This document shows positions 1 through 64,000 of a DNA stretch of 64,000 bases, in pieces. Position numbers and translations under genes: made by a program. The first letter of the stretch is position 1, and each line of letters starts with the position of its first letter. Under the pieces are notes generated by a model. That model was given only the letters and a program-made list of their open reading frames with translations. It searched no databases and had not been told where the DNA came from. Location of the stretch: contig OZ220482.1 of the NCBI GenBank assembly GCA_965116145.1, forward strand, positions 1,916,143 to 1,980,142. The letters run 5' to 3'. This DNA is from Thermoanaerobaculia bacterium. Lineage in GTDB: Bacteria; Acidobacteriota; Thermoanaerobaculia; Multivoradales; Multivoraceae.

Positions 1-461
1 GGGTCTCCGGGCTTGATCTCGCCGCTCCGCTGGTGGGCTTCGATGACACCGGTCAGATACTCCAGCAGGGCGCCGGCGGCCTCGCGCAGTTCCGGTTCGT
101 CCTGGCGCGCGATCGCTTCCTTGCCCCACATGAGACGGTAGTGTGCGGGATGCTCCAGCGAGAACCGCACGTACTCTTCGCCCATGCGCCGAAGCCGATC
201 CAGGCCGGCCGGCGAACCAGCGGCGTCCAGCGCCTCAAGTCGGCGGCGAAGACGCACGAATCCCTCGACCGCCACCGCCACCAGAAGAGCGGCCTTGTCC
301 GGAAAGTGGCGGTAGGGTGCCGCCCTGGACACACCGAGCCGGCCGCCGATCGCCCGCATCGTCACAGTGGCGGCGCCGCCCTCCGAGACCATGGCGGCGG
401 CTTCTTCGACAAGAGAAGCCCTGAGATCCGGGTGATGGTACGCGCGGACTCCCTCGGCCAT
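1..461 (-). CDS. TetR/AcrR-family transcriptional regulator (partial; C-terminal end beyond window start)
   Basis: Minus-strand ATG at 461..459 opens MAEGVRAYHHPDLRASLVEEAAAMVSEGGAATVTMRAIGGRLGVSRAAPYRHFPDKAALLVAV..., a typical TetR N-terminal HTH. No stop inside window, so not in ORF track. Confidence 0.65.
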   Translation of the reverse strand, partial: MAEGVRAYHHPDLRASLVEEAAAMVSEGGAATVTMRAIGGRLGVSRAAPYRHFPDKAALLVAVAVEGFVRLRRRLEALDAAGSPAGLDRLRRMGEEYVRFSLEHPAHYRLMWGKEAIARQDEPELREAAGALLEYLTGVIEAHQRSGEIKPGD

Positions 462-517
462 GAGCGATTATGGCAAGTTGGCCGGCGACCCGGTCGGCGT
501 GTTCCCGCAGTGCGGCG

Positions 518-1084
518 ATGAGCGGCAGCGCGAACCGCAGGCTGCCGTGGGTGCTGGTCACCGGGAACCCCGACAAGAGTCGGGAGGCCGAGCGGATCGT
601 GGGTCGGCCGATCGAGACGGCGGCGATCGACCTGCCGGAGATCCAGTCCGGCGATCTGATCGAGGTGCTCCGGTTCAAGGCCGGCACCGCCTGGCGGCGG
701 CTCCGGCGACCGGTGGTGGTGGAAGAGACCGGGCTGGAACTCGCCTGCATGAACGGGTTTCCGGGACCGCTCGTGAAGTGGATGCTGCAGGCAGTGGGCG
801 GCGAGGGGATCGCGCGGATCGCCATCCGGGCGGGCGACCCGGCCGCCGTGGCCCGTTGCGCGCTGATGCTCGTCGACGGCGACCGCGAGGTGATCGCCGA
901 GGGCAGAATGAACGGTCGGCTCGTCCATCCGCCTCGGGGCGAACGGGGGTTCGGGTGGGATCCGGTGTTCGAGCCCGACGGGCACGAACAGACCTGCGCC
1001 GAACTCGGCGTTGACGTCAAGGACCGGATCGGCCACCGCGGCCGCGCCTGGCGCCGGTTCCTGGGAACGTCGGGGACCGGCTGA
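518..1084 (+). CDS. rdgB: non-canonical purine NTP pyrophosphatase (RdgB/Ham1 family)
   Basis: LVTGNPDKSREAE..., GFGWDPVFEPDGHEQTCAEL...KDRIGHRGRAWRRF match Ham1 motifs. Internal ATG 518 (MSGSANRRLPWVLVTGN) chosen over track start 470. Confidence 0.7.
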   Translation: MSGSANRRLPWVLVTGNPDKSREAERIVGRPIETAAIDLPEIQSGDLIEVLRFKAGTAWRRLRRPVVVEETGLELACMNGFPGPLVKWMLQAVGGEGIARIAIRAGDPAAVARCALMLVDGDREVIAEGRMNGRLVHPPRGERGFGWDPVFEPDGHEQTCAELGVDVKDRIGHRGRAWRRFLGTSGTG

Positions 1085-1108
1085 CCGGGGGAACCTGCGG
1101 GCGCGGGT

Positions 1109-2680
1109 TCAGGAAAGGTCGAACAGGTCGACCGAGATCGACTCGTCCAGGGCCAGGAGAGCCGACAGGCACTCGTCGTCGGGCGGCTGATCGAGCCGCA
1201 GGACGGCCAGGGCGTGGCCGCCTGGCTCGCGGGCCAGGTGGATGTCCGCGATGTTGATGCCGTCGTTGCCGAGCAGCGTGCCGAGGCGCCCCACGAAGCC
1301 GGGAACATCGCGGTTGCGGACGACGAGAAGCAGACCCCGCGGCTTGAACTCCAGCCGGAACCCGCCGAAGGACACCACGCGCAGGTCGCCCTGCCGATAG
1401 ACGGTACCGGACACCGGGATCGAGCGGCCCTCGGCGTTGCTCGCATCGACCTGCACGAGGTGCGCGAACGAGGTCCGGTCGTTGTGGACGGCCTGCACGT
1501 GCTCGATCGAGCGATCGGCCGCAGTTCGCTCAGCGTTCACGTAGTTCACCGCCTCGCCGCACGAGGGCGCCAGGGCTCCCTTCAGCGCAGCCACGGCCAC
1601 CGACTTCCGCAGATCCTCCTCGACGCCCCAGAGATCGACCTGCACCCTCTGCAGGCTGCCGCCGACCGCTGCCGCCGCCAGACGGCCGAGCTGCTCGCCC
1701 AGACGCAGGAACGGCTCGCCGCGAGCACCCGACGAACGAAAGGGCAGGTTCACGGCCGAGACGGCAAGGGAACCCTCGAGCGCCGCCAGCACCATGCGTG
1801 CGGTCTCGGTGGCGATCCGCTCCTGTGCCTCGGAGGTCTGCGCGCCGATATGGGGTGTCGCGACGACCCGAGGATGGGCAGCCAGCCGGTAGTCCGTCGG
1901 CGGCTCCTCCGGGAACACGTCGAGGCCGGCGCCCGCCAGCTTGCCCGAATCGAGCGCTTCGAGCAGCGCTTCCGCGTCCACGACACCACCCCGGCCCACG
2001 TTGATCACCGCCGCACCGTCCTTCATCGAGGCGATGCGCTGCCGGTTCAGCATCTTCCGCGTCTGATCGGTGAGCGGTGTGTGGAAGGTGATGAAGTCCG
2101 AGCGTCCGAGCAGGTCGTCAAGCGAGGTCGGTTCGACATCGAGCCGCTGAGCCACCTCGGCCTGCAGATAGGGGTCGGCGGCCAGTACGTCCATCTCGAA
2201 CGCGCGGGCGCGCCCGGCGACCCGCCGACCGATCTGTCCGAACCCGATGATCCCGAGGGTCTTGCCGTGGAGCTCACTGCCGACGTGGCTCTTCCGGTCC
2301 CAGCGCTTCGCCTTGAGCGACGCATCCGCCGCAGGAATCCGCCGTGCCAGCGCCAGCAGCAGCGCGAGAGTGTGTTCGGCAGCCGAGAGCGAGTTCGCGG
2401 TCGGCGCGTTGATCACGAGGACGCCGCGCTGCGTCGCCGCAGCGATGTCGATGTTGTCGACACCGACGCCGGCGCGGCCCACCACCCTGAGGCGACTTCC
2501 ACCCGCCAGGACCTCGCGCGTGATCTGCGTGCCGCTGCGGACGATGACCGCGTCGTAGTCGGCGATCAGCTCTGCCAGGCGCGGCCGGTCTTCGTCCTGC
2601 AGCACGTCGACCCGGGCGCTGCGGCGCAGGACCTCGGCGCCAGCCGGCGCCAGGGAATCGGCGATCAGGATCCGCTGCAT
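1109..2680 (-). CDS. serA: D-3-phosphoglycerate dehydrogenase with C-terminal ACT domain
   Basis: 524 aa from ATG 2680 (MQRILIADS...). NAD-binding GIIGFGQIGRRVA, catalytic HTPLT..., VINVGRGGVVD; C-terminal ACT region. Track ORF 1109..3121 trimmed at N-terminus. Confidence 0.9.
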   Translation of the reverse strand: MQRILIADSLAPAGAEVLRRSARVDVLQDEDRPRLAELIADYDAVIVRSGTQITREVLAGGSRLRVVGRAGVGVDNIDIAAATQRGVLVINAPTANSLSAAEHTLALLLALARRIPAADASLKAKRWDRKSHVGSELHGKTLGIIGFGQIGRRVAGRARAFEMDVLAADPYLQAEVAQRLDVEPTSLDDLLGRSDFITFHTPLTDQTRKMLNRQRIASMKDGAAVINVGRGGVVDAEALLEALDSGKLAGAGLDVFPEEPPTDYRLAAHPRVVATPHIGAQTSEAQERIATETARMVLAALEGSLAVSAVNLPFRSSGARGEPFLRLGEQLGRLAAAAVGGSLQRVQVDLWGVEEDLRKSVAVAALKGALAPSCGEAVNYVNAERTAADRSIEHVQAVHNDRTSFAHLVQVDASNAEGRSIPVSGTVYRQGDLRVVSFGGFRLEFKPRGLLLVVRNRDVPGFVGRLGTLLGNDGINIADIHLAREPGGHALAVLRLDQPPDDECLSALLALDESISVDLFDLS

Positions 2681-2702
2681 GGCGGCGGATTGTTGCAGCG
2701 CT

Positions 2703-3887
2703 TCAGGTGTACAGCAAGACCGATTCGCACTCGGCTCGGAATTCCTGCTGGTCCTGCGGCCATGCAGTGAACCAGCGCTCGACCGAGCCAGGGGTCTCGA
2801 GACCGAGTCGGAAACGATCCGTTCCCGCCAGTAGATCGATCGCCGGCGTGTTCTCGACGAACTCGTAGGGCTCGTGCCGCCAACGGAAGTCCTCACCCAG
2901 AACGTCGCGAAAGGCCAGCAGCAGCTCGAAGCCCAGCCGCACCGGCCGCAGGAGCCCTGCATCCAGGAGCCGCAGCTCGACGCCGGCGCACACGGAGCCG
3001 GCGTGCTTCTGGAACTGGGGCCTGAACATCGCGGGAACCACGGAGACTCCCTTGATCCCGGCAGCCGCCAGGCGCTCGCCGCAGCGTGCCGCCAGAGCCG
3101 GAGCGTCGGCGCCCGGGACACCCAGAAGCTGAAACGGCCTTGTCGTCCCGCGTCCCTCGGACACCGTGGTCGCTTCGAACAGGCACAGGCCCGGGTAGAG
3201 ATGCACCGTCTCCGGTGTCGGCATGTTGGGCGACGGTGCCGTCCAGGGCCAGCCGGTGTCCCGCCATGCCTGCTGTCGGCGCCAGCCGCCGACCTCGAAG
3301 ACCGTCAGCAGGGAGGCGTCCCAGCGCCGGCGGCGGGCCTCCAACCGCAGGATCTCCGCAACCGTCAGACCATGGCGCTGCGGCATCCGGAAGGCGCCGA
3401 CGAAGGACGCGAACCCGGTCTCGGTGAGGTTTCCCTCCACTTCCAGACCGCCCAGCGGATTGGGTCGATCGAGGACCCACACTTCGCATCCCGAGCTCAG
3501 CGCCGCCTCGGCGGCCCAGACCGCGGTGGCGGCGAAGGTGTAGTAGCGCGCACCCACATCCTGGAGATCGATCACCAGCAGATCGCAGCCGTCGAAGATA
3601 CCCGGCCTCGGCCGGAGGCTGCGTATGTCGTCGCCGTAGAGCGACACCAACGGCCGGCCGGTCCACGGTTCGCGCTGGTCGCCCGACGCGACCATGTCCT
3701 GTTCGACACCATGGAATCCATGCTCGGGCCCCAGAAGGACCTCCGCGGGTTGGATTTCGTCCAGGGCCACGTGGGCGTGGACGCCGGCAAGGCTCAAGGA
3801 CGCCTGGTGGCAGAGCAACGCGTAGCGTCGTCCCCTGAGGCGCCCGGAGTCGTCGAGCAGGCGGTCGAGTCCGGACCGGATCGGCAC
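2703..3887 (-). CDS. DUF1343 / NamZ-like exo-beta-N-acetylmuramidase family protein
   Basis: 394 aa, GTG start. Resemblance to the DUF1343 (YbbC/NamZ) fold (RYALLCHQASLSL..., SLYGDD..., VLDRPNPLGG). Assignment from memory of the family, not searched. Confidence 0.55.
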   Translation of the reverse strand: MPIRSGLDRLLDDSGRLRGRRYALLCHQASLSLAGVHAHVALDEIQPAEVLLGPEHGFHGVEQDMVASGDQREPWTGRPLVSLYGDDIRSLRPRPGIFDGCDLLVIDLQDVGARYYTFAATAVWAAEAALSSGCEVWVLDRPNPLGGLEVEGNLTETGFASFVGAFRMPQRHGLTVAEILRLEARRRRWDASLLTVFEVGGWRRQQAWRDTGWPWTAPSPNMPTPETVHLYPGLCLFEATTVSEGRGTTRPFQLLGVPGADAPALAARCGERLAAAGIKGVSVVPAMFRPQFQKHAGSVCAGVELRLLDAGLLRPVRLGFELLLAFRDVLGEDFRWRHEPYEFVENTPAIDLLAGTDRFRLGLETPGSVERWFTAWPQDQQEFRAECESVLLYT

Positions 3888-3900
3888 GATCGCCGGGTCG

Positions 3901-4380
3901 TCAGGAGGAGGCGCCGCGACGATACTCGCCGCTGCGGCCGCCGCTCTTCGCCTCCAGCCGCAAGTCCGAGATGACCGCGCCGCGTTCGACCGACTTGACC
4001 ATGTCGTAGAGGGCGAGGGCAGCGGCGGCGCAGGCAGTCAGTGCTTCCATCTCGGCCCCCGTGCGAGCGGTCGCAACGACGCGGCTGCGTATCTCCACAC
4101 CGCCTGCCGCCGGCTCGATGTCCACCTCCACCTGATCGAGTGCCAGCGGATGGGCCAGGGGAACCCAGGTCGCCGTGCTCTTCGCCGCCTGCACGCCGGC
4201 GATCCGGGCGACGGTCACGGCGTCGCCCTTGGGCAAGGTCTGCAGGCGTTCGACGGTCAGGTCGGAGATCAGGACGCGGCAGGAAGCCTCGGCCGCGCGC
4301 CGGGTCACGTCCTTGGCGGAGACATCGACCATGGCGGCCCGGCCGCGGCGGTCCAGATGGCTGAAGCTCTCGTTCTTCAT
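3901..4380 (-). CDS. moaC: cyclic pyranopterin monophosphate synthase accessory protein MoaC
   Basis: SHLDRRGRAAMVDVSAKDVTRR, GDAVTVARIAGVQAAKSTATWVPLAHPLAL are MoaC signatures. 159 aa, ATG start. Confidence 0.85.
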   Translation of the reverse strand: MKNESFSHLDRRGRAAMVDVSAKDVTRRAAEASCRVLISDLTVERLQTLPKGDAVTVARIAGVQAAKSTATWVPLAHPLALDQVEVDIEPAAGGVEIRSRVVATARTGAEMEALTACAAAALALYDMVKSVERGAVISDLRLEAKSGGRSGEYRRGASS

Positions 4381-4425
4381 CGCGGCAGCCCGGCGCGCAC
4401 AAGGGCGCCGGCGCCGCTCGCTAAC

Positions 4426-4596
4426 CTAGCAGCCTGTCGCAAGGGTCACGCCGTACTCGTTTCCGCCATGCATCTCCGTCCGGCTGCGTTGCTTTTCACT
4501 CAGACATGCACGACATGCGTCGCCATGATGAAGCCTTGCCGGACGGGCGCCTGACCGCTCCCGGTGCGACACGAACGTCCGCCACGGATTGCCAGG
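4426..4596 (-). repeat. MITE-like element copy (full length, orientation B), in divergent moaC/GT2 intergenic region
   Basis: ctagcagcctgtcgc...gccatgcatctccgtccggctgcgttgcttttc...ccttgccggacgggcgcctgaccgctcccggtgcgacac...ccacggattgccagg. Shares both conserved cores and terminal inverted repeats with the 8555..8722 copy. Confidence 0.7.
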
Positions 4597-4601
4597 AGGA
4601 G

Positions 4602-5285
4602 ATGCGAGTCGCGATCGTCATGCCGGTGCTGGAGGAGGCGGCACGGGTACAGGACGCCGTCGACGCGGCCCGCGCTCACTGCGACGAACTCCTCGTCATC
4701 GACGGCGGCAGCACGGATCGGACCGCGGAACTGGCCGCCGACAGGGGCGCCCGGGTTGTCACCCTGCCGCGGGCCGGGCGCGGGCTGCAGCTCCGAACGG
4801 GCGCTGACCTGGCCCTCCGGACCGGCGCCGATGTGCTGCTCTTCCTCCACGCCGACACGCGGCTGCCGCCGGCCGCCAGGTCCGGCCTGGAGGAAGCGGT
4901 GCAGGCCGGTGCGGTCGGCGGCGGTTTCCTGATCGACTTCGAGCCGACATCGCCGCTGTTGCGGCGCGGCCGGGTCCTGGTCGATTTCCGCACCCGCCGG
5001 CTGCGTCTGCCGCTCGGCGACCAGGCCCAGTTCGCCACGGCCGCGGCCTACGCCGCCAGCGGCGGCTTCTCCGACCTGCCGATTCTCGAGGATCTCGACT
5101 TCATCGGCCGTCTCCGCCGGCAGGGACCGATCTCCATCGTCGAGCAGCGCGCGACGACGTCATCCCGACGCTTCGCCGAACGAGGCGTGGTGCGCACCGT
5201 CGCGACGAACTGGCTGATCTGGTTGCTGTTCGCGGCCGGCGTCAAGCCGACCCGGCTGGCCAGCCTCTACCCCCTGGTGCGCTGA
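4602..5285 (+). CDS. family-2 glycosyltransferase
   Basis: ATG 4602 preceded by AGGAGGAG. MRVAIVMPVLEEA..ELLVIDGGSTDRT..RGARVV is a GT-A fold N-terminus. The track N-terminal 32 aa are read-through of the upstream MITE copy. Confidence 0.7.
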   Translation: MRVAIVMPVLEEAARVQDAVDAARAHCDELLVIDGGSTDRTAELAADRGARVVTLPRAGRGLQLRTGADLALRTGADVLLFLHADTRLPPAARSGLEEAVQAGAVGGGFLIDFEPTSPLLRRGRVLVDFRTRRLRLPLGDQAQFATAAAYAASGGFSDLPILEDLDFIGRLRRQGPISIVEQRATTSSRRFAERGVVRTVATNWLIWLLFAAGVKPTRLASLYPLVR

Positions 5286-5442
5286 CCGGGGGGGCTCCGG
5301 CCCCGAAGCCTCGAGACGACCTCCTCCCCGCACCCGCTGTCCTCGCGGTGTTCCGTTCGTTGGAGCGAACGCGGAACTCCGCGAAGCTGGTTCTTCGGAG
5401 CGCGGTCGTGACGAGGTCCTGAGGGCCGGGACCGGACCCGGA

Positions 5443-5718
5443 CTAGTTGAGCGCGTCCTTCAGCGGACGGCTGACCTTGAACCGAACACTGTTGCTGGCC
5501 GCGATGGTCAGCGACGCGCCGGTCTGCGGGTTGCGCCCCGTGCGGGCGCCGCGGTGGGACACGGAGAAGCTCCCGAGGCCCGGAAGCTGCACGCGGTCAC
5601 CCTTCTGCAGGTGGCTCGAGATGCTGTCGATCAGAGAATCGACGGCATCCACCGCCTGCTTCTTGCTCAGACCCGCGCCCTCGGCCACGGCGTCTACGAT
5701 GTCTGCCTTTCCGGCCAT
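5443..5718 (-). CDS. hup: HU/IHF-family DNA-binding protein
   Basis: MAGKADIVDAVAEGAGLSKKQAVDAVDSLIDSISSHLQKGDRVQLPGLGSFSVSHRGARTGRNPQTG, 91 aa. AGGAGGAG RBS upstream of ATG 5718. Confidence 0.85.
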   Translation of the reverse strand: MAGKADIVDAVAEGAGLSKKQAVDAVDSLIDSISSHLQKGDRVQLPGLGSFSVSHRGARTGRNPQTGASLTIAASNSVRFKVSRPLKDALN

Positions 5719-5916
5719 CGAACGTCTCCTCCTGAGTTGGGTTATGGATGTCGAGCCCGTCGGGCTCCCCGAGTTGAACCGAAGCACCGGCACGAGACCG
5801 GAAGCCAAGCCGACGCAGCGTTCCAGACGGGCGGCTCCGACGCACGGCTCCTAGTGTCCGATGGCATCTTCAGGTATGCTCGGTTGTTTTGCTTCGTGAT
5901 ACCCGCGAAGCGCCGC

Positions 5917-5947
5917 AAATGTACGCCGAAGAAAGCCGAACTGTCAA
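5917..5947 (-). promoter_or_regulatory. putative sigma-70 promoter for hup (TTGACA-N19-TACATT)
   Basis: On minus strand TTGACA (5947..5942) and TACATT (5922..5917) in an AT-richer stretch. Would give a ~190-nt 5' UTR. Confidence 0.25.
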
Positions 5948-6010
5948 TACTGGCCGACACTTCCGGCCGTCGGAAGGGTCCACGAACCGGTTCACGCCGT
6001 CGTGCAGCCG

Positions 6011-6107
6011 CCTGGCAGTCCGTGGCAGAAGTCCGTGTCGCACCGTCGCACCGGGAGCGGTCAGGCGCCCGCCCGGCAAGGGTGCGATAGTCGTGCATAC
6101 TGCCAGG
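6011..6107 (+). repeat. MITE-like element copy (internally deleted, orientation A) just downstream of rsmB stop
   Basis: cctggcagtccgtggcagaagtccgtgtcgcacc(gtcgcacc)gggagcggtcaggcgcccgcccggcaagg...gcatactgccagg. Left TIR plus core 1 (with an 8-bp duplication) joined to a right-TIR remnant. Confidence 0.6.
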
Positions 6108-6130
6108 CCGATCCCGCTGCGTCTGCAAGC

Positions 6131-7537
6131 TCACTCGGCGGCGCGCTGAAGAACCTGGACCGTGAACCCGTCATGACCTTCGGCCGGAAGCAGTCGCCAC
6201 AACCCGGGCCCCGCCACATGGCCGTCCGCCGGCCTGCCGAGATCGGCGTGCAGGTCCCGCCGCCTGAAGTCGGACCGTGATCCCAGGAAGGCCGCCGCGA
6301 CCTCCTCGTTCTCCTCGGGCTCGATCGAGCAGGTGACCACGACCAGCAATCCGCCCGGCCGCACGCAGTCGGCAGCGCCAAGGACCAGCGAACGGGCCTG
6401 TTCCGCCAGCCGGTCGATCTCCTCGGCGCTGATCCGCCACTTGAGTTCGGGGTGCTTGCGCAGGGTGCCGGTACCGCTGCACGGCAGATCGACGACGACG
6501 CGGTCGAAGCGGTCGCGGAACGGAAGGGCAGCGCCGTCAGCCGCGCAGAACGACGGCGCCAGGGCCAGGCGGGAGGCGTTGCCACGCATCGTCCACAGAC
6601 GCGCCAGGGACACGTCACAAGCCACGCAGCGGAGATCCGGCTGCTCCGCGAGCGCCGCGAAGGTCTTGCCGCCCGGCGCCGCGGCGATGTCGAGCACCCG
6701 CTCCCCCGGCGCCGGCGGCGGCACGATCGCTGCCAACTGGCTGGCCTCGTCCTGAACGTAGAAGGCGCCGCGACGGTAGGCCTCCGAGAGCAGCGGGTTG
6801 CCCCACTGGACGGTCACGCTGTGCGGCGCCAGGGCCGACGGCTCGACGCCCACATCGTCGTCGATCAACTGCTCGGCCAGCAAGCCGCGGCCGCCGCGAT
6901 CGCGGAACGCCAGCAGGTGCAGCGGCTTCGGGCGGTTGTTCGCGGTCAGGATGGCGAGCGTCTGCTGCTCGCCATAGGTGCGCAGCCAGCGCTTGACCAG
7001 CAGGTCCGGATGGGAGTGCAGGAGGCCCAGTCGGGCCGCCGGATCGACCTCCTCGACCGGCCAGGCGTCTCGACGCGGCGAACGGGCAATGCGCCGCAGC
7101 ACGCCGTTGACGAAGCTGGCGCCGCCGGAATGGGTGCGGTTCGCCGCCTGCTCCACCGCCTCGTTGACCGCCGCGTGGTTGGGAATACGGTCCAGAAAGA
7201 ACAGCTGGTACACGGCAATCCGCAACGGCGCCAGCAGCGAGCGTTGAACCCGGGAAAGAGGACGCCCGGACGCGGAGGCGAGCACATGGTCGATGAAGCG
7301 CAACCAGCGCAGCGTTCCCAGAACGAGTTCCCGCAGCAGTCCGTGGTCCTTCGGGTCGCAACGTTCCAGAGCATCGTTCAGAAACGTCGACACCGGCGCC
7401 CTGGACTCCAGCGTGCGCTCGAGAACGAAGGCGGCCGATTCCCTGACCCTGGCGTGAACGGTGAGCGGAGCATCGGACCGACGGCGGCTCCAGCCCGAGG
7501 CGGAGCCCAGGTTTCGGATCGGCCGCCGACGCGTCAC
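6131..7537 (-). CDS. rsmB: 16S rRNA (cytosine967-C5)-methyltransferase
   Basis: C-terminal SAM MTase motifs DIAAAPGGKT, DRVVVDLPCSGTG, PGGLLVVVTCS; N-terminal NusB-like region. GTG 7537 overlaps fmt stop (GTGA). Track N-terminus trimmed. Confidence 0.85.
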   Translation of the reverse strand: MTRRRPIRNLGSASGWSRRRSDAPLTVHARVRESAAFVLERTLESRAPVSTFLNDALERCDPKDHGLLRELVLGTLRWLRFIDHVLASASGRPLSRVQRSLLAPLRIAVYQLFFLDRIPNHAAVNEAVEQAANRTHSGGASFVNGVLRRIARSPRRDAWPVEEVDPAARLGLLHSHPDLLVKRWLRTYGEQQTLAILTANNRPKPLHLLAFRDRGGRGLLAEQLIDDDVGVEPSALAPHSVTVQWGNPLLSEAYRRGAFYVQDEASQLAAIVPPPAPGERVLDIAAAPGGKTFAALAEQPDLRCVACDVSLARLWTMRGNASRLALAPSFCAADGAALPFRDRFDRVVVDLPCSGTGTLRKHPELKWRISAEEIDRLAEQARSLVLGAADCVRPGGLLVVVTCSIEPEENEEVAAAFLGSRSDFRRRDLHADLGRPADGHVAGPGLWRLLPAEGHDGFTVQVLQRAAE

Positions 7538-8535
7538 GCCTGTGTCCTGAAGCGCTCGCCGGCCGCCAGCCGCAGACCGTTCGCGAAGTCCACGCCACCG
7601 ATCGGACGACGGCCCGGCCGCTGCACGCGGACCAGCACCAGGGCAGACGGGCCGCCGCAACGCACGACGGCCGCCCGGCCGAGACCTTCCACCTGGAGAC
7701 ACCCAAGGAACGCGCCCGGCCGATCGTCCCGGGCGTCGAGGCCGTCCGGACGGGCGAACGCAGCCAGGGGCCTCACCTCGAGGATCCTGATGGCCTCGCC
7801 CCGCAGCCTGGTCCGCGACCCCGGCCACGGTTCGTAGGCGCGCACGCGGCCCGCGATCGCGGAGGCCTCCCGGGTCCAGTCGACAACGCCGTCCTCCGAC
7901 CGCAGCATCGGAGCATGGCTCGCCGCGTCCTCGGACTGCGGGCGGGGTTCGACCTCACCGGCTTCCAGACCGTCGAGAGTGCGGACGAGCAGGCGCGCGC
8001 CCACCGCGGCAAGGCGCGGCGTCAACTCGCCCGCCGTCTCGCAGGGGCCGATGGCGACCTCCTCGCTCAACAGGATCGGCCCGGTGTCGAGGCCTTCCTC
8101 CATGACCATCGTGGTCACTCCCGTCACTTCTTCCCGGTTGGCGATCGCGGACTGGATCGGTGACGCCCCGCGGTAGGCCGGCAGCAGGGAGGCGTGGACA
8201 TTCAGGCAGCCCCGGGACGGCAGCTCGAGCAAGGCCCGAGGGAGAATTCTGCCGTAGGCCACGACCACGGCCAGGTCAAGGTCCAGTGCACGGATGCGGC
8301 CGAGAAACTCGCCATCGAGCAGCCGCACCGGCTGCAACAGGTCCACCTCGTGAGCCAGCGCCCAGCGGGCCACCGGAGGTTCGACCACCCTGCTGCCCCG
8401 GCCCGCCCGCCGCGCCGGTTGGCTGACGACGACCACCGGGCGGCGACCCGCCGCGTCCAGTGCCGCCAACGACGGCACCGCGAACTCCGGTGTGCCGAAG
8501 AACGCGATCCTCCGGAGTCTCGGCCGCGCAGACAT
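7534..8535 (-). CDS. fmt: methionyl-tRNA formyltransferase
   Basis: MSARPRLRRIAFFGTPEFAVPSL..., HASLLPAYRGASPIQ. ATG 8535 (track shows GTG 8541). Confidence 0.9.
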   Translation of the reverse strand: MSARPRLRRIAFFGTPEFAVPSLAALDAAGRRPVVVVSQPARRAGRGSRVVEPPVARWALAHEVDLLQPVRLLDGEFLGRIRALDLDLAVVVAYGRILPRALLELPSRGCLNVHASLLPAYRGASPIQSAIANREEVTGVTTMVMEEGLDTGPILLSEEVAIGPCETAGELTPRLAAVGARLLVRTLDGLEAGEVEPRPQSEDAASHAPMLRSEDGVVDWTREASAIAGRVRAYEPWPGSRTRLRGEAIRILEVRPLAAFARPDGLDARDDRPGAFLGCLQVEGLGRAAVVRCGGPSALVLVRVQRPGRRPIGGVDFANGLRLAAGERFRTQA

Positions 8536-8554
8536 CGACACCGTGAGCCTAGCC

Positions 8555-8722
8555 CTAGCAGTCCGTGGCAGAAGTCGCGTGTCGCACCGAGAGCGGTCAG
8601 GCGCCCGTCCGGCAAGGCGCGAAGGTTACGCATATTGGGGCATATGTGACCGAAGAGCAACGCAGCCGGGCGGGATGCATGGCTGAAACGAATGCAACGT
8701 GACTTCTGCCACGGACTGCTAG
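8555..8722 (+). repeat. MITE-like element, full-length reference copy (orientation A)
   Basis: 168 bp. TIR ctagcagtccgtggcagaagt ... acttctgccacggactgctag. Core 1 gtgtcgcaccgagagcggtcaggcgcccgtccggcaaggcgcg; core 2 gaagagcaacgcagccgggcgggatgcatggc. Sits 20 bp upstream of fmt start. Confidence 0.8.
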
Positions 8723-8797
8723 CTAGTACCTCACCGATCACCGGCTCAAGCCGTGCTCCGCCCGCTGCGGACCCCGTGGCCAGCCAGGCTGCAACCG

Positions 8798-11173
8798 CTA
8801 CTCGAAGGCGATCCGGGACTGGTCGATCTCCTCGAAGTAATCCGGCGGCACGAGGACCTCCCGCGGCTTGCTGCCCTGGGCCGGGCCGAGAATGCCGTCC
8901 TGCTCCATCAGATCCACCAGGCGAGAAGCACGGGAGAAGCCCACCCTCATGCGGCGCTGAAGGAAGCTCGCCGACCCCATCCGTTCGGCAACGACCAGCC
9001 GCGCGGCCTCGTCGTAGAGGACATCGGCCCCGCCGTTCTCGTTTCCGGCCGCCGCTCGATCCTCCGGCGGCGGCTCGAGCACCGCCGGATCGAGGTTCGG
9101 CGAGCCCTGCCGCTTGAGCCAGCGGACCAGCGCCGCCGTTTCCTGTTCGGTCACGAAGGCGCCGTGGAGACGGAGCATGCGGCCGCTGCCGGGCGGCATG
9201 AACAGCATGTCGCCCTTGCCGAGCAGCTTCTCGGCGCCGACCTGGTCGAGGATGGTCCGCGAATCGTGCCGGGTAGCCGCGGCGTAAGAGATCCGGCAAG
9301 GGAAGTTCGCCTTGATCGTGCCCGTCAGGACGTCGACCGAGGGCCGCTGGGTGGCGACGATCAGGTGGATGCCGACGGCGCGCGCCATCTGCGCCAGGCG
9401 GGCGATCGACGTCTCGACCTCGGACGAAGCGACCATCATCAGATCGGCCAGCTCGTCGATGACGATCACGTAGTAGGGAAGCGGCTCGAGGCTCCTGGGT
9501 TCGGCGTCTTCGTCGGCCTCCTCGTCCCGAAGGCGCAGGCGGCGGGCCACGTCCGGATCGGCGATCGCCTGGTTGTAGAAGTCGATCGACCGAACGTGAA
9601 CTTCGGCCAGCAGACGGTAGCGGCGCTCCATCTCGGAGACGGCCCAGCGCAGTGCGTTCGCGGCCTGCTTCGGTTCCACCACGACCGCCGTCTTCAGGTG
9701 CGGGATGTCCGCGTAGACACCGAGCTCGATCCGCTTCGGGTCGATCAGGATGAACTGGACCTCGTCACTCCGGGCCCGGTACAGGATCGAAGTCAGCATG
9801 CCCTGGAGGCCGACACTCTTCCCGGCGCCGGTGGCACCCGCCACCAGGAGATGCGGCATCTTCGCCAGATCGGCGAAGTAGGGCTCGCCGCGGAGAGTGC
9901 GTCCGAGCGCCATGGTGAGCGGGGACCCGCTGTTCCTGAACTCCGATTCGGCGAGAAGGCCGCCCAGGAGGATGACCGTTCGGCTCCTGTTCGGGACCTC
10001 GATGCCGAGCGTCGACCGGCCGGGCATGCGCTCGACCCGGATCGCCTCGGCCTTCAGGGCAAGCGCAAGATCGTCCTGAAGGTTGACGATCTGAGCCACC
10101 TTCACGCCCGGCGCCGGCTGAAACTCGAACACGGTGATGACCGGACCGGGGCTGATGCCCTCGACCGAGCCTTCGACTCCGAACTCGGCGCAGCGAGCGC
10201 AGATGAGTTCGCCGAGTTCCCTGAGTTCGTCCTCGTTGACCTCGGCGCTCACCTCCTCGGTAAGGAGCAGGTCGAGCGGCGGCAGTTCGGTGCTCTCTGC
10301 CTTCGGCCGTGTGTTCTCAGCGGTCGCGTCCGCCGGCGGCAGGGACGCTTCCGGCGCAGCGGGCGCCGGCTTCGCCCCGACAGCGGGTGACAGCTCCACC
10401 TTCGGCTCGCTGGCTCCGCGGATGGCCGCCTTCGCCTTCCCATCTCGCGGCGTCCCGCGCAGCGGCAGCTCCGCGAGCGGTGTCCCGTTCTCCGGCGGCG
10501 CCGACTTCGCCTGACCGCGGCGCGCGGTCCGGGGCGATGTCCTGGCCCGGGACCTGCTCCTGGACTTCGGCTTGACCAGGTCGAGGAACGTCCTGAGCCG
10601 GCTCCAGCCGCCGGCAACGGACTCGCCCAGGCTGGCCCGCAGCATCAGTGCAATCCCGAACACGAAGCCCGACACGGCGATCACTCCGGCCCCGAGCACA
10701 CCCAGCTGACCCTCGACTGCGCTGGCGATCGTCGATCCCAGCAGTCCCCCGGCGACCAGGGACTCGCCTCGGAACGCGACGTCGCCCGCGGCCAGGGCGA
10801 TCAGGGTCGGCGTCGCAATCAGGGTAACGAAGATACCCGCCGCCTGAAGCGGCGACGGAACTTCGGCGCGTGCGCGAACCAGCCGGTAGCCCAGACCGAG
10901 GACCGCCAGAGCCACCGCGAGAACGGCGAACCCGAGCAGCCCGTAGCCGGCGGCTGCAACGTGGGCGCCGATCGGCCCGATGAGGTTGGCGGTCTCGGCC
11001 GCGCCCTCGACACTCCGCATGAAGCTCGGGTCGCCCGGCTGGTAGCTCAGCAGGCTGAGGAGCAGGAGCGCTCCGAGCATGAGCAGCAGCAGACCGACGA
11101 GCTCGGCGGCCTTGCCCGCCGGCAGACCGGTGCTCAGCGCAAACCGCCGGGGGCTGTCGTCCGAACGAATCAC
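8798..11173 (-). CDS. ftsK: DNA translocase FtsK
   Basis: N-terminal TM helices, Pro/Ala-rich linker, Walker A GATGAGKSVGLQ, HLIVATQRPSVDV, C-terminal gamma domain (LYDEAARLVVAERMGSASFLQRRMRVGFSRASRLVDLME). GTG start. Confidence 0.9.
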   Translation of the reverse strand: MIRSDDSPRRFALSTGLPAGKAAELVGLLLLMLGALLLLSLLSYQPGDPSFMRSVEGAAETANLIGPIGAHVAAAGYGLLGFAVLAVALAVLGLGYRLVRARAEVPSPLQAAGIFVTLIATPTLIALAAGDVAFRGESLVAGGLLGSTIASAVEGQLGVLGAGVIAVSGFVFGIALMLRASLGESVAGGWSRLRTFLDLVKPKSRSRSRARTSPRTARRGQAKSAPPENGTPLAELPLRGTPRDGKAKAAIRGASEPKVELSPAVGAKPAPAAPEASLPPADATAENTRPKAESTELPPLDLLLTEEVSAEVNEDELRELGELICARCAEFGVEGSVEGISPGPVITVFEFQPAPGVKVAQIVNLQDDLALALKAEAIRVERMPGRSTLGIEVPNRSRTVILLGGLLAESEFRNSGSPLTMALGRTLRGEPYFADLAKMPHLLVAGATGAGKSVGLQGMLTSILYRARSDEVQFILIDPKRIELGVYADIPHLKTAVVVEPKQAANALRWAVSEMERRYRLLAEVHVRSIDFYNQAIADPDVARRLRLRDEEADEDAEPRSLEPLPYYVIVIDELADLMMVASSEVETSIARLAQMARAVGIHLIVATQRPSVDVLTGTIKANFPCRISYAAATRHDSRTILDQVGAEKLLGKGDMLFMPPGSGRMLRLHGAFVTEQETAALVRWLKRQGSPNLDPAVLEPPPEDRAAAGNENGGADVLYDEAARLVVAERMGSASFLQRRMRVGFSRASRLVDLMEQDGILGPAQGSKPREVLVPPDYFEEIDQSRIAFE

Positions 11174-11179
11174 CGGAGC

Positions 11180-11346
11180 CCTGGAAACCTGCCGCGGATG
11201 TGCGTGTCGCGCCGGGAGCGGTCAGGCGACCGTCCGGCAAGGCGCGGCGAGAGAACGTGCGGGGACGATTGCGACCGAGGAGCCGTGCAGCCGGGCGGCA
11301 TGCAGGGGTGCTCGCATGCGACGCGACGTTCGCCGCGGACTGCCAG
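11180..11346 (+). repeat. MITE-like element copy (orientation A) between ftsK start and ksgA stop
   Basis: cctggaaacctgccgcggatgtgcgtgtcgcgccgggagcggtcaggcgaccgtccggcaaggcgcg...gcagccgggcggcatgcag...gacgttcgccgcggactgccag. Ends 7 bp from ftsK GTG. Confidence 0.7.
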
Positions 11347-11391
11347 ACCGGTCATGGCTGGAACATGCACGAGCATGTGATTGTAGCCCGC

Positions 11392-12192
11392 TCAGTCGAA
11401 TATGGCTATATACGGCTTCATCTGGCGAAACAGCCTGACGAACTCCGGCACATCGAGGCTCTCGGCGCGCACCCTGAGCGGCAGGCCCAGCGCCGCGAGG
11501 GCCGCCTCGGCTGCAGGCCGACCCACCGTCGGCCGGAAGTTGTTGACGAGGGTCTTGCGTCGCTGGCTGAACGCGGTGCGCACGAAGCCGGCAAAGGCCG
11601 ACCACTCCGTGTCGTCGACTGGCGGCGCCTTGCGCTCGAATCCCACGAAGGCGCTGGTCACTGCCGGCGGCGGCACGAAACTGCCGGGAAGAACGACCGA
11701 CAGTCGACCCACCCTTGCCCGCGCACCGACCAGGACACTCAGTCCGCCGTAGTCCGAATCGCCCGGAGATGCCGCCAGCCGGTCCGCAACTTCCCGCTGC
11801 ACCAGAAACGCTGCACGGGCGCCGATCGGCGCCCGCTCGAGAACGGCGAGAACGATCCGGGTGGCGGCGTTGTACGGCAGGTTGCCGGCGATCCGGGTCG
11901 AAGCCGGCAGTGTTTCGTAGCGAAGATCGCAACCGTCGCCTGCGGCCAGGACCAGACGCGAATCGGCGATCCTCCGGCGCAGCTCCAGTGTCCAGGCCAG
12001 GTCGAGCTCGCAGGCGATCACCCGGCTCGCGCCGTACTCCAGGAGCAGGCGCGTGAGCACGCCGCCGCCGGGGCCGATCTCGACGACCCTGCAGCCGGCG
12101 ACATCCAGGAACTCGACCGCGGGAACCGCGGAACCCGGGTGCCGAAGGTGATGCTGACCAAGGGACTTCCGAAGCGGGGGAACGCGGCTCAC
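11392..12192 (-). CDS. rsmA: 16S rRNA (adenine1518/1519-N6)-dimethyltransferase
   Basis: LRKSLGQHHLRH, VVEIGPGGGVLT, IAGNLPYN. GTG 12192 chosen (266 aa) so the gene does not overlap the divergent GGDEF gene; track ATG 12300 is the alternative. Confidence 0.8.
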   Translation of the reverse strand: MSRVPPLRKSLGQHHLRHPGSAVPAVEFLDVAGCRVVEIGPGGGVLTRLLLEYGASRVIACELDLAWTLELRRRIADSRLVLAAGDGCDLRYETLPASTRIAGNLPYNAATRIVLAVLERAPIGARAAFLVQREVADRLAASPGDSDYGGLSVLVGARARVGRLSVVLPGSFVPPPAVTSAFVGFERKAPPVDDTEWSAFAGFVRTAFSQRRKTLVNNFRPTVGRPAAEAALAALGLPLRVRAESLDVPEFVRLFRQMKPYIAIFD

Positions 12193-12239
12193 CGGATCGC
12201 ACGGTACCAGCGAGAACCGGGAAGAACACGCAAGGGCAT

Positions 12240-13097
12240 ATGCTTGAAGTGCGCCCCTTGGGCTGGACGTCTCGGGCAGGCTCCGGACCGATGCCGACAC
12301 GCGTGCCCGGCTCCGGCAGACTGCGGCGTCCGTCAGGAGGTTGTCATGAGACCGGGAAACGCGACCCGCAACCCCACCTCGGAAGCCCCTTCCCGGAAGC
12401 CGGCTGCCTCCATCTTCTGCGAGTGCAACTGCGCACAGTGAGCCTCGGCACGAAGAGCTCGGCCCGCACCCTGGCGTCTCGGGCGGCGGCCGCGATCGGC
12501 AGCGTCGTCGTTGCCCGGCCCGGCGGATCGGGCCGGGGCAGAGACAGTCTGACCGGTCTGCTCGACGGCCGCGCTCTGCACGAAGCCCTCGTCGAGGCCG
12601 TGGCGGCCGCGGAGCGCCGCGGCGACGATGTGGGCCTGCTGTTTCTCGACCTCGACGGCTTCAAGCGGATCAACGACGAGCACGGCCACCAGGCCGGCAG
12701 CCGCATCCTGCGTCACGTCGCGGCGCTGCTCCAGGGAGCCGCCCAGGACGCGGGCGGCTTCTCTGCGCGCTATGGCGGCGACGAGTTCGTGGTTGTCCTG
12801 CCCGGCATGGACCTCGACCGGGCGTTCGGCCGAGGCGAGCGGCTGCGCACTCGGTTGGCGGCAACCGGGTTCACCGGCGATCCCGGCGCCGAGCCGGCGG
12901 CGGCCAAGGTCCGTCTGACCTGCTCCATCGGCGCCGCCGCTCTGCGCCGCCTGCCCGCCGTCAGCCGCAGAGCCGGCGCCGAAGCAGACGCCGCCGCCCG
13001 GCTGCTCCGCAAGGCCGACGATGCCATGTACGCAGCGAAACGAGCCGGCCGCAACCGGGTCGCCCCGGCCGACGCCGCGATCAGCGGCGCCGCCTGA
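12240..13097 (+). CDS. GGDEF-domain diguanylate cyclase
   Basis: GLLDGRALHEAL..LLFLDLDGFKRINDEHGHQAGSRIL..RYGGDEFVVVLPG..DDAMYAAKRAGRNRV. About 110-aa low-complexity N-terminus with no recognisable sensor domain. ATG 12240 with AAGGG upstream. Confidence 0.7.
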   Translation: MLEVRPLGWTSRAGSGPMPTRVPGSGRLRRPSGGCHETGKRDPQPHLGSPFPEAGCLHLLRVQLRTVSLGTKSSARTLASRAAAAIGSVVVARPGGSGRGRDSLTGLLDGRALHEALVEAVAAAERRGDDVGLLFLDLDGFKRINDEHGHQAGSRILRHVAALLQGAAQDAGGFSARYGGDEFVVVLPGMDLDRAFGRGERLRTRLAATGFTGDPGAEPAAAKVRLTCSIGAAALRRLPAVSRRAGAEADAAARLLRKADDAMYAAKRAGRNRVAPADAAISGAA

Positions 13098-13108
13098 CGT
13101 CCCGGGGG

Positions 13109-15277
13109 TCAGCCGTTCCCGAGCCCGCAGAGCCGGCGCCAGAACGGGTCCGGCTCCGTCCCGGGCAACCGGGTCGCCGCCGGCAGGTCGTGAGCCACGA
13201 TGGCGGCGAGGCGGCTGCTGCGCAGCGGCGCCGCGCCGATCGAGAGCGGCCATGGGGGCCGACGAAAGGCAAACAGGCTGAAGGAGACCGCGGCGCGCCG
13301 ATCGGCGTCGATCGAGAGCACATCGTGCGGCGGCCCCTCCCCTCCGTTGGACCAGTCCAGTTCGAACCACAGCTCTTCAAACGCCGCGAGCCAGCCCGAC
13401 GGCAGCCCGGGCCACGCCCGAATCTGCCGATGGAGCTCGATCCGCAGATCCGGATCTCCCTCGAAGGCGAGCGCCGCCAGGAGCCGCGGCTCGGCGAGGA
13501 TCGCCCACGCCGCCCGCACCGACACCTGCCGAGCCGACGCCGGGGCGCCGCCCTCACGTTCGAGGCGCATCAGCTCGAACGGAGCGAGCGCCGACAGCGG
13601 ATCGAGGTCGCAGGCCCGCTCCAGCGCTGCCCTCCTGCGGTCAGTGTCGGCATCCTCGTCGACGCCGGCGAGGAGCCACAGCGGCGCCAGCCCGGACGCA
13701 GCCTCCGCAGCCGACCGGGCATCCAGCCGGACCTGGTAGAGAGGGAAACGCGGATCCGCCGCCGCCGCCGCGCGCAGGCGGCGGGCCGTTTCGTCGGCCA
13801 CAACGCCGTCCTGAAGTTCTCCGCCCGGCGAGGCCGCGATCGCGCGCTCGTAGAGTCTCGCGGCCCAGGCCCGCTCCAGCGACCAGGCGAACGCCGCAGT
13901 CAACCAGAGAAGGAGAACGACCCGTCCGCGCAGCCGGGGCCAGCTCCGCCAGCCCTCCGGAACCGGCCCGCCGCAACGGGCGGCGGCGGCCAGACCCAGG
14001 TTCAGGATCAGGACTGCCGGCACCGCCGTGACCACCGCGAAGACACCGAATACCACACAGCTTCCGGCGCCCAGCAGGCCAAGCAGCGCCGCGGCCAGCA
14101 ACTCGGGATCCCGAACCTCCCCGCCGCTCCGGAACCCCGCCCCGGAGCCGGCGGCAGCTCGCGCTCGGGCGGACGCGCGCAGCAGTTCCACTACGCGACG
14201 CTGACCGTAGCGGCCGATCACAGCGAGCAACAGCAACGAGCCGACCACACCCACCTCGTAGAGCGTCTGCGCCAGCAGGCTGTGGGAATCGGTGACGACC
14301 TCTCCCGGCGGGTGAACGCCGGGCGCCGGCCGCCAGTGGCGGGCAAGAGTCCAGCTCGACGCACCGGGACCCCAGCCCAGAACGGGCCGCTCGGCGAAGC
14401 CGCGAAGCGCCGCGGCGGCGTAGGTGCGGCGCGCGAGGAGCGAGGGATCCTCCAGGCGCAACACCGCGCCGAGCCGATCCACCGGTCCGGGAACGTCCAG
14501 CCGCACTCCCGCCCATGCCGCCGCGCACGCGAGCGCCGCAAGCAGACCGAGGCTCGCAGCAGCTCGACTGAACCATCTCCGGCCGCCGCACCGCCAGAGC
14601 GTCCAGGCGGCCGCCGCCAGCGCCTGAAGCGCCAGTGCCAGCAGGCCCGACAGCGAGCCGGTGGCGCCAACGGTCCAGATCACCAGCGAACTCACCCCAA
14701 GGGCTGCAGCGAGGCGGAGCCGCAGTCCGGCGGAGCCGGCCAGGCGCCAGACACCCAGCACCGCCGACGGCAGCAGGGCGACGAGCACCAGGGCCAACTG
14801 GTTGTGATGACCGATCGGCAGCGCGGCCCGGCCCTGTTCGTGCAGCGGCTGCTGGATCAGGGCCCAGCTCGACGCCGCCACGGCAACCGCCGCACAGCCG
14901 GCAAGAGCCCATCGCCGCGCTGCCGGCCGAGCGAGCACAAACCCTGCTCCCGCCGACGCCCAGACCGCGGGCAACAGGAAGAGGACGATCGACTCCCCGG
15001 CGCGCCCGACCGGAGACAGAAGCCAGCTCGCCGTGACCGACATCCAGAGCGCCGGCAGCAACCAGCGCCACCAGCCCGCGCCGGCTGCCGCCAGCGCCAG
15101 CGGGTCCCGAAACGCCACAGCCCCCCGGAACGCCAGCGTCAGCAGCAGCACCGCTCCCGTGACCAGGGATGCTGCCGCGGCGCCGTGATGGAAGGTCCCC
15201 GCCCGGAAGACCATCGCCGCCAGCGCCAGCGTGACGAGCACCGCCGCCGCGCGGTCCCGCCAGGGGCGTTCAGCCAT
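13109..15277 (-). CDS. O-antigen ligase (Wzy_C) family polytopic membrane protein with C-terminal TPR-like soluble domain
   Basis: ATG 15277 (MAERPWRDRAAAVLVTLALAAM...). About 10 hydrophobic helices, TDSHSLLAQTLYEVGVVG signature, about 280-aa Ala/Leu/Arg-rich C-terminus. Track ORF 13109..16429 trimmed; its upstream part is an alternate frame of rho. Confidence 0.6.
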   Translation of the reverse strand: MAERPWRDRAAAVLVTLALAAMVFRAGTFHHGAAAASLVTGAVLLLTLAFRGAVAFRDPLALAAAGAGWWRWLLPALWMSVTASWLLSPVGRAGESIVLFLLPAVWASAGAGFVLARPAARRWALAGCAAVAVAASSWALIQQPLHEQGRAALPIGHHNQLALVLVALLPSAVLGVWRLAGSAGLRLRLAAALGVSSLVIWTVGATGSLSGLLALALQALAAAAWTLWRCGGRRWFSRAAASLGLLAALACAAAWAGVRLDVPGPVDRLGAVLRLEDPSLLARRTYAAAALRGFAERPVLGWGPGASSWTLARHWRPAPGVHPPGEVVTDSHSLLAQTLYEVGVVGSLLLLAVIGRYGQRRVVELLRASARARAAAGSGAGFRSGGEVRDPELLAAALLGLLGAGSCVVFGVFAVVTAVPAVLILNLGLAAAARCGGPVPEGWRSWPRLRGRVVLLLWLTAAFAWSLERAWAARLYERAIAASPGGELQDGVVADETARRLRAAAAADPRFPLYQVRLDARSAAEAASGLAPLWLLAGVDEDADTDRRRAALERACDLDPLSALAPFELMRLEREGGAPASARQVSVRAAWAILAEPRLLAALAFEGDPDLRIELHRQIRAWPGLPSGWLAAFEELWFELDWSNGGEGPPHDVLSIDADRRAAVSFSLFAFRRPPWPLSIGAAPLRSSRLAAIVAHDLPAATRLPGTEPDPFWRRLCGLGNG

Positions 15278-15327
15278 CGCCGCGGAAAGGCCGGCCTGGA
15301 AGCCGGACCCCCGGCCCCCTCCCGGAC

Positions 15328-16671
15328 TCAGTTCGACGCTCCCCTTGCCCCCCTCGACATCGCGGCCAGGAACTCGGCGTTCGACGGCGTGTTCTTCAGG
15401 CGCTCCTGAAGCACCTCCATCGCCTCCACCGTGGGCAGCGGATGCAGGACCTTGCGCAGCACCCAGACCCGCTGCAGATCGTCCGGTGACAGCAGCAGCT
15501 CCTCCTTGCGGGTCCCGGACTTCTCGATGTCGATCGCCGGAAAGATCCGCTTGTCGACCAGCTTGCGGTCGAGGTGCAGCTCCGAGTTGCCGGTCCCCTT
15601 GAACTCCTCGAAGATGACGTCGTCCATCCGGCTGCCGGTGTCGATCAGCGCGGTCGCGACGATGGTCAGGGAGCCGCCGCCCTCGATGTTCCGGGCAGCC
15701 CCGAAGAACCGCTTCGGGCGCTGCAGCGCGTTCGCGTCGATGCCGCCTGACAGCACCTTGCCCGAAGGCGGCTGCACGGTGTTGTAGGCGCGCGCCAGCC
15801 GAGTGATCGAGTCGAGCAGGATGACCACATCCTTGCCGTACTCGACCAGCCGCTTGGCCTTCTCGATCACCATCTCGGCGACCTGGGTGTGACGCGAGGC
15901 CGGCTCGTCGAAGGTGGAGGACACGACCTCCCCGCGCACCGATCGTTCCATGTCCGTCACTTCTTCCGGGCGCTCGTCGATCAGCAGGACGACGAGCACG
16001 ACCTCCGGGTGGTTCGTGGCGATCGAGCGCGCCAGAGACTGCAGGAGCATCGTCTTGCCGGTCCGCGGCGGCGCCACGATCAGCGCCCGCTGGCCCTTGC
16101 CCATCGGCGTCACCAGGTCGGTCACCCGCGACGACAGGTCGCCGGAGACCTCCAGGCGAAGCCGCTCGTCGGGGTACAGCGGCGTCAGGTTGTCGAAGAA
16201 GATCTTCTGCCGCACCGCGTCCGGATCCTCGAAGTTCACCGCTTCGAGCTTGATCAGAGCGAGGTAGCGCTCGCCCTTGTTCATCGGCTGCCGCACCTGA
16301 CCCGACACCGTGTCGCCGGTCCGCAGATCGAACCGCCGGATCTGGCTGCGGGAGATGTAGATGTCGTCCGGTCCCGGCAGATAGCTGTACTCGGGTGCAC
16401 GCAGGAAGCCGAAGCCGTCGCTCAGGCATTCGAGGACCCCTTCGCCGAACAGCAGCCCGCTCTTTTCCGTCTGGGCCTCCAGGATCTTGAAGGTCAACTC
16501 CTGTCGGGGCATCCCCGCGGCGCCGACGACCTCCAGCTCGCGAGCCAGCTTGAGCAGATCGGGGTTGCTCAGGTCCTTCAACGCGTTCAGATCAAAGGCG
16601 AGATCGGCGCTTTCGGCCGCCCTCGCCCCACCACCGCTACGCCCTGCTTCGCGGGCTGTATCCACCGTCAT
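15328..16671 (-). CDS. rho: transcription termination factor Rho
   Basis: N-terminal RNA-binding domain ([14 protein letters not shown]), Walker [10 protein letters not shown] and R loops. ATG 16671 with AGGAGGT RBS. Confidence 0.95.
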
Positions 16672-16720
16672 CCTCGTACCTCCTGAGGCCGGGAGAAGCT
16701 CCAGTCGCCCCTTGGCTGGG

Positions 16721-17299
16721 TCAGGCGCCGAGCAACTCGGAGAAAAGACGCGACACTCCTTCGCCAGTTCGAGACGACACGGGAAACAGCTCTGCCGCGG
16801 ACGGCATTCCCAACAGCGCCGCCACACCGGCAAGGGCCCCGGCGCGAGCCCCCCGCTTCACCCGGTCGATCCTGGTCACCGCCACGACGGGCTCGAGACC
16901 CAGCCCCCGGAGGTATCCGTGCGCTTCGGCGTCGAGCGCAGTGCCAGCAACCTTGGCGTCGACCAGCAGGACGACCCGGACCAAGCCGGCCGCCGAACGG
17001 AAGTACCGATCGACGCTCCGCCCCCAGGCCTGCCGTTCCCGCTTCGAGACCCGGGCGTAGCCGTAGCCCGGCAGGTCGACGAGGTACCACGATTCGTTGA
17101 CCAGGAAGAAGTTGATGCTCCGCGTGCGGCCGGGCGTCGAACTCGTGCGGGCAAGATCCCTGCGTCCGAGCAGCCGGTTGATCAGGCTCGACTTGCCGAC
17201 GTTCGAACGACCGGCGAAGGCGATCTGGGGCCGGCCATCCCGGGGGAGATCGACCGCCCGGACAGCAGACACGACAAAGCGGGCGTCACGGACCCTCAA
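16721..17299 (-). CDS. engB: ribosome-biogenesis GTPase EngB/YihA
   Basis: [27 protein letters not shown] start with GGAGG RBS overlapping the lon stop. Confidence 0.85.
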
Positions 17300-17314
17300 G
17301 GTCCATCGACCTCC

Positions 17315-19783
17315 TCAGTGGGCGACGTTCGCGGGCGGCGCCTCGTCGACCGGCTTCTGGAACTCGGCCGCAACCTCGGGCGGCCGCTGCACGACGCCCT
17401 CGAAGACGATGTCGAGCACCTCGTCCATGGACTCGACGAGGTGGAACTTCATCTTGTCGCGGACCTCCTCGGGCACTTCCTCGAGGTCCTTCTCGTTCTC
17501 CTTCGGCAGGAGCGCCTCGAAAATCCCCGCACGATAGGCGGCAAGCACCTTGTCCTTGATGCCGCCGACGGGCAGCACCTTGCCGCGCAACGTGATCTCG
17601 CCGGTCATCGCCACGTCACCACGCACCGGCGCCCGCAGCAGGGAGGAGATCAGGGCCGCAGCCATCGTGATGCCGGCCGACGGTCCGTCCTTGGGGATGG
17701 CGCCTTCGGGAACGTGAATGTGGAGGTCACGGTCGGCATGGAAACCGGGTTCCAGGCCGAAGCCGTCGGCGCGGCTGCGCAAATAGGACATCGCGGCCCG
17801 AGCCGATTCCTTCATGACGTCACCCAGCTTGCCGGTGAGGATCAGCTTGCCGGAGCCCTTCATCAGACCGACTTCGCTCTGCAGCAGCTCGCCGCCGGCC
17901 TGGGTCCAGGCCAGCCCGGTGGCAACCCCGATCTCGGGCTGCTCGAGCTTCTTCCAGGGCCGGAACTTCGGCTTGCCCAGGAGGTCCCCGACCAGCTCGC
18001 GGTCGACCGCGATCGCGGGCGGCCGCTCCGTGTCCCTGGCCCTGCCCCTGGCCTTCGCCGCGGCCTTGAGCTTCTGCGTGCGGCCCTCTTCGACCAGACG
18101 GCGGGCCAGCTTGCGGCAGACGGCCGCGATCTCGCGCTCCAGGCTGCGCACGCCCGCCTCCCGGGTGTAGGAGTCCATCAGGTAGCCGAGACTGTCCTCG
18201 CCGAAGCGCACGGCCTCTTCCGTGAGACCGTGGCTGTCGAGCTGTCTCGGCACCAGGAACTGGCGCGCGATCTCGAGCTTTTCGTTCGGCGTGTAGCCGG
18301 CGAGCTGGATGACCTCCAGGCGATCGCGAAGCGCCGGAGGAATCGGGTGCTCGACGTTCGCTGTAGCGATGAACAGGACCTTGGACAGGTCGTACTCGAC
18401 GTCCAGGTAGTGATCGACGAAGGCATCGTTCTGCTCCGGGTCGAGCACCTCGAGCAGCGCGGACGACGGGTCGCCGCGAAAGTCCGTCGACATCTTGTCG
18501 ACTTCGTCGAGCAGGAAGACCGGGTTCACCGTGCCTGCCCGTTTCATCATCTGGACGATCTGTCCGGGAAACGCACCGATGTAGGTCCGGCGATGGCCGC
18601 GGATCTCCGCCTCGTCGCGCACGCCGCCAAGTGACAGGCGCACGAACTTGCGGCCGGTAGCGGCCGCGATCGACCTTGCCAGCGACGACTTGCCAACCCC
18701 TGGAGGTCCGACAAAGCAGATGATCGAGTTCTGGTTCTTGTGGGTGAGCTGGCGCACGGCCAGGAACTCGAGCACCCGCTCCTTGACCTTCTCCAGACCG
18801 AAGTGCCCCTCGTTCAGGATCCGCGCCGCCTTGTTCAGGTCCTTCAGCTCGCGGCTGCGCTTCTTCCACGGCACGGACATCAGCCAGTCGACGTAGTTCC
18901 GCGACACGGTGGCTTCGGCCGACACCGGCGGCATCGCCTCCAGCCGCCGCAGTTCCTGCGCCGCCTTCTCGCGCACCGGCTTCGGGGCGCCCGACTTCTC
19001 GATCTTCTGCTTCAACTCGGCGATCTCGTCGCCGCGATCGTCCTTGCGTCCCAGCTCGTGGTGAATCGCCTTGATCTTCTCGTTGAGGTAGTACTCCTTC
19101 TGAGCCTTCTCCATCTGTTTCTTGACCTGCACGTTGATCCGCTTGTCGATGTTGATCTTCTCGACCTCGACATCGAGCAGGTCGTGCACGGCCTGCAGAC
19201 GCTCGTAGGGATTCAGCGTCTCCAGCAGGGTCTGCTTCTCGGCCGTGGAGACGGTCAGATGGGCGGCCAGCGCGTCGGCGAAGCGGTCGGGGTCGTCGAG
19301 CTTCAGGGTCGACATCAGGCTCTCGAAGGCCAGGTGATGGGACATCTTCGCGTACTGCTCGAAGCTGTTCAGCAGCCGGCTCATGTAGACCTGCACCTTG
19401 TCGTCCGCCGGGTAGTGGATCTCGTAGACCTCCACGTCCGCCTCGAAGGCCTCGTCCACTTCCTCGAGCGTCTTCAGCTCGGCCCGCCGCAGCCCCTCGA
19501 CCATCACCTTCACGTTGCCGTTCGGCAGCTTGACGTTCTGCACCACCCGAGCGACGACGCCGATCCGGTGGATGTCGTCGATTCCCGGGTCGTCGACCTT
19601 CGGATCGCACTGGGCGACCAGGAAGATCTGCTTGCCGGCGGTGCGCAGGGTCCGCTCCAGCGCCAGCACGGAGCCGCGGCGGCCGACGATGAAGGGCGCC
19701 ATCATCTGCGGGAAGACCACCATGTCCCGCAGGGGCACGACCGGCAGCCGGTCGCTTGAAGTCGATACGTGTCCCGAGGCCAT
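17315..19783 (-). CDS. lon: ATP-dependent Lon protease
   Basis: LON N-domain ([13 protein letters not shown]), AAA+ [16 protein letters not shown]16 protease domain with [18 protein letters not shown] 19783, 822 aa. Confidence 0.95.
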
Positions 19784-19785
19784 CC

Positions 19786-21015
19786 CTATCCCGCTTTCTC
19801 GTAGACCGTCAGCGGCTGAATACCGTTCAACACCACATCCTCGTTGATCACGCACTCCTTGATGCCGGGCTCGGAGGGGAGGCCGTACATCAGTTCGAGC
19901 ATGAGTTCTTCGAGGATGATCCTGAGCCCACGGGCGCCCACGTTGCGCTTCATCGCCTGCCGGGCGACCGCCCGCGCGGCTTCGGCCGTGAAGGTGAGCT
20001 TGACGTCCTCGAACTTGAACATCTCCTCGTACTGGCGCACCAGGGAGTTCTTCGGCTCGGTCAGGATGCGGACCAGGGCGTCCTCGTCAAGCCGCTCCAG
20101 GACGGCCACCACCGGCAGACGCCCGACGAACTCGGGAATGAGGCCGTACTTGATCAGGTCCCCCGGCAGGACATGCCGGAGCATCTCGCCGGCCCGTCCG
20201 GCGCGATTCCGGATCTCGGCGCCGAAGCCCATCGCCTTCTCGTTCATCCGCCCTTCGATGCGCTCCTCGAGACCGACGAAGGCGCCGCCGCAGATGAAGA
20301 GGATGTTCGTCGTGTCGATCTGCAGGAACTCCTGGTGGGGGTGCTTTCGCCCGCCCTGGGGCGGCACATTGCAGCACGTGCCCTCGAGGATCTTGAGCAG
20401 GGCCTGCTGGACGCCCTCGCCCGACACGTCCCTGGTGATCGACGGGTTGTCGCCCTTGCGGCAGATCTTGTCCACCTCGTCGATGTAGACGATGCCGCGC
20501 TGCGTCTTCTCCTTGTCGCTGCCGGACGCCTGGTAGAGCTTGAGGATGATGTTCTCGACATCCTCGCCCACGTAGCCCGCCTCGGTCAGGGTGGTCGCAT
20601 CCGCGATCGTGAACGGGACGCTCAGCAGCCGCGCCAGCGTCTGCGCCAGCAGTGTCTTGCCGGTGCCGGTCGGACCGATGAGCAGGATGTTCGACTTCTG
20701 AAGCTCGACGTCGGTCCTCGACCGCTCGCTGAAGTCGATCCGCTTGTAGTGGTTGTAGACCGCGACCGCGAGCTTCTTCTTGGCCTGCTCCTGGCCGATC
20801 ACGTAGTCGTCGAGGAGGCTCTTGAGTTCCTGGGGCTTGGGCAGGGCCGCATCCTGACGCTGCTCCATCCGGTCCTCGGCGATGATGTCGAGGCAGATAT
20901 CGACGCACTCGTCGCAGATGAAGACGGTCGGGCCGGCGATGAGCTTCTTGACGTCGCGCTGGCTCTTGCTGCAGAACGAGCACTTCAGCGTGTCGTCGCT
21001 GTCCTTCTTGGCCAC
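19786..21015 (-). CDS. clpX: ATP-dependent Clp protease ATP-binding subunit ClpX
   Basis: Zn-finger CSFCSKSQ...CDEC, Walker [12 protein letters not shown]-like loop, sensor motifs. GTG start. Confidence 0.95.
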
Positions 21016-21184
21016 GGTTCGTCGTTCCGGCTTCAGCTATCGGCGTCTGTTCGGACGGTTGCGGGAGCATAACGGGCCGCCCGCGCCGCAGGATGGTAAC
21101 ACGGAGCGGCAGCCGGAGGGTTCCGCCGAAGCTCCGTAGGGCGGGAGCCGGCGCCCCGCCTTGCCTGGAGCCCGCGGCCGCCGG

Positions 21185-21775
21185 CTAACCGGGTCCGCGG
21201 CGCTCGACCACCCGGTCCGCCAGGCCGTACTCGACCGCCATCTCCGCCGTCAGGATCTTGTCCCGTTCCGTATCGGCGTGAACCTCCTCGGTCGACTTCC
21301 CCGTGTGCAGCGCCAGCAGTTCGTCGATCCGCCCGCGCATCCGCAGCAGGTCCCGGGCGTGGATGTCGATGTCCGACTGCTGGCCGCCCAGGTTCTGCAC
21401 CCAGGGCTGGTGAATGAGGACCCGGGCGTTCGGCAGCACCATCCTCTTGTCCTTCGCGCCTCCGGCAAGCAGAACCGCCGCGAACGACGCGGCCTGGCCG
21501 ACGCAGAGGGTCGACACGTCCGGCTTCACGTGCTGCATCGTGTCGTAGATCGCGAAGCCGGCGGTGACCGAGCCTCCTGGAGAATTGATGTACAGCGAGA
21601 TGTCCTTCTCCGGATTCTCGGACTCCAGGAAGAGCATCTGGGCGATGACCAGGTTCGCCACGTCGTCGTCGATCGGCCTGCCGATGAAGACGATGTTGTC
21701 CTTGAGCAGCCGCGAGTAGATGTCGTAGGCCCGTTCGCCGCGGTTGGTCTGCTCGACCACCATCGGTACCAGCAT
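21185..21775 (-). CDS. clpP: ATP-dependent Clp protease proteolytic subunit ClpP
   Basis: [32 protein letters not shown]...[11 protein letters not shown]...HQP. ATG 21775 with GGAGAGGA RBS. Confidence 0.95.
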
Positions 21776-21779
21776 CGCT

Positions 21780-23141
21780 CTAGTCCTCTCCTTCCCCGGC
21801 ATGCGCACCTGCCGCAGTTGCCGGTTCTCCGGGAAGCGGGTTGGCGGCCAGCATGGCCTCCATCGCCAGATTTCGAGTCAGATCGGCCTTCAACGTCTCC
21901 AGACCGTCCTTCTGCTCCAACTCCCGCCGCAGCCTGCCGCGATTCGTGTTGCGCGCACGCGCCATGACGTCAAGAGCCTCTTGCAGATCCTCCGCAGACG
22001 CCTCGACGCCGTCCTTGCGGGCGATCCGGTCCAGCAGGAACGAGGCGTGCACTCGCTCCTTCGCCCGCGGCCGCAGGCTCTCCATCACCTGCTCCCAGGG
22101 CACCTGCTGCTTCTCGAAGTCGAACCCCTGGCGAGCGAGCTCGTTCGCGTAGGACCTGGCCATGTCGACCGCTTCGCGCTCCACGGCCGCCTCCGGCAGG
22201 GCCACCGGGTAGCGTTTCCTCAACTGGTCGAGTACCGCCTCGACACGCTCCTTCCTGGCCTGCTCGCCCAGCTGCGCCCGTGCCTGATCGGCGAGCCGCC
22301 GCCGCAGATCGCCGACGGTCTCGAACGCCGACGACAGACTGCTTGCCCATTCATCGTCCACATCAGGCAGCTTGCGCTCGAGAACCTCCTCGACCTCGAC
22401 CTCATAGCTGCGCTGCCGCTCGATGTCGCCGTCCGTTTCCGCGTGGTCGAAGGTCGCCTTCTGTCCCGCCGACACGCCTGCCAGGACATCCGTCAGCTCG
22501 GGCCAGGCCCCCTCGTTGCCGAGCTCGAAGTCGATCTGCCGGGTCGCCGGACCGCGGTCGTCGTTGTCCGGGTCGCGATCGTTGGTATCCGCGGCCGCCT
22601 GCGGAACGTATCCCGGGATCGCGGAGCGGTGCATCCGGCCCCTTATCCTGTCGCCGCGCGCTGCCGGCCGCTCGACCGGTGTCCAGGTCGCATGCTGGCG
22701 CTGCACCTGTTCGAGAAGTCCGTCGACTTCGGCCTCGTCGGGCTCCAGCCTGGGTTCGGGCAAGTCGAAGGTCCGGTTGTCGTCGATCTCCACCTCGGGC
22801 TCGACATCCGCGGTCACCGTCAGCCGCAACGGCTGGCCCGGGACGGCCTGGGCCGGCTCCACGGTCGGCGGCAGCATGGCGCGCACACCCTCTTCCTCGG
22901 CTGCCTTCCGCCAGTACTTCGGGGCCAGACGCTCCGCCACGTCCCCGGCGATCAACCCGGCGAACTGCTTCCGCACCAGATCGAGCGGCGCCTTCCCCTT
23001 GCGGAAGCCGTCGATACGCACCCGCCGACGGTAGTCCCGAGCGACCCGCACGTACTCGGCGTCCACGTCGACGACGGGCACTTCGATCTCGAACTCGTGC
23101 CGGCAGACGCCGACCTCCCGCCTGGAAACCACCAATGTCAT
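21780..23141 (-). CDS. tig: trigger factor
   Basis: N-terminal ribosome-binding motif GFRKGKAP, central FKBP-like PPIase region, C-terminal helical arm. 453 aa. Confidence 0.9.
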
Positions 23142-23241
23142 GGTCGGACAGGAGATTCAGAAGATACCGGATGCGGGACGCGCAGGAGTCGAACGGGAAG
23201 CAGAGAGTCTAACCCCAGAGGTCCGGCGCCCCGCAGCGGAA

Positions 23242-23323
23242 TGCGAAAGGGGGGACTCGAACCCCCACCCCTGCCGGGACCAGATCCTAAGTCTGGCGCG
23301 TCTACCAGTTCCGCCACTTTCGC
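23242..23323 (-). tRNA. tRNA-Leu (anticodon TAG)
   Basis: Reverse complement GCGAAAG-TG-GCGGAACTGGTAGACGCG-CCAGA-CTTAGGA-TCTGG-long variable arm-GGGGGTTCGAGTCCCCC-CTTTCGC-A. Perfect 7-bp acceptor stem, class II variable arm, no encoded CCA. Confidence 0.8.
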
Positions 23324-23373
23324 CCGATCGCAACCAGTCCGACAGCGCTGCGGCAGCCGTCGCGGGAGAAGCT

Positions 23374-23449
23374 TGGTGAGCCGCCTAGGAATCGAACCTA
23401 GAACCCACAGATTAAGAGTCTGTTGCTCTGCCAATTGAGCTAGCGGCCC
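23374..23449 (-). tRNA. tRNA-Lys (anticodon CTT)
   Basis: Reverse complement GGGCCGC-TA-GCTCAATTGGCAGAGC-A-ACAGA-CTCTTAA-TCTGT-GGGTT-CTAGGTTCGATTCCTAG-GCGGCTC-ACCA. Cloverleaf with encoded CCA. Confidence 0.85.
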
Positions 23450-23745
23450 AGCCTCCGCGCCGCGTGTCGAGCCACATCCGGCGTCCGGCAGCGGCGTGCG
23501 ACTATACCTGATCGCGAGCCGCCCGAACCACCCTGGACAAAGCGGACGATCTCCACCCGGTCGCCGTCCCGGAGCCGGGTGTCGCCGAACCGGACACGGG
23601 GCACCAGCTCGCGGTTGACCTCGACCGCCACCGTCTTCGGGTGCTGATCCAGGCTCGCCAGCAGATCGAGCACGCTGGCATCGGCCCCCGGCGCCGCCAG
23701 CTTCCGTTGGCGGCCGTTGACCTGGAGTCGGAGCGAGGACGCCAT
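23440..23745 (-). CDS. ThiS/MoaD-family sulfur-carrier-like protein with C-terminal extension beyond the Gly-Gly
   Basis: MASSLRLQVNGRQRKLAAPGADASVLDLLASLDQHPKTVAVEVNRELVPRVRFGDTRLRDGDRVEIVRFVQGG, then 35 more residues (SGGSRSGIVARRCRTPDVARHAARRLGR) before the stop. The 3' end overlaps tRNA-Lys by 10 nt. Confidence 0.5.
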   Translation of the reverse strand: MASSLRLQVNGRQRKLAAPGADASVLDLLASLDQHPKTVAVEVNRELVPRVRFGDTRLRDGDRVEIVRFVQGGSGGSRSGIVARRCRTPDVARHAARRLGR

Positions 23746-23757
23746 CGCAGACCTGTG

Positions 23758-24162
23758 TCAGCCCGGAGCCAGCTCCGCCGTGCGGTCCGGCGCATCGGAC
23801 CACAGTCGCTCCAGCCGGTAGAGCTCCCGCCGTTCGGGGTCGAACACGTGGACAATGACATCGCCGTAGTCGAGCAGCACCCACTGCCCGCGGCCGGCCC
23901 CCTCCAGATGCAGAGGCCGGGCGCCGCCGGACCGCAGCCGCGCCTCAACGGCTTCCGCGATGGCGCTCACCTGACGCGCGTTGGCGCCGCTGCAGATGAC
24001 GAAGTAGTCCGTGAAATCGCTGACATCCGCAAGCTCCAGCACCCGCACGTCCCGAGCCTTGCGGTCAAGCGCCGCGGCCGCGGCCGCGCGGACACGATTC
24101 AGGGAGTCGCGGTGCCCGTCCGGGTCTGGCTGTGGGGCCTGGAGCGTCTGCGTTTGCGTCAA
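23758..24162 (-). CDS. rsfS: ribosomal silencing factor RsfS (Iojap)
   Basis: DYFVICSGANARQVSAIAEAV, WVLLDYGDVIVHVFDPERRELYRLERLW. Start uncertain; TTG 24162 overlaps nadD stop (TTGA). Confidence 0.8.
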   Translation of the reverse strand: MTQTQTLQAPQPDPDGHRDSLNRVRAAAAAALDRKARDVRVLELADVSDFTDYFVICSGANARQVSAIAEAVEARLRSGGARPLHLEGAGRGQWVLLDYGDVIVHVFDPERRELYRLERLWSDAPDRTAELAPG

Positions 24163-24806
24163 CGGTACAACCCGTACTTGCGACAGTACCGCAGCACGGC
24201 GGCAGGCATCAACTCGGCATCCACCTCGTCGCCGCGAGCCAGCCGCCGGCGGATGGAGCTCGAGGAAGCGTCGACCGAGCGATGCCGGATCAGGTCGAGC
24301 CCGCGGGCGCCCTCGGCCACCGCCACGACAGCAGGATCCAGCCCTCGCTCGCCCGGTCGGGCCAGGACCACCAGCCTGACAGCGCCGATCAGGTCCTCGC
24401 ACCGCCGCCACGACAGCAGGGTATTGAAGCTGTCGACGCCGAGCAGCAGGTGCAGGTCGGCAGCCGCGTCCTCCGCCGCGAAGCGTTCCACGGTGTCGAC
24501 CGTGTACATGGTGCGGCCGAGGTCGAGCTCGGCGTCCGAGACGACGAGCTCGGGCCAGGGCAGAAGCGCCAGTTCGACCATCGTGTTCCGCTTGAGCGCG
24601 GACACCTTCGTCCCCCGGGGCTTGTGCGGCGGACAGGCAGTCGGCAGATAGTGGACGACGTCCAGGCCAAGGAGCTCCCTTGCGGCAAGCACCGGCAGGA
24701 TGTGGCCGTTGTGGATCGGGTCGAAACTGCCGCCGAACAGCCCGATCTTCACGGCAGGCCCCGCGGCCGCCCGTGGCGAAGGTCTCGCTGCGCCGGCTTC
24801 AGCCAT
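24159..24806 (-). CDS. nadD: nicotinate-nucleotide adenylyltransferase
   Basis: IGLFGGSFDPIHNGH..., SSIRRRL. ATG 24806 lies inside a MITE copy; GTG 24749 (VKIGLFGG) is the alternative. Confidence 0.85.
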   Translation of the reverse strand: MAEAGAARPSPRAAAGPAVKIGLFGGSFDPIHNGHILPVLAARELLGLDVVHYLPTACPPHKPRGTKVSALKRNTMVELALLPWPELVVSDAELDLGRTMYTVDTVERFAAEDAAADLHLLLGVDSFNTLLSWRRCEDLIGAVRLVVLARPGERGLDPAVVAVAEGARGLDLIRHRSVDASSSSIRRRLARGDEVDAELMPAAVLRYCRKYGLYR

Positions 24807-24933
24807 GCATCCCGTCCGGCGGCGTTGCTCTTCGCTCACCTGTGCCCCGGCACGCTCACTCACCGCGCCCTGGCCGGAACGGGCGCCTGACCGCTCTCGG
24901 TGCGGCACGCGCGTTCACCACGGGCTGCGCAGG
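24803..24933 (-). repeat. MITE-like element copy (orientation B) in obg-nadD junction
   Basis: gccatgcatcccgtccggcggcgttgctcttc...ccctggccggaacgggcgcctgaccgctctcggtgcggcacgc...cacgggctgcgcagg. Contains the obg stop (24860) and the nadD ATG (24806). Confidence 0.7.
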
Positions 24934-25984
24934 CAACCGCCGCCTCGTCGACCAGGTCGACGGCGTCGGCCGCATCCAGGAGACGGCGCAGCTCGCGGAC
25001 AAGGCAACCCAGGCCGGCGCCTTCGACCGCCGATATCTCCAGCTTCGGCACGCCCTCCCGGCGGGCCAGCTCGGCCAGGCCGCGGCGCCGCTCCGGCGAC
25101 GCGATGTCGAGCTTCGAGCCGCACAGCAGGCGGGGTCGGCGGAGAAGATCGTCGTTGAACTCTCCCAGCTCGGCGCAGACCGTGTCGAAGGCCCCCTCGA
25201 CCGTAACGGCGGCTCCCTCCGGCTGCGGTCCCAGGTCGACCAGGTGGAGCAGGACACGGCAACGCTCCACGTGGCGCAGGAATCGGGCGCCCAGCCCCGC
25301 ACCCTGCGCCGCGCCGGCGATCAGCCCAGGCAGGTCGGCGATGACGAAGGGCTCCGCTTCGACCGGCACTGCCGGCGGACCGACGACGCCGAGCTGGGGA
25401 ACCAGCGTGGTGAAGGGGTAGTCCGCGACCCGCGGCCTTGCGGCGGTCAGCCTGCTGATGAGTGTCGACTTGCCGGCGTTCGGGAGGCCGACGACGCCGA
25501 CGTCGGCCAGCAGCTTCAACTCCAGGCGGAGACGGCGTTGCTCCCCCGGCGTTCCGGGTTCAACCCGTCTCGGCGCGCGCTGGCGTGCACTCCTGAAGCG
25601 GGCATTGCCGCGGCCGCCGGCGCCGCCGCGCGCCACCACGAGCTGTTCGTCCTCTGCCAGGACCTCGCCCAGGCGCTCACCGGTCCCGGCATCACGGACT
25701 TCGGTGCCGAGCGGCACCGGAATCACCAGGTCGCGGCCGCTCCTGCCGGTCCGGTTCGACCCCTCGCCGTGCCGGCCGCCGTCAGCCTGATATGCCGCCG
25801 GAAAGCTCAGACGATAGAGAGTGCCCAGACCCGTTGCGCCGACCAGGACGACATCACCGCCGGCGCCGCCGTCGCCGCCGGAGGGACCGCCGCGCGGCAC
25901 GAACTTCTCCCGCCGGAACGCCAGACAGCCGTCTCCACCGGAACCCGCGAGGACATCGATGACGGCCTCGTCGACGAAGTGCAT
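24860..25984 (-). CDS. obg: GTPase Obg/CgtA
   Basis: MHFVDEAVIDVLAGSGGDGCLAFRREKF, GGRGGDGG-type glycine-rich fold, G-domain GLPNAGKSTLIS, DLPGLIAGA. ATG 25984. Last ~20 aa (TESGQAPVPARAR) are encoded by the MITE copy. Confidence 0.9.
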   Translation of the reverse strand: MHFVDEAVIDVLAGSGGDGCLAFRREKFVPRGGPSGGDGGAGGDVVLVGATGLGTLYRLSFPAAYQADGGRHGEGSNRTGRSGRDLVIPVPLGTEVRDAGTGERLGEVLAEDEQLVVARGGAGGRGNARFRSARQRAPRRVEPGTPGEQRRLRLELKLLADVGVVGLPNAGKSTLISRLTAARPRVADYPFTTLVPQLGVVGPPAVPVEAEPFVIADLPGLIAGAAQGAGLGARFLRHVERCRVLLHLVDLGPQPEGAAVTVEGAFDTVCAELGEFNDDLLRRPRLLCGSKLDIASPERRRGLAELARREGVPKLEISAVEGAGLGCLVRELRRLLDAADAVDLVDEAAVACAARGERACRTESGQAPVPARAR

Positions 25985-26018
25985 CAGCCGCTCCCGGCGG
26001 CGCTGGCAGTCCTGTCCC

Positions 26019-26276
26019 TTACCCGGCCGGGTGGACGTTGACCACCGTGCCGCGGCGACCGCGGTTGCGGAACTCGACCACACCGTCCGCACGCGCGAAC
26101 AGCGTGTCGTCTCTGCCCCGGCCCACGTTCTCACCAGGGAAGAAGCGCGTACCGCGCTGGCGAACGATGATCGTGCCGCCGGTCACGCTCTGCCCCGCGT
26201 AGCGCTTCACGCCCAGGTTCTTGGGGTTCGAATCGCGGCCATTGCGACTTGAGCCCTGGCCCTTCTTGTGCGCCAT
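26019..26276 (-). CDS. rpmA: 50S ribosomal protein L27
   Basis: [48 protein letters not shown]. Confidence 0.95.
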
Positions 26277-26307
26277 CTCTCTGGACCTCCGTTGCTCCGG
26301 CGAGCAG

Positions 26308-26637
26308 CTACGCCCCGCCGGTCCGCTCGATCGTCTCGATCCGGAAGCGCTGCAACTCCTGCCGGTGCCCGCGGCGCCGACGGTAGCCCTTGCGGCGCTT
26401 GAACTTGAACACGACGATCTTCGGACCGCGCAGGTCGCCGACGAGCTGCGCCCGCACTCGGGCGCCCTCGACGACGGGCTCGCCCACCTCGGGCTCGCCC
26501 TCGCCGCCGCCGATCATCAGCACCCGGTCGAAGAACACCTCCGAGCCGGTCTCCGCTCCGCCAAGCCGCTCCAGGTCGACAACATCGCCTTCCTCGACCC
26601 GGACCTGCTTGCCGCCGGTCTCTATCACTGCGTACAT
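26308..26637 (-). CDS. rplU: 50S ribosomal protein L21
   Basis: [25 protein letters not shown]...[21 protein letters not shown], 109 aa. Track ORF trimmed to ATG 26637. Confidence 0.95.
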
Positions 26638-26803
26638 CGTTGCTCTCTCTGCGGCGCTCGGAGTGCGTCCAGCGCCGAACATCGTCATCTGCTGTCGCCG
26701 GTCATCTCGACACGCGCAGAGGACAGATCCGGCAACCTGCGCCACGCTGCCGGAGCGGCGAGGCAATTCGACGACAGACAGTAGCACCGGCCCGGTCATT
26801 CGG

Positions 26804-28174
26804 TCAACGCGCGACGCTGGCAGCCCGCCCCGATCGCGACGCACCCGGCGACAGCGGCAGCTCGACCTCGAAGGCCGCGCCGGGTCGCTCGTCTTCGCGG
26901 ACGCGCGCCTCGCCGCCATGGGTGGCGGCAATCCGTCGGACGATCGCCAGGCCGAGACCGGTGCCGCCGCGCCGCCCCGAATGGAACAGGTCGAAGACCC
27001 GCTCCCTCTCCGCGGGGTCGACTCCCGGCCCGTTGTCGCACACCGCGAGCACCACACCTCCCGGCCGGTTCTCCGCTTCGAGACGAAGAACCGGCCGGTC
27101 GCAGTCGCTCATCGCCGCCAGCGCATTGTCGATCAGGTTGAGCAGCAACTGGTTCGCCTGCTCGCGATCCACCTGGAACGGTGTTCCGCCCGTGCGGTCG
27201 TCGATCTCAACCGGGATGCCGGCGGACCGGAGCTTGCCGGCCACGACCTCGGCGCCGTGGCGCAGCAACTCGTCCGCCGTCGTCTGTTCGAGCTTGAGCG
27301 CGGCCGGACGTGCGTACCTCAGAAAGTCCGACACCAACCGCTCCAGCCGGCCGACTTCGGACCGCGTGATCGCGATCAGACGACCCGAGGAGCCGCCGAC
27401 GGCCGACGCGCCGGTGGACATCTCTTCCTGCAGCATCTGCATGTTCAGGTTCAGGGAGTTCAGAGGGCTGCGAATTTCGTGGGCGAGACCCGAGGCGAGA
27501 GTGCCGACATAGGCCATCTGCTCTGCCTCCTGAGCCTGCCGTTCGGCCAGAGCCGTTCGCCGCGCCAACCGGCTGTACAGCAGATAGCCCACCGCGAACA
27601 GCGCCACGGTCAGGACCGCGACGATTGCCGTCTGCCGCAGCAGTTCCTGGCGCAGGGTCGCCAACCGCTGCTGCAACTCGGATCTCGAGATCCCGATCTG
27701 GAACGTGCCGACCGTGCCGACCGGCACCTCGACGTACTCGAAGGGCACCTGCCGGCTGACGGTGTCGGCGACCAGTGCCGGCGACTCCAGGTTCGGAGGA
27801 TTCTCGCCGTCGGTGCGGGTTTCCTCCCGGCGGTTGCGGAACACCAGGTGGCCTTCGCGATCGAAGACCTCGACCGTCTCCACGATGTCGCGCTGGATCA
27901 GGACCGAATCGATGTAGCGCCGGGTCTCGGACTCGGTCGCCATCGCCGTATAGAGATCGCGGCCGGTGCTCTCGACCCGGCCGGCGATCCGCTCCGCCAG
28001 CTCTTCAGCTTCCGTTCGCGCCTCGATCACGATCCGGTTCAGCTCCCGTTGCGACAGCGACCGGAAGATCAGCCAGCCGAACAGGGAGAGATCGGCAAAC
28101 AGAAAGGCGCCCAGCACCGCGGCGAGGATGCGTCGACGCCGCTGGCCGCCGTCGCTGCCGAGCCAATCCCGCAC
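26804..28174 (-). CDS. sensor histidine kinase (orphan in this window)
   Basis: Two TM segments flanking a periplasmic region; HisKA H-box LASGLAHEIRSPLNSL; HATPase N/G boxes LLNLIDNA, DNGPGV, GGTGLGLAIV. GTG start. Confidence 0.8.
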   Translation of the reverse strand: MRDWLGSDGGQRRRRILAAVLGAFLFADLSLFGWLIFRSLSQRELNRIVIEARTEAEELAERIAGRVESTGRDLYTAMATESETRRYIDSVLIQRDIVETVEVFDREGHLVFRNRREETRTDGENPPNLESPALVADTVSRQVPFEYVEVPVGTVGTFQIGISRSELQQRLATLRQELLRQTAIVAVLTVALFAVGYLLYSRLARRTALAERQAQEAEQMAYVGTLASGLAHEIRSPLNSLNLNMQMLQEEMSTGASAVGGSSGRLIAITRSEVGRLERLVSDFLRYARPAALKLEQTTADELLRHGAEVVAGKLRSAGIPVEIDDRTGGTPFQVDREQANQLLLNLIDNALAAMSDCDRPVLRLEAENRPGGVVLAVCDNGPGVDPAERERVFDLFHSGRRGGTGLGLAIVRRIAATHGGEARVREDERPGAAFEVELPLSPGASRSGRAASVAR

Positions 28175-28183
28175 GCTCGGACG

Positions 28184-28213
28184 CTAGCAGCCCGTGGTGG
28201 ACGTTCGGGTTGC
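28184..28213 (+). repeat. MITE-like element fragment (terminal repeat only)
   Basis: ctagcagcccgtggtggacgttcgggttgc, 10 bp upstream of the kinase GTG start, in the divergent intergenic region with the ABC substrate-binding gene. Confidence 0.45.
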
Positions 28214-28257
28214 TTCAGGCGGTGTACGATGAGGCCGTGCGTGGCGCGCTACCGTCG

Positions 28258-29841
28258 ATGCGGCTGCTGGCGGTCGCCGGGCTGGCCGTGGCCTTCGGTT
28301 CGGGTTGTACGTCGCCCGCGCGGCGCGACAGCAACCGGCTCAACGTCGGCATGCGCTTCGAGTACACGACGCCGAACGAGCTGATCGGGCCGGCGACGCT
28401 CTCATACAACGCGATCAACGGCCAGTTCTTCCTTCCCCTGATGGAAGAACGACCTGACTTCCGCGACGCGCCGCCGACCTGGGCGCCGGGGCTGGCGTCC
28501 GGCTGGGAGTTCTCGGAAGACCGCCGCCAGCTGACCGTGCGGCTGCGTCCCGACGTGCTGTGGAGCGACGGTCGGCCGGTGACCGCCGAGGACGTCCGGT
28601 TCACCTGGCGGGCGCAGACCGACCCGGATGTCGCCTGGAACTACTCGTTCTCCAAGGAGTCGATCACCGATGTCGAGGCGGTCGACGCCGGCACGGTCCG
28701 GTTCCACTTCGACACCGCCCTGGCCAGCGTGCTCGACGACGTCTCGACCGGACGGATCCTGCCCCGGCATGCCTGGGAGACGCGGCCCCTCGCCGAGTGG
28801 CGCAGCGACCCGGGCTGGTTCTTCGAGCACCTGGTCACCAACGGCCCCTTCCTGCTCGAGGACCGAACGCCCGGCCAGGAGCTCGTTCTCGGCCGCAACC
28901 GGAACTACTTCGCAACCGGCTTCCCGCGGCTGGACCGGGTCGTTCTGCGGGCGGCTGCCGACGGCGCGGCACTTGCCAACCGGCTGCTCTCCGGCGAACT
29001 CGATGTGGTCAGCGGACTCGGCGCCACGGAAGCGCAGCGACTGGAGGGCCAGCCCGGCGTCGTCGTCACCGCGTACGCCAACCGCCAGTTCACCTTCGTG
29101 TCGTGGAACACCCGACGGCCCTGGTTCCGGGACGCCGCGACCCGGCGGGCGCTGGCGATGGCGATCGACCGGCAGGCGATCGTGGACACCATCTGGCACG
29201 GCTACGCCGAGGTCGGCAACAGCCCCATCATCTCGAGCGTCTGGGCGCACGACCCGGAGATCGAGCCCTGGCCCCACGACCCGGGGGCCGCTCGCGACGC
29301 GTTGACCGAAGCCGGCTGGGAAGACGGTGACGGCGACGGCATCCTGGAGCGGGACGGCAAGCCGTTCCGGTTCGAACTGGCGACGTTCGCCGGAGCGGCC
29401 GCTCGCTGGAACGCGATGCAGATGATCCAGGCCGATCTTCGCGCAGTCGGCATCGACGCGCGGCCCCGGCGCGTCGAAGCCAACGTCCTGATTCAGCGGA
29501 TGCGCGGCAAGAACTTCGACGCCGCGGCTTCCTCCTTCGCGATCGACACCGGTCTCGACCTCCGCTACGCCTTCCACAGCCGGGAGATTCCCGGCGGCCA
29601 CAACTACGCAGCCTACGCCGACTCCGAGGTCGATCGGCTGCTCGACGCCTTCGCCGCCCGCCTCGACCCGATGACCGGCCTGGGTGATCTCCACCGGCTG
29701 CAGCGCATCCTGCACGAGGACCAACCGATGCTGGTGCTCTGGGAGCCGCTGAGTCTGGCGGCCTTCGACGAGGACGTCGAATCGGTGGCGCCGAACGTGC
29801 TGAGTCCACTCGCGAACCTCAAGGAATGGGCCTGGCGCTGA
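28258..29841 (+). CDS. ABC transporter substrate-binding lipoprotein, family 5 (peptide/nickel/opine type)
   Basis: Lipobox signal MRLLAVAGLAVAFGSGC. SBP_bac_5-like body (WSDGRPVTAEDVRFTW, NRNYF..FPRLDRVV, GWEDGDGDGILERDGKPF). Confidence 0.8.
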   Translation: MRLLAVAGLAVAFGSGCTSPARRDSNRLNVGMRFEYTTPNELIGPATLSYNAINGQFFLPLMEERPDFRDAPPTWAPGLASGWEFSEDRRQLTVRLRPDVLWSDGRPVTAEDVRFTWRAQTDPDVAWNYSFSKESITDVEAVDAGTVRFHFDTALASVLDDVSTGRILPRHAWETRPLAEWRSDPGWFFEHLVTNGPFLLEDRTPGQELVLGRNRNYFATGFPRLDRVVLRAAADGAALANRLLSGELDVVSGLGATEAQRLEGQPGVVVTAYANRQFTFVSWNTRRPWFRDAATRRALAMAIDRQAIVDTIWHGYAEVGNSPIISSVWAHDPEIEPWPHDPGAARDALTEAGWEDGDGDGILERDGKPFRFELATFAGAAARWNAMQMIQADLRAVGIDARPRRVEANVLIQRMRGKNFDAAASSFAIDTGLDLRYAFHSREIPGGHNYAAYADSEVDRLLDAFAARLDPMTGLGDLHRLQRILHEDQPMLVLWEPLSLAAFDEDVESVAPNVLSPLANLKEWAWR

Positions 29842-29857
29842 TTCTGCGACCGCGCCG

Positions 29858-30823
29858 GTGATCCGCTTTCTCCTGCGCCGCCTGCTGGCCGCAGCGGTGC
29901 TCTTCGTGATCGTCCTTACCCTCGCGTTCGCCGTGGTGGCGCTGGCGCCCGGCGATCCGATGGCGCCCGCCGACCCGCGGCTGCCGCCGGAGCAGGCCGA
30001 TCGGTTGCGCGCGCTCCACGGGCTCGATCAGCCGCTTCCCCTGCAGTACCTCCGCTGGCTGGCGGCGGTCGTCCTGCACTGGGACTGGGGACAGTCGTAC
30101 CGGACCGGACAGCCGGTCGCCGAACTCCTGTTCGACGCCCTGCCGCCCACCCTGCTGCTGGCCGGCGCGGCCTCGATCGCCCAGTACCTGCTCGGGATCG
30201 GACTCGGCCTGATGGCGGCGGCCCGTCCGAACTCGTGGCTCGATCTGGGTGTCCGGATCGCGAGCCTGGCTGTCTACGCGATGCCGACCTTCTGGCTCGC
30301 CCTGATGGCGGTGCTGGTGCTCGCCGTCGGCCTGGGCGCGGCGCCGGCCGGCGGCATGACCTCCGCCGCGGCGTTCGAGCTCGGCCCGGCCGCGGCGGTT
30401 CTCGACGTGCTGGCGCACCTCTGGCTGCCGGCGCTGGTGCTAGGTCTGTCGATGGCCGGCGACATCGCCCGCTACACCCGGAATTCGCTGATCGAATTCC
30501 AGGTCAGGGAGGCCGGGCGCGCGGCGCGCGCGCGCGGTCTGTCCGAGGCGCGGATCCTGCTGGTGCACGGCCTTGCCCACGCCGCCCCGCGCCTGCTGCA
30601 GATCGCCTCGGTGTCGACGCCGCTGCTGCTCTCGGGCGCCGTCGTGGCCGAGGTCGTGTTCGCCTGGCCCGGCCTCGGCACCGCAACGCTCGTGGCAATC
30701 CAGGCGCGCGACACTCCCGTGGTCCTCGCGGCCACCGCCTACGGCGCCGCCCTGGTCATCGCCGCGTCGTTGACCGCAGACCTCCTCCTCGCACGCCTGG
30801 ACCCGAGGATCCACGCGCCATGA
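29858..30823 (+). CDS. ABC transporter permease (DppB/OppB-like)
   Basis: Six TM helices, permease EAA-like motif (ARARGLSEARILLVHGLAHAAPRLL). GTG start 16 nt after the SBP stop. Confidence 0.85.
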   Translation: MIRFLLRRLLAAAVLFVIVLTLAFAVVALAPGDPMAPADPRLPPEQADRLRALHGLDQPLPLQYLRWLAAVVLHWDWGQSYRTGQPVAELLFDALPPTLLLAGAASIAQYLLGIGLGLMAAARPNSWLDLGVRIASLAVYAMPTFWLALMAVLVLAVGLGAAPAGGMTSAAAFELGPAAAVLDVLAHLWLPALVLGLSMAGDIARYTRNSLIEFQVREAGRAARARGLSEARILLVHGLAHAAPRLLQIASVSTPLLLSGAVVAEVVFAWPGLGTATLVAIQARDTPVVLAATAYGAALVIAASLTADLLLARLDPRIHAP

Positions 30824-31863
30824 GTCGTCCTCCCCTCCCAGCCGCGGTTCGCATCGGCGCCGGCATCCTGGGCGCTCTCGTGCTGCTCGCGGCCGCCGCA
30901 CCGCTGCTCGCTCCGATCGACCCGGCGGAGCAGCTCGATGCCGCCGAAGCCAGCCGCCGGCCTCCCCTTTCCTCTCTCCTCGTCGTTCGCACACTCGACC
31001 GCGGGCCGTTCCTGGCGGAACGGGTATCGGTCGACGGCGACGATCTGGTGCTCGAGCGGCGCTCGGGTTCCCTGCGCATACCGCTCGGTTCCGCCGCCAA
31101 CGTCCGCGACGACCGCATCACCGAGCGACGGCGGAACTGGCTGGGTACCGACGCCCTGGGCCGGGACATCTTCTCGCGGCTCCTCCATGGCGCCCGGGTA
31201 TCGCTGGCCATCGGCCTGCTTGCCGCCGCGCTGGCGCTGGTTGCCGGCACCCTCGTCGGAGCCTGCGCCGCGATCGGCGGGCGGTTGGTGGATCAGGTGC
31301 TGATGCGCGTGGTGGACGGCCTGCTCTGCTTCCCCCACCTGGCCCTGGTGCTTCTGCTGGCGGCGCTCTACCGGCCCGACACCACGCTCCTCGTCCTGCT
31401 CATCGGCGGTACCGGCTGGATGGGACTCGCGCGCCTGGTCCGCGCCGAGCTGCTGCGGCTGAAGCAGGAGCACTTCGCCCTCGCCGCGGCCGCCGCCGGC
31501 CGCTCGCCGACCGGCGTCCTCGTCCGCCACCTGCTGCCGAACGCCGCCACGCCGCTGCTGGTCGACGCGAGCCTCCGGGTAGGCGCCAGCATCCTGGTCG
31601 AGTCGGCTCTGTCCTTCCTCGGGCTGGGCGTCCAGCCGCCGCACCCGAGCTGGGGCTCGATGATCGCCGACGGCCAGGACCACCTCGCCACGTCGTGGTG
31701 GATCGCCGCCTTCCCCGGTCTGATGGTCGTCGCCGCCGTGCTCGGCTCGAGCCTGCTCGCCGACGGCCTGAACGACCGGCTCGCCGGCGTCCGGATCGGC
31801 GGCAGCGGCGCCGTCCGTCGGCGCTCGCCGTGGGCCGTCCGCACCTGGCTGGGCGAAGGATGA
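30820..31863 (+). CDS. ABC transporter permease (DppC/OppC-like)
   Basis: ATG 30820 overlaps the upstream stop (ATGA). N-terminal TM, extended periplasmic loop, LGTDALGRDIFSRLLHGAR. Track ORF 30235..31863 trimmed. Confidence 0.85.
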   Translation: MSRPPLPAAVRIGAGILGALVLLAAAAPLLAPIDPAEQLDAAEASRRPPLSSLLVVRTLDRGPFLAERVSVDGDDLVLERRSGSLRIPLGSAANVRDDRITERRRNWLGTDALGRDIFSRLLHGARVSLAIGLLAAALALVAGTLVGACAAIGGRLVDQVLMRVVDGLLCFPHLALVLLLAALYRPDTTLLVLLIGGTGWMGLARLVRAELLRLKQEHFALAAAAAGRSPTGVLVRHLLPNAATPLLVDASLRVGASILVESALSFLGLGVQPPHPSWGSMIADGQDHLATSWWIAAFPGLMVVAAVLGSSLLADGLNDRLAGVRIGGSGAVRRRSPWAVRTWLGEG

Positions 31864-32891
31864 CCGGCAGGCCCCCGCTCGCAACTTCGAGCTTCGACTA
31901 CGACCTGCCGCCGGCAGCGATCGCTCAGCACCCCGGCAGACGTGGAGAGAGCCGCCTTCTTGTGCTCGGTCCGGCAAGCGAGGAACGCCGCTTCGCGGAC
32001 CTGCCCGACCTGCTCGATTCCGGCGACCTGCTGATCGTCAACGACACCCGGGTCATTCCGGCCCGGCTGCGGGCGCGGCGGCGCACCGGCGGCCGGGTGG
32101 AGGTTCTTCTCGTCGAGCGGGAGGGCGCCGCTTCTTGGTGGTGCCTGCTCCGCCCGGGCCGGCGCATGACCACCGGTACTCAGCTCGCGATCGACGGCGG
32201 TCCGGCAGCGCAGGTCGAAGAACGCGCGGACGGCCGCTTCCTGCTGGCCTTCGAGCAGCCGGTAGAACCCCTGCTCGACGCGATCGGCGAGACTCCCCTG
32301 CCGCCCTACATCGAGCGGCCGGCCGCGCCGCAGGACCGGGAGCGCTATCAGACGATCTACGCCGCGCAGCCGGGCGCGGTCGCGGCGCCCACCGCCGGCC
32401 TCCACTTCACTCCCGCGATCCTGGAGGCGCTCGAACGGCGCGGGGTCCGGCAGGCGAGTCTGACGCTCCATGTCGGTCCGGGCACCTTCCGACCGGTCAG
32501 GACGGAGAATCCGGCAGCGCACGTCATGGACACCGAGCTGTTTGCTGTTCCGGACGCCACGGCGGCAGCGATCGCCGCCGCGCGGCAGGGCGGCGGCCGC
32601 ATCGTGGCCGTCGGCACGACCGTGGTCCGCGCTCTCGAGACCGCCGCGGCCGACGCCGGACAGGTTGCCGCGGGCGCCGGACGCACCGCGCTCTACATCC
32701 GCCCCGGCTTCGAGTTCCGGGTCGTCGACCGCCTGATCACGAACTTCCACCTGCCCCGATCCACCCTGCTCATGCTGGTCTGCGCGTTCGCCGGACGCCG
32801 CCGCATCCTCGACGCCTACCGTGAGGCGATACGGAGCGGATTCCGCTTCTGTTCCTACGGCGACGCGATGCTGGTCGACAGGATGCGGTGA
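31860..32891 (+). CDS. queA: S-adenosylmethionine:tRNA ribosyltransferase-isomerase
   Basis: FDYDLPPAAIAQHP, LLIVNDTRVIPARL, ETPLPPYIERP, GLHFTPAILEAL, GTTVVRALE. ATG 31860 overlaps the permease stop (ATGA). Confidence 0.9.
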   Translation: MTGRPPLATSSFDYDLPPAAIAQHPGRRGESRLLVLGPASEERRFADLPDLLDSGDLLIVNDTRVIPARLRARRRTGGRVEVLLVEREGAASWWCLLRPGRRMTTGTQLAIDGGPAAQVEERADGRFLLAFEQPVEPLLDAIGETPLPPYIERPAAPQDRERYQTIYAAQPGAVAAPTAGLHFTPAILEALERRGVRQASLTLHVGPGTFRPVRTENPAAHVMDTELFAVPDATAAAIAAARQGGGRIVAVGTTVVRALETAAADAGQVAAGAGRTALYIRPGFEFRVVDRLITNFHLPRSTLLMLVCAFAGRRRILDAYREAIRSGFRFCSYGDAMLVDRMR

Positions 32892-33613
32892 GCCAGCGCC
32901 GCCGCGCCGAACCCGCTGTCGATGTTGACAACGGCGACGCCGGGAGCACAGGCCGTGAGCATGGTCAACAACGGTGCGATCCCCTCGAAGCTCGCGCCAT
33001 AGCCGACGCTCGTCGGCACCGCCACGACCGGACAGGGCACGAGACCGGCGACCACGGTCGGAAGGGCGCCGTCCATGCCCGCCGCGACGACGGCCACATC
33101 GGCACGGCGAACCGAGTCGATCGAATCGAGAAGACGCCCGAGTCCGGCAACACCGACATCGCGAATTCGCTCGACCTCGTGCCCCAGCCACTCGACACAG
33201 ACGGCGGCCTCCTCCGCGGGTCGGGCATCGGCCGTGCCGGCGCTCAGCACCGCCACCCTGCGTCCGGACGGCGGCCCGAACCGCCCCGCGCTCCAGACCC
33301 TCGCACGCGGCTCGAAGCGGCCGTGAGGAAGGGCGGCGTTCAGCAATTCCGCGGCGGCCGCCTCCACCCGGGTGACCAGCACCCGGCCCGATGCTCCCGC
33401 CATCGCCTCGACGATCCGAACCAGCTCTTCGTCGCTCTTGCCCTGACCGAAGACGACCTCGGGAAGACCGGTCCGAAGCTCCCGCTGCAGATCGAGCCTG
33501 GCGGCGCCCAGATCGAGGCAGGGCCGCCGGGCGACCTGTTCGTGCGCCTCCTCGGGCGAGACGTCGCCGGCGGCCACTCGCTGAAGCAGTTCGAGGAGCT
33601 GTTGCGGCTTCAT
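32855..33613 (-). CDS. larB: nickel-pincer cofactor biosynthesis protein LarB (PurE-like carboxylase/hydrolase)
   Basis: MKPQQLLELLQRVAAGDVSPEEA...LDLGAARLDLQRELRTGLPEVVFGQGKS N-terminus. PurE-like core VLSAGTADARPAEEA...VVAAGMDGALPTVVAGLVPCPVVAVPTSVGYG. 252 aa from ATG 33613. Confidence 0.65.
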   Translation of the reverse strand: MKPQQLLELLQRVAAGDVSPEEAHEQVARRPCLDLGAARLDLQRELRTGLPEVVFGQGKSDEELVRIVEAMAGASGRVLVTRVEAAAAELLNAALPHGRFEPRARVWSAGRFGPPSGRRVAVLSAGTADARPAEEAAVCVEWLGHEVERIRDVGVAGLGRLLDSIDSVRRADVAVVAAGMDGALPTVVAGLVPCPVVAVPTSVGYGASFEGIAPLLTMLTACAPGVAVVNIDSGFGAAALAHRILSTSIASP

Positions 33614-33636
33614 CGCAATGGCCGGTGACAGCGCCC

Positions 33637-34422
33637 TCAGGCCGCGTCGGCGCCGCCGGCCCGATAGCCGCGCGGATCGAGCGCCGCCTGCTCGAAGCCG
33701 AGCTCGACCAGGCGCTCTTCGATCCCGCGCCACTGCCGCTCGGCTGCAGGCAGCTCGCCCTCACCCACTTCGACGCGGGCCGAACCGCGGTCGTGGCGCA
33801 CCCTGAGCACACGGAAGCCTCGGCGCCGAAGTTCATCCTCGGCGGCCTCGATCCGGCGAAGCCGGGGGAGGGTGACGAGCTGGCCGTGCGGTATCCGCGA
33901 GGACAGGCAGGCGTTCGCCGGCCGGTCCCAGACCGTGAGGCCCAGTGCCCGCGCCAGGCGGCGGACGGCCGCCTTGGTCACGCCATGCTCCAGCAGCGGG
34001 CTGTAGACGCCTCGCTCGCGCACCGCCCGCAGGCCGGGGCGGTCCGGTCCCGGATCCGAGGCGTTCGTACCGTCGCAGACCGTGCGGAAACCCTCGCGCC
34101 TCGCCATCTCCAGCATGCGGTCCATGCGCAACCCCTGGCACACGTAGCATCGGTGCCTCGGGTTGGCCCGGAACTCCGGCTCGTCGAGCTCGCTATAGGT
34201 CAGAACCTCGTGGCGGATGCCGATCTCGGCCGCCAGCCGGCGCGCATGGTTCAGCTCCGACCCGGCAAGGGTCTCGGCCGCCGCCGTCACCGCGACCGCC
34301 CGGTCACCGAGAGCGCGCTGCGCCAACGCTGCGACCAGCCCCGAATCGACGCCTCCGGAGAAGGCAACCAGCACCGGGCCGCGGCGGCAGAGGTCCGCCT
34401 CCAGCGGTTCGAGCAGCAGCAT
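33637..34422 (-). CDS. larE: ATP-dependent sulfur transferase LarE (PP-loop ATPase)
   Basis: PP-loop VLVAFSGGVDSGLVAALA; CYVCQ; WDRPANACLSSRIPHG; RVRHDRGSARVEV; LDPRGYRAGG. Matches the COG1606/LarE family as recalled. ATG overlaps upstream stop (TGATG). Confidence 0.65.
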   Translation of the reverse strand: MLLLEPLEADLCRRGPVLVAFSGGVDSGLVAALAQRALGDRAVAVTAAAETLAGSELNHARRLAAEIGIRHEVLTYSELDEPEFRANPRHRCYVCQGLRMDRMLEMARREGFRTVCDGTNASDPGPDRPGLRAVRERGVYSPLLEHGVTKAAVRRLARALGLTVWDRPANACLSSRIPHGQLVTLPRLRRIEAAEDELRRRGFRVLRVRHDRGSARVEVGEGELPAAERQWRGIEERLVELGFEQAALDPRGYRAGGADAA

Positions 34423-34898
34423 CAGTCCCGGCCTGCGCCCAGGCCGAGCTTGCGGCGCGGAACGGCGGCGCCCCGCAGCAGAACAGGCACCGCGAACAGG
34501 ACGGCGTAGACGCCAAGGGTCAGGATCGGCACCAGCGGCATCGCCTCGACCTGTTCCCGGCGCGCCATGGACCGAACCAGGTAGAGCCAGCCCGGCGGTC
34601 CGAACAGATAGAGCACGAACAGAAGCCGGGTACGGGCCACCTGCAGAATGACGTCGTCCAGGCGGCGGCGGCCGGCGTGACGAACCGGACCCCTGCGCTG
34701 AACGTAGACGTTGCCGAAGAACCAGCCGGTGAACGCGGCCAGGATGTAGAGAGGATAGAGCGCCAGCTCGAAGGTCAGGTTCCAGCGCAGGACGCCGATC
34801 TGGGCAAGGATGCCGACCGACCACGCCGCCAGGCTGGACGAAAGGACGATCGTCTCCAGCAGTCCGTGGCGAACGTCGCGCTGCAATCGTTTCGGCAT
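34422..34898 (-). CDS. small polytopic membrane protein of unknown function (co-operonic with larE/larB)
   Basis: 158 aa, four predicted TM segments (LETIVLSSSLAAWSVGILAQIGV, LALYPLYILAAFTGWFF, LLFVLYLFGPPGWLYLV, PLVPILTLGVYAVLFAVPVLL). ATG is the second ATG of the MITE-terminal ATGCATG. Confidence 0.45.
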   Translation of the reverse strand: MPKRLQRDVRHGLLETIVLSSSLAAWSVGILAQIGVLRWNLTFELALYPLYILAAFTGWFFGNVYVQRRGPVRHAGRRRLDDVILQVARTRLLFVLYLFGPPGWLYLVRSMARREQVEAMPLVPILTLGVYAVLFAVPVLLRGAAVPRRKLGLGAGRD

Positions 34899-35022
34899 GC
34901 ATCCCGTCCGGCTTCGTTGACCTTCGGTCAGAGCCGGCCCGGTATTCTCACCCACGGCGCCGTGCCGGAGGGGCGCCCGTCCGTTGTCCGCGCGGCACGG
35001 ACGTTCACAACGGACTGCCAGG
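34894..35022 (-). repeat. MITE-like element copy (orientation B) between the membrane-protein gene start and gcvH stop
   Basis: ggcatgcatcccgtccggcttcgttgaccttc...ggaggggcgcccgtccgttgtccgcgcggcacggacgttcacaacggactgccagg. Confidence 0.7.
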
Positions 35023-35046
35023 TCTGCCCGGCGGCTCAGCGCCCGA

Positions 35047-35424
35047 TCAACCCGCCAACTGCGCCTCGTACTCTGCGGCGGACATCAGCGCCTCCAGCGG
35101 CTCATCTGCGCCGAGTCGCAGCTTCACCAGCCAGCCTTCTCCCCAGGGATCCTCGTTCACCCGCTCCGGAGCGTCCTCGAGGCCGTCGTTCACCGCCGCG
35201 ACGGCGCCGGCGACGGGGGTGTAGATCTCCGCCACCGCCTTGACCGACTCGATCGCGCCGATCTCGGATCCGGCGGCAAACTCCTCCCCCGCTGCCGGCA
35301 GTTCGACGAACACGACGTCGCCTAGTTCCTGCTGGGCGAAGTCCGTGATGCCAAGCACGGCCTCACCGTCCTCGACCCTGAGCCACTCGTGCTGCGCCGT
35401 GTACAGACGGTCGTCGGGAATCAT
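35047..35424 (-). CDS. gcvH: glycine cleavage system H protein
   Basis: YTAQHEWLRVEDGEAVLGITDFAQQELGDVVFVELP...ESVKAVAEIYTPVAG (lipoyl-lysine context SVKA), 125 aa. Confidence 0.9.
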   Translation of the reverse strand: MIPDDRLYTAQHEWLRVEDGEAVLGITDFAQQELGDVVFVELPAAGEEFAAGSEIGAIESVKAVAEIYTPVAGAVAAVNDGLEDAPERVNEDPWGEGWLVKLRLGADEPLEALMSAAEYEAQLAG

Positions 35425-35448
35425 CGAAACCTCATGTTGCCTCAGACG

Positions 35449-35614
35449 CTAGCAGCCCGTGGCAGAAGTGCGCGCCGCACCGAGAGCGGTCAGGCGCCCG
35501 TCCGGCAAGGCGCGATGAACGAGCATATTGAGGTATATGTGAGAGAAGAGCAACGCAGCCGGACGGGATGCATGGCCGATCGAATGCAGCGCTACTTCTG
35601 CCACGGGCTGCGAG
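35449..35614 (+). repeat. MITE-like element copy (full length, orientation A) overlapping the 3' end of gcvT
   Basis: ctagcagcccgtggcagaagtgcgcgccgcaccgagagcggtcaggcgcccgtccggcaaggcgcg...gaagagcaacgcagccggacgggatgcatggcc...ctacttctgccacgggctgcgag. Its terminal repeat encodes the last 7 aa and the TAG stop of gcvT. Confidence 0.8.
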
Positions 35615-36722
35615 CCTTCGGACGCCGGTAGAAGGGGAGTCTGACGATACGGCAATCGAGCCGTCTGCCGCGAACCTCGACCGAGGCTGCGCTGCCCGGC
35701 GCCGGCGGCTCGCCGTCCGGGCAGACCACGCGGGCGATGCCGACCGCCCGGCCCAGGGTGGGCGCGAAGGCGCCGCTGGTCACCGGCCCGGCGCATCCGG
35801 GAGCGTCCCGGACGGTCAGACGGTGGCCGTGACGGGCGATGCCGCGGCCTGCGACCTCGAAGCCGACCAGCCGCTGACGGCAGCCGTCCTCTCGCTGACG
35901 GACCAGGGCGTCCCGACCGACGAAGCCGCCCTTCCGCCACTTGACGATCCAGGACAGCCCGGCCTCGATCGGCGTCGTCTCCTCGTCGATGTCCTGGCCG
36001 CACAGCAGCATCCCGGCCTCCAGCCGAAGCGTGTCGCGGGCGCCCAGTCCCGCCGGCTGAAGACCCCGGCCCTGGCCCCGCTCCAGGAACTCGACCCACA
36101 GGTCCTCCGCCTGCTCCGTCGGCGCATAGACCTCGAAGCCGTCCTCGCCGGTGTAGCCGGTCCGCGACACCACACGGCGCGCTGCCGCCTGATGAAGGAA
36201 CGAGTAGTAGCGGAGGCCCACCGCCTCGGCGCCCACCACGTCCGCCACGACCTCCGGCGCCCGCGGCCCCTGCACGGCGATCAGGGCAGTCGCGTCGCTC
36301 TGATCGTCGACCCGGATGTCCTCACCTTCCGCCGCCGCTGCAGCCTGCAGGAGCTTCAGATCACGCTCTCTCGAAGCGGCGTTCACCACCAGAAGGTAGT
36401 ACTCCGGGTCGAAGCAGTAGACGAGCAGGTCGTCGATGAACGTCCCCCGCTCGGTCAGGAGGGCGCTGTACTGCGCGCGAAACGGCTGGAGAGCCGCCAC
36501 ATCGTTCGGCGTCAGCCGCTGGAGCAGCGGCAGGGCCCCCGGACCGCGCACCCGAATCTCGCCCATGTGAGACACGTCGAACATCCCTGCGCGCTCCCGC
36601 ACCGCACGGTGCTCCGCCAGCACGCCCTCGTACTGGATCGGCATCTCGTAGCCGGCAAAGGGCCCCAACCGGGCGCCCGCCTCGACATGGCGCCCATGGA
36701 GCACCGTCCGCTTCAACGTCAT
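35592..36722 (-). CDS. gcvT: glycine cleavage system aminomethyltransferase T
   Basis: MTLKRTVLHGRHVEAGARLGPFAGYEMPIQY, GMFDVSHMGEI, RTGYTGEDGFE. ATG 36722. C-terminus (ARSPWQK*) is specified by the MITE copy. Confidence 0.9.
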   Translation of the reverse strand: MTLKRTVLHGRHVEAGARLGPFAGYEMPIQYEGVLAEHRAVRERAGMFDVSHMGEIRVRGPGALPLLQRLTPNDVAALQPFRAQYSALLTERGTFIDDLLVYCFDPEYYLLVVNAASRERDLKLLQAAAAAEGEDIRVDDQSDATALIAVQGPRAPEVVADVVGAEAVGLRYYSFLHQAAARRVVSRTGYTGEDGFEVYAPTEQAEDLWVEFLERGQGRGLQPAGLGARDTLRLEAGMLLCGQDIDEETTPIEAGLSWIVKWRKGGFVGRDALVRQREDGCRQRLVGFEVAGRGIARHGHRLTVRDAPGCAGPVTSGAFAPTLGRAVGIARVVCPDGEPPAPGSAASVEVRGRRLDCRIVRLPFYRRPKARSPWQK

Positions 36723-36924
36723 CACCACCTCAGGAGCAGGCATCAGCTCGGAAGAAGCCCTGCCAGCGCCGACAGAACTCGTGGCTGCGCCCACCTTCCA
36801 CGACGGATTCTATACGCTACAGCCCCATCTCCGCGACAGCGGAACAGCCGTCACCGTGGGGCACCCAGACCAAACCGGAACAGCGAACGCGGCACCCGCA
36901 GCGCTGACGTAGAGAAAGCCCAAT

Positions 36925-36953
36925 TTGACACGCAAATCTCCCTGTGCTAGAAA
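36925..36953 (+). promoter_or_regulatory. putative sigma-70 promoter (TTGACA-N17-TAGAAA) for the M23 peptidase islet
   Basis: Consensus -35 hexamer TTGACA at 36925..36930 and TAGAAA at 36948..36953, in an AT-richer stretch about 30 bp upstream of TAGGAGAG-N6-ATG(36985). Confidence 0.4.
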
Positions 36954-36984
36954 CCCTAATTCTCACAATAGGAGAGCCCCCACA

Positions 36985-37764
36985 ATGAGGAATAACAGCT
37001 GGTTTCGGGGCGCGCTGCCGAGCGCGCTGTTCTTCGGATTGGTGACTGGAGGCCCTGCCCTTGGCCAGCAGCTTGACCCCGGCAAGCTGTACACGGACGG
37101 GAACACGAGCTGCGACTCGAACAGCAACTGCGCGTCCAACAGCAACAAAGTGAACGTGACGCCGAACTACGGAGGTACGCCCGGCGCCGGTAATCCGACC
37201 GCCCCAGGCAGTGGCAGCGGGTATGAAGGCACGGGCATGGGAGGCGGCACCTACGTAAGCCAAGAAGAGGTGAACAAGACCTTGACGGCAGTGACCGACT
37301 GGGAGATCGTCGACACCGAGGATCGCTGTGGCAAGAACTTCGATTTCAACGATCGGCTGGGCAGCGATCACGGCGGTCCGAACACGCAGCGACCGCACCA
37401 CGCGGGGGTTGACATCCAAGGAGACCCAGGTGACGCCATCTACGCTTGGAAGGGAGGGTATCTCGCTTTCCGTACCAAATGGGACGGTCTACCTTACGAC
37501 ACTACCAATACTGCGTGCGGACACGGTGTCACAATTAACCACATAGACGGCAGCAAGACATGGTACTGTCATCTGGCTGCACTTCCCAGGACGAGCGGCT
37601 GGATCAGCGCTGGCGACGTGGTTGGCCGCGTGGGATCCACTGGCAAGTCGTGGGGTCCCCACGTCCATGTCGGCCACACGGACACTGATGGTAACCACGC
37701 TGAGTACTTCGACTACACGTCCGATCGGCCTGAGGACAGCGAGCTGAATCCTGATGGCTGTTGA
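36985..37764 (+). CDS. secreted M23-family (LytM/lysostaphin-like) metallopeptidase
   Basis: Signal peptide MRNNSWFRGALPSALFFGLVTGGPALGQQ. Gly/Ser/Asn-rich linker. M23 catalytic motifs HHAGVD (HxxxD) and HVHVGH (HxH). Strong RBS TAGGAGAG. GC visibly lower than flanks. Confidence 0.8.
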   Translation: MRNNSWFRGALPSALFFGLVTGGPALGQQLDPGKLYTDGNTSCDSNSNCASNSNKVNVTPNYGGTPGAGNPTAPGSGSGYEGTGMGGGTYVSQEEVNKTLTAVTDWEIVDTEDRCGKNFDFNDRLGSDHGGPNTQRPHHAGVDIQGDPGDAIYAWKGGYLAFRTKWDGLPYDTTNTACGHGVTINHIDGSKTWYCHLAALPRTSGWISAGDVVGRVGSTGKSWGPHVHVGHTDTDGNHAEYFDYTSDRPEDSELNPDGC

Positions 37765-39022
37765 CGTGAATCCTTTCGCAATCCTGCGGGGCATGGCGTT
37801 CTGCGGGCTGTCTCTGGCAGCGGCAACCGCCGCGACGGCTCGACCTGCGGAGTCGATACCTGTTCCCGGCGTAGAAGAGCCCGATGGACCGAGCGGGTTC
37901 GTCGGGAACGACGGACAGGTAGTCCTTCTGGCGAAGAACGACTCCGGTCAAGTGCACCTCCTGATCTGGAAGGGAACCGGTGTGCGCAGGCTCGATCTGC
38001 CTGGAGCACTCGACGGTCTTCTGCATGGAACAGAGCCTCTGTCGGACGACCGATTCGTTCTCCGTAGCGTGCCGGACGATGGTTCCAGTCACGGCGGGCC
38101 GGTCTCCACTCAAATCTACCGCCTTACCGGGACAGGCAAGGCAAGGCTGCTCTGGACGGCAAGCGAGGCGGACTACGCACGCTCTCGCATTCGGATCTCG
38201 GGCGACGGCAAGGTCTGGGGCGTCATGGCACCCAGTCGTGCTGCGAAGAAGACGAACGACGGCCGCAGAATCCGGTCGAAGTCCCGCAACGTGGTGTCAG
38301 GAATCCACTTCGCGTTCGGCAACTTCAAGTCCCCGAAGATTCGTCGGAAGTATGCCGTGATGTTTCATGATTGGGTCGACGATCGCGACATTGAAGGGAC
38401 CGGCCAAGCCACGAACTTCATTTTTCTGGATTCCGATGGTCCCGTTCTCGTGGCTCCCTATGCGGACTATATGTACCTTCTGCGCTTCGGGGACTCCGGG
38501 GTCACCTCGCAGCAGATTGAACCGATGAAGCCGCTGATGAAGGCGGTAGCGGGTGTGGTCTGGTTGGAATGGCAGGATGAGGATCGGGTTCTCTGGTCGG
38601 GCGGCACCGGAGAGTGGTTGGCCTGGAACCTGTGGGATCTCGGCCTGTCCGGCTTTCCCGAAGAGCCTTTTCTGAGTTTCTCGGACAGCTACTCGGGAAG
38701 ACCGCATCGCATGCGAGGGTTCGTCAGGACGATCCGCGATGGAGACCGCTACCGCGTCGAGCATCTCTGGCAGAACCCCCAGAGCCCGAACTGGAAGGAG
38801 CGTCGCATCTCCGACTGGCAGCAGGGAACGCCCATCGGATTTCCGGACGTCAGTCCCGACGGTCGTCATGTCCTGGTGTTCGAGCAGCGACTGCCGGACG
38901 AGGACACGAGCGGTCAGCCGATTGTGGAGGGCGAGCAGGAAGCGGAGAGGCTGCCTCGCTACTACGCAACGCGCTTCGAGCTGTTCCCGGCGCCGGTCGA
39001 GCCGCCCGAACCGGCGCCGTGA
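37754..39022 (+). CDS. secreted hypothetical protein (beta-propeller/TolB-like features)
   Basis: Signal-like N-terminus MAFCGLSLAAATAATARPAE. Repeated SPDG/DG motifs (DVSPDGRHVLVFEQ) reminiscent of TolB-type propeller blades. Overlaps the M23 gene by 11 nt. Lower GC. Start uncertain (ATG 37754 or 37793). Confidence 0.55.
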   Translation: MAVDVNPFAILRGMAFCGLSLAAATAATARPAESIPVPGVEEPDGPSGFVGNDGQVVLLAKNDSGQVHLLIWKGTGVRRLDLPGALDGLLHGTEPLSDDRFVLRSVPDDGSSHGGPVSTQIYRLTGTGKARLLWTASEADYARSRIRISGDGKVWGVMAPSRAAKKTNDGRRIRSKSRNVVSGIHFAFGNFKSPKIRRKYAVMFHDWVDDRDIEGTGQATNFIFLDSDGPVLVAPYADYMYLLRFGDSGVTSQQIEPMKPLMKAVAGVVWLEWQDEDRVLWSGGTGEWLAWNLWDLGLSGFPEEPFLSFSDSYSGRPHRMRGFVRTIRDGDRYRVEHLWQNPQSPNWKERRISDWQQGTPIGFPDVSPDGRHVLVFEQRLPDEDTSGQPIVEGEQEAERLPRYYATRFELFPAPVEPPEPAP

Positions 39023-39101
39023 CCTCAGCGGCATCGGCGACCGGGCGCTTCCGTCAAGCTGCCGGCCCCCGGAGAGCCCGGGCCGTGCCTGGCGCCGTGG
39101 A

Positions 39102-40409
39102 TCACCGGTCCGCCGAAGCCGGGCCCGGGAGGCCCACCGTGACGAACATCCGGTCCGGGTCCAGGTGTCGGCGCGCCGCCTGGAAGACGCCGTCGGGGCA
39201 GAGCCGTTCGATCCGTTCCAGCCGCCAGGAACGTCGATAGCTCGGCAGGTCGAAGAGCAGCGCGTCCACGAGCTGTCCGGTCCACAGGCCGGCGGTCTCG
39301 GTCAGGAACGCCTCGCGGCCGAACATGCCGGTCCGGCACGCCTCGAGGACGGCGGCTTCGGGCGGGCGCTCCAGCACCTCGAGCAGCGCATCGCGCACCA
39401 GCTCGAGGGCGCGCTCGACGTGGTCCGGGTGAGTGCCGAGATAGACCGAGAGCGCACCAGGATCGGCGCCGGCGCCGGCCAGCAGGTCGACGTGGGCGGC
39501 GTACGCGAGCCCCTCCTGTTCGCGAATGCGGTTGGGAATCAGCCCGGCCAGACCGTCCGACCCGAGCAGGATGCCGAGGGCGCGCAGCTCCGGCAGGTCG
39601 GGATGCCTCCGATCGACGGTGAAGTGACCGGTGTACACGTGCGCCTGCTCGCGCGAACCGGCGGCGACCTCGATCCGCCGTTCAGACCGACCTTGCGGCC
39701 TGGGCGGTTCGGCGCGGAGGACTCCACCGGCGGCCGCTTCCGGCGCGGCGCCGCCGCCGAACAGTCGGTCCAGGTCCGAGAGCACCGCCTCTTCGTCGAT
39801 GTCGCCGGTCACGGCGACCACACCGCCGCGCGCCACGGCCTGCTCGTGGAATTGCCGGCAGTCGCGGGGCGTCAACCGCGCCAGCGATTCGGCTGTCCCC
39901 TGGCTCGGCGACGCCAGCGGGTGCGGGTGGTAGAGCTGATCGCGGAAGGTCCAGCCGGTGACGACGTCAGGTCGGTCCGCCAGACTTCGGAGTTCGCCCA
40001 GGGTCTGGTCGCGCAGGAGTTCGAAGCGTGCCCGATCGAAGGCGGGTTCGAGCAGCAGTTCGGCCAGCCAACCGAGCGCAAGCCCGGCATCGTCGGCCAG
40101 CGCATTGATCGTCAGGCCATGGACCTCGGCGGTTGCCAGCCCGCTCAGCGAGACGCCGCGCGCCTCGGCCTGCTCGGCGATCTCGCTCCAGGTTCGCCGG
40201 GAGCTGCCCTCGACCAGCATGCGGCCGCACAGCAAGGACAGCCCGGGCAGCGGCTCGCGCCGGCCGCCGCCGCGCAGCCAGGCCTGCGCCGCAACCACGC
40301 CGGAGTCCGGCACGCGAAGCGCGGCAAGCCGGAGTCGGCCCGACCAGAGGTCGAGCCGCAGCGGCTCGCGCCCACGGGAGAGGGACACCCCGGCACCACT
40401 CGCGGTCAC
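39102..40409 (-). CDS. M16-family peptidase, non-catalytic-type subunit
   Basis: Insulinase fold (paired with upstream M16 gene) but no HxxEH motif. 435 aa. GTG start overlapping the upstream stop (GTGA). Confidence 0.7.
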   Translation of the reverse strand: MTASGAGVSLSRGREPLRLDLWSGRLRLAALRVPDSGVVAAQAWLRGGGRREPLPGLSLLCGRMLVEGSSRRTWSEIAEQAEARGVSLSGLATAEVHGLTINALADDAGLALGWLAELLLEPAFDRARFELLRDQTLGELRSLADRPDVVTGWTFRDQLYHPHPLASPSQGTAESLARLTPRDCRQFHEQAVARGGVVAVTGDIDEEAVLSDLDRLFGGGAAPEAAAGGVLRAEPPRPQGRSERRIEVAAGSREQAHVYTGHFTVDRRHPDLPELRALGILLGSDGLAGLIPNRIREQEGLAYAAHVDLLAGAGADPGALSVYLGTHPDHVERALELVRDALLEVLERPPEAAVLEACRTGMFGREAFLTETAGLWTGQLVDALLFDLPSYRRSWRLERIERLCPDGVFQAARRHLDPDRMFVTVGLPGPASADR

Positions 40410-41698
40410 GGCGCGTCGACCGGCAGCGACCAGCCGACAACCCGGGTCGCCGGGGCCAGCCAGTCCGCGCAGGCGGCGCGGACGTCGGCGGCGGTGGCGC
40501 GGGCGAGCACCTCGTACGAGTCACGACTGAAGCCGGGAAAGAAGAGAGCGTGCTCGATGGCGGCCGAGATCGCCCGTTCTGCGACTCGCTCGTGCAGGAA
40601 CACCCAGTCGGCGAACAGCACGCGCTTCGCCCGATCGAGTTCCGCCGCGGACGGCGGGCTCGCGGCAAGCTGGTCGATCCGTGCGCACACCTCGGCTTCC
40701 AGGCGAGCAGGCTCGACCCCGATCGCCGTTTCCGCCGCCAGGGTCGACATGCCGCCGAGCCGGTGACCGCTGGACGCGCCGGCGGCCCACAGCGCCAGCG
40801 GCTCCAGTTCGACCAGGTCGTGCTGGATGCGGCTCGCACGGCCGCTGGCAAGGACGGTCAGAGCAAGACGGACATGGACGTGGAGCGGGTCATCGGCGGC
40901 CGGCGCCGGATGCGCAACCAGGAGCCGTGCCGTATCGCCCCGGCGCAGCTCGACCCGGCAGGCAGACCCGCGAGCGAAGACGGGCGGCCCGGCGCGGTCG
41001 CTGCAGGCGGACGGCCGCGGGACGCAGGCGTCCTCGGAAACGCCGTTGCCGAGGATCGCCTCGATCCGATCCGCCGCATCCGGCGGCAGACCTCCGGCGG
41101 CGGCAAGAACTGCCCGGTCGGGGCGATAGTGGCGGCGGTGAAACGAACCGAGGGACGCACCGTTCAGCCGGCGCAGGCTCTCCCTGGTCCCGAGCACGGG
41201 GCGGCCATACGGATGGCCGCCGAAGACGCGCTCTGCCACTGCCTGCCCCAGAACGTCCCAGGGATCGTCCTCGACCATCCGGATCTCCTCGACGATGACC
41301 TCGCGCTCGCTCTCGACCTCTTCCGGCAGCAGGCTCAGGCTCCGCATCCGATCCGCCTCGATCCTCAGCGCCTCCTCCCAGAAGCTGCAGGCGAACCGGA
41401 AGTGGTAAGCAGTGACGTCGTGCGAGGTGAACGCGTTGTTCGTGCCGCCGAAGCCCTGGGTCACGCGGTCGATCGCTCCCGGCGGATAGCGCGTCGAGCC
41501 CTTGAACATCATGTGCTCCAGGAAGTGCGCGAGCCCCGCCTCGTCCGGGACCTCGTCCCGGCTGCCGGCCCGGTAGCACAGGACGGTCACGATCGACTCG
41601 GCGTCCGCCTGCGGCAGCAACACGACCGTCAGACCGTTATCCAGGACCTGCGCCTCGGCGGTCACCCGGTCGAACACGCTCAGATCGATCGTCGTCAC
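40406..41698 (-). CDS. M16-family zinc peptidase (HxxEH inverzincin motif)
   Basis: GLAHFLEHMMFKGS (HxxEH) ... EREVIVEEI. GTG 41698 overlaps the phosphoesterase stop (GTGA). Track N-terminal 62 aa trimmed. Confidence 0.8.
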   Translation of the reverse strand: MTTIDLSVFDRVTAEAQVLDNGLTVVLLPQADAESIVTVLCYRAGSRDEVPDEAGLAHFLEHMMFKGSTRYPPGAIDRVTQGFGGTNNAFTSHDVTAYHFRFACSFWEEALRIEADRMRSLSLLPEEVESEREVIVEEIRMVEDDPWDVLGQAVAERVFGGHPYGRPVLGTRESLRRLNGASLGSFHRRHYRPDRAVLAAAGGLPPDAADRIEAILGNGVSEDACVPRPSACSDRAGPPVFARGSACRVELRRGDTARLLVAHPAPAADDPLHVHVRLALTVLASGRASRIQHDLVELEPLALWAAGASSGHRLGGMSTLAAETAIGVEPARLEAEVCARIDQLAASPPSAAELDRAKRVLFADWVFLHERVAERAISAAIEHALFFPGFSRDSYEVLARATAADVRAACADWLAPATRVVGWSLPVDAP

Positions 41699-42555
41699 GC
41701 CAGCTCGCAGTCGTGGACCGCTCCGACCTCGAAGCGGCCGCGGCCCTCGGACCAGACCAGTTGCTCCACCCGGGCGTTTCGGTCCCCGGGTCCCGCCGCC
41801 AGGGTGATCCAGTTGCAGCTCCGGCTGCCCTGCTCCACTCCCCGGCCCCGTCTCGACGTGGACGTTCCACTGTGGACCAGCCATGGCCGCCGGGGGCCCT
41901 CAGGCGCCCGGCCCAGGGCGGCGACATGGACATGCCCCGACAGGACCAGATCGACATCGGCCGCGGCGAACGCGGCCAGCGCCTCGCCGCTGCGTCGGGC
42001 CACGGGCCAGCCCATGAGTTCGGGCAGGGCCGCCAGCGGGTGGTGGGCGACCGCGACGCGCACCGGACGCAGCGGCGCCGGCGGCGACGGATCTCCAGTC
42101 GACAGATCGGGCGCCGGTTGCGCGGCGCCAGGCCTGCGGGATCCGAACCGCTCGCGGATGCGGGCCAACTGCCTGGCGGTGAAGCGGCCCCGGTCGATCG
42201 TCAGGTGGAAGGCCGTGTTGAAACCGACGACCTCCATCTCGTCGTCCGCGAAGGCCGGTTCGAGATCGGCGCTGAAGTGACGGCGGTACGCACCGTAACT
42301 GTCGGCCAGCCGTTCCCAGAACCGGTACATGGGAACGTCGTGATTGCCCGGCACGGCAAGATACGGGCATCCCAGACCGTCGAGAAACCGGCGCGCCTGC
42401 CGGAACTGCGCCACCCGGGCGCGCTGGGTCAGGTCGCCCGAGACGACGACGAGGTCGGGCCGCTTCTCGGCAACCAGCGCCTCGACGCCCGCAGCCGCCG
42501 ACCGGTCGTGCGGCGGCCCGAAGTGGATATCGGAGATGTGGAGCAGGCGGCGCAG
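41695..42555 (-). CDS. calcineurin-like metallophosphoesterase (start codon unresolved; possible CTG start or frameshift)
   Basis: In-frame sequence upstream of track start 42414 continues without stop: SLRRLLHISDIHFGPPHDRSAAAGVEALVAEKRPDLVVVSGDLTQRARVAQFRQ...GNHD. These are the conserved phosphoesterase motifs I and II. No ATG/GTG/TTG in frame; a CTG at 42555 gives MRRLLHISDIHFG with GGGGA 9 nt upstream. Confidence 0.55.
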   Translation of the reverse strand: MRRLLHISDIHFGPPHDRSAAAGVEALVAEKRPDLVVVSGDLTQRARVAQFRQARRFLDGLGCPYLAVPGNHDVPMYRFWERLADSYGAYRRHFSADLEPAFADDEMEVVGFNTAFHLTIDRGRFTARQLARIRERFGSRRPGAAQPAPDLSTGDPSPPAPLRPVRVAVAHHPLAALPELMGWPVARRSGEALAAFAAADVDLVLSGHVHVAALGRAPEGPRRPWLVHSGTSTSRRGRGVEQGSRSCNWITLAAGPGDRNARVEQLVWSEGRGRFEVGAVHDCELA

Positions 42556-42582
42556 CGATGTCGTCCCCGACGATCCCGGGTC

Positions 42583-42846
42583 CTACCGGACCAGGAAGCT
42601 GCGTGCGCTCTCATCAATCCGCTCGCCGGCGAAATCGCCCAGAATCCCGAGAATCTCCTTGCCGCGGGCGCACCCGATCAGGAAGCCGACCGAGGCCGCC
42701 ACCGCCACCGAGGCCAGCGGATACTCGCGCACGAGCGACACCCAGTCGAGACCGGGCGTCAGGCTGCCGACGATCCGGTCTTCGATTGCCGGCTGTTCAG
42801 GATCGCCGGTCACGACGCAGCACAAGGCCCAGCGCGAACCCCGCAA
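42583..42846 (-). CDS. small hypothetical membrane protein (possible YqjE-like partner of the ElaB-like gene)
   Basis: 87-aa ORF with one hydrophobic segment (PLASVAVAASVGFLIGCA). Overlaps the upstream gene's 3' end by about 50 nt; no strong RBS. Confidence 0.25.
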   Translation of the reverse strand: MRGSRWALCCVVTGDPEQPAIEDRIVGSLTPGLDWVSLVREYPLASVAVAASVGFLIGCARGKEILGILGDFAGERIDESARSFLVR

Positions 42847-43189
42847 CGGCGGCGATCAGCACCGCCCTGCCGGGGTTGTCCCGGACATACACGTTCACGT
42901 CACCGATCAGTTGATCGAGGTCCTTGCGCGCGCGCTCGTAACCGTGGCCGAGCTTCTCCCTGGCCGCGCCGTAGCCTTCCCGGGCCGCCTCGCCGGCACG
43001 GGTGGACGCCTTCTTGACCCGCGCCGAGAGCCTCGACTCCCGCATCTGCTCGCGCGCCGCGTCCACGCCGTGACCTACCGCCGAGCGGGCCTTCTCGACA
43101 CCCTCGGCAACCGCCTCCCGGGCGAGATCCATCGACGTCACGTTGCTGCCGCCGTCCTCGTCGCCTTCCGTCTTCCTGGCGTTGCTCAT
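42797..43189 (-). CDS. DUF883 (ElaB/YqjD/YgaM-like) membrane-anchored protein
   Basis: MSNARKTEGDEDGG..., repeated A/R/E-rich helical region, C-terminal anchor RDNPGRAVLIAAVAGFALGLVLRR. ATG 43189. Confidence 0.6.
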   Translation of the reverse strand: MSNARKTEGDEDGGSNVTSMDLAREAVAEGVEKARSAVGHGVDAAREQMRESRLSARVKKASTRAGEAAREGYGAAREKLGHGYERARKDLDQLIGDVNVYVRDNPGRAVLIAAVAGFALGLVLRRDRRS

Positions 43190-43347
43190 GTTCGTCTTCT
43201 TCGTTGATCGTGGTTGATGGTCGGGGATACCTGCCGCCGACGGGGAACGCCGCACGACAAGCCCCATGTCAGCCCGCCGAGCATACACCCTGCGCTGCTA
43301 CAATCGAACGCCCCGACGGTCCGGCGGCGCATCCGGGGACGTCTCGT

Positions 43348-43423
43348 GGGGCAGTAGCTCAGCTGGGAGAGCACCACGTTCGCAACGTGGGGGTCGAGGG
43401 TTCAAGTCCCTTCTGCTCCACCA
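43348..43423 (+). tRNA. tRNA-Ala (anticodon CGC)
   Basis: GGGGCAG-TA-GCTCAGCTGGGAGAGC-A-CCACG-TTCGCAA-CGTGG-GGGTC-GAGGGTTCAAGTCCCTT-CTGCTCC-ACCA. G3:U70 Ala identity pair; CCA encoded. Confidence 0.85.
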
Positions 43424-43563
43424 TTCCACGATCGCGCCTCCGCACGCGGGTCGGTCAGACGCGTCGTCGACTCCGGGCTCGGCCCCCGCTTCCTCACGAC
43501 CTGGCGTTGTGGAATCGCTGCACCGCGTTCTGCAACGCAGGTTCCTCCTGGCCGGGTAGCTGC

Positions 43564-44328
43564 CTAATCGTCCGGCCCCCGGCCGTCCGGGTCTTCCTGC
43601 GCGCGCCCCATCATGGGCACGAATCGCACGACATCGACCTGGCGGCGCTCGAGCCCGTCGGGGGTCTTGCGAATGACCACCAGGTCCTGGAGGGTTCCGC
43701 CGACCGGGGCAACCAGGATGCCGCCCACCTTGAGCTGCTCGATCAACGGCGGCGGCACTTCGGCCGGCGCCGCGGACACCAGGATACCGTCGAAGGGCGC
43801 CTCCTCCGGCCATCCCCGATAGCCGTCGCCGACCCGCACCTCCACGTTCCGGTAGCCCAGTTCGTCCAGAACGGCCTGCGCCCGCTCCGCCAGGTCGTCG
43901 ATGATCTCGATGGAGTAGACGCGGCGGGACATGCGCGCCAGCACCGCGGTCGTGTAGCCCGAGCCGGTGCCGACCTCGAGCAGCTTCTCGTCGCCGTCGA
44001 GTTCGAGCAGGTCCGCCATCAACGCCACCAGATAGGGCTGGGCAGAGGTCTGGCCGGATCCGATCCGTACCGGTCGATCGCCGTAGGCATCGTTGCGCAG
44101 AGGGTCCGGCACGAACTCGTGACGGGGCACCGCCCTGAGCGCGTTCAAAAGTCTCGGTTCCTCGATGCCCCGACCCACGATCTGCTCTTCGACCATGTCG
44201 CTGCGCTGTGCCTCGAACAGGTCGTTGGCGCCAGGCGGCTGCGCCGCGGCGCCCGCCGCAGCGAAACCGCAGACGCCGGCAAGCGCAACGACGGCCGACA
44301 GCGAAGCCCGACCCGACCTGGCCCGCAT
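43564..44328 (-). CDS. pcm: protein-L-isoaspartate O-methyltransferase with N-terminal signal peptide
   Basis: Signal MRARSGRASLSAVVALAGVCGFAAAGAAAQ. VPRHEFVP, LLEVGTGSGYTTAVLA, GGILVAPVG. Confidence 0.8.
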   Translation of the reverse strand: MRARSGRASLSAVVALAGVCGFAAAGAAAQPPGANDLFEAQRSDMVEEQIVGRGIEEPRLLNALRAVPRHEFVPDPLRNDAYGDRPVRIGSGQTSAQPYLVALMADLLELDGDEKLLEVGTGSGYTTAVLARMSRRVYSIEIIDDLAERAQAVLDELGYRNVEVRVGDGYRGWPEEAPFDGILVSAAPAEVPPPLIEQLKVGGILVAPVGGTLQDLVVIRKTPDGLERRQVDVVRFVPMMGRAQEDPDGRGPDD

Positions 44329-44440
44329 CGATCTCGGCGTCAACGGACAGATCCCTTCACGACACGATTGCACAACATCCTGCCCAGTTCCCTGCACACT
44401 CGCCTATTGTAGGCAAACATCGTGCCGGATCGTCACGCGG

Positions 44441-46108
44441 TCAGCGCACCGACGGGCCGTCGGGCCGGTAGCGGGTCAGCACGACCGTCTGATCGTCCCC
44501 CTGCGGCAGGCCCGCGCCGAAGCGGCGCACCTCGACATCGATGCCGGCCACGATCTCCGACAGGGGGCGCTCGCGGTGTTCCCGCAGGAACGCCTCCAGC
44601 CGGCCCTGTCCGTACTCCTCGCCGTCCGGCGACTCGCATTCCGTGATGCCGTCGCTGTACAGACAGAGGAGGCTGCCCGGCTCCATCTCCACCGGTTCTA
44701 CCCGATAGCTCGCGGAGGGAAGCAGGCCCAGCGGCAATCCGCTAGCCGGAAGCGGGCTGACCTCGCCGCCGCCGTCCACAAGCAGGCCGGGGTTGTGTCC
44801 CGCGTTGAGGTACCGGACGGCGCAGGTGCGCGGATCGATCTCGGTGAGGATCAACGTGATGAAGCGGTTCGTAGCGCTGGTTTCGACGATGTGCTTGTTC
44901 AGGCGGTCGAAGAGCTCCGGCGAGAGCTCGGCTCCCGCACGTTCTCCTACCCGTCGGCAGTCGTCGACGAGCAACCGCAACGCCGAGTCGAGAGTGGACA
45001 CGAGGAGCGCGGCCGGCATGCCCTTGCCGGTGACATCGGCGACCACGAGACCGCGACGCGCCCCGGCGAACCGAAGCGAACCGTAGTAGTCGCCGCCGAC
45101 CTGGCGCGAAGGGCGACTCCAGCCCACCGTCTCGAAGCAGCCCGCGTTCGGCATCTCGGCGGGCAGGATGTTGCGCTGGATCTCGGCCGCAAGCTCCACT
45201 TCCCGCTCCAGGCGTTCCTTCTCGAGCGCCTGCTGGTGGAGCTTCGCGTTGGTCAGTGCAATGGCAGCCTGGTTGGCGAACAGCGACAGCGCCCGATGGT
45301 CGGACGCGGCGAAGGGACCCACTCCCGTCCGGCTCTCCTTGTCGGCGACCACCAGCAGGCCGACACTGCCGCGGCCGCCGTCGCCTTCGACTGGAACCGC
45401 GAGCGAGTGTTCCGCGGCCGGGATGACGCCCGCCGCCGCTGCGCTCGGATCGGCGTCCTTGTGGCCCGAATCCGCGTCGTCCGGCATCCCGGCTGCCGAC
45501 GCCTCGATCACCTCGCGGGCGCCGCCGCCGATGGTGCCGGCAAGAGCGAGACGGCCCTCGGCGTCCCGCAGATAGAACGCGCCCCGCCGCGCGTCCAGCA
45601 GGGACACCGCTCGCAGCAGGATCTCCTCGGTCAGTTCGTCCAGGTTGAGGGTCGAGGCGATCGCCAGTCCCACGTCGTAGACCGCCTGAAGAGTCACGAC
45701 GTTGTAGTTGTCCTGGAACTTCCGATCCTTCAGTTCGTCCGCCAGCTCCCGCAGGCGCAAGCCGATGGCCAGCACCCCGGCCAGGGCGGTGTCGGCGGCC
45801 GCGCCCTCGAGGGTCCCGCCGGCGCCGTCACCGGCGCAACAGAGGACCAGGTCGTGCCCGAGACTGCGTTCACGCCTGCCAAGCGCTCCCCACGACGCGA
45901 TCGGGCCGCCGTCGCGCCGGTAGATCTGGGCGCCGTCCAGACCGACGGCCCGACACCAGTGCCTTACCAGCCGCGTCTGGGCGGCGCCGCTCTCCCAGGC
46001 AGCGATGTCCGCTGACGCCGCCAGCCGCCAGAGCTCGAGGTCCAGCCCGGCGCCGGCCGTCGATGTCGACACGGACCCCCGGGCCGAACCGGCGGCCGCC
46101 GAGGTCAC
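44441..46108 (-). CDS. GAF-domain PP2C-type serine phosphatase (RsbU/SpoIIE family)
   Basis: N-terminal GAF-like region; C-terminal PP2C/SpoIIE core (RNILPAEMP, GGDYYG, VADVTGKGMPAALL, LYSDGITE). GTG start overlaps the STAS gene stop (GTGA). Confidence 0.8.
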   Translation of the reverse strand: MTSAAAGSARGSVSTSTAGAGLDLELWRLAASADIAAWESGAAQTRLVRHWCRAVGLDGAQIYRRDGGPIASWGALGRRERSLGHDLVLCCAGDGAGGTLEGAAADTALAGVLAIGLRLRELADELKDRKFQDNYNVVTLQAVYDVGLAIASTLNLDELTEEILLRAVSLLDARRGAFYLRDAEGRLALAGTIGGGAREVIEASAAGMPDDADSGHKDADPSAAAAGVIPAAEHSLAVPVEGDGGRGSVGLLVVADKESRTGVGPFAASDHRALSLFANQAAIALTNAKLHQQALEKERLEREVELAAEIQRNILPAEMPNAGCFETVGWSRPSRQVGGDYYGSLRFAGARRGLVVADVTGKGMPAALLVSTLDSALRLLVDDCRRVGERAGAELSPELFDRLNKHIVETSATNRFITLILTEIDPRTCAVRYLNAGHNPGLLVDGGGEVSPLPASGLPLGLLPSASYRVEPVEMEPGSLLCLYSDGITECESPDGEEYGQGRLEAFLREHRERPLSEIVAGIDVEVRRFGAGLPQGDDQTVVLTRYRPDGPSVR

Positions 46109-46464
46109 GAAGCCTCGGTCCGAAGCTCGATCACCGCCGACTGTTCGTCCGGGAAGATGCTGGAGTACTGCGACAGACCCATGATACGGAAGGTCTTCTC
46201 GATGGTCGGGGTGAGATTGCAGAAGGACAACCGGCCCTCCACCTCGATCATCCTCTCGATGATCTCGATCAGGATGGAGATGCCGATCGAGTTCACGATC
46301 TTCGTGCCGGCGAGGTTCAGCAGCAGGGTCCGGTAGCCGTCGTCCAGCAGAACATACGCTGCCTCTGCGATCTCCTCACCGCCCTGGTTGTTGATGTAGC
46401 CGTCGGTATAGATCACCGCCAGGCCGTCGCGGCGTTCCACCTTCAATCTGAGTACTTCGGTCAT
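46105..46464 (-). CDS. STAS-domain anti-sigma-factor antagonist (RsbV/SpoIIAA-like)
   Basis: MTEVLRLKVERRDGLAVIYTDGYINNQGGEEI... STAS fold with phosphorylatable Ser context (KIVNSIGISIL). ATG 46464. Confidence 0.75.
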   Translation of the reverse strand: MTEVLRLKVERRDGLAVIYTDGYINNQGGEEIAEAAYVLLDDGYRTLLLNLAGTKIVNSIGISILIEIIERMIEVEGRLSFCNLTPTIEKTFRIMGLSQYSSIFPDEQSAVIELRTEAS

Positions 46465-46497
46465 GGCTGCCACCAGACTTCCTCGCTCGGCAGAGCG

Positions 46498-46941
46498 TCA
46501 GACTACCTTCGACATCACGACGGAGGTGCCGCCCTCGCCCGAGAGCACGCTCACCTCGTCCATCAGCCCTTCGATGATCTTCAGTCCCCAGCCGCGCTTC
46601 CGGATCGCCTTGAGGTTGTCCTCGATCCTGGGCGTCGCCAGTTTCGAACGATCGAAGCCGACGCCGTGGTCCCGAATCGTGAGGCGAAGCGCCTGCGGCG
46701 CCTCAGCCTCGGCAGACCCCAGCACCGCAAGCGCGAGGTGAAGCTGGCCGTCGGCGGCACGGCTGTGCTCGATCGCGTTGATGCACGCCTCCACCACCGC
46801 CATCCCCACTTCCTCGACCTTGTCGGTGCTCATGCCGATGGACTGGGCCATCTCGCAGGCGCAGGCCCGCACATCCAGCTCCATATCCGGCCCAAGCCGG
46901 AACGTCAGGCGGGTCTCTTCGAGAACTCCGAGCTCGGACAT
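46498..46941 (-). CDS. anti-sigma-factor/serine kinase (RsbW/SpoIIAB-like, HATPase_c_2)
   Basis: EVGMAVVEACINAIEHS, LTIRDHGVGFD, GWGLKIIEGLMDEV. 147 aa. Confidence 0.75.
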   Translation of the reverse strand: MSELGVLEETRLTFRLGPDMELDVRACACEMAQSIGMSTDKVEEVGMAVVEACINAIEHSRAADGQLHLALAVLGSAEAEAPQALRLTIRDHGVGFDRSKLATPRIEDNLKAIRKRGWGLKIIEGLMDEVSVLSGEGGTSVVMSKVV

Positions 46942-46990
46942 CGGGGAAGAAGCGGCCGGCTATCCTTCCATGCTGATTGCAGCGATCCTC

Positions 46991-47209
46991 TCAGGCTACA
47001 AGGAAGAGCTTGAGGCAGTAGATCACCGCAGGATGAATCCGGTCGTTCAGCAGAAACCACACGAAACTGCCAACCACCACGGAAGACCAGAGCAGACCGG
47101 CGGAGACAGAACCGAGAGCCCAGGACAGGACACCCGACACGCTCTCCGGCCGCAAGACCTGCGCGGCGACGCCTCCACGGCCCAGGAAACTGAACGGCGA
47201 TCCTACCAT
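46991..47209 (-). CDS. small two-TM membrane protein upstream of the rsbW-like gene
   Basis: 72 aa: MVGSPFSFLGRGGVAAQVLRPESVSGVLSWALGSVSAGLLWSSVVVGSFVWFLLNDRIHPAVIYCLKLFLVA. GGAGG 8-10 nt upstream of ATG (GGGGGAGGTCGACGTGATG). Locally lower GC. Confidence 0.4.
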   Translation of the reverse strand: MVGSPFSFLGRGGVAAQVLRPESVSGVLSWALGSVSAGLLWSSVVVGSFVWFLLNDRIHPAVIYCLKLFLVA

Positions 47210-47504
47210 CACGTCGACCTCCCCCGTTGATGACGCCGCAGGGAAACAGCAAGCGCCTTGCCAGTCCGGCATGCAACCGGGCCAGCCGGGCGGAAAGCCC
47301 AGGTTTCATGGGGATCCTGGCGAGCAACCGCGTTCGCCGTGCCCTGACCGGCGACCAGTCATCAACGGGGCATTTTGTCTCACCAAGACGGCTCGATAAC
47401 GGTCTCAATCTCGACAGCAGGACCTTGTGCCCACCTTTTCCAACATCAGGGGCACATTGTCGCGTAATGAGCCATTTTGTCCCGACGCCGCGGGTCCGGC
47501 CGGA

Positions 47505-48995
<1,491 letters not shown>

Positions 48996-49008
48996 GCTCG
49001 ACTTCCCC

Positions 49009-51855
49009 TCAGCTCGCCCTTCGCGCCGGGGTCGGCGCTGCCAGCACCTGGCGCAGGAACGCCCCGGTGTGGCTCTCCGGCGAGGCCGCCACCTGTTCCG
49101 GCGTTCCGGCCGCCACCAGCCGGCCGCCGGCCGCACCGCCCTCCGGGCCGAGATCGATGATCCAGTCCGCGTTCTTGATCACGTCGAGGTTGTGTTCCAC
49201 CACCAGCACCGTGTTGCCGCGGTCCACGAGACGTTGCAGCAGACCGACCAGACGCCGGACATCGTCGAAGTGGAGACCGGTGGTCGGCTCGTCGAGAAGA
49301 TACAGACTCCGGCCGGTCGCCCGCTTCGACAGCTCGGTAGCCAGCTTGACCCGCTGCGCCTCGCCGCCCGAGAGCGTGGTCGCGGGCTGCCCGAGGCGGA
49401 TGTAGCCGAGCCCGACTTCGTCCAGGGTCGAGAGGATGCGGTCGATGGCCGGAATGCTGGCGAAGAACTCGCGCGCCGTCTCGACGCTCATGGCCAGGAT
49501 GTCGGCGATGTTCCTGTCCTTGTAGCGGACCTGCAGGGTCTCGCGGTCGTAGCGCAGGCCGCCGCAGACGTCGCAGGTGACGTAGATGTCGGGCAGGAAG
49601 TGCATCTCGATCTTGTTCTGGCCGTCGCCGGCGCAGGCCTCGCAGCGACCGCCCTTGACGTTGAAGCTGAAACGGCCAGGCTTGTAGCCGCGGGCGCGCG
49701 CCTCGGGAGTCTTCGCCATCAGGCCGCGGATCGGCGTGAACACGTTGGTGTACGTTGCCGGATTGGAGCGCGGGGTGCGGCCGATGGGGCTCTGATCGAT
49801 CGCGATCACCTTGTCCAGGTGCTCCAGGCCGTCGATCCGATCGTGGTCGCCGGCCGCATCGACGGCGCGGTAGAAGTGCCGGGCCAGAGCCTTGTACAGC
49901 ACCTCGTTGACCAGACTGCTCTTGCCCGAGCCGGAGACCCCGGTCACCAGAACGAAGCAGCCGAGAGGCACCTCCACGTCGAGATCGGCGAGGTTGTTCT
50001 GGCGCGCGCCCCGGATGCCCAGCGAGCTGCCGTTGCCGGGCCGCCGGGCCGCCGGCAGCGGCACCTCCGCTTCGCCCCGAAGGTAGGCGCCGGTCAACGA
50101 GCGCGGCGCCTGCTCGACCGTCTCGATCGGGCCTTCCGCCACCACCTCGCCGCCATGCACGCCGGCTCGGGGACCCAGGTCGACGATCCAGTCGGCCTCG
50201 CGGATCGTTTCCTCGTCGTGCTCCACCAGCAGCACCGAGTTGCCGAGGTCGCGCATTCCCTTGAGGGTACGGAGCAGCTTCGCGTTGTCCCGCTGGTGCA
50301 GGCCGATCGAAGGTTCGTCCAGCACGTAGAGCACGCCCTGGAGCTTGCTGCCGATCTGCGTCGCGAGCCGAATCCGCTGGCTCTCGCCGCCGGAGAGTGT
50401 CCCCGATCCCCGATCGAGGTGCAGGTAGCCGAGCCCCACATCCTCCAGAAAGGCCAGTCGGTCCTCCACTTCCTGCAGGATCTTGCCGGCGATCTGCCGT
50501 TCCTTGGCGCTCAGCCCCAGGTCTGCGATCACCCGCCGGAGGTCGCCGATCGGCGCCGAGGTCAGTTGGTCGATGGAACGGCCGTTCACCGTCACCGCCA
50601 GCGCCTCGGGACGAAGCCGCCGGCCCGAGCAGGAACCGCAGACGCTCACCGACATGTACTTCTCGATCTCCGCGCGCACGGCCGGGGACTCGGTCTCGGC
50701 ATGGCGCCGGGTGAGCATCGGCACCACGCCCTCGTAGCGCCCGCGCCACTGGTAGGACGACCTCCTGCCCTTGATCCGGAACGCCATCTCGCGGCTGCCC
50801 GAGCCGTGGAGCACAATCTGCTGCGCCTCCTCGGCCAGCTCGCACCACGGCGTCGACAGGTCGAACCCGAGCTCCGCGGCGACTGTCCTGAGCATCCTGA
50901 GCCGCCACGAAGAAGAGCTCGTCGGAAAGGGACGGAGCACGCCGGACTCGATCGATCGCCGCGGATCGTCCAGGATGCGCTGCTCGTCGACCGCCATCGA
51001 TGAGCCCAGACCGCCGCACTCAGGACACGCGCCGTAGGGGCTGTTGAACGAGAACAGCCGAGGCGAGATCTCGGCCAGACTGGAACCGCAGTCGGCGCAG
51101 GCGTAGTGCTGCGACATCGTCTCCTCAGGCAGCCCCTCGGGCGCCACGACGACCAGCCCCCGCCCGACGTCGAGCGCGGTCTCGACGGAAGCCGCGAGCC
51201 GCTGCTCGATGCCGGGCCGCACGACGAGCCGGTCGACCACGATCTCGATCGTGTGCTTCCGGTTCTTGTCCAGGGTCGGCAGCTCGGCCGAGAGCTCGCA
51301 CAGTTCGCCGTCGATCCGGGCGCGCAGAAATCCCTCGCGCACCATCTGCTCGAGCTGCCGCCGGTACTCGCCCTTCTTGCCCCGCACGTACGGCGCGAGC
51401 AGCAGCAGGCGGGCGCCCTCCGGCAGGCCGGCCACCCGATCGACCATCTGCTGCACGGTCTGCGGCCGGATCACCTTGCCGCAGCCCGGACAGTGGGGCA
51501 CCCCCACCGAGGCATACAACAGCCGCAGATAGTCCTGGATCTCGGTCACCGTCCCCACCGTCGACCGCGGGTTCCGGGACACCGACTTCTGCTCGATCGA
51601 AATCGCCGGCGACAGTCCCTCGATGGAATCGACATCGGGCTTCTCGACCTGGTGAAGGAACTGGCGGGCGTAGGCCGACAGGGACTCCACGTAGCGGCGT
51701 TGCCCCTCGGCGAACAGCGTGTCGAACGCCAGGGAGGACTTGCCCGAGCCCGAGACGCCGGTGACGACGACCAGGCGGTCGCGCGGGATCTCTACCGTGA
51801 GGTTCTTCAGGTTGTGTTCGCGGGCGCCGCGAACGATGATCTTCTTTCCCGTCAC
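49009..51855 (-). CDS. uvrA: excinuclease ABC subunit A
   Basis: Two ABC ATPase modules ([10 protein letters not shown] twice), zinc-finger Cys clusters, 948 aa. GTG start overlaps the smpB stop (GTGA). Confidence 0.95.
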
Positions 51856-52373
51856 GGCGTGTTCTCCGAGGGTTCCGAGCGCATCCGGCGACGGCCGCGG
51901 AACACCTCGCCAGCCTCCCGATCAAGCGTCCGCTGCCGCTCCCGGTCGCGCTTGTCGTGCAGCTTCCTGCCTTCGGCCAGGGCCAGTTCCACCTTGATCC
52001 GGTTGCCCTTCAGGTAAACCGCCAGCGGCACCACGGTCAGGCCCTTGTCGCGGGTGCGCCCGAACAGCCGGTCGATTTCCCGCCGGTTGAGAAGAAGCCG
52101 CCTGGGCCGTTCCAGATCGTGGTTCTCCCGGTTGCCGTGGCTGTAGGCCGAGATGTGGGCGTCCAGCAACCAGGCCTCGTGGTCGCGAAAGCCGACATGG
52201 CTGTCGCGAAGCTGAATCTTGCCGTTGCGGATCGACTTGACTTCAGTGCCCAGGAGCTCGATGCCCGCTTCGAACCGCTCGAGGACGCGAACCTCCCGGT
52301 GCGCCTTCCGGTTCACCGCCAGGGCATGGCTCCCCGCAAACGACCGCTGCTTCTGTTTGCTGCGCCTGGCCAT
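51852..52373 (-). CDS. smpB: SsrA-binding protein
   Basis: [64 protein letters not shown]. 173 aa. Confidence 0.9.
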
Positions 52374-52430
52374 CCGTGTCGATCTCCAGCGTCAGGTGCA
52401 TCTTCCCGGTGAGCTCCGCAGGTTCGATCA

Positions 52431-52462
52431 GGAAAAAACCGCGGCCAGACGAAGGCCGCAGG
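52431..52462 (-). terminator. rho-independent terminator (minus-strand orientation) upstream of smpB
   Basis: Minus-strand RNA reads CCUGCGGCC-UUCGUCU-GGCCGCGG-UUUUUUCC: 8-bp GC-rich stem, 7-nt loop, then U6. On the plus strand the tract is A6 before the hairpin, so it works only for minus-strand transcripts. Confidence 0.6.
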
Positions 52463-52628
52463 GCGAGTCTACTCCCGAGGCGGACGGGTGCGATGCGGCT
52501 GGTACGCCACAGAATGTGACACGGATGCCACACCCCGGGTTGCCACAAGTTCCTCGGAACCGACACAAACCCAACAGGAACAAGGGCCTGCCAGCAGGCC
52601 GAAGGCCTTCGACAGGCTGGCACGATCC

Positions 52629-53651
52629 ATGCTGAATCGTCGGTCGGTGTCCACGACAACGCACGTCAACGGAACCGGCAGGAGCTGCGGTCGACCGCCC
52701 AGCGCCACGGCTGACCGCCTGTTTCGCCAGCAGACGATCCGGCGGCCGACGGCGATTTCCGGTGTCGGAATCCACACCGGCAGAGAGACGAACCTGCGAA
52801 TCCTGCCGGCGCCGGCGGGGACGGGCATCCGCTTCCGCCGTTCGGATGCCGGCAACGTGGAGATTGCGGCCAGCCTCGGCAGCGTCAGCTCCCTGGAGCT
52901 CGCCACCACCCTCGGCCGCGACGATGTCACCGTATCTACCGTCGAGCATCTGCTGGCCGCCGCCTACATCCTCGGTATCGACAATCTGGTGGTCGAACTC
53001 GACGGCCCCGAAGTGCCGATCCTCGACGGGTCGGCGAGGCCCTACGTGCTGCTGCTGCAGGCGGCAGGAACGCGGCCCCAGAACGCGGAACGACGGATTC
53101 TCGCCATCACCTCGGCGCTCGAGATCGAGCGCGGCGACAAGTGGCTGCGCGCCTCGCCCTTTCCCGGTCTGCGCCTCGACTACACGATCGAATTCGCGGC
53201 CTGCGCCGTGGGCCGGCAGCGGCTGCAGATCGACATCGACGCGAAGAGCTTCGAGCACGGTCTGGCGCCGGCGCGGACGTTCTGTCGGCAAGGGGACGTG
53301 GAGCAGATGCAGCGCGCCGGGCTGGGCCTGGGCGGATCGGTCGACAACTGCATCGTGTTCGACGATCAGGGAGCGGTGAACACGGCACTGCGCTTCCCGG
53401 ACGAGCCGGTCCGCCACAAGGCGCTCGACGCGGTGGGCGACTTCACTCTCCTCGGCGCACCGATCTGGGGCCACTTCGAGGTTCTTCGGGGCGGACACCA
53501 GCTCCACTACGAGTTGCTGCAGGCGCTGGCAGCCAACCCGGACTGCTGGACCTGGATGCGGGGCAGCCGCCTGCCCACGCATGCCGACTCGCCCTTCGGC
53601 GGCGATCGGCCGCCAGCCTGGCTCTCCGACCCCGCCGGCCCGCCGGCGTAG
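52629..53651 (+). CDS. lpxC: UDP-3-O-acyl-N-acetylglucosamine deacetylase
   Basis: RQQTIRRPTAISGVGIHTGRETNLRILPAPAGTGIRFRRSD..TVSTVEHLLAAAYILGIDNLVVELDGPEVPILDGSA..GDFTLLGAPIWGHFEVLRGGHQLHYELL. First in-frame ATG 52629 gives a 30-aa extension. A CTG at 52719 gives MFRQQTIRRP, collinear with canonical LpxC N-termini. Confidence 0.85.
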   Translation: MLNRRSVSTTTHVNGTGRSCGRPPSATADRLFRQQTIRRPTAISGVGIHTGRETNLRILPAPAGTGIRFRRSDAGNVEIAASLGSVSSLELATTLGRDDVTVSTVEHLLAAAYILGIDNLVVELDGPEVPILDGSARPYVLLLQAAGTRPQNAERRILAITSALEIERGDKWLRASPFPGLRLDYTIEFAACAVGRQRLQIDIDAKSFEHGLAPARTFCRQGDVEQMQRAGLGLGGSVDNCIVFDDQGAVNTALRFPDEPVRHKALDAVGDFTLLGAPIWGHFEVLRGGHQLHYELLQALAANPDCWTWMRGSRLPTHADSPFGGDRPPAWLSDPAGPPA

Positions 53652-53693
53652 CCGCCGCAGTTCACCGGCGGAGCGGAGGCGCGCCCGGCCCCG

Positions 53694-53757
53694 AAGAGCA
53701 ACGCAGCCGGACGAGCGTCTGACCGCATCTCGGTACGACGCGCCACGGACTGCTAGG
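53694..53757 (+). repeat. MITE-like element half copy (core 2 plus terminal repeat) 8 bp upstream of the DUF4390 start
   Basis: gaagagcaacgcagccggacgagcgtctgaccgcatctcggtacgacgcgccacggactgctagg. Confidence 0.55.
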
Positions 53758-53765
53758 GTCGCGCC

Positions 53766-54371
53766 ATGAGAGTCCCGCGGGCGGGACGGCTGATCTGCGC
53801 ACTCGGCCTGTCGAGCGTTCTGGGCTGCGGCGCACTTGCAGCCCAGCCTCCGCGTGAAGCGGCCGGCCGGTACGCCGCTGCCGCCATCGTCGGGCTCGCG
53901 GCGGTGCGCGAGGGTCCGGTGGTTCTGGTCAGTTTCCGGCTGGACCACGCGCTCGACGAACGCACGTGGGAAAAGATCGAGAGCGGGCTGCCGACCGGCT
54001 TCACCTACGACATCGAGGTCCGGCGGGCCAGACGGAACTGGTTCGACCGGACCGTCGCCGCCACGCGCCTGCAGGTTGTAGCGATGTACAACGCCCTGAC
54101 CCGGGACTACCGGGTCAGCTTCAAGCGCGACGGCGAGCTCTACGCCAGCCGCGTCGTGACCTCACCGGAGGACCTGGAACAGGCGTTGACCTCATTCGAC
54201 GGGTTGTCGGCCGTCGAGCTCGAAAACGAGGAACCCGGGCCGTTGATCGTGCGGGTGCGCGCCGAGCTGCGAACCCGGACCCGCCTCGGTCTGATCCCGG
54301 ACCGGGTCCACACCGCCTGGGCGCACACCGGACCCATCCGGCGTCGGGCCGGGAGCGGAGAGGCAAGGTGA
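53766..54371 (+). CDS. DUF4390-family periplasmic protein (signal peptide)
   Basis: Signal MRVPRAGRLICALGLSSVLGCGALAAQ. 201 aa. Positioned directly upstream of, and translationally coupled to, the ntrY-like kinase, as in rsmB-DUF4390-ntrYX loci recalled from other bacteria. Confidence 0.55.
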   Translation: MRVPRAGRLICALGLSSVLGCGALAAQPPREAAGRYAAAAIVGLAAVREGPVVLVSFRLDHALDERTWEKIESGLPTGFTYDIEVRRARRNWFDRTVAATRLQVVAMYNALTRDYRVSFKRDGELYASRVVTSPEDLEQALTSFDGLSAVELENEEPGPLIVRVRAELRTRTRLGLIPDRVHTAWAHTGPIRRRAGSGEAR

Positions 54372-56640
54372 CCGTGCGCTCGACCATGCGCAACCCGCCC
54401 GTGCGGGAGCTCATCAAGACCAACCGGTTCCTGGTCTGGCTCCTCGCTCTCGCCCTCGCGGTGCCGACGGCCGGCTACTACGCGCTCCAGCGCGGCCGCG
54501 AGATCGATCCCACGGCGCTGAACAACAGCATCCTGCTGTTCGCCCTGCGCAACCTGAACGTGGTGCTGATCCTGATCGTCGCCTTCGTGCTCGTCCGCAA
54601 CCTGACCAAGCTGTGGATCGAGCGGCGCCGCCAGCGTCTGGGCGCCAAGTTCCGCACCAAGCTCATCCTCACCTACGTCGGTCTGTCGCTGATTCCCGGA
54701 ATCGTCCTGTTCGCCTACGCCACGGAACTGCTTCAGGGCTCGATCGACCGCATGTTCCGCACCGACATCGACGATCTGCTGGAGCCCGCGAATCAGGTCT
54801 CCCAGGCCCTGACCTCGACCCGACAGGACGAGCTCCTGCGCGACGCCAGGCGCTTCCTGGAACGCACCGCGAACCTGGATCCGGAGAGCGCGCGCGGACG
54901 CGGCCAGCTGCTGGGGGCACTCGGCGAGGCCCTTTCCGAAGCCGACCTCGACTACCTGGCGGTCTACCGGGACACGGCCTTTCTTCACGCCACGGTCAAC
55001 TCGCAGGCCCTTTCCGAAGTACCCGAACCCACCCGCGGCATGCTGCTCGAAGCAGTCCGCACCGGGGCCGCCCGGGCCATCGGCGAAGTCGCGGGCAGCG
55101 AGGAGAGGCTGATCCTCGCCGCGGCCGCAAGGGAGGACGGCGCCGAGGCGACAGTGGTCGTTGCCGGCAGACTGCTCGACGCCGAGCTCGCCGGCAACAC
55201 GGAGGCGCTGATCGCCGCCTACCAGTCCCGGCGGCAACTGCATGCACAGCGCGACGAGATCAGGGCCGCATACTGGCTCCTGTTCCTGACGGTGACCCTG
55301 TGCATTCTGCTCGTCTCGTGCTGGGTCGGCCTCTACCTCGCAAACCGCGTGACCGGCCCGATCGAGGCGCTGGCGGACGGCACCCGGAGGATCGCCGGCG
55401 GCGACCTGGGGCACCGGGTCGAGGCGGCCGCGGACGACGAAGTGCAGGTCCTGGTCGATTCGTTCAACCGGATGACCGACGCGCTTCAGGAGTCGAACCG
55501 CGACCTGGTGGCAACGAACCGGCGCCTGGACGCCGAACGCGCCCGCATCGAGGCCGTGCTCGAGAGCGGACCGGCCGGCGTGCTCTCGCTCGACCGCGAC
55601 GGACGCATCCTGACCTGCAACCGGGCCGCGCTGGAGATGCTCGGTCTGCCGGACCACGTCTCGCTCGCCGGCGCTCCGCCCGAAGCCCTGAGCGAACTGC
55701 TCCCCGAGCGCGGAATCGAGGCCGTGTTCGCCGACCTGCCCGAAGCGAGCGTCCCGCGGCGTTCGGCAGCGGCGCCGGCCCGCCGCGAAGTCAGTCTCGG
55801 CAGCAAGGACGATTGGCGGACACTTGAGGTCAAGACGAGCCCGCTGCGCGCTCCGGACGGCAGAGGCGGCTTCGAGCTGCTCGGCCACGTCATCGTGATC
55901 GAGGATCTCACCGCGCTGCTCGATGCGCAGAAGACGGCGACCTGGACCGAGGCCGCACGGCGGATCGCGCACGAGATCAAGAACCCGCTGACTCCGATCA
56001 GGCTGGCGGCGGAACGGCTTCAACGGAAGGCTCGAAGCAACGACGCAGGCCTCGGAGCGGCGGTCGAGGAGGGAGCGCAGATCGTCGTCCGCGAAGTGGG
56101 GAACATGCAGAACCTCGTGGACCAGTTCGCCCGCTACGCCCGCATGCGGCGGCCACAGCCGCGTGATGTCGATGTGGCAAGGCTCATCGACGAAACGGTC
56201 GATCTCTACCGCGAGGTGAAGCCCGGAGTCGACGTCGAGGGGCGCATCGAGACCGGCGAGAACGGTCTCCACGCCCGGTTCGACGCCGATCAGATGCGGT
56301 CGGCTCTCGTCAACCTGCTCGACAACGCCATCGCCGCCACCGACCCGCCCGGCCAGGTCACCGTTCGGGCCGGCCGCCGCAACGGCGTGGTCGACCTCGC
56401 CGTGACGGACACCGGCTCGGGCGTACCCAAGGGGGCCCGTGAGAAGCTCTTCCTGCCGTACTTCTCGACCAAGGGACGAGGTTCGGGGCTGGGCCTCGCC
56501 ATCGTCCAGCGCATCGTCAGCGATCACAACGGTTCCATCCGGGTCGAGGACCACGCCCCTCGGGGCACGACCTTCACCATCGTGCTGCCGCAGACCGAGT
56601 CGCAGCAGGTCGACGGCAGTCGCAGGCCGGCCGGCGGAAG

Positions 56641-56644
<4 letters not shown>
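54368..56644 (+). CDS. ntrY: nitrogen-regulation-type sensor histidine kinase (NtrY-like: 4TM-HAMP-PAS-HisKA-HATPase)
   Basis: N-terminal TM helices, HAMP (PIEALADGTRRIAGGDLGHRV), PAS (LSLDRDGRILTCNRAALEMLG), H-box IAHEIKNPLTPIRL, N/G boxes NLLDNAIAAT, DTGSGVP, GSGLGLAIVQRIV. GTG 54368 overlaps the upstream stop (ATG 54386 is the alternative). Confidence 0.85.
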
Positions 56645-58001
<1,357 letters not shown>

Positions 58002-58005
<4 letters not shown>

Positions 58006-59924
58006 GCGCAACCGCCGCCAGCCGTTTCGTCGTCGGCACGGCCGGCCACGTCGACCACGGCAAGACGCGGCTGGTCGAGGCCCTGACCGGAGTCGACTGC
58101 GACCGCTGGGAAGAGGAGAAGCAGCGCGGCATAACGATCGACCTCGGCTTCGCTTCGACGATCGAGGACGGCTGGCAGATCGGCTTCGTCGATGTGCCCG
58201 GACACGAGAGGTTCGTCCACAACGCGCTCGCCGGGCTCGGCGGTATCCAGATGATGATGATGGTCGTCGCCGCCGACGAAGGCGTCATGCCCCAGACCCG
58301 GGAACACCTCGCGATCTGCTCCCTGCTCCGGATTCCGGCCGGCCTCGCCGTCCTCTCCAAGACAGACCTCGTGCCCGCCGATCTCGCGGAGCTGGCCGCG
58401 CTGGAACTCGAGGAGACGCTCGCGGAAACTCCGTTCGCCGGCGCGCCGATCCTGCCGGTGTCGGCCCGGACCGGGGAGGGCCTCGGGCGGCTTCGCGCCG
58501 CCCTGCTCGACCTCGCCCGATCGGCCAGTCCGATCGACCGCCAGCGCCGCCTGCCCGCGCGGCTGCCGATCGACCGCGCCTTCCACCTGCGCGGCCTCGG
58601 AGTGCTGGTCACCGGAACGCTCGCCCGGGGAACGGTCAGCGTCGGCGACGAACTTGCCGTCCTGCCCGCGGACCGCCCGGCCCGGGTACGCAGCATCGAG
58701 GTCCACGGCGACCGCCGGCAGCAGGCGGAGGCCGGCGAGCGGACTTCGGTTCAGCTCGTCGGCGTCGACCTCGAACAGGTCGCCCGCGGCCACGAGCTGG
58801 CCGCGCCCGGCGTCTACCGCGCCACGAACTCGCTGCTCGTCCGCTGCCGGCTGCTTGCCGACGCTCCGGAACCGCTTCAGGGAAGCTGTGCCGTGCGAGT
58901 CCACGTCAACGCCGCGCAACGCATCGGCAAGCTGCGTGCGCTCGACAGCGAACGTCTGGCGCCGGGAGACGAGGCGCTGGCGGAGATCCGGCTGGACGAG
59001 CCGCTGGTGACGATCCGGGGCGACCGCTTCGTCATCCGCAGGCCCTCGCCCCAGACCACGCTCGGAGGCGGCGAGGTGCTCGACCCGGCCTGGAGACGCC
59101 CCCGGAGGCAGAGTCTCGGAAACGCCCTCCGGGCGCTCGCCGCCAGCGACCGGCAGACGGCGGCCATCCAGTGGGCCGCCGACGGCCGAGAGGCCGGGCT
59201 CGCGGTCGGCGAACTCGGACTGCGGCTGGGCGTGGCCCCCGCCGATGCAGAGGACCTTCTGAACGGCGCCGAACGCGAGGGCCATCTGCTCAAGGCAGCC
59301 CCCCGACGCTACGTCATCGGGGCCGAAGTCCGCGGCGTGGTCCGCCGCGCCCGCCGCCTGGTCGAGGCGCACTTCGCCGCCGATCGCCTGTCCCGCGGCA
59401 TGCCGAAGGCCGAGCTCGTCCGGCGGCTGCTCGACACCCGCGCCGCCGACCTGGCGCCCGCCTACCTGGACTGGGCGAGCCGCGGCAGCAGCAACGAAGC
59501 GATCGCGATCGAGGGCGACCTCGCGACCCTGCCCGACCGCACCAGCGAACTGACCGGAGCCGAGTCGAAGCTCGCCCGGGACATCGTCCAGGGCTTCGAG
59601 CGCCAGGGCCTGACCCCGAACTCACCCGAGGACCTCTGCCGCACCCTGAACGCCAAGCCGCAACTGTTCGACGGTGTGCTCCGGTACCTCGTCGACCGCG
59701 GCCAGATCGTCCGGCTTCCCGGCGGCCTGCTCGTCGCCGCCGTCTCCCTGGAGCGCCTCCAGGCCGACCTGCAGGCGACCGGCTGGGACACGTTCACCGT
59801 CGCCGACTTCAAGGACCGCTTCGGACTGACCCGCAAGTGGGCGATCCCGCTGCTGGAGTACACGGACCGGCAGCGTCTGACCCGGCGGGAGGGAGACCGA
59901 CGGCGGGTGCTGCGGCCGCCATAG
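58002..59924 (+). CDS. selB: selenocysteine-specific translation elongation factor
   Basis: VVGTAGHVDHGKTRLVEALTGVDCDRWEEEKQRGITIDLGFA, DVPGHERF, EF-Tu-like domains II/III, about 260-aa C-terminal winged-helix extension. 640 aa. GTG overlaps ntrX stop (GTGA). Confidence 0.8.
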
Positions 59925-60056
59925 GTCCGACGCCGCGGCCGGCCCCGGCCGCCGCGGCACTGACCGGGCCGGACTGGCCCGCGTTGCTCCTCGGTCTCCT
60001 GCTGCGGCCGCGGATCCGTTCGCTGCAGCGCGACGTTCTCCTTCGTGCCGGCTCTA

Positions 60057-62744
60057 CTACGCCTTCGCCTCGTACCAGTCGGCGCCGGAGCCGATATCGA
60101 CAACGAGAGGCACACCGAGGTCGGCGACGCCCTCCATCTCTTCCCTGACGAGGGAGGCAAGCGAGTCGATGTCCGCGGCCGGGGCCTCGAGCACAAGTTC
60201 GTCGTGAACGGTCAGCAGCAGCCGCGCGTCTTCGAGCTCCAACCGCAGGCGGCGGTCGACGGCGATCATCGCGAGCTTCAGCAGATCGGCGGCCGTGCCC
60301 TGGATGCGGGCGTTGACGGCCATCCGGCGGGCGTTCTCCCGCACCGCGCGGTTGCGGCTCCCGAGGTCGGGCAGGTACCGGACGCGGCCGTACAGGGTCT
60401 GGACCTGGAGCGTCTCCTCGGCCTCGGCGACGGTCTGCTCGGTGTAGGTCCGCACGCCCGGGAAGCGGTTGAAGTAGGCCTCGATGAAGGCCTGCGCCTC
60501 GCCGCGCGCGATGCCCAGTGCGCGCGCCAGGCCGAAGGCGCTCATGCCGTAGATGATGCCGAAATTGATCGTCTTTGCGGCGCGCCGCTGATCGTCGGTG
60601 ACCAGGGCCGGCGCCACGCCGAACACGGTGGCCGCGGTCGACCGGTGGATGTCGCCGCCGTGCCGGAAGATGTCGATCAGTGCGTCGTCGTCCGAGATGT
60701 GCGCGAGCACCCGGAGCTCGATCTGGCTGTAGTCGGCGACCAGGAGCCGGTAGCCGCCGCGGGCGCGGAAGGCTCGGCGCACTGCGCGCCCGATCTCCGT
60801 GCGGATGGGGATGTTCTGGAGGTTCGGGTCGTGCGAGGACAACCGGCCGGTCGCCGCCACCGCCTGGTGGTAGCGGGTGTGGAGACGGCCGTCGGCCGCG
60901 ATCACGTGCGGCAGCGCGTCGACGTAGGTCGACCTGAGCTTGGTGAGCTCCCGATACTGGAGGACCCTGGCCGGCAGGTCATGGCCGCGCTGCGCAAGTT
61001 GCTCGAGAACCTCCGCGCCGGTTGCGTACTTCTTCGTCTTGCGGGTGCGGCCGAGCACCGGCAGTCCCAGCTTCTCGAACAGGACGGCGCCGAGCTGGGA
61101 CGGCGACTGGATGTTGAACCTCTCTCCGGCGAGATCGAAGATCTCCTCCGCCAGATCTCCGCTGTCGAGCTCGAGGCGCCGCGACATCTCGGCCAGTACG
61201 TCCCGGTCGAGCTCGATGCCCTCCTCCTCCATGGCCGCGAGCACCGGCAGCAACGGCGCCTCGATCCTCTCGTAGACCGCGCGGGCGCCCGCCGACTCCT
61301 GCCACTGCCCGGCGAGAGCGGCGAGGATGAGCGCGGGCAGCACCGCCTGCTCGGCCGCGTAGAGGCGCAGGCCGGCGTCGCCTCCGAGGGCCGGCGACGG
61401 CGCCGCCGAAGCCGCCGGGTCCAGACCTGCGTCCGCCGGCGTCGAGACGCTGTACTGCAAGCGGTCGAGCGCGACCTCCGCCAGGCCGAAGCTGCGCACC
61501 GCCGAACGCAGCAGGTAGGCCATCAGCATCGTGTCGACCAGCCGCGCCGCCACCACCGGCCGGGCGTCCCGGTGCGGACACAGACGGACCACCTCCTTCA
61601 GGTCGTGGCCGATCAGCTCGATATCGGGATCGGCGAGCCAGGCCCGCAGCGTCGCGGCCACCGCCTCGCGCAGACCGGGCGTCTCGAAGCCGGCGAAGCG
61701 GGTCCGCCCGACCTCGATGCCCCCTCCGTCGGCGCTCTCGTCCACCGCCGCGAACGAGAACCCGGCCGGTGCGCCGCCGCGACGGTGCACGACCCCGACC
61801 GCCACCCCTTGCCCGATCTGCGCCGCCGCGTCTTCGAACTCCGAAACAGCCTGCAGCAGGATTGCCGGCTCGACCTCCGGGCCGCCGCTCTCGCCTTCGA
61901 GCTCCTTGAGCAGGCTCCAGAACTCGAACTCGCGGCACAGCTCCGCCAGCGCCTCGAAGTCCGGCGATTCCATCTCGAGCGCCTCGGCATCGAACGGCAC
62001 CTCGAGATCCGTGTGGATCGTCACCAGCTCCCTGGACAGCAGGGCCTGGTCCGCGTGTTCCGTCAGTCCTTCGCGGTAGGCCTTGCGCTTGAGCCCGGGT
62101 GCGGCGTCCAGCAACGCCTGGAGGCTGCCGTACTCACGGATCAGCGACTGCGCGCCCTTCTGGCCTATTCCGGGGACGCCCGGCACGTTGTCCACCTTGT
62201 CGCCGACCAGGGCGAGCACATCGGCCACCTGTACCGGAGGCACGCCGAAGTCCTGCTCGACCAGCGCCGGATCGTAGGTCTTCTCGCGGCCGGTGTGGAG
62301 CAGCGAGACGCGGTCGGAGACGAGCTGGAACAGGTCCTTGTCGGCGCTGACGATGGTGACCTCGTATCCCGCATCCTCCGCCCTTCGCCCGAGGGTGCCG
62401 ATGACGTCGTCCGCTTCGTAGCGCTCGAGCTCGAGGATCGGGATGCGGAAGGCCTCGATCGCCCGCCGGATGGCCGGCATCTGCGCTCTCAGGTCGTCCG
62501 GCATCGGCGCCCGGTTCGCCTTGTACTCGGCGTAGGCCTCGGTGCGGATCGTCGTCCGTCCGACATCGAGGGCGATGCCGAGCAACGGCGGATTCTCCTC
62601 GCGCAGCAGCTTGCGCAGCATGTTGATGAAACCGTAGATCGCGTTCGTCGGCTCTCCCTTCGACGTCGAGAGCGCACGGATCGCGTAGAAGGCACGGAAG
62701 ATCGTCGAGTAGCCGTCGATCAGATACAGGCGTTTGGCGGTCAC
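60057..62744 (-). CDS. polA: DNA polymerase I
   Basis: 5'-3' exonuclease N-terminus (LYLIDGYSTIFRAFYA), central 3'-5' exo-like region, polymerase motifs A (LLVADYSQIELR), B (RRAAKTINFGIIYG), C (QVHDELVLE). 895 aa. Confidence 0.95.
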   Translation of the reverse strand: MTAKRLYLIDGYSTIFRAFYAIRALSTSKGEPTNAIYGFINMLRKLLREENPPLLGIALDVGRTTIRTEAYAEYKANRAPMPDDLRAQMPAIRRAIEAFRIPILELERYEADDVIGTLGRRAEDAGYEVTIVSADKDLFQLVSDRVSLLHTGREKTYDPALVEQDFGVPPVQVADVLALVGDKVDNVPGVPGIGQKGAQSLIREYGSLQALLDAAPGLKRKAYREGLTEHADQALLSRELVTIHTDLEVPFDAEALEMESPDFEALAELCREFEFWSLLKELEGESGGPEVEPAILLQAVSEFEDAAAQIGQGVAVGVVHRRGGAPAGFSFAAVDESADGGGIEVGRTRFAGFETPGLREAVAATLRAWLADPDIELIGHDLKEVVRLCPHRDARPVVAARLVDTMLMAYLLRSAVRSFGLAEVALDRLQYSVSTPADAGLDPAASAAPSPALGGDAGLRLYAAEQAVLPALILAALAGQWQESAGARAVYERIEAPLLPVLAAMEEEGIELDRDVLAEMSRRLELDSGDLAEEIFDLAGERFNIQSPSQLGAVLFEKLGLPVLGRTRKTKKYATGAEVLEQLAQRGHDLPARVLQYRELTKLRSTYVDALPHVIAADGRLHTRYHQAVAATGRLSSHDPNLQNIPIRTEIGRAVRRAFRARGGYRLLVADYSQIELRVLAHISDDDALIDIFRHGGDIHRSTAATVFGVAPALVTDDQRRAAKTINFGIIYGMSAFGLARALGIARGEAQAFIEAYFNRFPGVRTYTEQTVAEAEETLQVQTLYGRVRYLPDLGSRNRAVRENARRMAVNARIQGTAADLLKLAMIAVDRRLRLELEDARLLLTVHDELVLEAPAADIDSLASLVREEMEGVADLGVPLVVDIGSGADWYEAKA

Positions 62745-62935
62745 GGCGACGGTCGCTCCAGGCTGTTTCCTGTCAGTGCCGCGGAGGAACTGCTGGTAAG
62801 ATGCGCCGCATCATTCGACTCGGCCGTGCGACGGCAGACAGTTCGGGACGGAAGGATGACTCATGACGAAGATGAGTGGCTGTCGCGAAGACGCCGGCAG
62901 CGCGCCGTTCGCAAGTGCGGCCTTGACTGTACCCT

Positions 62936-62952
62936 CCCCCCCCCCCCCCCCC
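62936..62952 (+). repeat. homopolymeric C17 tract
   Basis: accct then 17 consecutive C, ending at the ATG at 62953. TTGACT (-35-like) sits 8 nt upstream of the tract. Candidate slipped-strand (phase-variation) site or an assembly artefact. Confidence 0.6.
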
Positions 62953-64000
62953 ATGAAGTCAGGGCGCGGGGCTGAGCCGGTGCGCGCCCTCCGGAGAGCC
63001 GGACGCGGACTGAACCCGGCGGTCACCGCCGTCCTGATCCTGGCCCTGGCCGCCGCGGCCCTGCAGCCCCGGGCCGCCCAAGCCCAGGACAGCATCACCC
63101 TGACGGCCACCGGAGGCGACAGCGTCATCCACATCCAGTGGAAGTACAGCGGCGACAGACACTCATCGGGCCATACCTGGTGGCGGGTCCAGTACTTCGT
63201 TGGAACAGGCGGCGGCCCCTGGGTCTTCCCCGCCACGGATAACAAGTACAACTACTCGTACTACACGATAGGCCGCGGATCAGCGGACCTCCCGGCGACC
63301 AACGGACAGCGGTACGCCATCAACATCCAACTCGTGGACAGGAATGTCAACGTCCTGGCGGCAGCTGTCCGGAACAATCAGGGCTGGGTCTTCGCCACGC
63401 CCAGGGCGACGACACCGACGCTGATCTCGGGTGCAGACAGCACCGTCACGGTCGCCAGCGCCGGGGCGACGCCCCTGGTGTGCTTCAACCTGCTTTCGGT
63501 CTCGCAGAGCACGCCGGATGGAACGGTCACCTATCTTGAAGCGCGCAACGGCGAGACGGCCGTGTCCGCGCACTCGGTGCTCGCCGACTCGAGTTTCGGC
63601 GTCGAGATCACCCAGGCCCCCGCCGGCATCACCAAGGGTCGCCGCGTCAATCTCAGTCCCTGCGCCAATCTCGGGGTGGGCGCGCATACTGTCACCTGGA
63701 GCTGGACGGGCCGCGACGGCACCGCCGCGGCGGGCACGACCTCCACCACGGTCACCGTCGCGGTCAAGGACTACGGTCCGAAGAAGGTCACGCTGTCGGC
63801 GTCCCCGTCGACGACGATCACCGAGGGCGACTCCGGGTCGTCGGCCGTCACCATCACCGCCACCCTCAGCGAACCGGCGCCCGCGAACTTCTTCGTCGCC
63901 CTGACGGCCGACGCGAATGAAGGCTCAGCCACCTGGTCCGGCAAGGCGGCCAACGAGTGCGACCCGCCTCTGGACCCGGCGGACACCGACTGGTGCTGGC
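62953..64000 (+). CDS. secreted repeat protein (partial, continues beyond window): signal peptide plus Thr/Ser-rich Ig/FN3-like beta domains
   Basis: Open frame to window end, absent from track because it has no stop. MKSGRGAEPVRALRRAGRGLNPAVTAVLILALAAAALQPRAAQA|QD signal; GTG 62980 is an alternative start. Repeated T/S/V-rich beta-strand segments (TVTVASAGATPLVCF, TVTVAVKDYGPKKVTLSASPSTTITEGDSGSSAVTITATLSEP). Confidence 0.5.
   Translation, partial: MKSGRGAEPVRALRRAGRGLNPAVTAVLILALAAAALQPRAAQAQDSITLTATGGDSVIHIQWKYSGDRHSSGHTWWRVQYFVGTGGGPWVFPATDNKYNYSYYTIGRGSADLPATNGQRYAINIQLVDRNVNVLAAAVRNNQGWVFATPRATTPTLISGADSTVTVASAGATPLVCFNLLSVSQSTPDGTVTYLEARNGETAVSAHSVLADSSFGVEITQAPAGITKGRRVNLSPCANLGVGAHTVTWSWTGRDGTAAAGTTSTTVTVAVKDYGPKKVTLSASPSTTITEGDSGSSAVTITATLSEPAPANFFVALTADANEGSATWSGKAANECDPPLDPADTDWCW

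What the first reader, a model, noticed from the sequence alone, without database searches (positions are those of the whole stretch)
8555..8722. Undescribed family of ~165-bp MITE-like inverted-repeat elements, 9 copies in 64 kb
The reference copy 8555..8722 has a 21-bp terminal inverted repeat CTAGCAGTCCGTGGCAGAAGT / ACTTCTGCCACGGACTGCTAG. It carries two conserved cores: GTGTCGCACCGAGAGCGGTCAGGCGCCCGTCCGGCAAGGCGCG and GAAGAGCAACGCAGCCGG(G/A)CGGGATGCATGGC. Full copies in both orientations are at 4426-4596, 11180-11346 and 35449-35614. Copies 24803-24933 and 34894-35022 lack the core-2-side terminal repeat. Copy 6011-6107 is internally deleted; 53694-53757 is a half copy; 28184-28213 is a terminal repeat only. 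None encodes a protein and all sit in intergenic space or at gene termini. The architecture (terminal inverted repeats, ~150 bp, non-autonomous, gene-proximal) is that of Correia/ERIC/BIME-type MITEs, but I do not recognise the sequence as a described family. At about one copy per 7 kb here, the genome could hold hundreds.
Basis: seen in the sequence. Interest (0 to 1): 0.8.

Follow-up and report, generated by a model that had tools for sequence, protein, structure and literature searches.

The report
TA-flanked hairpin repeat family in Acidobacteriota
The window carries nine copies of a roughly 167-bp non-coding mobile hairpin repeat of the ERIC/Correia kind that matches no Rfam family, and its structure and internal core are conserved far more strongly than expected for junk DNA.

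Summary
The window holds six full-length copies, one internally deleted copy, one fragment and one solo end of a ~167-bp element, where none is expected by chance. The host is an uncultured Acidobacteriota MAG of the Thermoanaerobaculia/'Holophagales' type, not an actinobacterium.

Full-length copies occur in at least 12 other Thermoanaerobaculia-type MAGs. Related genomes show filled and empty sites. Copies sit at gene junctions flanked by TA, often using it as a TAG stop codon. No transposase was found.

Three results go beyond an ordinary MITE:
- Orthologous copies in different species show 0 differences in 166-167 nt, while flanking genes differ by 4.6-9.1%.
- The whole hairpin is kept by compensatory changes, and one strand always folds better (G·U far exceeds A·C).
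- A covariance model finds the same fold in a Desulfosarcina sp. BuS5 plasmid and two metagenome contigs. Their stems are entirely different, with 16-21 of 60 pairs changed on both sides, but the internal core is invariant.

Rfam 15, plasmid, phage and literature searches gave no named match. The mobilising enzyme and the cellular function remain unknown.

The parts
8554..8722 (+). Reference full-length copy, taken as the 'ref' orientation. It lies between the ftsK stop (8798) and the fmt start (ATG at 8535-8533), so the operon mRNA carries its reverse complement.
   Evidence: 155 bits, model positions 1-167. It folds at -101 kcal/mol, z = -10. The syntenic ftsK-fmt junction in relatives is 12 nt and has no element.
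8555..8580 (+). Left terminal inverted repeat of the reference copy (C-TA-GCAGTCCGTGGCAGAAGTCGCG).
   Evidence: positions 1-26 pair with 143-168, 96% identity.
8697..8722 (+). Right terminal inverted repeat of the reference copy (...CTTCTGCCACGGACTGC-TA-G).
8595..8621 (+). Core 1 (GGTCAGGCGCCCGTCCGGCAAGGCGCG). It forms the 5' strand of the conserved core helix.
   Evidence: It is invariant or nearly so in alignment A2. AGGCGCC.G..C.GGCAAGGCG is also kept in the Desulfosarcina and metagenome copies.
8657..8683 (+). Core 2 (GCAACGCAGCCGGGCGGGATGCATGGC). It forms the 3' strand of the core helix, with a bulged A, a G.A mismatch and a U.G/U-A pair.
4426..4596 (-). Full-length copy in the divergent intergenic region between moaC-like and glycosyltransferase-like genes.
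   Evidence: 93 bits. The syntenic region in relatives has no copy.
11180..11346 (+). Full-length copy in the ftsK 5' untranslated region. It lies between a conserved promoter-like TAGCCA-17-TACAAT (11408-11380, - strand) and the ftsK start (11173).
   Evidence: 115 bits. Absent at the same place in L032 and L035.
24763..24933 (-). Full-length, diverged copy at the 3' end of the obg ORF. The ORF 24860-26134 (- strand) ends inside the element.
   Evidence: 102 bits, model positions 1-167.
34856..35022 (-). Full-length copy downstream of gcvH. This is one of the few copies whose ref strand is the mRNA sense.
   Evidence: 126 bits.
35448..35614 (+). Full-length copy between gcvT and gcvH. The gcvT stop codon (35592-35594) lies inside its right arm.
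   Evidence: 178 bits.
6011..6107 (+). Internally deleted copy (left half plus the last 8 nt of the right end), between rsmB and the HU gene.
53706..53757 (-). Fragment consisting of part of the left arm.
   Evidence: E = 4.5e-5.
28184..28213 (+). Solo left terminal repeat, 9 nt upstream of the GTG start of a histidine-kinase gene on the opposite strand.

Best explanation
This is a family of ~167-bp non-autonomous interspersed repeats of the bacterial MITE class with TA termini, like ERIC, Correia and RUP. It has expanded in one lineage of Thermoanaerobaculia-type Acidobacteriota.

Shown:
- Copies are multi-copy and present or absent at orthologous sites.
- They are flanked by TA and sit at gene junctions. 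There the TA plus the element's first G recreates a TAG stop for the upstream gene, and the downstream ribosome-binding site and start stay intact.
- The whole element is one long imperfect hairpin kept by compensatory changes, around an invariant asymmetric core helix: GGCGCCCGUCCGGC paired with GCCGGRCGGG-A-UGC, with a bulged A and a G.A mismatch.
- Fixed copies do not change between species.

Inferred:
- A transposase supplied in trans inserts the element at TA. An IS630/Tc1-type enzyme is the default candidate for TA duplication.
- The element is then co-transcribed with its neighbours, usually so that the mRNA carries the strand that folds less tightly.
- The resulting RNA hairpin acts after transcription, for example on processing, stability or uncoupling of adjacent cistrons, as shown experimentally for ERIC and Correia elements.
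- The invariant core is the docking site for a protein, either the mobilising enzyme or a host RNA- or DNA-binding factor. This would explain why the core is kept while the stems drift.
For: Repeat family and significance.

Taxonomic spread: 31 loci in Thermoanaerobaculia, 'Ca. Multivorans' and Holophagales-named MAGs.

Filled and empty sites:
- L004 and L007 are filled, L026 and L028 are empty, at the same gene junction.
- Window copies 4426, 6011, 8554 and 11180 have no counterpart in 22 kb of synteny in relatives.

TA ends:
- The flank is TA, or TG/CA one transition away, at 27 of 31 left ends and 22 of 31 right ends. TA is on both sides in 7 copies, mostly the highest-scoring ones.
- Removing the element plus one TA from L038 rebuilds a TAATG stop/start overlap.
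- The Desulfosarcina-type copies have TTA...TTA flanks.

Non-coding: codon positions vary 29/41/30, with 15 synonymous against 69 non-synonymous changes.

Fold: z = -10. 91% of cells are paired, 19 pairs have double changes, and 0 of 500 shuffles reach this.

Purifying selection: 0 of 166, 0 of 167 and 0 of 167 differences, against 10.2, 15.2 and 7.7 expected from the flanks.

Orientation bias: tandem gene contexts split 14 against 3 (p = 0.013), and the left flank splits 23 against 7 (p = 0.005).

Properties of the class (TA termini, target-site duplication, 5'-3' stem-loop, orientation-dependent ERIC effect, RNase III on Correia, RUP mobilised by IS630-Spn1): PMC2229807.
Against: - No transposase with matching ends was found in the window, in about 300 kb of related loci, or on the Desulfosarcina plasmid.
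- The terminal repeats are less conserved than the interior and share nothing across phyla. That is the reverse of what a transposase-recognised MITE predicts.
- The strand that folds better (27 of 30 copies, mean 13.8 kcal/mol; derived G.U 80 against A.C 25) is usually not the mRNA strand. So an RNA-hairpin function in the mRNA does not explain the asymmetry. This points to a single-stranded intermediate or an antisense or independent transcript.
- The TA duplication is inferred from diverged sites, not from an exact empty/filled pair.
- No expression data exist.
- The element is G+C-rich, unlike most described MITEs.
Confidence: 0.55

Rival explanations
1. This is primarily a structured non-coding RNA, or a cis-acting RNA module, with a conserved protein- or ligand-binding core. 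Multiplication in Thermoanaerobaculia is secondary, in the way eukaryotic short interspersed repeats (SINEs) derive from small RNA genes.
For: - The covariance model built only on Thermoanaerobaculia copies finds full-length, strand-specific matches in Desulfosarcina sp. BuS5 (74 bits), L038 (68 bits) and L079 (61 bits).
- Those copies keep 50-56 of 60 pairs, with 16-21 compensatory, while the core is invariant.
- G.U greatly exceeds A.C.
- Orthologous copies are perfectly conserved.
- In L079 and on the BuS5 plasmid the ref strand is the sense strand of the flanking genes.
Against: - No Rfam family matches, even at E <= 10.
- No promoter or terminator was found in or next to the copies scanned (window 4300-11500, four copies).
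- In Thermoanaerobaculia the ref strand is usually antisense to the surrounding operon.
- Neighbouring genes have no common function.
- TA flanks and insertion polymorphism indicate transposition.
- The pair counts come from an alignment fitted to the model, which leans towards the structure.
Confidence: 0.2
2. This is a REPIN-like element that moves as folded single-stranded DNA. A Y1 HUH transposase (RAYT or IS200-like) would recognise the hairpin and its extrahelical bases.
For: - The fold is strand-specific with G.T-tolerant covariation, and the conserved core has a bulged A and a G.A mismatch.
- The half-copy in L086 lies 130-210 nt upstream of a Y1_Tnp gene fragment (PF01797, 26.4 bits against a 23-bit cutoff; weak REP_Tyr_transpos hit).
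- The Thermoanaerobaculia-type copy has no match in the plasmid or phage collections, as reported for REPINs. The Desulfosarcina-type copy, however, is on a plasmid.
Against: - Nine contigs carrying homologues of that Y1 gene have no core motif nearby.
- No Y1 gene occurs in the window or in the Thermoanaerobaculia loci.
- HUH transposition does not duplicate TA.
- The arms are not REP-type short palindromes, and no GTAG or CGTC tag is present.
- One copy does sit on a plasmid.
Confidence: 0.1
3. This is a purely selfish, functionless MITE. The hairpin merely reflects its terminal repeats, and the conservation merely reflects recent spread.
For: Interspersed copies lie in both orientations next to unrelated genes. 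Within the window the copies are decaying (66-86% identity), and there are deleted and solo-end derivatives.
Against: - Orthologous copies carrying private variants are identical across three species whose flanks differ by 4.6-9.1%.
- Compensatory changes extend through the interior and the apical hairpin, not only the ends.
- The core is invariant across phyla with unrelated stems.
- Orientation relative to genes is biased.
Confidence: 0.1

Closest known systems
ERIC / IRU (enterobacterial repetitive intergenic consensus, 127 bp)
   Same: - A non-coding imperfect palindrome with TA at its termini.
- It lies in transcribed intergenic regions and is co-transcribed with its neighbours.
- Its effect on mRNA depends on orientation.
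- It is conserved across genera.
- No transposase is known for it (PMC2229807; conservation across genera is from my own knowledge of Wilson & Sharp 2006).
   Different: There is no sequence similarity. The present element is longer (~167 bp) and G+C-rich. It has a 21-26-bp terminal repeat against 7 bp in ERIC. It occurs in Acidobacteriota and Desulfobacterota. Its invariant part is an internal asymmetric core, and the stems have turned over completely between phyla.
Correia / NEMIS elements of Neisseria (107-155 bp)
   Same: Terminal repeats of about 24-26 bp, TA termini and duplication, a conserved core, and a long stem-loop in transcripts. They occur at gene junctions with effects on neighbouring genes, and no transposase is known (PMC2229807 and PMC2649163).
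   Different: No IHF site or outward promoter was found here. RNase III processing was not tested. The taxon and the sequence are unrelated.
RUP of Streptococcus pneumoniae, mobilised by IS630-Spn1
   Same: Insertion at TA and non-autonomy. The TA target is the signature of IS630/Tc1/mariner transposases (PMC2229807, PMC2170065).
   Different: RUP's terminal repeats match a known IS630 member. No such partner was found for this element.
REPIN / RAYT systems
   Same: A hairpin of about 100-170 nt, interspersed and intergenic, with selection on the fold (PMC3116915).
   Different: The arms are not REP palindromes. There is no GTAG or CGTC tag and no RAYT was found. TA flanks are present, and one copy is on a plasmid.

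Membership tests
Bacterial MITE with TA termini (Delihas 2008 class: Correia, ERIC, RUP) | Under 200 bp and not protein-coding | tested here: met
   The element is 165-171 bp. A 27-codon ORF on the reverse strand shows no third-position bias (29/41/30; 15 synonymous against 69 non-synonymous changes).
Bacterial MITE with TA termini (Delihas 2008 class: Correia, ERIC, RUP) | Terminal inverted repeats | tested here: met
   A 26-bp inverted repeat with one mismatch in the reference copy. Outer-stem pairs are kept in over 90% of cells.
Bacterial MITE with TA termini (Delihas 2008 class: Correia, ERIC, RUP) | 5'-TA-3' at both termini / target-site duplication | tested here: inconclusive
   TA is at 12 of 31 left ends and 10 of 31 right ends, and TG or CA at most of the others. 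The L038, L004 and L006 junctions rebuild plausible stop/start sites after removing the element plus one TA. No exact empty/filled pair from near-identical genomes was available.
Bacterial MITE with TA termini (Delihas 2008 class: Correia, ERIC, RUP) | Multiple interspersed copies, with presence/absence at orthologous sites | tested here: met
   Nine copies in the window. L004 and L007 are filled where L026 and L028 are empty. Four window copies are absent from syntenic loci of relatives.
Bacterial MITE with TA termini (Delihas 2008 class: Correia, ERIC, RUP) | The transcript folds into a long stem-loop by pairing of its 5' and 3' ends | tested here: met
   Predicted energies of -101 and -84 kcal/mol for the two strands, z = -10 and -7.6. 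Covariation is supported. Transcription itself was not tested.
Bacterial MITE with TA termini (Delihas 2008 class: Correia, ERIC, RUP) | A+T-rich | tested here: not met
   Copies have 62-75% G+C in a 69% G+C genome. This feature is listed for 'most' members of the class and is not strict.
IS630/Tc1-derived MITE | Terminal repeats match those of an autonomous IS630-family element in the same genome | not testable with these tools
   No whole genome was available. No match to the terminal repeat lies outside the small elements in the window or the loci. No transposase was found next to the copies.
REPIN / RAYT | A RAYT (Y1 HUH) gene flanked by the repeat; arms are REP palindromes with a GTAG or CGTC tag | tested here: not met
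   There is no Y1 gene in the window or the related loci. Homologues of the single Y1 gene seen beside a half-copy lack the motif nearby. Ends read CTAG or TTAG, not GTAG or CGTC, and the arms are not self-palindromic. Whole genomes were not searched.
Any described RNA family (Rfam 15) | A covariance-model match at or near the gathering score | tested here: not met
   Only tRNAs matched in the window at gathering score. Nothing matched at E <= 10 on the reference copy or on L038, and L079 gave only a spurious microRNA hit at E = 6.
Integron attC site | RYYYAAC...GTTRRRY core sites at the base of the hairpin; an array next to an integrase | tested here: not met
   The ends are (C/T)TAGCAG...CTGCTA(G). 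Copies are scattered among housekeeping genes in both orientations.

The most novel reading that the evidence does not exclude
The element may not be a deletion derivative of an insertion sequence at all. It could be a self-contained structured single-strand module (RNA or ssDNA), shared by Acidobacteriota, Desulfobacterota and at least one high-G+C lineage. In this reading its invariant asymmetric core (bulged A, G.A mismatch, U.G pair) is recognised by an undescribed protein. That protein would either mobilise the folded strand into TA sites or use it as a regulatory or processing signal. This would be a new class of structure-recognised mobile RNA/DNA element.
Probability: 0.2. Interest if true: 0.8.

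Novelty: new member of a known kind. Interest (0 to 1): 0.55.

Why it matters
Thermoanaerobaculia are abundant, almost uncultured Acidobacteriota, and their mobile and regulatory DNA is essentially unknown. This family is inserted inside core operons: the ftsK 5' UTR, between ftsK and fmt, between gcvT and gcvH, and at the end of obg. It is nevertheless kept base for base between species, so it probably shapes expression of essential genes.

The function of ERIC- and Correia-type repeats, and what moves them, is a long-standing open question. This family offers an unusually informative case for three reasons:
- It has a strictly conserved core inside freely covarying stems.
- It has a clear strand asymmetry.
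- It has a member on a plasmid of a cultured bacterium, Desulfosarcina sp. BuS5, where transcription, processing and protein binding can be tested.

Practically, the repeat can also break assemblies and mislead gene callers, because ORFs run into it.

Tried and rejected
- **Rfam 15.** Searches at gathering score and at E <= 10 gave no family.
- **Plasmid, phage and viral-contig searches with the Thermoanaerobaculia copy or the cores.** No match.
- **Literature.** Searches by taxon, by 'miniature inverted-repeat' and by the literal core sequences found nothing describing the element.
- **Small-protein reading.** A 27-aa ORF (MHPARHRCSSVEYGPICSLVAPCRTGA) is kept in 18-22 of 30 copies. It shows no codon-position pattern, so I rejected it.
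- **Internal sigma-70 promoter or intrinsic terminator.** None was found in the scanned stretch, window 4300-11500, which holds four copies.
- **Autonomous parent element.** The terminal repeat occurs only in the small elements. ORFs between distant weak matches are an SBP_bac_5 protein, a permease and QueA.
- **RAYT/Y1 transposase lead from L086.** I followed it with two protein searches and four contig look-ups and could not reproduce it.
- **Replication-strand bias as the cause of orientation bias.** This is unlikely, because both orientations occur within the same run of co-oriented genes, and the copy at 53706 flips together with the local gene direction.
- **Metagenome scan with core 2.** Most hits were chance 18-mer matches, and only L038, L079 and L086 were real.
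- **Exact look-up of the window's own FtsK protein.** It failed, so the source genome could not be fetched.

Full report
**1. Observation**

The reference copy at 8555-8722 reads as reported. Its terminal repeat matches are far above chance: 5 matches against 0.00 expected, and 19 against 1.78 for a degenerate version.

blastn, an nhmmer profile and a covariance model all recover six full-length copies: 4426-4596 (-), 8554-8722 (+), 11180-11346 (+), 24763-24933 (-), 34856-35022 (-) and 35448-35614 (+). They also recover an internally deleted copy at 6011-6107, a fragment at 53706-53757 and a solo end at 28184-28213.

It is the only genuine repeat family in the window. The window is 69% G+C. 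Copies within it are only 66-86% identical to each other.

**2. Host and distribution**

An exact 23-mer of core 1 occurs in 31 stretches of the species-representative genome set. Nearly all are MAGs named Thermoanaerobaculia, 'Candidatus Multivorans', Holophagales or Acidobacteria, and 13 are in one 4.17-Mb chromosome. Full-length copies there are 80-86% identical to the window's.

The window's FtsK has 83-84% identical homologues in 'Holophagales' MAGs. The element was not found in plasmid, phage or viral-contig collections when queried with the Thermoanaerobaculia copy. It matches no Rfam 15 family, even at E <= 10. I found no paper describing it.

**3. Mobility**

In two Multivorans genomes (L004, L007) the element separates two genes. 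In L026 those genes overlap as ATGA, and in L028 a 40-nt spacer separates them. L026 carries a copy on the other side of the same small gene.

The window region from moaC to ftsK is syntenic with loci L032-L036 from relatives. Those 22-kb loci have no copy, while the window has four. The ftsK-fmt spacer is 12 nt in the relatives, against 263 nt with the element here. The copy at 11180 lies between a conserved promoter-like TAGCCA-17-TACAAT and the ftsK start.

Ends are flanked by TA, or by TG/CA one transition away. TA is on both sides in 7 copies, mostly the highest-scoring ones.

Because the element begins with G, TA plus G recreates a TAG stop. In 6-8 copies the upstream gene stops exactly there. 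The other flank often reads CTAGG|AG, which preserves a Shine-Dalgarno sequence. In L038, removing the element plus one TA rebuilds GTT-TAA-TG, a typical stop/start overlap between a MoxR gene and its partner.

No transposase lies in or beside any copy. Flanking genes are housekeeping: fmt, ftsK, gcvT, gcvH, obg, a histidine kinase and an SBP_bac_5 protein.

**4. Structure**

The element is one long imperfect hairpin: -101 kcal/mol, z = -10, for the reference strand and -84 kcal/mol for its complement.

On 30 copies from 15 genomes, 91% of cells are standard pairs. Nineteen of 60 pairs show changes on both sides, and none of 500 shuffles or 6 slid controls comes near this. Covariation extends into the apical hairpin.

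The fold is strand-asymmetric. The reference strand is more stable in 27 of 30 copies, by a mean of 13.8 kcal/mol. In pairs whose majority is Watson-Crick, derived G.U outnumbers A.C by 80 to 25. These counts are not phylogenetically independent.

A 27-codon ORF on the other strand has no coding signature.

**5. Selection**

Two sets of orthologous copies could be compared. L004 against L007 shows 0 differences in 166 nt, apart from a nested 69-bp insertion, while flanks differ by 6.1%. L018 against L023 shows 0 in 167 nt against 9.1% in the flanks. L023 against L031 shows 0 in 167 nt against 4.6%.

The probabilities of seeing no change at the flank rate are 3e-5, 1e-7 and 4e-4. The last two comparisons share a tree, so they are not independent. 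The copy in L018, L023 and L031 carries private variants, so these are inherited copies and not repeated insertions. Fixed copies are therefore under purifying selection.

**6. Orientation**

I counted 33 copies, each orthologous set once, using a crude GC3-based gene call. The gene next to the left end reads away from the element in 23 cases against 7 (p = 0.005). Between co-directional genes, the mRNA carries the reverse complement of the reference strand in 14 cases against 3 (p = 0.013).

The bias follows local gene direction rather than position in the window. The copy at 53706 flips together with its neighbouring genes.

The strand that folds best is thus usually not the mRNA strand, and I cannot explain this. 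One possibility is that the tighter hairpin is harmful inside operons. Another is that the asymmetry reflects a single-stranded transposition intermediate.

**7. Cross-phylum core**

A metagenome scan with core 2 gave mostly chance hits. Three contigs were real: L038 (71% G+C), L079 (46% G+C) and L086 (51% G+C, right half only). Where the left half is present (L038, L079) both cores occur, inside completely different stems; L086 keeps only the core-2 half.

The L079 version matches, at 84% over 97% of its length, an unannotated intergenic stretch of a Desulfosarcina sp. BuS5 plasmid, NZ_CP087953.1 at 100043-100200.

A covariance model built only from Thermoanaerobaculia copies finds these three as full-length matches on the reference strand, at 74, 68 and 61 bits with E from 1e-10 to 6e-13. 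Against the Thermoanaerobaculia consensus they keep 50-56 of 60 pairs, with 16-21 changed on both sides. AGGCGCC.G..C.GGCAAGGCG and CAAC...GCC.G.CGGGATGCAT.G stay invariant. This alignment is fitted to the model, which favours the structure.

Within the core helix, one pair runs C-G, then U-G, then U-A across the three groups. The Desulfosarcina-type copies are flanked by TTA...TTA.

**8. The mobilising enzyme**

The right-half copy in L086 lies just upstream of a Y1_Tnp (IS200/RayT-like) gene fragment. Nine contigs carrying homologues of that gene lack the motif. No Y1 gene is present in the window or the related loci.

The BuS5 plasmid carries IS4, IS3 and Tn3 transposases and group II introns. 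None has matching ends, and the plasmid holds only one copy.

TA duplication is the signature of IS630/Tc1/mariner transposases (PMC2170065). RUP is thought to be moved by IS630-Spn1 (PMC2229807). That is the default candidate, but it is not shown.

**9. Comparison and verdict**

The element meets the descriptive criteria of bacterial MITEs with TA termini: under 200 bp, non-coding, terminal repeats, TA ends, 5'-3' stem-loop, and filled and empty sites (PMC2229807). It is closest in behaviour to ERIC (co-transcribed, orientation-dependent, conserved across genera) and to Correia elements (about 26-bp repeats, conserved core, gene-junction positions).

It differs in three ways. It is G+C-rich. 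It has an invariant internal asymmetric core rather than conserved ends. Its fold is conserved across phyla.

I file it as a new family of a known kind, with 0.55 confidence in the MITE-plus-RNA-hairpin model. I give 0.2 probability to a more novel reading, in which a structure-recognised single-strand module has its own undescribed protein partner.

Noticed in passing
L007 about 4522-4590 (inside the element copy at 4386-4622): A 69-bp insertion made of two short G+C-rich hairpins (GGTGGCGCGTCTTCGCGCCAC and GAGCGCCCGTCATCGGGCGCTC) is nested in the element of one Multivorans genome. It is absent from the otherwise identical orthologous copy in L004. It may be a second, smaller REP-like mobile repeat.
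   Followed up: no
window 8723-8797: Between the ftsK stop and the element lie 76 extra nt that relatives lack. They contain TGGCCACGGGGTCCGCAGC, which resembles the element's right terminal repeat, so they may be the remnant of an older insertion.
   Followed up: partly
window 11380-11408 (- strand): A promoter-like TAGCCA-17-TACAAT upstream of ftsK is conserved in L032 and L035 (ATATAGCCATAT...GGCTACAAT). The element is inserted downstream of it, so it lies in the ftsK leader.
   Followed up: partly
window 35592-35614 and 24860-24933: The gcvT and obg ORFs run into the element and stop inside it. The repeat therefore supplies their last codons, about 7 for gcvT and about 24 for obg, and gene callers will extend or truncate these proteins.
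   Followed up: no
L086 1-560: A half-copy (core 2 plus the right arm) lies next to a Y1_Tnp/RayT-like gene fragment. It is preceded by three direct repeats of GTGTCCCTATGAG. Homologous Y1 genes elsewhere lack the motif.
   Followed up: yes
L135 6000-6165 (NZ_CP087953.1 100043-100200): A cultured organism, Desulfosarcina sp. BuS5, carries one unannotated copy of the A+T-rich version on a 108-kb plasmid that encodes conjugative-transfer (tra) genes, though MOB-suite types it as non-mobilizable. The copy lies downstream of parA and a hypothetical gene and is flanked by TTA direct repeats.
   Followed up: partly
reverse strand of most copies, for example window 8681-8598: A 27-codon ORF (MHPARHRCSSVEYGPICSLVAPCRTGA) is kept in about two thirds of copies. 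It has no codon-position signature and is judged non-coding.
   Followed up: yes
window 23242-23449 (-) and 43348-43420 (+): Three tRNA genes are present (Rfam RF00005). None is adjacent to an element copy.
   Followed up: no
L005 (Anaerolineales-labelled MAG, 1.6-kb contig) and L011 (Bacteroidia-labelled MAG): L005 holds a full copy on a very short contig, which is probably a binning error. L011 and L017 match only the 23-nt core, and these are probably chance matches.
   Followed up: partly

What the first reader, a model, noticed from the sequence alone, without database searches (positions are those of the whole stretch)
24803..24933. MITE copy supplies both the Obg C-terminus/stop and the annotated nadD start codon
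The obg reading frame runs 73 nt into the element, so the last ~20 residues (TESGQAPVPARAR*) are element-encoded. This gives a 375-aa Obg with a non-conserved tail. The same element's terminal GGGATGCATGGCTGAA provides the first in-frame ATG of nadD (MAEAG...), 17 codons upstream of the conserved VKIGLFGG N-terminus. The identical ATGCATG end also starts the membrane-protein gene at 34898. The element end therefore acts as a portable start codon, with GGGA as a possible weak Shine-Dalgarno, or annotation pipelines will mis-call starts there.
Basis: partly seen in the sequence, partly recalled or inferred. Interest (0 to 1): 0.6.

Follow-up and report, generated by a model that had tools for sequence, protein, structure and literature searches.

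The report
Mobile hairpin repeat rewrites gene ends
A roughly 167-base hairpin-forming mobile repeat landed on the overlapping obg-stop/nadD-start junction of an acidobacterial genome, giving Obg a 23-residue junk tail and offering nadD an extra upstream ATG that gene callers picked; this is a well-documented but ordinary effect of such repeats in a compact genome.

Summary
The repeat is real, but it is longer than reported. It spans about 24763-24931 on the minus strand, and ATGCATGG lies inside it, about 40 nt from its right end.

It belongs to a ~167-nt palindromic, MITE-like family. The window holds six full copies plus fragments, and at least 15 related Acidobacteriota assemblies carry it.

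Relatives without the insertion have Obg of 351-353 aa and NadD of 197-202 aa, with the obg stop overlapping the nadD start (ATGA). So the last 23 residues and the stop of this 374-aa Obg are encoded by the element.

The ancestral nadD start survives as GTG 24752. The public gene call instead uses the element's ATG 24806 (215 aa). Which start is used cannot be decided from sequence.

For the membrane gene at 34898 the ancestral ATG has gone, and every usable start lies in the element. A secreted-protein gene in a relative (L073) shows the same thing. The GT2 gene call starting at 4506 is a clear over-extension into another copy. GcvT also takes its last residues and stop from a copy.

This is a new member of a known kind (compare Rickettsia RPEs and Correia elements). 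Interest is modest.

The parts
24763..24931 (-). Repeat copy c24. Core CAGCCCGTGG...CCACGGGCGG is 24927-24767, and the 4-nt flank positions are 24931-24928 and 24766-24763. It is about 75% identical to the family consensus.
   Evidence: (E=5e-41)
24860..25984 (-). obg CDS, 374 aa (ATG 25984, stop TGA 24862-24860)
   Evidence: Pfam GTP1_OBG and MMR_HSR1 on record
24860..24931 (-). Element-encoded Obg tail CAARGERACRTESGQAPVPARAR plus the stop codon
   Evidence: Relatives end about 2 residues after the insertion point.
24804..24810 (-). ATGCATG motif inside the right arm. ATG2 (24806-24804) is the called nadD start, and ATG1 (24810-24808) is in another frame.
24749..24752 (-). GTGA: the ancestral nadD start GTG (24752-24750) overlapping the vestigial obg stop TGA (24751-24749), which is still in the obg frame
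   Evidence: Relatives have ATGA with a 4-nt overlap.
24159..24806 (-). nadD as called (215 aa). The conserved protein is 24159-24752 (197 aa).
   Evidence: (the Pfam domain starts at residue 23 of the 215-aa form)
34856..35021 (-). Repeat copy c34, flanked by CTGG on both sides. It sits at codon 4 of the membrane-protein gene.
34422..34898 (-). Membrane-protein gene. The first 13 codons (MPKRLQRDVRHGL) are element-encoded and replace the ancestral MKG.
35449..35614 (+). Repeat copy c35, between gcvT and gcvH, antisense to both genes
35592..35614 (-). Element-encoded end of GcvT (...PKA|RSPWQK*), stop TAG 35594-35592
4426..4595 (-). Repeat copy c4, between moaC and a GT2 glycosyltransferase gene. 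The GT2 gene call starts inside it at ATG 4506, but the real start is ATG 4602.
8555..8722 (+). Repeat copy c8 (CTAG on both sides), between ftsK and fmt
11181..11346 (+). Repeat copy c11, between ksgA and ftsK
6012..6102 (+). Half copy c6 (left arm only), between rsmB and the HU gene

Best explanation
A non-autonomous, MITE-like palindromic element inserted into the last two codons of obg, 5-9 nt upstream of the nadD start. The element is about 167 nt, folds as one long imperfect hairpin, and usually has CTAG at both ends. In relatives, obg and nadD overlap at this point as ATGA, and nadD's Shine-Dalgarno sequence (GGGAG/AGGAG) lies inside the obg 3' end.

Shown:
1. The obg frame now runs on through the element's left arm to the first in-frame TGA. 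This replaces the last ~2 residues of an already variable tail with 23 element-encoded residues.
2. The inserted stretch is 174 nt, so the old GTGA (nadD start plus obg stop) is intact and still in the obg frame.
3. The element carries an ATG in each of its two open forward frames. In c24 one of them (24806) is in frame with nadD, and the gene caller took it.

Inferred:
1. The Obg tail is neutral junk.
2. NadD is probably still made from GTG 24752 (about 55-60%). That start has lost its ancestral Shine-Dalgarno sequence and depends on weak signals in the element's right end. Some initiation at ATG 24806 is possible, because the identical GGACGGGATGC-ATG context must serve as a start in sister copy c34.

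The same family has remodelled other gene ends in the window: the GcvT C-terminus, the membrane-protein N-terminus, and the mis-called GT2 N-terminus.
For: - Family and copies.
- Hairpin: 94% of cells paired, and 14 pairs with changes on both sides against 6.7 in shuffles (0 of 500 shuffles reach it). Slid controls give 30-49% paired.
- Empty orthologous sites: Obg of 351-353 aa in about 30 relatives. obg and nadD overlap by 4 nt and NadD is 197-202 aa in L001-L003.
- Gene calls.
- The NadD Pfam domain starts at residue 23 of the 215-aa form.
- Sister cases: the gcvT|gcvH and gcvH|membrane spacers are 17 and 15 nt in relatives but hold c35 and c34 here. Membrane-protein homologues start MKGLETV. 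GT2 homologues start at query residue 33.
- The family is found in at least 15 related assemblies.
- SD-like pairing energies: -6.2 kcal/mol for ATG 24806, -5.8 for GTG 24752, and -7.0 for obg's own start.
Against: - No transposase partner with matching ends was found.
- The 4-nt flanks of c24 itself do not match (TGCG and CCGC).
- Because CTAG is palindromic, a target-site duplication cannot be told apart from an extension of the terminal inverted repeat in most copies.
- No expression or proteomic data exist, so the start actually used by nadD is open.
- RNA accessibility modelling did not favour either start.
- c24 alone folds no better than shuffled sequence (z = -1.3).
Confidence: 0.85

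Rival explanations
1. nadD is now genuinely translated from the element's ATG 24806, so the 215-aa call is right. The insertion cut the ancestral GTG off from its Shine-Dalgarno sequence, and the element supplies both a weak Shine-Dalgarno sequence (GGACGGGA) and an ATG.
For: - The ancestral GGGAG/AGGAG now lies about 190 nt upstream of GTG 24752.
- The same context must act as a start in c34 and does so in L073.
- SD-like pairing is -6.2 kcal/mol against -5.8 for the GTG.
- ATG is generally a stronger start codon than GTG (general knowledge).
Against: - The ancestral start codon is conserved in place, and the old GTGA is intact.
- All relatives have NadD of 197-202 aa.
- The extension is Ala/Pro/Arg-rich with GC3 of 0.61 (hand count).
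- The same stretch carries indels among copies.
- Gene callers over-extend into this element elsewhere (GT2).
Confidence: 0.4
2. The repeat is not a TIR-transposase MITE but a REPIN-like element, mobilised as a single-stranded hairpin by a RAYT (IS200/IS605-type) enzyme.
For: - The whole element is one long hairpin, with compensatory changes that keep the pairing rather than the sequence.
- It is very abundant in short extragenic spacers.
Against: - The ends are CTAG|CAG, not the GTAG or CGTC tags described for REPs (PMC3733652 abstract).
- Two copies have identical non-consensus 4-nt flanks (c34 CTGG/CTGG, L023 TCAA/TCAA), which suggests a target-site duplication.
- At 167 nt it is long for a REP doublet.
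- No RAYT gene was looked for or seen.
Confidence: 0.12
3. The repeat is primarily a functional structured RNA or operon-internal regulatory element (for example an mRNA stabiliser or processing site). Its overlap with gene ends would then be secondary.
For: - There is strong support for the hairpin, with many G-U pairs that exist only on this strand.
- Copies sit inside operons, between co-transcribed genes.
Against: - The repeat occurs in both orientations relative to the flanking genes: c24 and c34 are sense, while c8, c11 and c35 are antisense.
- It is absent from the orthologous junctions of relatives.
- Rfam gives no match even at E<=1.
- No promoter-like or terminator-like sites were found.
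Confidence: 0.08
4. The Obg tail is an ancestral, lineage-specific extension, and its similarity to the repeat is coincidental.
For: Obg C-terminal tails are variable, and a few relatives have longer ones (P0023 371 aa, P0034 362 aa).
Against: - The tail DNA aligns with the left arm of five other copies in the window and with copies in other genomes.
- The longer tails of P0023 and P0034 are unrelated in sequence.
- The flanks of the 174-nt insert match the uninterrupted junction of relatives.
Confidence: 0.01

Closest known systems
Rickettsia palindromic elements (RPEs)
   Same: Palindromic, hairpin-forming mobile repeats of about 100-150 bp whose frames are largely free of stops. They end up inside or fused to protein-coding genes without destroying them (review PMC10969869). 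Here the consensus has no internal stop in 5 of 6 frames.
   Different: RPEs are mostly inserted in frame within ORFs of AT-rich Rickettsia genomes. Here the copies sit at gene junctions and replace N- or C-termini. The sequences come from a 69% GC acidobacterium, and no sequence relationship is expected or was tested.
Correia / NEMIS elements of Neisseria, and enterobacterial RU-1/2/3 (ERIC-type) small mobile sequences
   Same: MITE-like repeats with terminal inverted repeats that fold as hairpins. They are abundant between co-transcribed genes, and some variants carry open frames found fused to host ORFs, including at the C-terminal end (PMC2229807; PMC2759123).
   Different: From memory, Correia elements duplicate TA and carry IHF and promoter motifs. 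Here the flanks are CTAG-like 4-mers and no promoter-like site was found. The host phylum differs and the family is unrelated.
IS5-family-derived MITEs (4-bp YTAR/CTAG target duplication)
   Same: Most copies are bounded by CTAG, TTAG or CTAA on both sides, and two copies have matching non-consensus 4-mers.
   Different: The link to IS5 is a recollection, not a test. No autonomous IS with the ends CAGCCCGTGG... was found in the sequence available.
REPINs (REP doublets mobilised by RAYT transposases)
   Same: Long extragenic hairpins in high copy number, with the pairing kept by compensatory changes.
   Different: There is no GTAG or CGTC tag (PMC3733652). Target duplications appear to be present. 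The RAYT association was not examined.

Membership tests
Prokaryotic MITE | Small size (about 50-500 bp) with no transposase ORF | tested here: met
   Copies are 166-170 nt. The six-frame translation gives only peptides of 55 aa or less.
Prokaryotic MITE | Terminal inverted repeats | tested here: met
   CAGCCCGTGGnnGAAGT...ACTTCnnCCACGGGCTG. Helix 1 has 19 pairs with 93% of cells paired.
Prokaryotic MITE | Target-site duplication flanking each copy | tested here: inconclusive
   Many copies have CTAG on both sides, but CTAG is palindromic and could equally be an extension of the terminal inverted repeat. c34 (CTGG/CTGG) and L023 (TCAA/TCAA) favour a 4-bp duplication. c11 (CTGG/CCAG) looks like an inverted repeat. 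The c24 flanks do not match.
Prokaryotic MITE | Many dispersed copies, in both orientations | tested here: met
   The window's 64 kb hold 6 full copies, 1 half copy and 2 or more fragments, on both strands. Copies occur in at least 15 related assemblies.
Prokaryotic MITE | Presence/absence polymorphism at orthologous sites | tested here: met
   The obg|nadD junction is empty in L001-L003. The gcvT|gcvH and gcvH|membrane junctions are empty in L107.
Prokaryotic MITE | A parent autonomous IS sharing the terminal repeats | tested here: inconclusive
   A regex search for the ends in the window and 106 loci found no pair of ends spaced at the length of an IS. Whole genomes were not available.
REPIN / RAYT system | REP units tagged by GTAG or CGTC at one end | tested here: not met
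   The ends read CTAG|CAGCCCGTGG. The definition is taken from the PMC3733652 abstract.
REPIN / RAYT system | An associated RAYT (Y1 transposase) gene flanked by the repeats | not tested
   Not searched. Only a few ORFs next to the copies were scanned against Pfam, and none of those was a transposase.
Known Rfam RNA family | A match to a curated covariance model | tested here: not met
   There was no hit at the gathering threshold in the window apart from tRNAs, and none at E<=1 for c24 or c8.
Rickettsia palindromic elements | In-frame insertion within ORFs that keeps the host protein intact | tested here: not met
   Copies here replace gene termini or sit in spacers. None in the window is an internal in-frame insertion. 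The resemblance is in how it works, not in membership.

The most novel reading that the evidence does not exclude
The right arm of the element acts as a reusable 5' gene-end cassette. It has an ATG in each of its two open frames, preceded by a weak Shine-Dalgarno-like GGRCGGGA, and it encodes an Arg-containing peptide (MAARMQRDFCHGLL) that can serve as the positively charged n-region of a signal peptide or first transmembrane helix. It has been recruited more than once in this acidobacterial clade: the membrane protein at 34898, the L073 secreted protein, and probably the L027 PSD/PSCyt protein. The near-absence of stops in the consensus may itself have been selected because it lets insertions into gene ends survive.
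Probability: 0.25. Interest if true: 0.5.

Novelty: new member of a known kind. Interest (0 to 1): 0.3.

Why it matters
- Annotation: in this 64-kb window five public gene calls carry element-derived termini (Obg, GcvT, NadD, the membrane protein and GT2). At least one (GT2) is a demonstrable over-extension. Genomes of this clade need repeat-aware start calling.
- Biology: the insertion broke a conserved translationally coupled obg-nadD junction between an essential GTPase gene and an NAD-biosynthesis gene, and separated nadD from its Shine-Dalgarno sequence. The gene persists all the same. This makes a small natural experiment on how gene ends are rebuilt after a MITE hit.
- The phenomenon itself is already known from RPEs, Correia elements and enterobacterial repeat units.

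Tried and rejected
- The look-up of encoding contigs with the window's own Obg returned nothing on record, so the source record could not be named.
About three quarters of the loci were chance matches in unrelated GC-rich genomes, so it gives no copy numbers per genome. It also biases the cross-genome sample toward conserved copies.
- I tested the idea that ribosomes finishing obg open the hairpin and so couple nadD translation, using partition-function accessibilities with and without the left arm masked. Both starts stay mostly paired either way, so the result is inconclusive and the idea was dropped.
- Promoter and terminator scans of 24600-25100 found nothing.
- Rfam found nothing.
- A search for a parent IS by its terminal-repeat pattern found nothing convincing.
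- A literature search on 'Candidatus Multivorans' returned only Burkholderia and Desulfococcus papers.
- Of the ten copies whose ATG is in frame with a long downstream ORF, four (L068/L012, L045/L028) have obvious real starts downstream. L068 and L012 even use different frames at what looks like the same site. Two more (L056, L054) look like spurious ORFs. These six were not counted as element-borne starts.

Full report
**What is at the locus**

The region is read on the minus strand and lies in a conserved gene row: rplU, rpmA, obg, nadD, rsfS, thiS, two tRNAs, tig.
- obg runs from ATG 25984 to TGA 24862-24860 (374 aa).
- The nadD open frame contains GTG 24752 (MKIGLFGGSFDPIHNGH..., 197 aa). 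It also contains, 18 codons upstream, ATG 24806 (MAEAGAARPSPRAAAGPA-VKIGLFGG, 215 aa).
- Exact-sequence look-ups show that Obg-374, NadD-215 and the 158-aa membrane protein starting at ATG 34898 are on record from a 3,728,387-bp NCBI/ENA contig. NadD-197 is not. So 'annotated start' is correct as a statement about gene calls.

**The repeat**

- The 16-mer around ATGCATGG occurs five times with up to 3 mismatches, against 0.43 expected.
- Repeat finding and alignment define a family of about 167 nt. Full copies lie at 4426-4595(-), 8555-8722(+), 11181-11346(+), 24763-24931(-), 34856-35021(-) and 35449-35614(+). There is a half copy at 6012-6102 and fragments at about 53706-53760 and about 28185-28210.
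It actually continues about 40 nt further, so ATGCATGG is internal.
- The element is one long imperfect hairpin. Copy c8 folds at -90 kcal/mol with z = -6.3. On 21 copies from the window and other genomes, 94% of cells are paired, against 30-49% for slid controls. Fourteen pairs show changes on both sides, which 0 of 500 shuffles reach.
- The consensus ends are CTAG|CAGCCCGTGG...CCACGGGCTG|CTAG.
- Rfam has no match, and no promoter-like or terminator-like site was found.

**Distribution**

A profile built from the window copies finds full-length copies in loci from at least 15 assemblies. These are labelled Candidatus Multivorans, Multivoraceae, Thermoanaerobaculia, Holophagales, Vicinamibacter* or Acidobacteria. 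Unrelated GC-rich genomes that matched the 17-mer by chance hold no copies. The closest Obg proteins (77-86% identity) come from the same group.

**Test of the Obg claim**

- About 30 close relatives have Obg of 351-353 aa. Their sequences align up to ...LRRLLDA plus about 15 variable residues and then stop. The window protein continues with CAARGERACRTESGQAPVPARAR.
- In three relatives' loci the obg stop overlaps the nadD start by 4 nt (ATGA), and NadD is 197-202 aa.
- At the DNA level the window's flanks...GCGGTTGCC and CTGCCGTGAAGATCGGGCTGTTCGGCGG, match the relatives' uninterrupted ...GGAGTTGCC-CCGCCATGAGGATGGGCCTGTTCGGCGG.
- The inserted stretch is 174 nt, so the old TGA (24751-24749) is still in the obg frame (read from the coordinates).
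The tail and stop come from the element.
- Only about 2 ancestral residues of an already non-conserved tail were lost. I infer the extension is neutral.

**nadD**

- The ancestral start codon survives in place (ATG in relatives, GTG here).
- Pfam's nucleotidyltransferase domain begins at residue 23 of the 215-aa form, which is residue 5 of the 197-aa form.
- The relatives' Shine-Dalgarno sequence (GGGAG/AGGAG, 7-10 nt before the ATG, inside obg) now lies on the far side of the insertion.
- Both candidate starts have only weak SD-like pairing: -5.8 kcal/mol for GTG 24752 and -6.2 for ATG 24806, against -7.0 for obg's own start.
- Accessibility modelling does not separate them.
- I therefore commit only to this: GTG 24752 is somewhat more likely to be the main start (about 55-60%), and the 215-aa call is a mechanical preference for the upstream ATG. 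This is inference, not demonstration.

**The 34898 gene and other gene ends**

- Membrane gene. Homologues are 148 aa and start MKGLETVILSS, 15 nt after gcvH. In the window c34 sits at codon 4, flanked by CTGG on both sides. The stretch where ATGAAGGGC should be reads GCCGGGCAGAC. The only in-frame canonical starts before the conserved LETIVLSS are GTG 34955, ATG 34898 and TTG 34886, all within the element. The protein is otherwise 76-83% identical to homologues without frame breaks. So here the element must supply the start. c34 is also the only copy with a 1-nt deletion just after ATGCATG, and this deletion puts that ATG in frame.
- L073, a Holophagales MAG. Homologues of a secreted protein carry their own Met, n-region and LLAALLLAAPLAA. 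In L073 the element-encoded MAARMQRGFCHGLL replaces that n-region, and there is no other in-frame start for 71 codons.
- L027. A PSD/PSCyt protein looks like a third case.
- GT2. The call of 259 aa from ATG 4506 inside c4 is on record, whereas the 227-aa form is not. Yet homologues across 1.8 billion representatives align from query residue 33 to their own residue 1, which corresponds to ATG 4602, preceded by AGGAGG. This is a clear over-extension.
- GcvT. The annotated protein ends ...PKARSPWQK*, where relatives end ...PKAGA*. The last six residues and the TAG come from c35, read in reverse orientation.

**Why the element is so often 'read'**

In the consensus, forward frames 0 and 2 are fully open and frame 1 is closed only by the terminal TAGs. 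Frame 2 holds ATG1, and frame 0 holds ATG2 and a third ATG. Any downstream gene whose frame stays open into the right end therefore meets an ATG. Ten of the 20 copies that carry the motif show this. About four of those ten have obvious real starts downstream, and two look like spurious ORFs.

**Classification and novelty**

- The element meets the MITE criteria of size, terminal inverted repeats, copy number, both orientations and empty orthologous sites.
- The target duplication is only suggestive, and no parent IS was found.
- It does not carry the REP tags of REPINs.
- Fusion of MITE-borne frames with host genes, including at termini, is documented for Correia elements, enterobacterial RU elements and Rickettsia RPEs.
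- This is therefore a new member of a known kind, probably an undescribed family. It is of modest interest, mainly for annotation quality, and as a clean example of a broken coupled junction and of recurrent start-codon donation.

Noticed in passing
window 35592-35614 (- strand) within copy c35 35449-35614: GcvT's last six residues and its TAG stop are supplied by a copy lying antisense to the gene. Relatives end ...PKAGA*, while the window ends ...PKARSPWQK*. The 376-aa form is the public gene call.
   Followed up: yes
window 4506-4602 (+ strand), copy c4 4426-4595: The GT2 glycosyltransferase gene call (259 aa) starts at an ATG inside the repeat. Homologues and an AGGAGG motif point to ATG 4602 (227 aa), so the 32-residue extension is spurious.
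   Followed up: yes
L110:1160-1254 (gcvT|gcvH spacer of a relative): A left-half copy of the element lies in the same spacer and the same orientation as c35 in the window. L107 has an empty 17-nt spacer there. This is either an old shared insertion, partly deleted, or a recurrent hit.
   Followed up: partly
L107/L108/L109:2466-2533: A right-half remnant of the element (with GGGATGCTTGG) lies inside the 5' end of the 292-aa call of the PP-loop ATPase gene that follows the membrane gene. The same gene is called at 264 aa in L110 and 261 aa in the window. This is probably another over-extended start, in relatives.
   Followed up: partly
window 33637-34902 (- strand): ATG1 of the c34 motif (34902) opens a 421-aa ORF that runs out of frame across the whole membrane gene into the PP-loop ATPase gene. 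It is not in the protein collection. The real 261-aa gene starts at ATG 34422 and shares one base with the membrane gene's stop (TGATG).
   Followed up: yes
L068:5836-6005 and L012:4471-4637: Two different assemblies share a copy with near-identical left flanks, upstream of a 666-codon ORF. That ORF is in frame with ATG1 in one assembly and ATG2 in the other, so there is a net 4-nt indel between the element and the gene. The real start is probably the conserved GTG (V[NS]LWPPPRR).
   Followed up: partly
window 53706-53760 (-) and 28185-28210 (+): Short remnants of the element: an internally rearranged left arm, and a solitary left terminal repeat (GCTAGCAGCCCGTGGTGGACGT).
   Followed up: no
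alignment A4 (21 copies from the window and other genomes): Several stem positions are conserved as U-G or G-U pairs (columns 21/166, 32/157, 34/155, 49/140, 55/134, 60/127). These would be A-C mismatches on the other strand, so the hairpin is more stable on the strand that carries ATGCATGG. No explanation was tested.
   Followed up: no
family consensus (166 nt): Five of six reading frames have no internal stop, and the only other stops come from the terminal CTAGs. In 70% GC sequence about one stop per frame is expected. The palindromy makes the frames non-independent, so this is only mildly unusual.
   Followed up: partly

What the first reader, a model, noticed from the sequence alone, without database searches (positions are those of the whole stretch)
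28184..28213. Element terminal repeats sit 7-20 nt upstream of start codons of four genes (fmt, ftsK, sensor kinase, DUF4390-ntrYX-selB operon)
The TIR end ...CCACGG(G/A)CTGC(T/C)AG lies immediately 5' of the starts of fmt (8535), ftsK (GTG 11173), the orphan kinase (GTG 28174; solo TIR) and the DUF4390 gene (53766; half element). The consistent polarity and spacing suggest the element end carries an outward-facing promoter or 5'-UTR signal, as shown for Correia elements in Neisseria. Alternatively it inserts preferentially at promoter-proximal sites.
Basis: inference. Interest (0 to 1): 0.5.

Follow-up and report, generated by a model that had tools for sequence, protein, structure and literature searches.

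The report
TA-targeting MITE beside gene starts
A small mobile repeat of an acidobacterial genome lies next to start codons because it inserts into the rare TA dinucleotides of promoter -10 boxes, stop codons and ribosome-site junctions and rebuilds them on insertion; it does not carry a complete promoter of its own.

Summary
A ~166-nt repeat with ~21-30-nt terminal inverted repeats occurs 9 times in the window. One end lies 7, 9, 9 and 19 nt before the starts of ftsK, the kinase, DUF4390 and fmt. The same holds for a GT2 gene (6 nt) and gcvH (24 nt).

The element is a MITE with a TA target-site duplication, mostly in CTAG. It occurs in Thermoanaerobaculia/'Ca. Multivorans'-type MAGs. Element-free relatives give empty sites.
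- At DUF4390, moaC and (without the TG) the kinase, relatives already have a TGnTAnnnT-type -10 box 6-11 nt before the start. The MITE entered its TA, and the terminal ...CTGC|TA rebuilds TGnTA.
- ftsK-fmt is a 12-nt operon junction in relatives.
- The conserved ftsK promoter lies upstream of the element.
- In other genomes the R end overlaps the upstream stop codon (TA+G) and the L end abuts AGGAG-ATG.

No sigma-70-like promoter lies inside any copy. Orientation is biased: 21 of 27 tandem contexts, p=0.006.

Verdict: a new member of a known kind. The adjacency reflects target choice plus selection. The promoter idea survives only as a hybrid junction promoter at 2-3 loci. Two things stay unexplained: a strand asymmetry in folding, and one orthologous copy with 0/166 changes against 8% in its flanks.

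The parts
28185..28220 (+). Copy H, the site of the finding. It is a ~34-nt L-arm remnant (TA + GCAGCCCGTGGTGGACGTTCGGGTTGCTTCAGGC). It lies between the kinase -10-like hexamer (TAGCGT on the - strand, 28181-28186) and the -10-like TACGAT (28225-28230) of the divergent SBP gene.
   Evidence: Profile match to model positions 2-33 at 8.0 bits, against 1.2 bits for the R arm. The empty site in L033 reads ACGCTA|CAAGAGAGTCGG|GGTGTACGAT, where the window reads ACGCTA|34 nt|GGTGTACGAT.
26804..28174 (-). Histidine kinase gene (HisKA + HATPase_c), start GTG 28174. Upstream it reads TGC TAGCGT CCGAGC GTG with no SD, so a leaderless-type layout is inferred.
   Evidence: Pfam. The N-terminus aligns with L033. 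L033 has TTG TAGCGT TCAACGGA ATG.
28237..29841 (+). Divergent SBP_bac_5 lipoprotein gene. TACGAT, 6 nt, then GTG 28237 is conserved in L033 (TACGAT GATTCC GTG).
53706..53756 (-). Copy I, an L-arm half element; rearranged inner sequence continues to about 53691. Its L end abuts TAGGGT CGCGCC ATG of DUF4390.
   Evidence: Profile match to model positions 2-58 at 18.8 bits. Relatives L037-L039 lack it and read CTGG TAGTGT (6-7 nt) ATG.
53766..54371 (+). DUF4390 gene, first gene of the DUF4390-ntrY-ntrX group.
   Evidence: Pfam; synteny lpxC-DUF4390-ntrY-ntrX in relatives.
8555..8722 (+). Copy C, full length with perfect 21-nt TIRs and CTAG at both ends. It lies between the ftsK stop (8798) and the fmt start (ATG 8535). 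It reads R->L in the sense of the genes.
   Evidence: Relatives have a 12-nt ftsK-fmt spacer.
11181..11346 (+). Copy D, full length with degenerate TIRs. It lies in the ftsK 5'UTR, 7 nt before GTG 11173.
11380..11408 (-). Sigma-70-like ftsK promoter TAGCCA-17-TACAAT, upstream of copy D. It is conserved in L040 and L041.
4426..4595 (-). Copy A, full length, in the moaC/GT2 divergent gap. Its L end is 6 nt before the GT2 ATG at 4602 (CCAG|GAGGAG|ATG). Its R end regenerates TGC TAGGTT on the moaC strand.
   Evidence: The gap is 26 nt in L040, with the target AACC|TA|ACAG.
6012..6105 (+). Copy B, internally deleted (~94 nt). It lies between the rsmB stop (6131) and the conserved HU promoter (5947-5918).
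24765..24930 (-). Copy E, at the obg-nadD junction, in the minority L->R sense. The obg ORF reads 23 codons into the L end. nadD GTG 24752 lies 12-14 nt (boundary approximate) from the R end.
   Evidence: In L033 obg and nadD overlap (ATGA).
34856..35021 (-). Copy F, in L->R sense, inserted in codon 4 of the gene after gcvH. That gene now starts at an ATG inside the element (34898; MPKRLQRDVRHGL, then LETIVLSS).
   Evidence: Relatives start MKGLETVILSS, 15-22 nt after gcvH.
35449..35614 (+). Copy G, in R->L sense, inserted at a CTAG near the 3' end of gcvT. gcvT now ends at a TAG inside the R end (35592). The L end lies 24 nt before the gcvH ATG at 35424.
   Evidence: Relatives L034 and L036 have 16-17-nt gcvT-gcvH gaps. 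L035 holds a decayed L half in the same orientation.

Best explanation
The repeat is a non-autonomous DNA transposon (a MITE) of about 166 nt. It has ~21-30-nt terminal inverted repeats (GCAGYCCGTGG... / ...CCACGGRCTGC). It duplicates a TA on insertion and prefers NTAG, most often CTAG.

In this 69% G+C genome TA and CTAG are very scarce. The tolerated TA sites cluster in gene-expression signals:
- the TA that opens the -10 hexamer of promoters lying 6-11 nt before a start codon (leaderless or short-leader genes);
- the TA of TAG/TAA stop codons;
- stop/Shine-Dalgarno junctions such as TAGGAG and TAAGGAG.

Because TA is duplicated and the element begins with G and ends with ...CTGC, insertion rebuilds the signal on both sides. 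TA+G restores a TAG stop for the upstream gene. ...CTGC+TA+flank restores TAnnnT, now with a TGn prefix. ...TAG/TAA+GGAG keeps the SD. Such insertions survive, so element ends are found a few nucleotides before start codons.

Most copies are then simply co-transcribed, as part of an operon spacer or a 5'UTR.

The orientation bias (L arm towards the downstream start) points to an orientation-dependent cost. The most likely cost is that the opposite sense carries a strong internal SD plus ATG (GAGGAGCAACGATG) reading out through the R end, and also folds more stably.

Shown: the repeat family, the TA/CTAG flanks, the empty sites, the pre-existing -10 hexamers, the upstream ftsK promoter and the orientation bias. 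Inferred: that the genes concerned are leaderless, that the hybrid TGnTAnnnT junctions are active, and the reason for the orientation bias.
For: Family and ends:
- Nine copies lie in the window and 32 loci in Acidobacteriota MAGs.
- In the alignment of 34 full copies the flanking dinucleotide is TA in 11 of 34 at each end. Its single-transition derivatives TG/CA account for a further 16 (L end) and 12 (R end).
- The terminal 4-mer is CTAG in 6 (L) and 7 (R) copies.
- TA makes up 0.83% of dinucleotides. CTAG occurs 18 times against 180 expected, and 8 of the 18 are at or next to element ends.

Empty sites:
- L033 is syntenic over window 18090-36726 at ~78% identity and has no copy.
- L034 and L036 (gcv operon), L037-L039 (lpxC-DUF4390) and L040-L041 (rsmA-ftsK-fmt...moaC) also have none.

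Pre-existing signals at the insertion points:
- DUF4390: relatives read CTGG TAGTGT, 6-7 nt, ATG; the window reads CTGC TAGGGT, 6 nt, ATG.
- Kinase: L033 reads TTG TAGCGT, 8 nt, ATG; the window reads CTGC TAGCGT, 6 nt, GTG.
- moaC: relatives read TGT TAGGTT, 11 nt, ATG; the window reads TGC TAGGTT.
- TAnnnT lies 5-9 nt before 15 of 244 predicted starts, against about 1 per spacing bin elsewhere.

Operon junctions:
- The R end overlaps the upstream stop codon by 1-3 nt in 8 loci (L002, L004, L005, L009, L020, L022, L025, L028). In several of these the TA+G reads as the stop codon; the gene calls are crude.
- L-end flanks read CTAG|GAGCGGACGATG, CTAA|GGAGTCAACCGGCATG, CTAG|GGCAGGAGCACTCATG and the like.

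Transcription:
- No promoter-like site lies inside any copy, and the conserved ftsK promoter is upstream of D.

Orientation:
- 21 versus 6 in tandem gene contexts, p=0.006.
- In the L->R sense an internal ATG-led ORF runs out through the R end in most copies. Two copies in that sense lie close to a start: E has it closed by a stop (MHG*), and F has it fused in frame as a new N-terminus.
Against: - No autonomous transposon with matching ends was found in the DNA held, so the transposase family is inferred from the TA/CTAG target only.
- Only about a third of copies still show TA at a given end.
- Gene calls in the 32 loci come from a home-made codon-usage caller and are approximate.
- The leaderless reading rests on sequence geometry, not on mapped transcription starts.
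- A passive, co-transcribed element does not explain why the orthologous copy in L017/L021/L032 has 0 of 166 changes against 101 of 1200 in the flanks.
- It also does not explain why the L->R strand holds 150 G.U against 37 A.C and folds better in 30 of 34 copies while the mRNA sense is mostly R->L.
- The proposed cause of the orientation bias is untested and rests on few copies.
Confidence: 0.7

Rival explanations
1. Hybrid junction promoter. The element end supplies the TG of an extended -10 (…C-TG-C), the duplicated TA supplies the first two bases of the hexamer, and the host flank supplies nnnT. The junction is then an active promoter that starts transcription at or next to the start codon of the kinase, DUF4390 and moaC. 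This is compatible with the best explanation, and it is the surviving part of the first reader's idea.
For: - TGCTAGCGT-6-GTG, TGCTAGGGT-6-ATG and TGCTAGGTT lie at three junctions.
- No SD is present at the kinase or DUF4390.
- Relatives conserve TGGTAGTGT 6-7 nt before the DUF4390 ATG in three genomes, and TGTTAGGTT before moaC in two.
- TAnnnT is enriched 5-9 nt before starts in this lineage.
Against: - The -10 hexamer is host sequence, not element sequence.
- TGn precedes only 4 of 15 such hexamers, and 2 of those 4 are the element junctions themselves.
- None of about 25 junctions in other genomes has TAnnnT followed by a start at that spacing.
- No -35 is present.
- Read-through from lpxC cannot be excluded for DUF4390.
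Confidence: 0.35
2. The terminal ~40 bp of the element carries a complete outward-facing promoter or a portable 5'UTR signal, as reported for Correia elements, and this promoter drives the four genes.
For: - The same arm faces the start at 7 of 9 window copies.
- There is a strong orientation bias across genomes.
- In copy F the element does supply a new ATG and N-terminus, but from the other arm and in the other sense.
Against: - No sigma-70-like site lies in any copy, and the arm is G+C-rich with no -10-like hexamer.
- The conserved ftsK promoter lies upstream of D.
- fmt and gcvH were operonic before insertion, with spacers of 12-32 nt.
- Flanks in other genomes carry the host SD directly at the element end.
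Confidence: 0.1
3. Domesticated cis-acting element. The repeat is, at least at some loci, a functional structured RNA or protein-binding site in operon spacers and 5'UTRs, for example in mRNA processing or stability, or in control of downstream translation. Its position and polarity would then be selected for that function.
For: - The orthologous trio L017/L021/L032 has 0 of 166 mismatches against 8.4% in the flanks (Fisher p=2e-6 to 5e-4), while non-orthologous copies are at most 94% alike.
- 92.7% of cells pair; 17 of 41 pairs show compensatory changes and exceed all shuffles and slid controls, including 4 of 4 pairs of the central hairpin.
- The orientation bias.
Against: - Other orthologous copies decay: L035 holds a half copy about 70% like G; H, I and B are truncated.
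- Four relatives lack the element at the same junctions with intact operons.
- The better-folding strand (L->R) is antisense to the usual mRNA, and this asymmetry is the same in both sense classes.
- There is no Rfam match.
- Covariation between TIRs is expected anyway, since a transposase recognises both ends.
Confidence: 0.2

Closest known systems
Correia elements (CREE) of Neisseria
   Same: Both are small (about 100-160 bp), non-coding, TIR-bounded repeats with a TA duplication. Both are very often intergenic and close to gene starts, are co-transcribed, and fold as long hairpins. In Correia elements, junctions with the duplicated TA are reported to create -10 boxes (from my own knowledge of the Correia literature; not re-read here).
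   Different: Correia ends are reported to carry their own promoter hexamers. Here no promoter-like site lies inside any copy, and the -10 hexamers at the junctions pre-exist in element-free relatives. Here there is also a marked L/R asymmetry and a strong orientation bias. The hosts are different phyla; the sequences were not compared directly.
IS630/Tc1-mariner-type MITEs, e.g. RUP of Streptococcus pneumoniae
   Same: TA target duplication with a preference for CTAG, which is the classical IS630 target (from my own knowledge). Short non-coding derivatives with TIRs, presumably mobilised in trans.
   Different: No parent IS630-family element with matching ends was found or could be searched for. 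The copies are longer (166 nt) and have a conserved asymmetric interior.
MIRUs of Mycobacterium
   Same: Repeats sitting in the spacers of operons, between the stop codon of one gene and the start of the next, in one preferred orientation (from my own knowledge).
   Different: MIRUs have no TIRs or TA duplication, and they carry small ORFs that overlap the stop and start codons. Here a 27-codon ORF is intact in only about 19 of 34 copies.
Putative mobile promoters / IS-generated hybrid promoters
   Same: The general idea that a mobile sequence lands next to a start codon and contributes part of a promoter (PMC3488235, title and abstract only).
   Different: Here the element contributes at most the TGn prefix, and the host contributes the hexamer.

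Membership tests
MITE (generic) | Short (<~500 bp) and without conserved coding capacity | tested here: met
   The profile is 166 nt. The only recurrent ORFs are broken in many copies.
MITE (generic) | Terminal inverted repeats | tested here: met
   Copy C has perfect 21-nt TIRs. The terminal helix pairs in 90% of cells over 34 copies.
MITE (generic) | Target-site duplication | tested here: met
   TA flanks 11 of 34 copies at each end, and TG/CA transition derivatives flank most of the rest. The empty sites hold a single TA: AACC|TA|ACAG, ACGC|TA|CAAG, CTGG|TA|GTGT.
MITE (generic) | Many dispersed copies, with presence/absence between related genomes | tested here: met
   There are 9 copies in 64 kb and at least 13 in OZ243982.1. 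Nine syntenic loci from relatives were examined: eight have no copy and L035 has only a decayed half copy.
MITE (generic) | A cognate autonomous element with the same ends | tested here: inconclusive
   No extra TIR pairs or transposase were seen in the window plus 32 loci. There was no hit in plasmids, phages or viral contigs. Whole genomes could not be scanned again.
IS630/Tc1-mariner-derived MITE | TA duplication with CTAG-type target preference | tested here: met
   CTAG is the commonest terminal 4-mer, tied with CTGG at the L end, in a genome where CTAG is 10-fold depleted. The inferred ancestral targets are CTAG (gcvT), GTAG, TTAG and CTAA.
IS630/Tc1-mariner-derived MITE | TIR similarity to an IS630-family transposon present in the host | not testable with these tools
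Correia element | Promoter hexamers inside the element ends | tested here: not met
   The consensus scans found no site inside any of the copies.
Correia element | Neisseria Correia consensus sequence and an IHF site | not tested
   No Correia sequence was compared. Membership is not claimed, only functional resemblance.
REP/BIME | 20-40-nt palindromic units associated with RAYT, with no TIR or TSD | tested here: not met
   The unit is 166 nt with TIRs and TA duplication.
Any Rfam RNA family | Covariance-model match | tested here: not met
   At the gathering threshold only three tRNAs were found. There was no hit at E<=10 on copy C with its flanks.

The most novel reading that the evidence does not exclude
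The ends of this MITE family may be 'signal-compatible' by design. G... / ...CTGC around a duplicated TA would simultaneously rebuild a TAG stop, a TGnTAnnnT extended -10 and a TAG/TAA-GGAG junction. This would let the element colonise exactly the TA dinucleotides of expression signals in a TA-poor genome. Some copies would then have been taken over by the host, as hybrid leaderless promoters (kinase, DUF4390, moaC), as donors of new start codons and N- or C-termini (copies F, E, G), or as a strictly conserved operon-spacer element (the L017/L021/L032 copy).
Probability: 0.3. Interest if true: 0.55.

Novelty: new member of a known kind. Interest (0 to 1): 0.4.

Why it matters
It explains a striking regularity, repeat ends a few bases before start codons, by target choice plus signal regeneration rather than by a mobile promoter.

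It also adds four things:
- It documents an undescribed MITE family in Thermoanaerobaculia-type Acidobacteriota, a phylum with almost no mobile-element biology.
- It gives sequence-level evidence that some genes in this lineage are leaderless, with TAnnnT 6-9 nt before the start.
- It provides natural before-and-after pairs at nine junctions. These show how operon junctions, stop codons, N-termini and promoters are remodelled by one small element.
- It warns annotators that ORF ends and starts next to these repeats are partly element-derived.

Tried and rejected
- **'First start after a stop' artefact.** The terminal CTAG holds an in-frame TAG before the kinase and DUF4390 ORFs, so I suspected the starts were artefacts. 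Alignment of the N-termini with relatives rejected this.
- **A coding element.** I considered a small ORF, MIRU-like or peptide-encoding. The 27-codon R->L ORF is intact in only about 19 of 34 copies, and the compensatory hairpin changes alter it.
- **A known RNA.** I considered an SRP-like motif and Acido motifs. Rfam gives nothing, even at E<=10.
- **Sigma-70 or sigma-54/ECF-type motifs in the arms.** The scan finds none, and inspection by eye found only weak partial matches.
- **Strand asymmetry caused by selection in the mRNA.** The G.U excess is the same in copies of either sense.
- **Gene conversion as the cause of the perfectly conserved orthologous copy.** This is unlikely because non-orthologous copies are at most 94% alike.
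- **Searches that found nothing.** The element in plasmids, phages and viral contigs. An exact look-up of the window's own GcvH. Literature on MITEs in Acidobacteria or on these MAGs.
- **Limited return.** The metagenome scan with the SBP protein gave only one relative, L033, but it was the key empty-site locus.

Full report
**1. What is at the site**

The window is 69% G+C. It holds nine copies of one repeat.
- Full copies, each ~166-170 nt: A 4426-4595 (-), C 8555-8722 (+), D 11181-11346 (+), E 24765-24930 (-), F 34856-35021 (-) and G 35449-35614 (+).
- Partial copies: the internally deleted B 6012-6105 (+) and two L-arm remnants, H 28185-28220 (+) and I 53706-53756 (-).

Copy C has perfect 21-nt terminal inverted repeats, CTAGCAGTCCGTGGCAGAAGT...ACTTCTGCCACGGACTGCTAG. 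The interior is asymmetric, so I call the two arms L and R. The L arm is followed by GAGCGGTCAGGCGCCCGTCCGGCAAGG.

The terminal motif occurs 11 times against 0.21 expected.

The finding's coordinates (28184-28213) hold copy H. By profile it is an L arm, at 8.0 bits against 1.2 for the R arm.

**2.

The distances from the element end to the start codon are 19 nt (fmt ATG 8535), 7 nt (ftsK GTG 11173), 9 nt (kinase GTG 28174) and 9 nt (DUF4390 ATG 53766).

I first suspected an artefact. The terminal CTAG contains an in-frame TAG, so the 'first start after a stop' would fall close by automatically. The starts are nevertheless genuine:
- fmt matches Pfam from residue 9, and its nearest homologues are 332 aa against 333 here.
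- The kinase N-terminus aligns with that of the syntenic locus L033.
- DUF4390 aligns residue by residue with three relatives.
- FtsK relatives begin with the same MIRSDD.

Two more cases exist: GT2 (ATG 4602, 6 nt away) and gcvH (ATG 35424, 24 nt away).

**3. It is a mobile element with a TA target**

A 24-nt core pattern found 32 loci in Acidobacteriota MAGs. These are labelled Thermoanaerobaculia, 'Ca. Multivorans', and single MAGs labelled Vicinamibacteraceae and Holophagales. At least 13 of the loci lie in one 4.17-Mb chromosome.

In an alignment of 34 full copies the element proper is GCAG...CTGC, flanked by TA.
- TA is present in 11 of 34 copies at each end. Most of the others have TG or CA, one transition away.
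- CTAG is the commonest terminal 4-mer, tied with CTGG at the L end.
- In the window TA is 0.83% of dinucleotides. CTAG occurs 18 times against 180 expected from base composition, and 8 of the 18 are at or beside element ends.

Related, syntenic DNA without the element supplies empty sites.
- L033 covers window 18090-36726 at about 78% identity and has no copy.
- L034 and L036 cover the gcv operon, L037-L039 cover lpxC-DUF4390, and L040-L041 cover rsmA-ftsK-fmt-rsmB-HU-GT2-moaC. None has a copy.

The empty sites hold a single TA exactly where the window has TA-element-TA: AACC|TA|ACAG (A), ACGC|TA|CAAG (H) and CTGG|TA|GTGT (I). For G the inferred ancestral sequence is GCTAGC within ...CCG AAG GCT AGC GTC TGA.

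There is no match in Rfam, plasmids, phages or viral contigs. No parent transposon was seen.

**4. Why the ends sit next to start codons**

The empty sites show what the TA belonged to. There are three kinds of target.

(a) -10 hexamers of leaderless-type promoters.
- Three relatives conserve CTGG TAGTGT, 6-7 nt, then ATG before DUF4390, with no SD. The window has ...CTGC TAGGGT CGCGCC ATG.
- L033 has TTG TAGCGT TCAACGGA ATG before the kinase. The window has ...CTGC TAGCGT CCGAGC GTG.
- Two relatives have TGT TAGGTT, 11 nt, then ATG before moaC. The window has ...CTGC TAGGTT at the R end of A.
- The neighbouring SBP gene keeps TACGAT, 6 nt, then GTG in both the window and L033.
- TAnnnT lies 5-9 nt before 15 of 244 predicted starts in the DNA held, against about one per spacing bin elsewhere.

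So the element entered the TA that opens the hexamer. The duplication restored the hexamer, and the terminal ...CTGC placed TG at -15/-14.

(b) Stop codons and stop/SD junctions.
- In other genomes the R end overlaps the upstream gene's stop by 1-3 nt in 8 loci.
- L-end flanks read CTAG|GAGCGGACGATG, CTAA|GGAGTCAACCGGCATG, CTAG|GGCAGGAGCACTCATG and CCAG|GAGCGAGACGATG.
- For L004 the original spacer can be reconstructed as GCC TAA GCG ATG.

(c) Operon spacers in the window.
- In relatives ftsK-fmt is TAG, 12 nt, then ATG.
- In relatives gcvT-gcvH and gcvH-next gene are 15-32 nt apart.

**5. Promoter test**

The consensus scan found no sigma-70-like site inside any copy.

It did find TAGCCA-17-TACAAT at 11408-11380 (-). 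This is conserved as TAGCCA-17-TACAAT/TAGAAT in L040 and L041 and lies upstream of copy D. D is therefore part of a ~200-nt ftsK 5'UTR.

The HU promoter TTGACA-18-TACATT is also conserved, and it lies beyond copy B.

What remains of the promoter idea is the hybrid TGnTAnnnT junction at three loci. In these the hexamer is host DNA. TGn precedes only 4 of 15 candidate hexamers, two of which are the junctions themselves. Its contribution is therefore uncertain.

**6. Polarity**

In tandem gene contexts the L arm faces the downstream start and the R arm faces the upstream stop in 21 cases, against 6 in the reverse arrangement (binomial p=0.006). Without the window the count is 17 against 4. The gene calls behind these counts are my own and approximate.

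Both termini are alike, so stop and -10 regeneration cannot explain the bias.

In the L->R sense the conserved interior reads GAGGAGCAACGATG, an SD followed by an ATG. The ORF that follows runs out through the R end in most copies. The two window copies in that sense fit a cost of outward translation:
- E has the ORF closed (MHG*).
- F has it fused in frame, giving the downstream gene a new N-terminus, MPKRLQRDVRHGL-LETIVLSS, in place of MKGLETVILSS.

This is inference from few cases.

**7. Gene remodelling seen at the junctions**

- gcvT now ends at a TAG seven codons into G.
- obg reads 23 codons into E, whereas in L033 obg and nadD overlap by ATGA.
- GT2 has no SD in relatives (ACAGCCCGA ATG). 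In the window it has CCAG|GAGGAG ATG at the junction with A.
- H is trimmed to 34 nt between two back-to-back -10 hexamers.

**8. Unexplained**

(i) Strand asymmetry. The L->R strand holds 150 G.U against 37 A.C in the consensus pairs, with 24 pair columns against 7 (p=0.003). It folds better in 30 of 34 copies, with a mean of -95.7 against -82.5 kcal/mol. Yet the mRNA sense is mostly R->L. The asymmetry is the same in both sense classes, so it is intrinsic to the element.

(ii) One perfectly conserved copy. The orthologous copy in L017/L021/L032 has 0 of 166 differences against 101 of 1200 in the flanks (p=2e-6). Non-orthologous copies are at most 94% alike, and other orthologous copies decay, as L035 does.

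(iii) Internal covariation. Compensatory changes maintain not only the TIR helix (8 of 13 pairs) but also a central hairpin (4 of 4 pairs).

These points keep open a domesticated or structure-dependent role.

**9. Comparison and verdict**

The element behaves like the TA-duplicating MITEs, Correia and RUP/IS630-type. It meets the generic MITE criteria, except that no parent element was found. It is not a Correia element and not a REP.

Its promoter interpretation is only partly supported. Its alternative, an insertion preference, is the better account once made precise as TA/CTAG targeting of expression signals followed by their regeneration.

The window's proteins are 100% identical to proteins on a 3,728,387-nt public contig. 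That contig is presumably the source genome and the place for a full census.

Noticed in passing
L006:4522-4589: A 68-nt insert made of two perfect hairpins (GGTGGCGCG-TCTT-CGCGCCAC and TCCGAGCGCCCG-TCAT-CGGGCGCTCGGA) is nested inside the MITE copy. It is absent from the orthologous copy in L004. It may be a second, REP-like mobile repeat.
   Followed up: no
L017:6334-6499, L021:2537-2702, L032:3208-3373: The orthologous MITE copy is identical in three species-level MAGs (0 of 166 differences), while the 600-nt flanks differ by 5-10%. This suggests constraint on this copy.
   Followed up: partly
window 34856-34898 (- strand): The gene after gcvH (34422-34898) appears to start at an ATG inside MITE copy F. 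Its first 13-14 codons are element sequence and replace the ancestral MKG... N-terminus.
   Followed up: partly
window 24860-24930 and 35592-35614: The obg and gcvT ORFs run into MITE copies E and G (23 and 7 codons) and stop there. Their C-terminal tails are therefore element-derived.
   Followed up: partly
window 8723-8797: Besides copy C, the window has 76 extra nt between the ftsK stop and fmt that relatives lack. These contain a second CTAG directly abutting C and a TIR-like stretch (GGACCCCGTGGCCAGCCAGGCTGC). They may be the remains of an older insertion or an excision footprint. The profile gives no hit.
   Followed up: partly
window 28225-28239; L033 about 9990-10005: The SBP_bac_5 gene has TACGAT, 6 nt, then GTG with no SD, conserved in L033. 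Together with the kinase it forms back-to-back leaderless-type promoters in an intergenic region of 62 nt (49 nt in L033).
   Followed up: partly
whole window: CTAG occurs 18 times against about 180 expected from base composition, and TA is only 0.83% of dinucleotides. Nearly half of the CTAG sites are at or next to MITE ends.
   Followed up: yes
L003, L026, L028, L029 (alignment A1 columns 124-142): Four copies from OZ243982.1 carry an extra ~19-nt repeat of the internal CGACCGAGGAGCAACGAT-like motif. L009 has an 8-nt duplication of GACGAGGG. The purine-rich GAGGAG motif therefore varies in copy number.
   Followed up: no
L007:380-420: A TIR-like stretch (GGCGGCCCGTGGCGGGAGTCGC) lies 4 nt from a CAT (a start on the other strand). 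It may be another solo end next to a start codon.
   Followed up: no
window 53691-53720: In copy I the L-arm core is joined to the reverse complement of the R-half core (…CGTCCGGC|TGCGTTGCTCTTCGG). This looks like a snap-back rearrangement at the internal CCGGC stem.
   Followed up: no
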